In this document: piece after piece, positions 1 to 25,017 of the stretch | How positions within the stretch are numbered: position 1 is the stretch's first letter | How the letters are laid out: each line of letters opens with the position of its first letter | From: Candidatus Tenderia sp. | Lineage (GTDB): Bacteria; Pseudomonadota; Gammaproteobacteria; Tenderiales; Tenderiaceae | DNA length: 25,017 nucleotides | NCBI GenBank assembly: GCA_031416075.1 | Contig: JANOSY010000086.1 | Coordinates: 1 to 25,017 of the forward strand | Reading direction: 5' to 3' | Notes under the pieces: model-generated | Databases searched by the model: none | What the model was told of the DNA's origin: nothing | The model's input: only the letters and a program-made list of their open reading frames with translations | Made by a program: the position numbers and the translations under genes

Positions 1-126
1 AAGGCGGTGCTGAATCTGTTGCGTTTGGTGAAGAAGGATCATCCACGAGTGAGCTTGAAGAGGATGAGAAAGCTCGCCGGCTGGGACTACGGCTTTATGG
101 ATACCGTTCTTAGGGCTAAATTTTAA
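1..126 (+). CDS. ISAs1-family transposase, C-terminal 41 aa (partial)
   Basis: Not in the ORF track. Manual translation KAVLNLLRLVKKDHPRVSLKRMRKLAGWDYGFMDTVLRAKF* fits the ISAs1 C-terminal pattern (ALNLL...SLKRKRKxAGWD). Confidence 0.85.
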   Translation, partial: KAVLNLLRLVKKDHPRVSLKRMRKLAGWDYGFMDTVLRAKF

Positions 127-139
127 TGAGGGAGCCCTG
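1..139 (+). mobile_element. Right end of an ISAs1-family insertion sequence (truncated by the window edge)
   Basis: Transposase C-terminus in frame 1, followed immediately by TAATGAGGGAGCCCTG. ISAs1-family terminal inverted repeats end in GCCCTG (134-139). Confidence 0.85.
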
Positions 140-143
140 CCGG

Positions 144-174
144 TTGAATGGAAGCCAAACATATCCTGTATAAT
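144..174 (+). promoter_or_regulatory. Possible sigma70 promoter for the response regulator operon
   Basis: TTGAAT (144-149) and a perfect TATAAT (169-174). The 19-bp spacer is suboptimal. Confidence 0.4.
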
Positions 175-198
175 CACCACAAATTTTGGAGATACAAA

Positions 199-879
199 AT
201 GCGTATTGCCCTCATCGAGGATGATCCTACACAGGCATCACTTTTAAAAAGCTGGTTAACGGCTGCCGACCATCACGTGCACCATTATGACAGCGGTGAG
301 AGTTTTACCCGTGCACTAAATCAGGAGAGTTTTGATCTCATGGTGATGGACTGGGGGTTACCTGACATTAGTGGCATTGAGCTGGTGAAAAGTGTTCGAG
401 CCAAAGACACATTGGTTCCTGTACTCTTTATTACCAGTCGTGATAGCGAACAGGATATCGTGGCGGCCCTTGCCGCAGGTGCTGATGATTATCTGATCAA
501 ACCACCACGTCAAGGCGAAACACTGGCACGCATCGCCGCACTGCAGCGCCGCAGCCAAGTGGGAGACAATGAGGAGAACCTGCTTCAATTTGGTCCCTAT
601 ACCCTTGATAGTGAGCGCAATACGATTCTTTATAACGACGAGGTGATTCAATTTACCCACAAAGAGTTTAAATTCGCCCATTTTCTATTTCAGAACCGCA
701 ACCGGCTGTTATCACGCGGCCACCTGTTGGAAAATGTCTGGGGATTAAACGCCGAAGTAACAACACGTACCGTCGATGTGCACGCCAGCAAAATCCGTCG
801 CAAACTGGGATTGAGCACTGCCAACGGCTGGCGTCTGGTATCAATTTACCAATATGGTTATCGCCTTGAAACGCTATAG
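199..879 (+). CDS. OmpR/PhoB-family DNA-binding response regulator
   Basis: Receiver motifs LIEDD, VMDWGLP, FITS and ADDYLIKP; winged-helix C-terminus RTVDVHASKIRRKL...YGYRL. Start moved to ATG 199, which follows a GGAG RBS at 188-191. Confidence 0.95.
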   Translation: MRIALIEDDPTQASLLKSWLTAADHHVHHYDSGESFTRALNQESFDLMVMDWGLPDISGIELVKSVRAKDTLVPVLFITSRDSEQDIVAALAAGADDYLIKPPRQGETLARIAALQRRSQVGDNEENLLQFGPYTLDSERNTILYNDEVIQFTHKEFKFAHFLFQNRNRLLSRGHLLENVWGLNAEVTTRTVDVHASKIRRKLGLSTANGWRLVSIYQYGYRLETL

Positions 880-929
880 TTAAACGATTGCAACCTCATC
901 GTATGGGCATCCTCTCAGAGAATCTATTC

Positions 930-2534
930 ATGGCTACGCGCACTAATGGCTCAGGAAAGGGCCGATTACAACGCCTGCTGTTAGCCTCACTGATGTTTAT
1001 CATCGTCATTAATAGTAGTTATGGCAGCGACTGGGTCTATACGGTGCGCCCCAGCGACAGCATCTGGCAACTGTCGCAACAGTACCTAAAAAATCCCAAC
1101 CAGTGGCCTGACGTGCAAAAGCTTAATAACATCAGCAATGCACAGGCCATGCGTCCCGGCACCCGAATCACCATCCCTGTCGAGTGGTTAAAACACTCGC
1201 CCAAACCCGCAAAAATCATCAAGAGCCATGGCAATGTCGCGCTGGCCAACGATGGCAAAATACGCCCCTTTACCCCACCCGCCATTATCAATAGTGGTGA
1301 TACGTTAAGCAGTGGCAATAACAGTAGCGCCACCATTGAGTTTGCTGATGGGTCGCTGCTGATTCTCCAGCCAAATAGTGAGGTATCAATGGATAGCCTC
1401 GGCAGCTTTGATGCCACAGGCATGGTTGATACTTCAGTGCGATTAAAAAAAGGGCGTGTTGAGAACAGGGTGGCCCCACAAAAACCCGACAGTCGCTACC
1501 GCATTATCACACCGGCAGCTGTGGCCGCCGTACGTGGCACCGAGTTCCGAGTGGGCGGTGACAATGGCGGCGCGCTCATGCGCAGTGAAGTGCTGGACGG
1601 CAAAATTGCTGTCACCGGCTCTGGTGTCACCCGTGAGGTCCCACTAGGCTACGGCACCGTAGCTGAAAGCGGCAAACCGCCCTCCGAACCCGAACCCCTG
1701 CCAGCGGCACCGGATCTGTCAGGCCTGACCCAGCGTGGTTCACAATCGGGGATCAGCTTTCACTGGCCTGCGGTAAATGGTGCTGTCGGTTATCGCGCTC
1801 AACTGGCCTACAACGAAGAGTTCACCACCGTGCTTCGCGACGAGTTACTAAAGAGTCCCGAGCTCACACTACTCAACTTGGAACCGGCCGACTACGTGCT
1901 GCGGCTGCGCGCCATCAATCAATCGGGATTGGAGGGATTTGATGCATTACACTCGTTTACCATCATCGCACCGATCCCCATACCGCGCCCCACCACCCCC
2001 GAGGATGGGGCAGCACTAACGTTAGGCAAACCGTGGATCGGCTGGTCCGCCACCCCCGATACAAGCTTTTATCTGCTACAACTGGCGACAGACGCACAGT
2101 TCACCGCCAATCTTCAAGAGATCAGCGGCATCGTCAACAACCACTACCGCCCTCTTGATGATCTCCCCGCTGGCCCTTACTACTGGCGTGTGGCCAGCTT
2201 CGCCAACAGCATCAAAAGCGAGTTCAGCACCCCACGTCAATTCCTTATCTCAACCAAACCTGCGCCCCCCGGCGGGATTAGTGCCACACTCAATCAGCGT
2301 AACGCAGGCTTTAACTGGGAGGCTATTGATGGCGCGGCAGAGTACCAGTTCCAACTTGGCCCCTATGAAGACTTTACCGCCCTCACCATCAACAGCCGCA
2401 CCAGCGATAACCACTACGGCGTTAAGTTGCTCGCCCCCGGTCAATATCACTACCGCGTCCGTGTGATCAACGACGATGGCCAAAGCGGTCCCTACGGCCC
2501 TGTCGGGGTACTGGTGGTGCCCAATGTGCCCTGA
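930..2534 (+). CDS. Secreted LysM + FecR + fibronectin type III repeat protein
   Basis: Signal-peptide-like N-terminus; LysM (YTVRPSDSIWQLS...LNNI...MRPGTRITIP); FecR-type domain (ATIEFADGSLLILQPNS...TPAAVAAVRGTEF); three FN3-like repeats (W...Y.xQL...L.xG.YxWRV). Start uncertain (888, 930 or 993). Confidence 0.85.
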   Translation: MATRTNGSGKGRLQRLLLASLMFIIVINSSYGSDWVYTVRPSDSIWQLSQQYLKNPNQWPDVQKLNNISNAQAMRPGTRITIPVEWLKHSPKPAKIIKSHGNVALANDGKIRPFTPPAIINSGDTLSSGNNSSATIEFADGSLLILQPNSEVSMDSLGSFDATGMVDTSVRLKKGRVENRVAPQKPDSRYRIITPAAVAAVRGTEFRVGGDNGGALMRSEVLDGKIAVTGSGVTREVPLGYGTVAESGKPPSEPEPLPAAPDLSGLTQRGSQSGISFHWPAVNGAVGYRAQLAYNEEFTTVLRDELLKSPELTLLNLEPADYVLRLRAINQSGLEGFDALHSFTIIAPIPIPRPTTPEDGAALTLGKPWIGWSATPDTSFYLLQLATDAQFTANLQEISGIVNNHYRPLDDLPAGPYYWRVASFANSIKSEFSTPRQFLISTKPAPPGGISATLNQRNAGFNWEAIDGAAEYQFQLGPYEDFTALTINSRTSDNHYGVKLLAPGQYHYRVRVINDDGQSGPYGPVGVLVVPNVP

Positions 2535-2550
2535 ACAGGGCTGACCGTAA

Positions 2551-5211
2551 ATGAAGCACCGTTGGCACCGCTTTGCCATACCACAACAGTTCGGTTTTGC
2601 GATATTGCTGATCGGCATTACCCTGGGGCTTAGCTATGGCGACTGGCTCTGGCGTGCTGACAAAGCGCTTTATGATGCCAATCACCACCTGCTGGCCCGG
2701 CCGACAGCACCTGAAATAGTCATTGTGGCTGTGGATGAATACAGCCTCTCCAGTCTAGGACGCTGGCCGTGGCCACGTCACCTGCACGCCGAACTGATTG
2801 ACCAGTTGACCCGTGCGGGTGCCGATACCATCATTCTCGATTTCATCTTTGCAGAACCTGACAACAGTGATCCCGGTAATGATATTGCCCTGGCCGCAGC
2901 TATGCAGCGTCACGGCCGAGTAATCCTTCCACTCCTGGTAGAAGAGCGCCAACTTGGCGGCCAACTGCTGGAGACACTGCCACTCCCCGAGTTTGTCAGT
3001 GCCGCTGCAGGGATCGGTCATGCTCACATGGAGTTGGACGCCGATGGCATCGCCCGTAGCGTATATCTGCAAGAGGGGCTGGCAACACCGCGCTGGCCAC
3101 ACCTCACCGTTGCGGCACTCAGGCTGCAGGAGCCAACCCGATGGCAAACCCTTCCTGGTCGCCACAACCCCAAGGCCGAACCCAACAATGCCTCTCCTCA
3201 CCTGCTGATGCGTGACTCACAAATACTGGTCCCCTTTGCTGGCCCCCCCGGCCACTACCCCCACATCTCTTACGCAGAGGTGGTTACCGGGCACTATCTA
3301 GCCGATACATTTAGAGGCAAAACTGTCCTTGTTGGCACCACAGCCACCGGTCTTGGTGATGTTTTGCCAACGCCTGTTTCAGGCTTTAACCAACCCATGC
3401 CAGGGGTTGAGATCAACGCCAACATCTTTGACGCCCTGCAGAATGAGCTAGCCGTAGAGCCACTCCCACAGTGGCTACGAACTACCATCAGCCTCATCAT
3501 CATATTAATACCCGTACTACTCTTCTCACGGCTCACCCCTCGGGCAGCGCTACTCACCACCGGTACCCTGTTATTCGCCAGCCTCGCCCTCAGCGCCCTG
3601 CTCATCCACCGTTTTCAACTCTGGTTTCCACCCGCAGCCGTGGTTATCCCGCTATTACTGGCCTATCCACTCTGGAGCTGGCAGCGGTTGGAGTACGCCA
3701 ACCGCTTTCTGACGCTGGAGTTAAAACGACTGCGCGATGAGCCCACCCTGACCCAACTCCCCCCTGTTGATGACATGAAGCAGGTGATGCAATTTGTACA
3801 GCAACAGCTACCCATCACAGGCTGGGGCTTATACAACAGTGCTGGCCAGAAAATCGCCACCTGGGGCCAGCCACCCATTACGCTGTCACCCACACAGGAA
3901 ACAGAACAGTGGTACAGCCGCCAGACGGGAGAGTGGTGGATAACATTTGAACGTGAGGAACAGCAGTGGCGACTCGGCATCAGCAGTGGCAATACAGCGC
4001 CGCCAACAATCGAACAGGAGCATCTACTGCTGAACCTGATACAACCGTGGCTTCCGGCCAGAGAGCGGGAGTCAGCCAGTCGTATTGAACGCTTCGAAAC
4101 ACGGGTACAAGCGGTACAGGAGGCGGTAACACGAATGCAGACCATGCGCCGTTTTATTAACGACAGCCTCTCACAAATGGCCGATGGCGTCATCGTTATA
4201 AACACCCTCGGACAGATTATCCTCATCAATCCTAAGGCCGTCGCTTACTTCGGGCTGCCGCTGGAAACAGAGACACTCACCGGCCACTCCGCCATTGAAC
4301 TGCTCAACCAGCTCGACAATACACGGCCAGAGCGCTGGGAGCGGCTGCTGGCACTACCACTCAAAACAGGAGAAACAGCACAGAGCGAAACACGCAGCAG
4401 CACCGGGCGCGACCTGCTGGTACGTTGCGCACCACTCACCCTGGAACAACAGCAGCGTAGCGGTCTGGTCATCAACCTCTCCGACATCACCCACCTGCTT
4501 GACATCGAACGGACACGTGCTGATACCCTGCGCTTCCTCACCCACGATCTGCGTGCACCACTGGTATCACTACTCGCCTTATCCCAGCTTGCCCGCGCAC
4601 CAGAGGCTGATATCGCCCGTGAGGAGCTGATCAATCGTGTCGAAGATCACGCCCAAACCACACTCACCCTCGCCGAAGAGTTCCTCAACCTCAGCCAGAT
4701 TGAAGGGGCACTACACCTGGAACTGCGACCCGTAGAACTAACCACCGTCGCCCTCAACGCCATCGACGCAGTATGGGACCAGGCACGCATGAAACAGATT
4801 ACCCTCGTCGAAGCACTGCCCGAATCACTGATACTGGTCATGGCCGACCCCACCGTACTACAACGTGTACTGGTCAACCTGCTCAGCAACGCCATCAAGT
4901 ACAGCCCGACCAATACCAGCATCGAACTCATTATCCAGACCGCTCATACAACCGTAGCGTGCTGTGTCCACGACCAAGGCAGCGGCATTACAGCCACAGA
5001 GATCCCCCAGCTCTTCGAACGTTTTTATCGTACCCCCAGCGCCATTAACTCCGGCATCCAGGGTACAGGTCTCGGACTTGCGTTTGTCAAGGCCGCCATG
5101 GAAAAACTAGGCGGCAGCGTGACTGTGACAAGTGAAACAGGAAAAGGGGCATGTTTCTGCATCCGCCTGCCACAGCTCGAAGAACCCCAAGACGAGGCCA
5201 TAACCAATTGA
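2551..5211 (+). CDS. CHASE2-domain, PAS-containing sensor histidine kinase
   Basis: CHASE2 motifs (IVIVAVDEYSL..LGRWPWPR, D.DGIAR, GKTVLVG, MPGVEINA); three TM helices after the sensor domain; PAS (ADGVIVINTLGQIILINP); H-box THDLRAPL; N-box NLLSNAIKYS; G1 DQGSGI; G2 GTGLGL. Confidence 0.95.
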   Translation: MKHRWHRFAIPQQFGFAILLIGITLGLSYGDWLWRADKALYDANHHLLARPTAPEIVIVAVDEYSLSSLGRWPWPRHLHAELIDQLTRAGADTIILDFIFAEPDNSDPGNDIALAAAMQRHGRVILPLLVEERQLGGQLLETLPLPEFVSAAAGIGHAHMELDADGIARSVYLQEGLATPRWPHLTVAALRLQEPTRWQTLPGRHNPKAEPNNASPHLLMRDSQILVPFAGPPGHYPHISYAEVVTGHYLADTFRGKTVLVGTTATGLGDVLPTPVSGFNQPMPGVEINANIFDALQNELAVEPLPQWLRTTISLIIILIPVLLFSRLTPRAALLTTGTLLFASLALSALLIHRFQLWFPPAAVVIPLLLAYPLWSWQRLEYANRFLTLELKRLRDEPTLTQLPPVDDMKQVMQFVQQQLPITGWGLYNSAGQKIATWGQPPITLSPTQETEQWYSRQTGEWWITFEREEQQWRLGISSGNTAPPTIEQEHLLLNLIQPWLPARERESASRIERFETRVQAVQEAVTRMQTMRRFINDSLSQMADGVIVINTLGQIILINPKAVAYFGLPLETETLTGHSAIELLNQLDNTRPERWERLLALPLKTGETAQSETRSSTGRDLLVRCAPLTLEQQQRSGLVINLSDITHLLDIERTRADTLRFLTHDLRAPLVSLLALSQLARAPEADIAREELINRVEDHAQTTLTLAEEFLNLSQIEGALHLELRPVELTTVALNAIDAVWDQARMKQITLVEALPESLILVMADPTVLQRVLVNLLSNAIKYSPTNTSIELIIQTAHTTVACCVHDQGSGITATEIPQLFERFYRTPSAINSGIQGTGLGLAFVKAAMEKLGGSVTVTSETGKGACFCIRLPQLEEPQDEAITN

Positions 5212-5317
5212 AAAATATTGATAAAATAATCTATATACACACTACATTTGAATTAATGTGTACCATCGCTGTCTTCAAACCGCAGCCATTACATACACCA
5301 AGAGGATGATGAGCAAT

Positions 5318-5764
5318 ATGGTCATGGAAACACATCGTGGTATTGCCACAGAGATTGTTAAAGCAGACAAAGGCAATACTGTTAAGTGCCGCCTTGGCGA
5401 AAACCAAGCCCTGATACACTCAGACCTGCAACGTGTTGTTAAAGAGGGTGATGAGATCATCGTCGCCGGCGAGCTGCGAGAAGGCACCGTCTATGCACTG
5501 GCACTGAAAAACGTGACCCACAACAAATCGGTAAGAATCGACGGTTCCAACTACACACTATTAATCGGCGCGGGGCTATTCTGCTGGCTGCTCGGTTTTG
5601 TCTTCTACATACAAACCATGACCTCTGGCAATACCACCATCATCTCACTTAACCTGTTGTTATCCGCAGGTGGATTTATCGTCGGCATCTGGGCAATCAC
5701 ACAGGTATTGCGTATCCGGCGCGCAGCCATATATGTTGCACGTCTTGCATCTACCGTTCAGTAA
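5318..5764 (+). CDS. Hypothetical membrane protein (beta-rich N-terminal domain, two C-terminal TM helices)
   Basis: ORF with two hydrophobic segments. Start uncertain (5306, 5309, 5318 or 5324; GAGG at 5302-5305). Confidence 0.7.
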   Translation: MVMETHRGIATEIVKADKGNTVKCRLGENQALIHSDLQRVVKEGDEIIVAGELREGTVYALALKNVTHNKSVRIDGSNYTLLIGAGLFCWLLGFVFYIQTMTSGNTTIISLNLLLSAGGFIVGIWAITQVLRIRRAAIYVARLASTVQ

Positions 5765-5772
5765 TCCTGAAT

Positions 5773-5801
5773 AAAAAAAGGGATGACAATGTCATCCCTT
5801 T
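5773..5801 (-). terminator. Rho-independent terminator between convergent genes (possibly bidirectional)
   Basis: Inverted repeat AAAGGGATGACA / TGTCATCCCTTT (5777-5801) with an A7 run at 5773-5779, giving a U-tract on the minus strand. Confidence 0.85.
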
Positions 5802-5830
5802 CCAGTGCCCGATCTTCAAGCACTACAATA

Positions 5831-6238
5831 TTAATGGGTAACCATGGGTGGCAACTCACCGGCCTGAGCAATCCAGCCTTCAACTACCTTGGCACTCGGC
5901 ACAGCACGGGTCAGTTTCATCTCGGCGTTCACCTCAGCCATCTTTTTTGCCAGATTGTCACCATTACGGGTACGCATCTCCTTCACCGTATCCACACCTG
6001 TGGCATGCAACAACTCAGCAAACTGGCCAGCAACACCCTTGATACGAAACAGGTCAGCCATATTTACCCACTTCAAAATCAGGGATTCACTAATACCGCT
6101 TTTCTCTGCCAGTGCCTTACGCCCGGTCTTGCTGCTCCCCATACTCAGCAGTTGCTCTGTGGTAAGAACACTTGCAACAGACAACGCCTCGGCGTACTTC
6201 GGGCCAATGCCTTCGATTTCAACAATTTTCTTTGCCAT
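5831..6238 (-). CDS. DUF4332 family helix-hairpin-helix protein
   Basis: Two HhH-like motifs (IEGIG, IKGVA) and the pattern W..ADLFRIKG...AELL...GVDTVKE. GGAGAA RBS upstream. Confidence 0.9.
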   Translation of the reverse strand: MAKKIVEIEGIGPKYAEALSVASVLTTEQLLSMGSSKTGRKALAEKSGISESLILKWVNMADLFRIKGVAGQFAELLHATGVDTVKEMRTRNGDNLAKKMAEVNAEMKLTRAVPSAKVVEGWIAQAGELPPMVTH

Positions 6239-6285
6239 TCAATTTTCTCCAAATGATGATTAAATTTAATGTTTCAGACTACGGC

Positions 6286-6663
6286 TTATGAAAACAGCTT
6301 CTTCACACCGCCAAGCAGATTATCGTTACCACCCAACAACGCACCCAGACCACCGCCATCGTTGCCCAACAACTGTACAATTTTGGGTAACAGGGCATTC
6401 AATCCGGTAGTAGCCATCTCTGCGTTGATGCCAGCTGCGGAAGCCAACGCGCCAACATCAATTTTCTGCATCAGACCCGCAACAACTGAGGCACCACTTC
6501 CCGACAACAGACCGGAAATCCCCTCCTGAGGCGCGACCTTCATCACCTGCTCAGCCGCGGCAGGTAGAAACTGCTTGACCTGCTCCAGATTAAAACCTTT
6601 GTCTACCAACAGTGAAGAAAGTTCGCCTGAATGGCTTTTAATAATTCCATTTAAAATATTCAT
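6286..6663 (-). CDS. Hypothetical Gly/Leu-rich protein, weakly YidB/DUF937-like
   Basis: GGAG RBS; same strand as and directly upstream of DUF4332; segment LASAAGI...GLNALLPKIV and C-terminal LLGGVKKLF. Start 6663 or 6669. Confidence 0.7.
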   Translation of the reverse strand: MNILNGIIKSHSGELSSLLVDKGFNLEQVKQFLPAAAEQVMKVAPQEGISGLLSGSGASVVAGLMQKIDVGALASAAGINAEMATTGLNALLPKIVQLLGNDGGGLGALLGGNDNLLGGVKKLFS

Positions 6664-6775
6664 AGTCACCTATCTCCAGAGTGCAAAAACGTTAGATTTA
6701 ACTTATAAGTATTTATATTGCAACTCGACACATGGTACACCAGCCAACCCCCGCCAGGCACAATACCATACCCTT

Positions 6776-6790
6776 TTTACACTGTTTTAC
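6776..6790 (-). promoter_or_regulatory. GTAAA-N5-GTAAA direct repeat (CpxR-box-like, OmpR-family binding site)
   Basis: Minus strand reads GTAAA ACAGT GTAAA, with a third GTAAA at 6802-6806. Intergenic, about 110 bp upstream of the 6663 start. Confidence 0.45.
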
Positions 6791-6823
6791 AAACCCGTTT
6801 TTTTACGTTTGCTGACCATCCAA

Positions 6824-7606
6824 TCAACAATCACATACACTCCAACGTATAAATTCTTTACTCTCTAGCCTCTGTGGCTGCCGAAAGAAACTCTTCATTT
6901 CACCACTTTCAATAAGCTTGCCTTCACACATAAATATAATGTAATTACCAATACGTTTACTCTGCTCGATATCATGGGTCACCGATAAAATGGGCATCTG
7001 TCGCGCTAACAAGAGCATAGACTCCTCTATCAATTGTTTGGAGCCAGGATCAAGAGACGCCGTAGGTTCGTCCAACAGTAATAATTGTGGCGCTACTGCC
7101 AATGCACGGGCAATACAGAGTCGTTGCTGCTGACCTAACGAAAGTGTTACAGCTGGACTGTTTAAACGATCTTTCACTTCATCCCACAAGGCAGCTTGTT
7201 GCAAACTCTGCTCCACCACCAGATCCCCGTGGCGACGCTGCTGTTGTGTCAAACCAAAAGTCACATTGTCACGGATGCTCACCGGGAACACACAGGGCTT
7301 TTGTGCAATCAGGCCAACATGACGGCGCAGCTGGTCCCAGCCGCCAGGCCATTCCTGCAGGTCTTGATTATCGAGCAGAATCCGCCCCTGCCACCCCTGT
7401 TGCAAACCGTTAATACAACGTAACAACGAGCTTTTACCCGCGCCTGAAGGACCAATCAGTGTGGTAATACCACGCTTCGGCAATACTGCCGATATGTCAC
7501 GTAAGATATCAACGCCATCCATACTCAAGGATAGCCCCTCTATCACTAGGGAGGTCGTTTGAGAAACATCATCCGACATCTCAGAAAAATCAACGCTGGA
7601 ACTCAT
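6824..7606 (-). CDS. pstB: PstB-like ABC transporter ATP-binding protein
   Basis: Walker A GPSGAGKS; PstB-typical AALWDEVKDRL; signature LSLGQQQRLCIARALA; Walker B LLLDEPTASLD. ATGA overlap with the upstream permease. Confidence 0.85.
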   Translation of the reverse strand: MSSSVDFSEMSDDVSQTTSLVIEGLSLSMDGVDILRDISAVLPKRGITTLIGPSGAGKSSLLRCINGLQQGWQGRILLDNQDLQEWPGGWDQLRRHVGLIAQKPCVFPVSIRDNVTFGLTQQQRRHGDLVVEQSLQQAALWDEVKDRLNSPAVTLSLGQQQRLCIARALAVAPQLLLLDEPTASLDPGSKQLIEESMLLLARQMPILSVTHDIEQSKRIGNYIIFMCEGKLIESGEMKSFFRQPQRLESKEFIRWSVCDC

Positions 7607-8436
7607 ACAGTTACCCTCCAGGTTTTAAGCCAACGGGCCAGCACTCCAAATATCGCCACCATTACAATCAATACCAAGGCACTCCCCCAGGCGACTTGCG
7701 TTGCCTGGGCATTATTACCCTCTTGGGCAAGATAGAAGATATGTGTCTGAAGTGTGGTCACCGGCTCAAAGATCGACCCTGGCCAGACCACACCAGAAAA
7801 AACCGTGGCCGTAAAAAGAATGGGCGCTGTTTCGCTGAGCACCCGCGCCATCGCCAGCAACTGTCCAGTGACAATGCCAGGCCACGCCTGTGGCAACCAG
7901 ACCCGCCAGACCAGTGTTGCATGGCTCAATCCCAGCGCCTGCGCCGCCTCCGTCTGTTCAATCGCAACACGCTCCAGCGCCGCAACCGTATTCAGCATTA
8001 ACAGTGGCAAAATCACTGCCGCAAGCGTGACCGCCCCTGTCAATAACGACACCCCCCACTGCAACAGATGCACACACAAAATCAATCCGCACAAACCAAA
8101 TACAATCGGTGGAACTCCATGCAACATATTAATCAGAGTAATCAACAGATGTCGCTGACGCGGCCCCGCCAGCAAACAGTAATAGAGCGCTGCCCCAAAA
8201 GCGATGGGCGCAGCCAGCAGCGACGCACCCACCGCCAACAGCAGCGAACCCACAATTTGCGCCAGTATGCCACTGGAGTTACCAAACCCCACCCCTTCAC
8301 CGGTTGTGGTCAGAAATGTCCAATCCAGTGCGGGCGCGCCTCGAAACACAATATAAATGAGCGTGGCAGCTGGCAACAGCAGGGCTGGTAGCGCCAAAGT
8401 GATCACCAACAGTTTAGCCAGATCTGTCCTACGCAT
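7603..8436 (-). CDS. pstA: PstA-like ABC transporter permease
   Basis: Multi-TM protein with GVPPIVFGL, EAA loop (EAAQALG), ARVLSETAP and TTLQTHIF. ATG 8436 overlaps the pstC stop. Confidence 0.85.
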   Translation of the reverse strand: MRRTDLAKLLVITLALPALLLPAATLIYIVFRGAPALDWTFLTTTGEGVGFGNSSGILAQIVGSLLLAVGASLLAAPIAFGAALYYCLLAGPRQRHLLITLINMLHGVPPIVFGLCGLILCVHLLQWGVSLLTGAVTLAAVILPLLMLNTVAALERVAIEQTEAAQALGLSHATLVWRVWLPQAWPGIVTGQLLAMARVLSETAPILFTATVFSGVVWPGSIFEPVTTLQTHIFYLAQEGNNAQATQVAWGSALVLIVMVAIFGVLARWLKTWRVTV

Positions 8437-9283
8437 GGCGCACACTACGCTGCGCCATTAGTGACACCGCAATCGCCACCAACGCCAGCACCAAACCACC
8501 ACTCATCAATGCCGCCCAGTGCAACGATCCCATATCCGCCTCCGCCATCTCACGACCGATACGTGAGGTGAGTGTTTGCGCCGGTAACAGCAGGTTATAA
8601 AAAGGCTCCGGCAGACGATCAAGCGACCCCACCACCAACATCACCGCCACCGTTTCACCCATAACACGCCCTAACGCCAACAATATCGCCACACGGATAC
8701 CCGGCCACGCCTGCGGCAATATCACCCGGTACAACAACGTTGGCCAATCAAGCCCCAGTTGTAACGCAGTTTCACGCTGCTCTATAGAGACACCACTAAT
8801 GGCATCCTCTGCCAGCACCATAATCGTCGGCATCACCATTAACGCCAACAACATGCCCGCGGCCAAGAGCGTGCGTCCCGTCAGCAGGTCAAGCTGACTC
8901 TCCAGAAACGGTAACAGCAACCATAACCCCAACAGCCCATAGACAACCGAGGGGATCCCCGCCATCAGCTCCATACTAAAACGGACCCCACTGCGCAGCC
9001 GTGATGGGAGCAGTTCAGCGCTCATAATGGCGGCAGAGAGTGCCAGTGGCACCGCCATCAATAACGCCACACTCACCACCCAAAAACTCCCCAGCAGGGC
9101 CGGTGCAAGGCCATAAATATCTTCATAGGGATACCATTCAGGCTCGGTGACAAAACCTAATCCCTGGGCCTGCAGTAAGGGCCAGCTGGCATGTAACAGA
9201 AAACCCAACACCACCACAACCGCCAGCGCGGCAAGCGTTGCTGATGTGATGAGCCAGAGTTTTAGTATAGAGAAGCGCACCAC
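8429..9283 (-). CDS. pstC: PstC-like ABC transporter permease
   Basis: Motifs W.P....YG, ELMAGIPSVVYGL, MVMPTI...EDA and LGRVMGETVAV. Confidence 0.88.
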   Translation of the reverse strand: MVRFSILKLWLITSATLAALAVVVVLGFLLHASWPLLQAQGLGFVTEPEWYPYEDIYGLAPALLGSFWVVSVALLMAVPLALSAAIMSAELLPSRLRSGVRFSMELMAGIPSVVYGLLGLWLLLPFLESQLDLLTGRTLLAAGMLLALMVMPTIMVLAEDAISGVSIEQRETALQLGLDWPTLLYRVILPQAWPGIRVAILLALGRVMGETVAVMLVVGSLDRLPEPFYNLLLPAQTLTSRIGREMAEADMGSLHWAALMSGGLVLALVAIAVSLMAQRSVRHA

Positions 9284-9285
9284 CG

Positions 9286-10110
9286 TTATCGCACCCGTAA
9301 ATAGCCAATCTGTTCCACAATGCGCTGCCCGGCATCCGACAACAGAAACTCAACAAAATCGTTGGCCGGCTTGTCCACATCGCCCATGAATAGAACATTT
9401 AACTCCCGCTGAATGGGATAGAGGCCATCCGCCACATGTTCAATGGTTGGCAACACCGCTTTACCAACATCGCCAATAGCCACCGCACGCACAGCATCAT
9501 TCAACCAGGCATTAGAGAGCATTCCAATCGCCTGACGACTGCCAGCGATGGCTGCCTGCTCCTCATTGTTTGAACCGGAGATAATCGTGGCACCCGGCGC
9601 ACGCGCCTGCTCATCACCCAACACCACCTTGGCAAAGACATGCCGGGTACCACGCGACGCCTCCTTGTCGATCACCAGAATAGCCGCATCGAGCCCGCCC
9701 ACCGCCTTCCAGTTTTTAATCTCGCCACGGTAGATAGCTGCAACCTGGGCCAGCGTCAGCGCTCTCACCCCACCCTCATAAACCGCCTTGGAGACAGCCA
9801 CAGCCACCGCATCACGCGCCACAGCCACCACTTTAAAACCAGGGGCAAGGCGCTGCTGCTCTTTAACCGTCAATGTCCGAGACAACATGCCGATCTCCGC
9901 CGTGCCCTGCTGTATGGCGGAGATGCCGACACCGGAACCACCACCCGATACCGTTAACGTCAGCGCTGGATTCAACTGCCGGTACTGCTTGGCCGCCTCC
10001 GCAATGATTGGCAACACCGTGGTAGAACCCACCACACGCAACTGCTCTGCCGCCTGTAGTGGTAAAACAAAGATCGATATGATCACCAACAGAAAAAATG
10101 GATAAGACAA
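9286..10110 (-). CDS. pstS: PstS-family periplasmic anion-binding protein with an atypical pocket
   Basis: Signal peptide ending LQA-A; motifs GSTTV, GGGSGVG, GMLSR, A.DAVAV and YPIQREL. TTG start preceded by GGGGAGAG. Confidence 0.85.
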   Translation of the reverse strand: MSYPFFLLVIISIFVLPLQAAEQLRVVGSTTVLPIIAEAAKQYRQLNPALTLTVSGGGSGVGISAIQQGTAEIGMLSRTLTVKEQQRLAPGFKVVAVARDAVAVAVSKAVYEGGVRALTLAQVAAIYRGEIKNWKAVGGLDAAILVIDKEASRGTRHVFAKVVLGDEQARAPGATIISGSNNEEQAAIAGSRQAIGMLSNAWLNDAVRAVAIGDVGKAVLPTIEHVADGLYPIQRELNVLFMGDVDKPANDFVEFLLSDAGQRIVEQIGYLRVR

Positions 10111-10157
10111 GGTACTCTCCCCAACAGATCGTCGTTATTCAACAGAATCCACCCATA

Positions 10158-10184
10158 GTCGCATAGCCCCACCACACCTTACAC
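10158..10184 (-). promoter_or_regulatory. Putative ECF sigma promoter for the pst-like operon
   Basis: Minus strand GTGTAAGGT-N14-CGAC (i.e. GTAAG-N16-CGAC). Identical boxes and spacing to the plus-strand copy. Confidence 0.65.
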
Positions 10185-10215
10185 CTAAGGTTCACAAAAG
10201 AGACTCCGTTACCCT

Positions 10216-10242
10216 GTGTAAGGTTCAAGCGCCTGCCACGAC
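10216..10242 (+). promoter_or_regulatory. Putative ECF sigma promoter for the arsS operon
   Basis: Plus strand GTGTAAGGT (10216-10224)-N14-CGAC (10239-10242), about 60 bp upstream of the first start codon. Confidence 0.65.
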
Positions 10243-10303
10243 CAGATACACAATGCCAGTATAGATCAGCAGCTGATTACAGTAGGATATGCAGGAGATA
10301 ACT

Positions 10304-11035
10304 ATGGATAGCCCCGCCAACCCCACAATGCCCCCCCCCAACCGCTGGATAAAACTCAGCATCGCTACCCTTTTTATAAGTGGCATCAGCGCCTTTTTCA
10401 TCTTTGGCGGTGATGATTTTCTATCGCTGAATGCACTGCGCAACAACCGCGACGCACTCCTGAACTATACACAGGAGCACTACACCCGCGCACTACTGCT
10501 GGCAATATTGATTTACGCCGTAGCCACCGCAATGAGTTTTCCCGGTGCCACCGTGCTGTCGCTGGCGGTTGGTTTTCTATTTGGCCGCTGGGTGGGCACG
10601 GCAATCATCCTCATCGCCGCTACGCTGGGTGCCACCTTGGTATTTCTTGCCGCCCGTTATCTGTTTGCAGACACCCTGCGTAAAAAGCTCAACAGTGGCA
10701 TGGCTGCAAAATTGATCAAGGGCTTTAATGACGACGCCTTCCACTACCTGCTATTTCTACGCTTGGTACCCATATTCCCATTTTGGCTCGTTAACTTGGC
10801 ACCCGCCTTCACACCTATTAAAGTACGCACCTATGTTTTGGGTACCATCATCGGCATCCTGCCCGGCTGTTTTATCTTTGCTAATCTAGGCCAATCACTT
10901 GGGCGTATTGAATCACTACAAGAGCTGCTCTCACTTGAGACCCTGCTGGCCTTTGCCCTGCTTGGACTCTTTGCCCTGGTGCCGGTTATGATAAAAAAAC
11001 TTCGCAAACCCGTTATGAATGAGGACAAACAATAA
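10304..11035 (+). CDS. TVP38/TMEM64 (DedA superfamily) membrane protein
   Basis: Motifs FPGATVLSLAVGFLFG, ATLGATLVFLAARYL and LFLRLVPIFPFWLVNL. An AGGAG RBS at 10293-10297 supports ATG 10304. Confidence 0.92.
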   Translation: MDSPANPTMPPPNRWIKLSIATLFISGISAFFIFGGDDFLSLNALRNNRDALLNYTQEHYTRALLLAILIYAVATAMSFPGATVLSLAVGFLFGRWVGTAIILIAATLGATLVFLAARYLFADTLRKKLNSGMAAKLIKGFNDDAFHYLLFLRLVPIFPFWLVNLAPAFTPIKVRTYVLGTIIGILPGCFIFANLGQSLGRIESLQELLSLETLLAFALLGLFALVPVMIKKLRKPVMNEDKQ

Positions 11036-11985
11036 TGCACGCCACACTGCCACTGCTTGAAGCCACTAAATTTCCGGCCATTAAACGGGGCACACTCACT
11101 ACACTGCAAGTCAACTTAGGCTATCGCTGCAATCAACAGTGTTTGCATTGCCATGTTAACGCAGGGCCTAAACGCACCGAAAACATGAATCGTGAAACGG
11201 TGGATCAGGTACTGCAGCTACTCCGCAGTTCAGGTGCCAAACAGCTCGACCTCACGGGCGGTGCGCCAGAGCTCAACCCCAACTTCCGTTATCTGATTAC
11301 CGAGGCGCGTAAACTTGGCGTCCATGTGATTGACCGCTGTAACCTGACCATCCTGTTTGAACCTGGACAGGAGGGGCTGGCACAGTTTCTCGCAGACCAT
11401 CAGGTTGAAGTAGTCGCCTCACTCCCCTGTTACCTGAAAGAGAATGTTGATCAACAGCGGGGCAAAGGTGTCTTTGACAGCAGTCTGGCAGCACTCAAAC
11501 TGCTCAACACCCTCGGTTACGGCAAAACACTCCCACTCAATTTAATGTACAACCCACAAGGGCCATCCCTGCCACCCCCCCAGGCACCCCTTGAAGCAGA
11601 CTTTCGTCAACGACTCTGGGACGATTACAACATTGTCTTCAGCAATCTATACACACTGACCAACATGCCGATCCAACGTTTTGGCTCAACACTCATCTCC
11701 AAGGGGCAGTTTGCCGAATACATGCAGCTCCTGCGTGATAACTATCAAGCCGACAACCTTGACGGCGTCATGTGTCGCCACCTGATCAGCATTGACTGGC
11801 AAGGGTATCTCTATGATTGCGATTTCAACCAGATGTTAAAACTCCCCGCACCCGTCAGCCATAAACCCAATAGCCACATCAGCGATATCATTGGCGTTGA
11901 TCTGCATGGAACGCCGATCGTGGTCAAAGACCACTGTTACGGCTGTACCGCCGGGCAAGGTAGTAGCTGCGGCGGGGCGCTGTAA
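11035..11985 (+). CDS. arsS: Arsenosugar biosynthesis radical SAM protein ArsS (Cys form)
   Basis: TLQVNLGYRCNQQCLHCHVNAGP (CxxxCxxC); DLTGGAPE; DRCNLT; ASLPCY; YDCDFNQML; C-terminal HCYGCTAGQGSSCGG. TAATG overlap with the upstream gene. Confidence 0.92.
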   Translation: MHATLPLLEATKFPAIKRGTLTTLQVNLGYRCNQQCLHCHVNAGPKRTENMNRETVDQVLQLLRSSGAKQLDLTGGAPELNPNFRYLITEARKLGVHVIDRCNLTILFEPGQEGLAQFLADHQVEVVASLPCYLKENVDQQRGKGVFDSSLAALKLLNTLGYGKTLPLNLMYNPQGPSLPPPQAPLEADFRQRLWDDYNIVFSNLYTLTNMPIQRFGSTLISKGQFAEYMQLLRDNYQADNLDGVMCRHLISIDWQGYLYDCDFNQMLKLPAPVSHKPNSHISDIIGVDLHGTPIVVKDHCYGCTAGQGSSCGGAL

Positions 11986-11991
11986 ATTACC

Positions 11992-12717
11992 GTGCAAGCG
12001 GCCATAGATAACAAGGATGGCGGCGCGCCACGACCCGCGACACTCAAACTCTCCATCATCATCCCAACCCTCAATGAGGCGGAGAGCATCATCAACATCC
12101 TCACCGCGTTACAGCCGATACGGCAACAGGGGCACGAGGTGATTGTCTGCGATGGCGGCAGCAGTGATAACACTGCCGTGCTGGCGCAACCACTGGTGGA
12201 TACGTTAGTTCAGAGCGAACGTGGTCGCGCCCTGCAGATGAATAGCGGGGCCAGCCATGCCAGCGGTGATATTCTGCTGTTTCTGCATGCCGATACCCAG
12301 CTCCCCGATAACGCAGCGTTACTGATTGAAGAGGCATTAAACAGAAAAACCTGGGGCCGTTTTGATGTGCGCCTCACAGGGCAACAACCGCTGTTACGTT
12401 TGATCGAATATATGATGAACAGACGCTCACAACTGACCGGCATATGTACCGGCGATCAGGCCATCTTTATTCGCCAGGGTCTGTTCCGCGCCATCGGTGG
12501 CTATCCTGATATTGCCCTGATGGAAGATATCGCCATCAGCCGCATGCTGAAACCCCAGAGTCACCCCGCCCGTATAAAAACAGCCGTTCTAACCTCCAGC
12601 CGTCGTTGGGAGCGCCGGGGCATTATACAAACCGTACTACTGATGTGGTGGTTGCGACTCGCCTACTTCTTTGGCCGCGACCCCGAGCAGCTCGCCAAAC
12701 GTTATCAACAGGGTTAA
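11992..12717 (+). CDS. TIGR04283-type family 2 glycosyltransferase (ArsS-associated)
   Basis: LSIIIPTLNE, DGGSSD, GRALQMNSGA, LFLHADT, GDQAIF, LMED and TSSRRW motifs, plus gene context. Confidence 0.9.
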   Translation: MQAAIDNKDGGAPRPATLKLSIIIPTLNEAESIINILTALQPIRQQGHEVIVCDGGSSDNTAVLAQPLVDTLVQSERGRALQMNSGASHASGDILLFLHADTQLPDNAALLIEEALNRKTWGRFDVRLTGQQPLLRLIEYMMNRRSQLTGICTGDQAIFIRQGLFRAIGGYPDIALMEDIAISRMLKPQSHPARIKTAVLTSSRRWERRGIIQTVLLMWWLRLAYFFGRDPEQLAKRYQQG

Positions 12718-12719
12718 CG

Positions 12720-13334
12720 ATGCAACTCCCTGACGCCTGTATCATCATCTTTGCCAAAGCCCCCATCCCTGGCCAGACCAAAACACGACTGATCCCGGCG
12801 TTAGGGGCAAAGGGGGCGGCTGCACTCCATGAAAAGCTGGTGACACATACACTCAATACCACCACTCAAGCCAACCTCTGCCCGGTAGAGCTCTGGTGTG
12901 CGGATGCAACAGAACACCCATTTTTCGACGATCTTCAACGCCGTTATCCCATCACGCTCAAACAGCAACGGGGCGACGATCTTGGCCAGCGAATGAGTCA
13001 CGCCTTTGACGTCACGCTCACACAACGACCCTACGCCCTGCTCATCGGGAGTGATACCCCGTCACTCAACCGGCAAGATCTGCACGACGCACTCCAGGCG
13101 CTACAACAAGGCACGGAGTGCGTGCTCAACCCCGCCGCAGATGGTGGTTATGTACTCATCGGATTGCGCCGCGCTAACCCGGCGCTTTTCCAGAACATTC
13201 AATGGGGGGGTGACACCGTGTTAGCCGCCACCCGGCAACAGCTGTTAAAACAGAAAATGAGTTGGCGCGAACTTAAAACCCATCGTGACATCGATCGACC
13301 AGAAGATCTGCTGTTGTGTAATATCCCGTCATGA
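12720..13334 (+). CDS. TIGR04282/DUF2064-type transferase (ArsS-associated)
   Basis: FAKAPIPGQTKTRL, Q...DLGQRM, IGSD.P, PAADGGYVLIG and DIDRPEDL. The true start is ATG 12720 rather than 12606. Confidence 0.9.
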   Translation: MQLPDACIIIFAKAPIPGQTKTRLIPALGAKGAAALHEKLVTHTLNTTTQANLCPVELWCADATEHPFFDDLQRRYPITLKQQRGDDLGQRMSHAFDVTLTQRPYALLIGSDTPSLNRQDLHDALQALQQGTECVLNPAADGGYVLIGLRRANPALFQNIQWGGDTVLAATRQQLLKQKMSWRELKTHRDIDRPEDLLLCNIPS

Positions 13335-13801
13335 TCAGCCATCTTCAAACCCGCACATACCATTCCCCACGCCTGTGGCCACTCCTGCTGATCCTGCTCC
13401 TGATAACCAGCCGTGTCAGCCACGCCGCTGACACACGCATCACCATCAACGGCGTTGGTTTTGATGTCGAGCTGGCGATCACTCAAGAGGAACAGAGCCA
13501 GGGGTTGATGGGGAGAACCCATCTGGAAAAAGGAACCGGCATGTTATTTGTCTACAGCGACCCCAGAGAGCTATCATTTTGGATGAAGGAGACACTCATC
13601 CCGCTGGATATCCTCTTTTTTGACCATAACAGCACACTGATCAAACTCTTCAGCAAAGTCCCCCCCTGTAAAAAAGATCCTTGCAAAACCTATTCAACCC
13701 CCAGCCCCGCTCTATACGTACTTGAACTGCCTGCCGGTACCGCAAAAAAAATAAAACTAAAACCCGGCGACAGGTTCCTACATGCCAGCCCTCTGGAGTA
13801 A
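13331..13801 (+). CDS. DUF192 family exported protein
   Basis: Signal peptide; VELA...GLM.R, GMLFVY, FWMKET.IPLDILF and YVLELPAG; PPC...PC pair. ATGA overlap with the upstream gene. Confidence 0.9.
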   Translation: MISHLQTRTYHSPRLWPLLLILLLITSRVSHAADTRITINGVGFDVELAITQEEQSQGLMGRTHLEKGTGMLFVYSDPRELSFWMKETLIPLDILFFDHNSTLIKLFSKVPPCKKDPCKTYSTPSPALYVLELPAGTAKKIKLKPGDRFLHASPLE

Positions 13802-13867
13802 CGCCAGTTCACTTAAAACACCTTGTACCAATGCCTTATTGACACCCACCGGAAGAACGTGAAACCA

Positions 13868-13895
13868 TTGCCTCCATGATTAACCCGTCTACACT
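13868..13895 (+). promoter_or_regulatory. Possible sigma70 promoter giving a near-leaderless transcript for the His-rich leader ORF
   Basis: TTGCCT-N16-TACACT ending 8 bp before ATG 13904, which has no obvious RBS. Confidence 0.35.
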
Positions 13896-13903
13896 CAGCA
13901 AAC

Positions 13904-14299
13904 ATGCCGCGCCTGTATAAACGCCCAGGCCATATCCTGATGGTCATCCTGACCATCCTGGCACTGCTATCTATCCAGACCCAGCTATTCCATACCCATG
14001 CCCCACATAACCACTCTGCTTCACACATCGATATCGATCAACACCACAGTGAGTTTCACCTAAGTGCTACCGATCTCAATGACAACGAGCATGATGTTGC
14101 GTCTGAAGTAGACCTGTCATCCAAAGCTGTTGTTAAAAACATTAAATTCAGTGCCTCACTGCTAGCGATATTGGCGCTTATTGTTATTCTTTTTGTTCCG
14201 TCTATCCTCAGTAACCAGACCCGGCTGGTCCAACAAAAAAGTTCCATTAACAACCTCCGTCCATTTTTACGTCCCCCTCCACACGCACCACCCTATTAA
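13904..14299 (+). CDS. His-rich exported/membrane leader protein with a C-terminal HAPP motif (CzcI/DUF2946-like; candidate arrest peptide)
   Basis: N-terminal hydrophobic segment, His-rich HTHAPHNHSASHIDIDQHHSEFH, a second hydrophobic segment and C-terminus RPPPHAPPY*. Lies directly upstream of the czcC-like gene. Confidence 0.75.
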   Translation: MPRLYKRPGHILMVILTILALLSIQTQLFHTHAPHNHSASHIDIDQHHSEFHLSATDLNDNEHDVASEVDLSSKAVVKNIKFSASLLAILALIVILFVPSILSNQTRLVQQKSSINNLRPFLRPPPHAPPY

Positions 14300-14462
14300 T
14301 CCCCTCTGATTCATCAAACAGCGCCAGTGTAACAACGGTGTAGTAACCACCCACTGCCGTCTGCCACGCTGTTGAGCACCTTATCCATCTATATTTTTAC
14401 TGGCCGTGGCCTGCTCACTTTTATAGTGCAGTGCCGTTCAGCCAGAACAGAGGAATTTTATC

Positions 14463-15752
14463 GTGTCGAGAACCGTTTTCGAACGCACCATACATGGGGT
14501 GTACGTCACCACCCTGATGGTGATTACCAGCAGCGCAATGGCCCAAACCACCCCCTGGACGCTGGAATCATCGGTCCAGCAGGTACTGGAGGTGGCCCCT
14601 GAACGGCAAGCTGCCGAGGCCGAGGTGATGATTCTGCAAGGCCACCGGCAGCAAGCCGGACGCTGGCACAACCCCACCATTGAGCTGGGGGCCAGCAACG
14701 CCATGAGTAAAGAGGATGGCCAAGGGGGCACCACACTCAACGACATCACCATCCGACAGCCACTGCCACTGAGCGGCCGCCTTAATCTGCAACGTCAGCA
14801 GGCCGATGCCCAGCTCAAACAGGCCCAGGCCGGGGTATCAGAGCAGAACCTGACATTGGAGTATGAGGCCGCCCGTGTTTTCCACAGCCTGCAGCTCAAC
14901 CGCGCCCTGAATCAGCTGGCAGAACAGCGGTTACAGAGTGCCGATGAGTTCCAGCACATCGGCCGTCGCCGCGAACAGGCGGGGGATCTCTCCCGTCTGG
15001 AGCGGCTACGGCTCGACCTGATCCGCGAAAACGCCAGCCAACTCATCGCCAATACTGAAGGCAAGGAGAGTGAGTCGCTGAGCGATTTTAGAACCCTGTT
15101 AAACCTGACCGAGACAGAACCCGGCGTCACTGCGCTGGAGCAGATGCCACCCTACCCCGCACTCGCCGAGCTGGAGCAACAGCTGGAGCAGCACCCCGCA
15201 CTGCTCGCCGCCCGGCAGAAAATAACCGCCGCCCGTAATGGCATTGATATCGCCCGCGCCAGCCGCCTGGCCGATCCTGAACTCTGGCTCTCACGGGGAC
15301 GCGACTATCTGGGGGGACAACGCCAGGATGTGACTGCCTTTGGTGTCGCCATCACCTTACCGCTTTGGAACAACGGTACCGGCCAGATCGACTCCGCCCG
15401 TGCAACACGGGACAAGGCGCAGTTTGAACTGGAGACAGTGCAACGCCAGCTCAGCAACCGGTTACGTCTTAACCATCTGCATCTGGGCCACCTGCTGGAA
15501 CAGGCGCAAACGTATCTGCCCAAGGTGCTGGAGCCTGCCGAGCAGCTTTTTCAACTCAGCCGTAGCGGATTTAACGCCGGTGAGGTGGAGATTCTTGCCC
15601 TGGTGGATGCCGTCAACGGCTACTACGAAGCCCGCGCCCGCTATCTGGAGCTGTTACAGCAGACCTGGCTGGAGGCGGCTGAACTGCGCCGCTCCGCCGG
15701 TATATCCCTGCTGACAGCCACCCCCCCTATCACTAAAGGAATCGTACAATGA
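14463..15752 (+). CDS. czcC: TolC-family outer membrane factor, CzcC-like
   Basis: Signal peptide, duplicated OEP repeat pattern (NP.IELG / DPELWL; QPLPL / ITLPLW; AGD / AGE). AGAGGA RBS 8 nt before the GTG start. Confidence 0.85.
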   Translation: MSRTVFERTIHGVYVTTLMVITSSAMAQTTPWTLESSVQQVLEVAPERQAAEAEVMILQGHRQQAGRWHNPTIELGASNAMSKEDGQGGTTLNDITIRQPLPLSGRLNLQRQQADAQLKQAQAGVSEQNLTLEYEAARVFHSLQLNRALNQLAEQRLQSADEFQHIGRRREQAGDLSRLERLRLDLIRENASQLIANTEGKESESLSDFRTLLNLTETEPGVTALEQMPPYPALAELEQQLEQHPALLAARQKITAARNGIDIARASRLADPELWLSRGRDYLGGQRQDVTAFGVAITLPLWNNGTGQIDSARATRDKAQFELETVQRQLSNRLRLNHLHLGHLLEQAQTYLPKVLEPAEQLFQLSRSGFNAGEVEILALVDAVNGYYEARARYLELLQQTWLEAAELRRSAGISLLTATPPITKGIVQ

Positions 15753-16900
15753 GAACACTACCCCTGCACTCTGCCCTTATCTGCCTGCTGCTCCCGCTCA
15801 CTGGCTACGCCTTGGAGCTGACACCGCAGCAACAGTCCAGCCTTAAAATCGATACAGTCACACTACAGGCACGTGAATCGGCCGCCACCGTAATAGCCAG
15901 CGGCACGCTGCAAGCAGACCAGAAGCGGCTCTTCCGGGTGACCCCGGTGGTCGCCGGACTGGTCACTGATCTGAACGTGGTGGCGCAGACCACCGTCCGT
16001 AAAGGCCAGCTGCTGGCACAGCTGCACAGCAACGCGCTGGGCGAGGCCCAGGCAGAGTATCTGGACGCGCTGTCCCGGCATGAGGTGGCGCAGAGTGATC
16101 TGCAACGCATTCAATCCCTATATAAGGAGGGAGTCGTAGCAGAAAGCCGTCTGCAAGAGGCCGACAGCCAACACAAATCGGTCCAGGCGATGCTTGACCA
16201 GAAACGTCGCGCCCTGACACTGGCCGGTGTTAACAAGGCCGGCATTGAGGCCCTCACACACCAGCCTGATCAACTGGCCCGCTACCCACTTGTCAGCCCC
16301 GCCAATGGCGTGGTGCTGGAGGTCTCCATTGAGAATGGCCAGATGTTGGCAGCGGGTGAGACCGCTTTTCGCATCGCCGACCTGAGTAAACTCTGGGCCG
16401 AGATTCGCATCCCGGTCAGCACCATGGCGCAGATAAAACCTGGCAGCCAAGTGGCCATCAAGGTCGCCGCCTTTCCGCAACAGAGCTTCCCCGGCCAACT
16501 CCAGAGCCTCAGTGGCGAGGTAGAGGCTGAGAGCCAGACGATCTCCGGACGGGCAGTGATCGACAATAGCAAGGGGCTGCTGCGCCCCGGCATGTACGTA
16601 CAGGCAGAGTTGCAAGGGGTAGCCGAGTCGGGGCTGATGGCACCGGCCAGCGCCCTTTTCCGGCGCGGTAACGACAATTACCTCTTCAAGGTCACGGGCC
16701 CACGCAGCTATGATCCCGTCAAAGTCACCGTTGGCGGCAGCAGCAACGGCTGGGTCAGCATCAAGTCAGTCGCTTCCGCCATCCCTGGCTCTCGCGACAC
16801 TTGTACGTCGTGTACATCGGGTATCGCGGCAGGCACTGTGGTGGTCAGCAGCGGCGTGGCAGAACTCAAATCCCACTGGCAGTACAAGGGAGGCGAGTAG
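15749..16900 (+). CDS. czcB: RND efflux periplasmic adaptor (MFP), CzcB-like
   Basis: Lipoyl half-motifs (VAGLV...VRKGQLLAQL; SPANGVV), IADLSKLWAE and LRPGMYV. ATGA overlap with czcC. Confidence 0.88.
   Translation: MRTLPLHSALICLLLPLTGYALELTPQQQSSLKIDTVTLQARESAATVIASGTLQADQKRLFRVTPVVAGLVTDLNVVAQTTVRKGQLLAQLHSNALGEAQAEYLDALSRHEVAQSDLQRIQSLYKEGVVAESRLQEADSQHKSVQAMLDQKRRALTLAGVNKAGIEALTHQPDQLARYPLVSPANGVVLEVSIENGQMLAAGETAFRIADLSKLWAEIRIPVSTMAQIKPGSQVAIKVAAFPQQSFPGQLQSLSGEVEAESQTISGRAVIDNSKGLLRPGMYVQAELQGVAESGLMAPASALFRRGNDNYLFKVTGPRSYDPVKVTVGGSSNGWVSIKSVASAIPGSRDTCTSCTSGIAAGTVVVSSGVAELKSHWQYKGGE
16769..16819. repeat. 51-nt double-hairpin palindromic element inserted in frame in the adaptor gene
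   Basis: GTCGC..GCCA-TCCC-TGGC..GCGAC followed by TGTAC-GTCGT-GTACA. It interrupts the conserved MFP motif W.xI.SG-[IL]xAG.xVV with 17 extra residues. Confidence 0.7.
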
Positions 16901-16903
16901 ACC

Positions 16904-19900
16904 ATGATAAATGCACTAATCCGTTTCGCCCTCGTCCAGCGGCTGATGATTCTGCTGCTGGCATTGGGGTTGAGTGGCGCGGGCATCTGGGCCTTCCAGA
17001 CCCTGCCTATCGACGCCTTTCCCGAGATCTCCTCGCCCCAAGTACGGATGGTGGTCAAAGCGCCGGGCTTATCCCCGAGTGAGGTCGAGAGCCGTGTCAC
17101 CTTCCCCATCGAGGTGGAGATGCAGGGGCTGCCACGGCAGACCATGCTGCGCTCCACCACCAAATATGCCTTGAGCATCATCACCATCGACTTTGAGGAT
17201 GGCACCGACATCTACTGGGCACGCCAGCAGGTCACCGAGCGCCTTAATCAGGTGTGGAGTGAACTGCCCGCCGGGGTTGAAGGTGGCCTCGGCCCGATCA
17301 CCACCCCGCTGGGTGAGGGGTATATGTATGAAATCAAAGGTGAAGGCTACAGCAACCAGGAGCTGCGCCGCATCCAGGACTGGGTGATTCGCCCACGCCT
17401 GCGCGGTGTCGATGGTGTTGCAGACGTCAACTCCCTCGGCGGTGAAGTCAAAGTATACGAAGTTGTCGCCAATCCAGTAGCGCTGGCGGCCCGTGGTCTG
17501 GGCATCGACGAGCTGGAGACGGCGCTGCAAGCCAACAACCGCAATGCGGGCGGCGACCGCATCAACCGCAATAACGAAGTATTGCTGGTACGCACCGTTG
17601 GCCAGCTGCGTGGCATGGAGGAGATCGGCGCTATCACCGTCGCCAGTCGCAACGGCACCCCAGTGCATGTCAGTGATGTCGCCGAGGTGCGTATCAACTC
17701 TCTCACCCGCTACGGCGCGGTGACCGCCGATGGCAAGGGCGAAGTGGTCACCGGTCTGGTACTGATGCGTGAAGGGGCCAACAGCCGTACCACCATTGAG
17801 GGGGCCAAACAGGCGCTGGAAGCGCTCAAACCGGCACTGCCCAAAGGGGTCGAGATTATCCCTTTTTACGACCGCACTGAGCTGGTCAATGACGCCGTCT
17901 GGACGGTTGAAAAGGCGCTGGGCGAGGCGGTTGTTCTAGTGCTGATCGTACTGCTGGTAATGCTCGGCAATCTGCGCAGCGCCCTGACGGTGGCGCTGAT
18001 CCTGCCGCTGTCGGTGCTTTTCACCTTTGTTATGATGCGGCTCTTTGGCATCACCGCCAATCTCATGTCGCTGGGCGGTCTGGCCATCGCCATTGGTATT
18101 CTGGTGGATGCGGCGGTGGTGGTGGTGGAGAACATCCATACCCGTCTCAGCCATGCCCCCAAAGGGGTGAGCCGATTGCATCTGGTCTATCGCGCGGTGG
18201 TCGAAGTGGCGACACCGGTGATCTCCGGCATCCTGATCATCATCGTGGTCTTCCTGCCGATCTTCAGCCTCAGTGGTCTGGAGGGCAAGATGTTCTCGCC
18301 ACTGGCAGTGACCATCAGCTTTGCCTTGATCGGTTCGTTGATCTTGTCACTAACGGTGATCCCGGTACTGGCCAGTCTGCTGATGCGCGGCGGTAGCGAG
18401 GCGGATGGCCGTCTGCTGAGTGTTCTGAAAAAGCTCTACCTGCCGGTGATGCGCTGGGCCTTGCGGCAGCGCAAGATTGCCGTCGGCGGTGCGGTGGTGG
18501 CGCTGGTGCTGGCATTGGCGCTCTTCCCGCTAATCGGCAAGGAGTTCATGCCGATCATGGATGAGGGGACCACCGTGGTCATCATCGAAAAGCTGCCGAG
18601 CATCTCACTGGAGCGTTCGGTCGCCCTGGATGAACCCTACCAGAAGGCGATGATGGAGCTACCGGAGGTAATCGGCGTGGTATCACGCACCGGCGCCGAT
18701 GAGCTGCGCCTGGACCCGATGGACCTGAATCAGACCGACAACTTCCTCATCACCAAACCACGCAGTGAATGGAGCATAAGCCTGGAAGAGTTTCAGGCGC
18801 AATTGCGTGAAAAACTGGATGGTCTGGTGGGCATCGACTACGCCTTTACCCAGCCCATCGACATGCGTGTTTCGGAGATGCTCACCGGTGTGCGCGCCGC
18901 CATGGCCATCAAACTCTATGGCGATGATCTTGCCGTGCTGGAGGAGAAGTCCAAACAGATCGAGGAGCTGGTGAACAAGGTGCCCGGCGCGGTGGATGTC
19001 TTCCGCGAACAGCTCTCTGGCCAGATCTATCTGCAGATCGAGATCAGACCCGAGGCGATCGCCCGTTTTGGTATCAATACCGAGGCGATCAACAGGTTGA
19101 TCGAGGTAGCGGTGGGTGGCCGCGTGGTCACCGAGATCATTGAAGAGAGCCAGCGTGTCGGTGTGCTGTTGCGTTACCCGGAACAGGCACGCACCTCGCC
19201 ACAGGCGATTGCGGCGCTGCTGGTGGAGGCGCCCGGTGGCAACAAGATCAGGCTCGATAGTCTGGCCGACATCCGCGAAGTGGATGGCCCGGTGGTGATA
19301 TCACGTGAGTCAGCCCAGCGCCAGGTGGTGGTGCAGGCCAATGTCGAGGGGCGTGACGTGGTCAGCTTTGTGGATGAGGTACGCGCCACCATCGAACGGG
19401 AAGTGGAGCTGCCGACCGGCTATTACATCACCTACGGCGGCCAGTTTGAAAACCAGCAACGCGCTGCGTCGCGTCTGGCCATGGTGGTGCCGATCGCCAT
19501 TGTGCTGATCTTCCTGATGCTCTTCACCACCTTCCGCTCACTGCGGCAGGCGGGGCTGATCATCCTCAACATCCCCTTTGCCATGATCGGCGGCGTGGTC
19601 AGCCTCTACCTCTCGGGACTCTATCTCTCCGTGCCTGCGTCAGTGGGTTTCATCACCCTCTTTGGCGTGGCGGTACTCAACGGCGTGGTGATGGTGACCT
19701 TCTTCAACCAGCTGCGTGAAACCGGCCGCACGGTATTGCAGGCGGTACAGGAGGGGGCGGAACGGCGGCTACGGCCTGTGTTGATGACAGCACTGATCGC
19801 CAGCCTCGGATTAGTGCCCTTGTTAACGGCCACGGGTCCCGGCTCGGAGTTGCAACGACCCTTGGCGGTGGTGGTGATTGGTGGTCTGGTGACTTCAACC

Positions 19901-19981
19901 CTGCTGACGCTGATCCTGCTGCCGACCCTCTACGCCTGGCTTGAAGGGCGTGGTGACAAAAATAGTGGAGATGCAATATGA
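16904..19981 (+). CDS. czcA: CusA/CzcA-family heavy-metal efflux RND permease
   Basis: 1025 aa; LPIDAFPEIS, ANLMSLGGLAIAIGILVDAAVVVVEN, GLEGKMF.PLA, YGGQFENQQRA, RLRPVLMTA and QRPLAVVVIGG. Confidence 0.93.
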   Translation: MINALIRFALVQRLMILLLALGLSGAGIWAFQTLPIDAFPEISSPQVRMVVKAPGLSPSEVESRVTFPIEVEMQGLPRQTMLRSTTKYALSIITIDFEDGTDIYWARQQVTERLNQVWSELPAGVEGGLGPITTPLGEGYMYEIKGEGYSNQELRRIQDWVIRPRLRGVDGVADVNSLGGEVKVYEVVANPVALAARGLGIDELETALQANNRNAGGDRINRNNEVLLVRTVGQLRGMEEIGAITVASRNGTPVHVSDVAEVRINSLTRYGAVTADGKGEVVTGLVLMREGANSRTTIEGAKQALEALKPALPKGVEIIPFYDRTELVNDAVWTVEKALGEAVVLVLIVLLVMLGNLRSALTVALILPLSVLFTFVMMRLFGITANLMSLGGLAIAIGILVDAAVVVVENIHTRLSHAPKGVSRLHLVYRAVVEVATPVISGILIIIVVFLPIFSLSGLEGKMFSPLAVTISFALIGSLILSLTVIPVLASLLMRGGSEADGRLLSVLKKLYLPVMRWALRQRKIAVGGAVVALVLALALFPLIGKEFMPIMDEGTTVVIIEKLPSISLERSVALDEPYQKAMMELPEVIGVVSRTGADELRLDPMDLNQTDNFLITKPRSEWSISLEEFQAQLREKLDGLVGIDYAFTQPIDMRVSEMLTGVRAAMAIKLYGDDLAVLEEKSKQIEELVNKVPGAVDVFREQLSGQIYLQIEIRPEAIARFGINTEAINRLIEVAVGGRVVTEIIEESQRVGVLLRYPEQARTSPQAIAALLVEAPGGNKIRLDSLADIREVDGPVVISRESAQRQVVVQANVEGRDVVSFVDEVRATIEREVELPTGYYITYGGQFENQQRAASRLAMVVPIAIVLIFLMLFTTFRSLRQAGLIILNIPFAMIGGVVSLYLSGLYLSVPASVGFITLFGVAVLNGVVMVTFFNQLRETGRTVLQAVQEGAERRLRPVLMTALIASLGLVPLLTATGPGSELQRPLAVVVIGGLVTSTLLTLILLPTLYAWLEGRGDKNSGDAI

Positions 19982-20283
19982 AGAGTCTTAACATCGTAAT
20001 ACATACTAGCGCTCAACAGCCATTGGCAGATAAGCTGCGTACACTCGAGCAGATACAGGGGTTCACCTTCACCCACGTAGAGGGGCACTCTGAGCAGAGC
20101 GACAACGACCCCTTCCTCTCGGCACAGGATAAAGTGGTCGGTTATTCACCCCGAGTATCCGTAGCAATTGTGCTGGCCGATGCCGATGTCGGCACTGTAC
20201 TGGCCACACTGTTGGCTGATGAAAATCTTCGTGGTCAAGGCATCTACTGGGTCACCCCGGTGGAGCAGATGGGCCGTTTATAA
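19978..20283 (+). CDS. DUF3240 family PII-like protein
   Basis: About 100 aa; GFTF..VEGH, LS..DKVVG and YWVTPV...G. ATGA overlap with the RND gene, a typical context for this family. Confidence 0.8.
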   Translation: MKSLNIVIHTSAQQPLADKLRTLEQIQGFTFTHVEGHSEQSDNDPFLSAQDKVVGYSPRVSVAIVLADADVGTVLATLLADENLRGQGIYWVTPVEQMGRL

Positions 20284-20313
20284 ATGACTATTAAAGACAA
20301 GGAACTGAGAACC

Positions 20314-20763
20314 ATGACTCTCAATATTAGAAAGGCGCTGACAACCAGCGCACTGGTCGCCACACTGCTGATAACAGGGTGCGCCTCCAGCCCCACTACA
20401 TGGCACGACAACGGCGTAAACCTTGAAGGTGTCGAATCGAGCACCGCACGTATCAACCGCCTCTACCTGCAATCCGATAACGGGGCCATGTTACTGCGTG
20501 GCGAAGTCACCCGCCGCATCCACGCCCATGGCCAGATCCCTGGCCATTTACATGTCGAAATAGTCTCGCCTCAGGGGGTTGTGATCAAAGAGGCCGATAT
20601 CGGTTACAGCCGTCAGAACAGCAATGCTCACGACGGAAGTTTTGAACTCTCAATACCCGAAACCCTGGCCAGTGGCAGTACCATCCGGGTCACCCACCAC
20701 GACACTGCCTCCCATTTGCCAGAAGCGGGTGAAAACCCCTGGCGCGATCCTGACAACCACTAA
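20314..20763 (+). CDS. Hypothetical His-rich lipoprotein
   Basis: Lipobox LITG-C; HAHGQIPGHLH and THHD motifs. AAGGAA RBS supports ATG 20314. Confidence 0.8.
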   Translation: MTLNIRKALTTSALVATLLITGCASSPTTWHDNGVNLEGVESSTARINRLYLQSDNGAMLLRGEVTRRIHAHGQIPGHLHVEIVSPQGVVIKEADIGYSRQNSNAHDGSFELSIPETLASGSTIRVTHHDTASHLPEAGENPWRDPDNH

Positions 20764-20782
20764 TTCAACGGAGTGAATGTGA

Positions 20783-21586
20783 ATGTTAACCCTACCTAAA
20801 TCAATATTTTTAATGGTCAGCATCGCCATGCTGTGGCTTTTGCCACAGTACGGCTATGCCCACGGCATGTCAGAGGCAGATAAACTGGCCATCGCTGAAG
20901 GTGGCAATCTCCGCTACCTCTGGCTTGGCGCAACACACATGCTCTCAGGGTATGACCACCTGCTGTTTATATTTGGCATCATCTTTTTTCTGCAAAGTTT
21001 CAAAGACATCGTCAAATATATTACCGCCTTCACCCTTGGCCACAGCGTCACACTCATCTTTGCCACCTTCAACGGCATTCAACTCAACTACTTTTTAATT
21101 GATGCCATCATTGGGCTCAGCGTCGCCTATATCGCCTTCTCCAACATTGATGGCTTCCGTAAATACCTGAACATCGCCCCGCCCAACCTGTTGGTCATGA
21201 TCGTACTGCTGGGGTTAATCCACGGTTTTGGGCTATCAACCCGGCTGCAGGAGCTACCGCTCAGTGCAGACGATCTGCTCATGAACATCATATCGTTCAA
21301 CCTCGGCATCGAACTCGGACAGATACTGGCCCTGACCGCCATGCTCCTGCTGCTATCCGGCTGGCGCAAGGCCGCCACATTCAAGCCGTTCAGCCTCGCC
21401 TCAAACTACCTGCTGATCGCCGCTGGCCTGCTACTCTTTTTAATGCAGATGCACGGCTACTCACACATCAGCAATCCCGATGAGTTTGGCTTTAGCTCAG
21501 ACAACCATTACCATGACCATATTGAGATGAGACTTGACGCTGCAGCACAAGCCGCCTCAACCACCACACACGACACCATTGACTAA
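20783..21586 (+). CDS. HupE/UreJ-family membrane protein (putative Ni/Co permease)
   Basis: Signal peptide ending YA-HG; HMLSGYDHLLF, TAFTLGHSVTL, GLIHGFG and FNLGIELGQ; His-rich tail. Confidence 0.88.
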   Translation: MLTLPKSIFLMVSIAMLWLLPQYGYAHGMSEADKLAIAEGGNLRYLWLGATHMLSGYDHLLFIFGIIFFLQSFKDIVKYITAFTLGHSVTLIFATFNGIQLNYFLIDAIIGLSVAYIAFSNIDGFRKYLNIAPPNLLVMIVLLGLIHGFGLSTRLQELPLSADDLLMNIISFNLGIELGQILALTAMLLLLSGWRKAATFKPFSLASNYLLIAAGLLLFLMQMHGYSHISNPDEFGFSSDNHYHDHIEMRLDAAAQAASTTTHDTID

Positions 21587-21603
21587 CCAAAAGGAAACAA
21601 GAC

Positions 21604-21957
21604 ATGCGTATCTACACACTCACCGCCACAGCCATCCTCTACCTCTTCTCACTGGGTGCTATCGCCGGTCCCGGCCATGATCACGACCACGCAGCACACC
21701 CCCATCCTGACGTCACACAAGCACAGGCTGAAGTCGCCGCTATAAAAAATCTCACCCGACTCGCCGACAAAGGCAAGATCGACAAAAGCTGGGTCACCAT
21801 CAAACCCACAAAAATAGAGAAAAAAGAGTTAAACGGTAAAAGTGAATGGGTCGCTGTATTCAACAACGGCACCATTACCGACCCCACAAAACAGACACTC
21901 TATATCTTCCTGAGCAGCGGCGGAGAGTACATAGCCGCCAACCACAGCGGAAAATAA
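21604..21957 (+). CDS. DUF6488-like periplasmic His-rich protein
   Basis: Signal peptide followed by GPGHDHDHAAHPH; KIDKSW, EWVAVF.N and TLYIFL...GEYIAAN. AAGGAA RBS. Confidence 0.75.
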   Translation: MRIYTLTATAILYLFSLGAIAGPGHDHDHAAHPHPDVTQAQAEVAAIKNLTRLADKGKIDKSWVTIKPTKIEKKELNGKSEWVAVFNNGTITDPTKQTLYIFLSSGGEYIAANHSGK

Positions 21958-21961
21958 CAAC

Positions 21962-21992
21962 ACGGGGATCTCCCGCCAATGGAGTCCCCCGT
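21962..21992 (+). terminator. Imperfect GC-rich hairpin after the metal efflux operon (possible terminator or stabilizer)
   Basis: ACGGGGATCTCC / GGAGTCCCCCGT, starting a few nt after the stop codon. No clear U-tract. Confidence 0.4.
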
Positions 21993-22059
21993 ATATCCAC
22001 CCATCGTTAATCATGTAAACTCTGACCGCTGTTACACCTCTGGACACCCCCCAACTGCC

Positions 22060-23067
22060 ATGTTAATCACCCACGTTACTGCCCACAATCTACGCCGTGA
22101 TAACAATGCCGACGCCCAGCTCTCACTGCGGCAAAAACCACTGGCCATTGATGAACCTGAAGAGAGACTGCTGGACCAGCTGAAAAACTGTTTTCTGGGA
22201 CGGTTAAATCGTGAACACGGCAGTTTTAACATGGAAGGTGAATCAGAAAACTCAATGCTGGCCGCCACATTACGCACCTTTTTAGCCGATGGGCAGGACT
22301 TTACCCAAGCCACTATCGCCATCATGGAGCAGATGCAGCAGCTGGCAAACGAGACCGGGATGGAGATCAACGCCCACTGTCTGTTTTTTGTTGAACAGAG
22401 CGAAGATCACCACCACGTCTTTTACCTTTTCATCGTGCATCAAAACGAATCCCTCGCCATCAGTGATCAACTCGACGTCATGCCCAGCTACACCATCGAT
22501 ACCGGCCCATCGCTGGCCTGTATCAAGGTCGACATCATCGAGTGGCTGATCCATAAACATTACGCCTATCTGACACTCTCCTCCCCCAGAGGCAAACCGG
22601 CGCTCTGTGATGTGCTGGAAAAACTAACGGGGTTTAACCACGGCATCAATAAAAAAGCAGCAACCAAAAATTTCCTGGATGGCGTTGAATCCTTCGCCAA
22701 ACAGCTACCTGATGACAAGGCCCGAGAATATCGTGATCAGGTAGTAGACTACTGCATGACGCAGGATGAAAAAGACGAACCCGTTAACATCGAAGAGCTA
22801 GCCCATACCCTGGGTGATATCGACCGTGATGGTTTTGTGCGTGAACTACGCAGCCACCACCCCGGTGAAAAAGATGAGTTAATGGTAGACCGCAGCAGCC
22901 TGAGACGTTTTGTAAAGTTTGCCGGGCGCGACAAAGATCTCTCCCTCACCTTCTCCACCTACCACCTGCATAGCCGTATTGAATACGACATGGAGAGCGA
23001 CACCCTCACCATAAAAGGGGTGCCCAAGGGGCTAAGAACACAGCTACTGGCCTATCTGGAGCGCTAA
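22060..23067 (+). CDS. yejK: Nucleoid-associated protein, YejK/NdpA family
   Basis: About 335 aa; MLITHVTAH N-terminus, DR.SLRRFVKFAG...LSLTF and YD.ESDTLTIKGVP..LR.QL C-terminus. Start 22060 preferred over 21979. Confidence 0.85.
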   Translation: MLITHVTAHNLRRDNNADAQLSLRQKPLAIDEPEERLLDQLKNCFLGRLNREHGSFNMEGESENSMLAATLRTFLADGQDFTQATIAIMEQMQQLANETGMEINAHCLFFVEQSEDHHHVFYLFIVHQNESLAISDQLDVMPSYTIDTGPSLACIKVDIIEWLIHKHYAYLTLSSPRGKPALCDVLEKLTGFNHGINKKAATKNFLDGVESFAKQLPDDKAREYRDQVVDYCMTQDEKDEPVNIEELAHTLGDIDRDGFVRELRSHHPGEKDELMVDRSSLRRFVKFAGRDKDLSLTFSTYHLHSRIEYDMESDTLTIKGVPKGLRTQLLAYLER

Positions 23068-23144
23068 TGGTTTACACTTTGGTTATAAGCAACCACCCTA
23101 CACCCACGTTACCCAATCACCGCTAACAACAGAGGAGATCACCG

Positions 23145-23543
23145 ATGGCAATTGGTTGGCTGGCAGCACTCAAACTCGTCCCCTGGAGCACCGTGCTTGA
23201 GGCGGCACCACACATCGTCAAAGGGGCCAGGAGTCTCATCGCCAAAACAAAAAAGGCCCCCTCTGCTACTACCACAACGCCCCCGCCCCCTGAAGAGTCA
23301 CTCTCCGACAGCGACAAACTGACAAACCTTAACCGCCGCTTTCATGAAATGCAGGCCAATATCGTCGAACTGAATAACGAACAGAAATCATCGGCAGAAC
23401 TCATCCAGCTACTTGCCGAACAGAACGCTCAAATTGTAAAAGCCATTGATATTTTTAGGAGACGCACCAAGCTGCTAATTGTCATCTGCGGCATATTAAG
23501 TGTAGTAACCGTACTGCTCACACTGCGGATAACAGCCACATAA
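23145..23543 (+). CDS. Hypothetical protein (amphipathic N-terminus, coiled coil, C-terminal TM anchor)
   Basis: Strong GAGGAG RBS; GWLAALKLVPW.xV...AP; LAEQNAQIV heptads; hydrophobic tail. Confidence 0.85.
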   Translation: MAIGWLAALKLVPWSTVLEAAPHIVKGARSLIAKTKKAPSATTTTPPPPEESLSDSDKLTNLNRRFHEMQANIVELNNEQKSSAELIQLLAEQNAQIVKAIDIFRRRTKLLIVICGILSVVTVLLTLRITAT

Positions 23544-23562
23544 CAGTACAGAAGCCACCCTC

Positions 23563-23970
23563 CTACAGACCAAACGCCTGACTGATGGAGTCACGCAATA
23601 CCGCCCGATCCTGAGGGCCATAAAAGGCAATCACCTTCTCTCCACCCCCCATAAAATAGACCGCACTGGCAGAGCCCATATTATGGGCCGATGAAAACTG
23701 TTCCCCCACGGCAGTCCCCACATCGGCCACAAGAAACTCAATCTTCCCCTCATAATCATCACGAATCTGATTAAACTCCTCCATCAAATCCATGCTCGCC
23801 ACATTCTCTTTATCAAAAATCAGCACAATGGCAGGTTTGCCCTGACCAATTAACGACAGATCAGTGCCATATGACGGCGGAAATGCAGCCCACATCATCG
23901 CCACAAAAGCGACAAGAACCAGCAAGGCCCCCATCAAATTATGTTTCAAGGCACCTGATTGATAACGCAT
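23563..23970 (-). CDS. Membrane-anchored thioredoxin-fold-like protein lacking CxxC
   Basis: N-terminal TM helix, then GKPAIVLIF...YEGKIEFLVADV, a thioredoxin-like pattern with no Cys in the predicted protein. AGGGGGG RBS before ATG 23970. Confidence 0.7.
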   Translation of the reverse strand: MRYQSGALKHNLMGALLVLVAFVAMMWAAFPPSYGTDLSLIGQGKPAIVLIFDKENVASMDLMEEFNQIRDDYEGKIEFLVADVGTAVGEQFSSAHNMGSASAVYFMGGGEKVIAFYGPQDRAVLRDSISQAFGL

Positions 23971-24185
23971 AAAAGCCCCCCTGCTATCACCACACTGCTT
24001 CAACATATTCACCTCACCCTCCCATCATGACAACAAAAACAGCACCCCACCTATGGTAAACATATAAAACAATATTCCCAACACCTAAATAGACAAAAAC
24101 CCGCAAAACCCAACACTCACAAACCCAAACAGCACCACCATGCCATATGCTACTTTAACAACCCATTCATGAAAGACTAATCACC

Positions 24186-24656
24186 ATGAACAGCATCGGC
24201 ACCACCCTAGCCATCTGGCAACGACTAACCAGACTCCCCGCAGGACGCTGGCTCTTTTCAAAACTCGTCTGCTTCAAAGCCCCCTACTTCGCCAGCATCC
24301 GCCCAAAGTTCATCACCCTACGCCCTGGTTACAGCGAACTACAGATCAAAAAACGGCGCGCCGTTCTTAACCACATAGGAACAGTACACGCCATCGCCAT
24401 CTGCAATATGGCCGAACTTGCCGCCGGCACAGCCGCCGACGTCACCATCCCCACCACCCACCGCTGGATCCCCACAGGCATGACCGTCGAATATTTAAAA
24501 AAAGCCAACACAGACCTGCGCGCCATTGCAGAACTAGATGACATTCCACCATCTGATGGAAAAATAGAGATTCCCGTCAACGTCAATGTGATGGACACAG
24601 AAAACAACATCGTTCTACACGCCGTAATCACCATGAGAATATCGCCCAAGCAATAG
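24186..24656 (+). CDS. Hotdog-fold thioesterase-like protein (DUF4442/PaaI-like)
   Basis: APYFASIRP, NHIGTVHAIAICNMAELAAG and WIP.GMTVEYLKKA. Confidence 0.88.
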   Translation: MNSIGTTLAIWQRLTRLPAGRWLFSKLVCFKAPYFASIRPKFITLRPGYSELQIKKRRAVLNHIGTVHAIAICNMAELAAGTAADVTIPTTHRWIPTGMTVEYLKKANTDLRAIAELDDIPPSDGKIEIPVNVNVMDTENNIVLHAVITMRISPKQ

Positions 24657-24833
24657 ATGGTTGCATTGCAGTTACGCGACTGACAAACCCCCAACAACCA
24701 GAAATTAAAGCTTTGTCGAATAAAGTCAAAGTCGAAGGTATAAGGCACCATCTCTAACTTGAAAATCTATTAGTAACGGTATTAAGAGAAAAATGGTTTG
24801 ACGGTTATCGGTCAGGGACAGCCATCGGGTTTT

Positions 24834-24864
24834 GTAGCCTGGATGGAACAGAGTGGAATCCGGG
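24834..24864 (+). repeat. GTAG-family REP-like palindrome
   Basis: GTAG tetranucleotide followed by the imperfect palindrome CCTGGAT-N13-ATCCGGG, in an intergenic position. Confidence 0.7.
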
Positions 24865-24880
24865 ACCGCGGATAACCCTA

Positions 24881-25017
24881 GTGTACTGTAACAAATAATA
24901 TACTCATACCAAGGCAGCCTTAGCACGCCCGATTTTCTCTAAAATCGCTTCAGTTGTTTTTGTCCACACAAAGGGTTTTGGATCGGTATTGTGGACCTCA
25001 ATGAATTCCATAATCTT
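24881..25017 (-). mobile_element. Right end of an IS630-family insertion sequence (truncated by the window edge)
   Basis: Transposase C-terminus followed on the minus strand by ...GTTACAGTACAC|TAG. The TA target dinucleotide (24879-24880) lies in a CTAG context, typical of IS630. Confidence 0.85.
24904..25017 (-). CDS. IS630-family transposase, C-terminal 37 aa (partial)
   Basis: Not in the ORF track. Manual translation KIMEFIEVHNTDPKPFVWTKTTEAILEKIGRAKAALV* contains the IS630 motif N..PKPFVWT. Confidence 0.88.
   Translation of the reverse strand, partial: KIMEFIEVHNTDPKPFVWTKTTEAILEKIGRAKAALV

Follow-up and report, generated by a model that had tools for sequence, protein, structure and literature searches.

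The window analysed here is a stretch of 25,017 nt from Candidatus Tenderia sp. (contig JANOSY010000086.1), in which an operon of the pstS-C-A-B type (6824–10110, minus strand) diverges from a dedA-arsS-TIGR04283-TIGR04282-DUF192 operon (10289–13801, plus strand). Profile searches of the window's ORFs upheld the gene content and coordinates given in an earlier note on this DNA, as well as the divergent layout; the gap between the operons, which had been put at about 190 bp, is in fact 178 bp (10111–10288). The minus-strand operon, referred to below as pst2, encodes a PstS-like periplasmic binding protein with an N-terminus resembling a signal peptide (PstS2; 9286–10110; Pfam PBP_like_2, PF12849, 111.5 bits), a PstC-like permease (PstC2; 8429–9283), a PstA-like permease (PstA2; 7603–8445; Pfam BPD_transp_1) and a PstB-like ABC ATPase (PstB2; 6824–7606), with pstA2 and pstB2 overlapping by 4 nt. 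The four genes are translationally coupled and encode a complete ABC importer that depends on a binding protein and has the Pst architecture, sharing with the canonical PstSCAB-PhoU system of the E. coli type the S-C-A-B order, the PBP_like_2 protein, the two BPD_transp_1 permeases and the PstB-like ATPase.

The plus-strand operon begins with a gene for a DedA/VTT-domain membrane protein (10289–11035; Pfam VTT_dom, 84.8 bits), followed by that for the ArsS radical SAM enzyme (11035–11985; TIGR04167, 458.5 bits, cut-off 300; Pfam Radical_SAM, PF04055, and DUF3641, PF12345), the translation of which contains the cluster motif CNQQCLHC, of the CX3CX2C radical SAM type, and a Cys-rich C-terminus. 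Downstream lie genes for a TIGR04283-family GT2 glycosyltransferase (11992–12717; 274.7 bits, cut-off 182), a TIGR04282/DUF2064 (CofC-like) protein (12720–13334; 215.1 bits, cut-off 134) and a DUF192 protein with a hydrophobic N-terminal stretch (13331–13801; Pfam DUF192, 108.3 bits). The TIGR04282 gene lies in a longer ORF (12606–13334), in which the HMM match begins at residue 46 and the ATG at 12720 is the likely start. In 80 gammaproteobacterial loci the TIGR04283 and TIGR04282 genes adjoin arsS in 53 and 57 cases, respectively, and 23 of the loci have a DedA homologue no more than 9.5 kb from arsS. The DUF192 protein is a lineage-specific add-on, found among PstS2 loci only in L015–L017 and in none of the 80 other arsS loci. 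No aio or ars efflux family was matched among the window ORFs scanned.

In Synechocystis sp. PCC 6803, ArsM and ArsS are the pair that initiates arsenosugar synthesis. As in that organism, both enzymes are represented in the present genome, by proteins above their respective cut-offs, but arsM is unlinked to the window, lying on another contig (C46:586–1461; NF008823, 348.6 bits, cut-off 263) downstream of an ArsR-family gene, and the window's cluster adds DedA, TIGR04283, TIGR04282 and DUF192 genes opposite a dedicated importer. ArsS is reported to adenosylate DMAs(III) to DDMAA (PMC13598754).

A Pst paralogue with altered motifs

The genome carries canonical pstC-pstA-pstB-phoU genes on contig C21 (PstB, 419.1 bits) and phoB-phoR-pstS on contig C24 (PstS, 282.8 bits with TIGR02136), and because these occur elsewhere pst2 is a paralogue and not the housekeeping importer, as the earlier note had supposed. 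Measured against the NCBIfam curated Pst models, three of the four pst2 proteins score below the cut-off (PstS2, TIGR02136, 180.5 bits against 206.6; PstA2, TIGR00974, by a narrow margin, 187 against 193.45; PstB2, TIGR00972, 236.2 against 343.2) and PstC2 scores above it (TIGR02138, 210.4 against 196.45). PstB2 and the canonical PstB of C21 share 43% identity, and all five other genomes having the pst2 system also hold a canonical PstB above the cut-off. Unlike the PstSCAB-PhoU/PhoBR arrangement, pst2 has no phoU gene, phoU lying on C21, and profile searches of window ORFs and genome contigs placed neither phoU nor phoBR next to it. The absence of a Pho box, also claimed previously, agrees with inspection by eye of the gap (10111–10288), where none was seen and where an ECF-like promoter motif lies instead; Pho-box-like TGTCATA-N4-xxTAACA repeats were seen by eye before the canonical pstS, phoB and pstC.

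The statement that PstS and PstB depart from canonical motifs proved correct, and both departures are conserved among orthologues. PstB2 has an ordinary Walker A (GPSGAGKSS), Walker B (LLLLDEP) and H-loop (VTHD), whereas its signature reads LSLGQQQR; LS(L/I)GQQQR is present in 12/13 orthologous loci, as against the canonical LSGGQQQR. In PstS2 the segment DKEASRGTRH (K-E-A-S-R-G-T) occupies the place of the canonical anion loop R-x3-S-G-T, the residues of which we take to be phosphate ligands from R135 and S139–T141 of E. coli PstS; at two positions in contact with the ligand, K has replaced R and R has replaced S. The K-x3-R loop is found in 13/14 PstS2-type and 73/80 G136-type metagenome sequences, while 63/66 more distant relatives retain R-x3-S-G-T. 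A maximum-likelihood tree of 61 rows places 37 K-type rows (13 PstS2-type, 23 G136-type and G842) on one side of a branch with support of 95/84, grouping the window's clade with a second, G136-type clade. PstS2 is a member of a distinct subfamily in which R-x3-S-G-T has become K-x3-R-(G/S)-T.

The two swapped positions may reshape the pocket, and neither in the window's clade nor in the G136-type clade does the TIGR02136 score reach the cut-off. These features would suit import of some other anion needed by the same stress regulon, such as MMA or DMA (methylated arsenicals being already among the candidates of the earlier note), thioarsenate, phosphite or an oxyanion of Se, Mo or W. We consider this unlikely: the permeases and the ATPase are still plainly of the Pst kind, and it is arsenic-related genes that recur in the neighbourhoods, with no recurring genes for the metabolism of another element seen there. 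Most pocket positions of PstS2 are conserved (GSTT, GGGSG, the SR pair and the ARD aspartate), and the nearest solved structures, matched over nearly the full length at E values of about 1e-32, are the phosphate-binding proteins 1TWY, 4Q8R and 4GD5. These last observations are consistent with phosphate as the ligand, a reading taken up below.

A shared promoter motif and a candidate sigma factor

That the same promoter motif lies in both directions was confirmed, with TGTAAGG-N15-CGACTA facing pstS2 (10156–10183, minus strand), ending 45 nt before its TTG start, and TGTAAGG-N15-CGACCA facing dedA-arsS (10217–10244, plus strand). The strict form TGTAAGG-N15-CGAC(T/C)A has three sites on both strands of the 3.49 Mb genome, two of them this outward-facing pair. 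We take the motif to resemble ECF promoters, by comparison with the B. subtilis SigX/SigW consensus; a scan of 9900–10500 for the sigma-70 consensus gave no sites. Among orthologous loci the strict motif lies upstream of pstS2 in 10/13 and before the dedA/arsS operon in 6/7 of those that are linked. It also recurs where the two operons are apart: the relaxed motif precedes unlinked pst2 in all 19 usable loci of Zetaproteobacteria (against 0.13 expected in the 20 that were scanned), and starts 59–96 nt before arsS in 11/120 arsS loci against 0.23 expected, seven of the 11 being from Zetaproteobacteria. In G136-type loci it is found, in addition, at the starts of arsM-like, arsS, dedA-FAD and pstS operons, and across many loci TGTAA(G/T)-N15-17-(C/A)GAC stands 45–96 nt before start codons, far above background density. 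The window's two divergent operons very probably belong to one regulon.

A looser form of the motif, TGTAAGG-N14-16-CGAC, is not enriched genome-wide (seven sites observed, one to eight in shuffles). Elsewhere in the genome the motif stands before genes for a lipoprotein related to catalase and for a periplasmic MsrB, and the regulon may therefore respond to general oxidative or thiol stress.

A candidate for the cognate regulator is the TIGR02943 family of ECF sigma factors, homologues of which are encoded at 12/120 arsS loci, 9/80 G136-type loci and 2/13 PstS2 loci. The genome's own copy (C7:13522–14094; 189.3 bits, cut-off 162.2) is followed directly by a gene for a small anti-sigma factor with a zinc-type HxxxCxxC motif, and the other strand carries an ArsC-like gene at a distance of about 2 kb. 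Such a sigma/anti-sigma pair is a frequent neighbour of loci of this kind. In our working model the motif would be the promoter read by a TIGR02943-family sigma factor, which the zinc-type anti-sigma factor would hold until a thiol-reactive signal such as arsenite freed it.

Association with arsenic genes and the probable substrate

The question of whether this PstS clade is syntenic with arsS received a divided answer. In the Tenderia-like order arsS lies 0.5–6.0 kb from the pst2 orthologue in eight of the ten genomes having it, the genomes being kin and not independent. In Zetaproteobacteria pst2 and arsS share a contig in none of the 36 placeable genomes, and in Gillisia both are present and unlinked. 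Members of the window's clade are physically linked to arsS only in the Tenderia-like order, where 6/16 ArsS-bearing genomes, including the 100%-complete G008, have no pst2 orthologue. Outside the order, pst permease genes lie within 9.5 kb of arsS in 1/119 loci, about the number given by random placement. Mere co-occurrence of pst2 and ArsS is little informative because ArsS is common, being found in 188/400 class-sample genomes (counting four that are flagged as unpublished: G555, G701, G456 and G713).

Such a distribution would be expected if pst2 were an ordinary second phosphate transporter, placed next to arsS by chance in one lineage and functionally unconnected with it. We regard this as very improbable, since the rare shared motif is also found ahead of pst2 and arsS operons that are not linked, the changes in the binding loop and ATPase signature are conserved, and at most sister-clade loci with a long flank the pst genes share operons with ArsM-like and ArsS genes. 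In G136 and G852, for example, arsS, a gene for a DedA-FAD oxidoreductase fusion, TIGR04283, TIGR04282, in some cases an ArsM-like gene, and pstSCAB lie on one strand, and in G853 an ArsC-like LMWP gene is directly upstream of pstS. At least one cluster gene is present in 50/80 G136-type metagenome loci, and in 23 of the 29 loci with at least 9 kb of upstream flank (ArsM-like in 21, DedA-FAD in 13 and arsS in seven); no arsenic genes were seen in the remaining six. The ArsM-like and ArsC-like partners in this clade score below the NCBIfam curated cut-offs. Both limbs of the original proposal, that pst2 is co-regulated with ArsS-type genes and that it is functionally tied to them, are sustained by these data, namely the rare motif common to the two operons, its recurrence in other lineages and the sister-clade operons, and taken alone we hold this co-regulation and functional tie with the arsenic genes to be very probable.

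What the importer carries is a separate matter. The main rival to arsenate import, and one that fits most of the same evidence, is that pst2 is an arsenate-excluding phosphate importer, induced together with the ArsM/ArsS genes under arsenic stress, the altered pocket of which would discriminate better against arsenate, so that phosphate supply would be maintained with no extra entry of arsenic. This is possible but somewhat doubtful. It is consistent with the status of pst2 as a paralogue, with the shared stress-type promoter, with an ArsR-controlled, detoxification-style arsM and with the conserved pocket positions and uniformly phosphate-binding structural relatives noted above. On the other hand, a PiT carrier gene also stands directly before arsS in 4/120 arsS loci, which better matches supply, as PiT carriers discriminate poorly against arsenate; and the ArsC-like reductase gene found between the ArsM-like gene and pstS in some sister-clade loci suits imported arsenate. 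The window resembles such PiT-arsS-arsM operons in that a phosphate-family carrier has been recruited to ArsS genes; it differs in that PiT is a PHO4-family secondary carrier, for which no gene (PF01384) was found in this 99.98%-complete genome, whereas the window encodes a binding-protein-dependent ABC importer.

A close precedent is provided by the pst1/pho1 genes of aioBA arsenic islands, where a second Pst system is likewise placed and regulated with arsenic genes while the housekeeping copy lies elsewhere (Li et al. 2013, PMC3834237; PMC7533571). This precedent bears on both readings: the former proposes that pst/pho genes in arsenite-oxidase islands aid the use of low phosphorus under high arsenic (PMC3834237), and the latter states that As(V) is bound by the PstS1 of the islands and enters through Pst1 (PMC7533571). 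Compared with the islands, the partner of pst2 is an ArsS/arsenosugar-type cluster and not aioBA or an ars operon, there is no adjoining phoB/phoR, and an ECF sigma factor takes the place of PhoB, AioR or ArsR as candidate regulator.

The interpretation to which we incline, with a probability of roughly 0.45, is that the locus is one regulon under ECF control in which arsenate, or a close arsenic oxyanion, is imported for the ArsM/ArsS pathway. Once induced, the pst2 importer would bring in the oxyanion; an ArsC-type enzyme would reduce imported arsenate, ArsM, encoded with ArsR on C46, would methylate, and ArsS would adenosylate the dimethylarsenite, after which the two transferase-like proteins and DedA would move the product on towards conjugation with a sugar or lipid. 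A bolder form of this proposal, which we advance only tentatively and think rather unlikely in full, is that of an undescribed and widespread regulon in which a thiol-sensing anti-sigma/ECF pair detects arsenite and induces both an arsenate-preferring K-x3-R importer and ArsM/ArsS synthesis, for deliberate acquisition of arsenic. The position of pst2 beside ArsS genes, with a promoter in common, suggests purposeful uptake of an arsenic or phosphate compound alongside the pathway. If arsenic import is indeed its role, bacteria including iron-oxidising Zetaproteobacteria and relatives of Tenderia would acquire arsenic deliberately for the synthesis of arsenosugar-type compounds or lipids, beyond mere detoxification.

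Gene content and the K-x3-R binding-protein subfamily

The window spans the whole of contig C86 (25,017 bases), which belongs to a genome of 3.49 Mb and 99.98% completeness. Every element of the gene list in the earlier note was found: a tightly packed minus-strand operon of pstS-like (9286–10110), pstC-like (8429–9283), pstA-like (7603–8445) and pstB-like (6824–7606) genes (pst2), separated by a gap of 178 bp (10111–10288) from the plus-strand genes dedA (10289–11035), arsS (11035–11985; TIGR04167, 458.5 bits, cut-off 300), a TIGR04283 glycosyltransferase (11992–12717), a TIGR04282/DUF2064 protein (probable start ATG at 12720) and a DUF192 protein (13331–13801). Directly 3' of the ArsS cluster lies a CzcCBA-type heavy-metal RND efflux set (14463–19981, plus strand; TolC-like protein, adaptor and CusA/CzcA family protein, 1092.8 bits). 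Convergent with pstB2 is a plus-strand operon (148–5211) encoding an OmpR/PhoB-family response regulator (148–879), a FecR-domain protein (888–2534) and a CHASE2-PAS histidine kinase (2551–5211), which is kept beside pst2 in at least one related locus (L017), a CHASE2 protein also being present in another (L016).

The window importer is a paralog of canonical Pst, as previously claimed. A separate canonical set is encoded elsewhere in the genome, with pstC (751 aa), pstA (552 aa), pstB (419.1 bits) and phoU on contig C21 and phoB, phoR and pstS (282.8 bits) on contig C24, and a canonical PstB is also found in each of five other genomes with a pst2 system. PstC is the sole window Pst protein above its curated cut-off, PstS (180.5 versus 206.6), PstA (187 versus 193.45) and PstB (236.2 versus 343.2) all falling below theirs. 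By eye, Pho-box-like repeats lie 5' of canonical pstS, phoB and pstC, and none was seen in the gap at 10111–10288.

End-to-end alignment of the window's binding protein (PstS2) with the solved phosphate-binding proteins 1TWY, 4Q8R and 4GD5 places K-E-A-S-R-G-T where the canonical loop is R-x3-S-G-T. This swap is present in 13 of 14 clade members (Tenderia-like Gammaproteobacteria, Zetaproteobacteria and Gillisia); a Caulobacterales MAG of the clade retains the serine, and 63 of 66 more distant relatives retain R...S. Among 13 orthologous loci, 12 have the PstB2 signature LS(L/I)GQQQR instead of LSGGQQQR. The motif deviations first noticed in the window are thus confirmed, and their conservation points to selection acting on a functional system, not to decay. 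In a maximum-likelihood tree (61 rows, LG+C20), a branch supported at 95/84 sets 13 PstS2-type sequences, 23 sequences of a sister clade (G136-type) and the long-branch G842 apart from 24 canonical rows, so the K-x3-R swap marks one subfamily. For the annotation of genomes and metagenomes, where these paralogs are probably counted as phosphate-starvation genes, the loop provides a simple sequence marker that tells them apart from housekeeping PstS. No description of the subfamily was found in the literature searched.

Linkage to arsenic-methylation and adenosylation genes

Synteny of the PstS clade with arsS, which the earlier note had made its test, holds in the Tenderia-like order and fails in Zetaproteobacteria and Gillisia. 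Among close orthologue loci, arsS is within reach in 7 of 13, all from the Tenderia-like group. ArsS is encoded in 16 of the 17 genomes of the window's order and a PstS2 orthologue in 10; pstS2 and arsS lie 0.5–6.0 kb apart in 8 of these 10, several with other genes inserted, and on separate contigs of fragmented assemblies in the remaining two. Six ArsS-bearing genomes of the order, one of them 100% complete, have no PstS2 orthologue. Forty-three sampled Zetaproteobacteria genomes carry a PstS2 orthologue (54–67% identity), and ArsS is present in most Zetaproteobacteria listed; pst2 and arsS shared a contig in 0 of the 36 where both could be placed. Gillisia, including Gillisia mitskevichiae, has both, unlinked. 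Co-occurrence of PstS2 and ArsS (12 of 13 genomes) was dropped as evidence because ArsS is too common (188 of 400 class-sample genomes, a tally that includes four genomes flagged unpublished). In a survey of 120 arsS loci, each retrieved together with 9.5 kb of sequence on either side, pst permease genes near arsS outside the window's order occurred in one locus only (L095, from genome G136), and one further locus held a canonical-type pstS by itself. Taken alone, the linkage in this clade is a single-lineage feature.

Two local variants were observed within the clade. The dedA before arsS in genome G005 (L017:4259–4513, minus strand) is apparently shortened to an 84-aa ORF, with the divergent promoter block retained. 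In one Tenderia relative, a phospholipase-D-like protein fused to VTT/DedA (L020:13345–15477, plus strand), followed by an Exo_endo_phos protein, lies 3' of pst2 and hints at lipid head-group chemistry.

The sister clade supplies a second set of linked operons. On one strand, L095 carries arsS, a DedA-FAD-oxidoreductase fusion, TIGR04283, TIGR04282, DUF3047, an ArsM-like methyltransferase and pstS-C-A-B; despite an identity of just 28% to PstS2, the L095 PstS has the same swap (K-A-E-G-R-S-T). Three more orthologues (60–64% identity) were found in G136's order: G852 shows the arsS operon arrangement of L095 again, in G853 an ArsC-like LMWP gene overlaps the pstS start, and in G814 SAM methyltransferases flank the orthologue. 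A metagenome scan yielded 80 G136-type loci at 62–83% identity, 50 of them with at least one cluster gene; for loci with an upstream flank of at least 9 kb the figure was 23 of 29, these 23 containing ArsM-like (21), DedA-FAD (13), DUF547 (11), arsS (7) and LMWP (4) genes. The ArsM-like gene was on the same strand in 38 of 38 cases, mostly just 5' of pstS. Half of the K-x3-R subfamily is thus operonic with arsenic-methylation and adenosylation genes. The assignment of the partners is qualified by scores below curated cut-offs (ArsM-like, 180.8 versus 263; ArsC-like, 55.7–60.5 versus 174–215). Beside the recurrence of arsenic-related genes, we regard import of another anion by Pst2 as improbable.

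The fusion of DedA/VTT with an FAD pyridine-nucleotide-disulfide oxidoreductase (MerA/Lpd-like) occurs at L095:7376–9517 (minus strand), at L214:5192–7342 (plus strand) and in 24 of the 80 metagenome loci; it comes after arsS in G136-type clusters, often with DUF547, and is a candidate membrane-linked reductase. DUF3179 genes of two unrelated lineages recur near ArsS clusters (L022:4763–5731, L023:9046–9807 and L214:1366–2343), those of L022 and L023 being preceded by the promoter motif described below. MsrA and MsrB genes adjoin the G136 arsS operon (L095:11589–12751).

A shared promoter motif and its candidate regulator

The earlier claim of an identical promoter motif in both directions was borne out: TGTAAGG-N15-CGACTA (10156–10183, minus strand) faces pstS2 and TGTAAGG-N15-CGACCA (10217–10244, plus strand) faces dedA. 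The repeated TGAACCTTA was rejected as a same-strand direct repeat, since orthologous loci show the TGTAAGG-N15-CGAC unit on both strands; TGGCAG-N4-TTGAA was discarded as a sigma-54 site because its spacing is one off and orthologues lack the -12 GC (by eye). A sigma-70 consensus scan of 9900–10500 returned 0 promoters and 0 terminators. The third and last strict site in the genome (C2:53839–53866, minus strand) is 5' of a catalase-related lipoprotein gene (C2:52702–53829), and a relaxed match (C42:11731–11757, plus strand) is 5' of a Tat-signal periplasmic MsrB gene (C42:11797–12288); a response to periplasmic oxidative or thiol damage may be another part of the regulon.

Of 13 orthologue loci, 10 have the motif 5' of pstS2; it also precedes the dedA/arsS operon, or a DUF3179 gene leading the operon, in 6 of 7 linked loci. 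A relaxed form, TGTAA(G/T)-N15-17-(C/A)GAC, was scanned 5' of 20 unlinked Zetaproteobacteria pst2 operons and was found on the correct strand in all 19 having upstream sequence (0.13 expected over the 20 scanned). It starts 59–96 nt 5' of arsS in 11 of the 120 arsS loci (0.23 expected); seven of these come from Zetaproteobacteria, which contribute 11 arsS loci to the set and in which arsM is usually next after arsS. G136-type loci carry it at arsM-like, arsS, dedA-FAD and pstS operon starts. This regulon-level evidence points to common control of pst2 and ArsS genes, neighbours or not. A chance origin of the pst2-arsS neighbourhood would suit the 0 of 36 in Zetaproteobacteria; set beside the motif counts it appears very improbable.

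The boxes presumably represent an ECF-sigma promoter, which we take to be similar to the B. subtilis SigX/SigW consensus. An ECF sigma gene with a small HxxxCxxC anti-sigma gene was found in 12 of 120 arsS loci, 9 of 80 G136-type loci and 2 of 13 PstS2 loci. The genome's own ECF sigma gene (C7:13522–14094; TIGR02943, 189.3 versus a cut-off of 162.2) is followed directly 3' by an HxxxCxxC anti-sigma gene (C7:13267–13518), and an ArsC-like LMWP gene (C7:16098–16583) lies on the other strand at a distance of approximately 2 kb; the motif was not found 5' of this sigma gene. After the pair, the region C7:11246–16583 continues with three genes that have no assignment; one of them encodes two CxxCH haem motifs. 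We infer that arsenite or another thiol-reactive agent would release the C7-type sigma factor. The motif and this candidate pair offer a handle on arsenic-gene switching outside the ArsR paradigm.

Predicted substrate and significance

Binding-protein-dependent ABC systems act in import only. Our working hypothesis, in line with the earlier proposal of an arsenic substrate and held at a probability of roughly 0.45, is that Pst2 would take up arsenate or a close arsenic oxyanion, which would be supplied to ArsC, to ArsM (encoded with arsR, as arsR-arsM, on contig C46) and to ArsS. The ArsS chemistry in this proposed pathway follows PMC13598754. The main rival, that Pst2 keeps phosphate supply up during arsenic stress, has already been given for arsenic-island pst genes in PMC3834237, whereas PMC7533571 states the opposite for PstS1, namely that it binds As(V); we consider this rival the less likely of the two, and somewhat doubtful. 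PiT, the other phosphate-type carrier associated with arsS, was not found in the 99.98%-complete genome. Elsewhere PiT lies directly 5' of arsS in 4 of the 120 loci, a floor under the strict filter used. These PHO4/PiT genes of approximately 360 aa (L142:8369–9451, L148:8346–9452, L152:10472–11560 and L169:8369–9451) end a few bases 5' of arsS, with an ArsM-like gene after it, and form PiT-arsS-arsM operons in Gammaproteobacteria.

The aioBA islands provide known examples of a second Pst system next to arsenic genes, and ArsS, TIGR04283 and TIGR04282 are already named in NCBIfam. In the literature searched, no pst operon linked to arsS or arsM was found, nor an operonic tie of K-x3-R pst to ArsM-like and ArsS genes, nor a conserved ECF-type promoter joining pst2 to arsS; literature on TIGR04167, TIGR04283, TIGR04282, DUF2064 and DUF3641 yielded no transporter context. 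The presence of a binding-protein-dependent importer under the ArsS-type promoter in several lineages makes it directly testable whether bacterial arsenosugar-type synthesis serves detoxification only or is purposeful.
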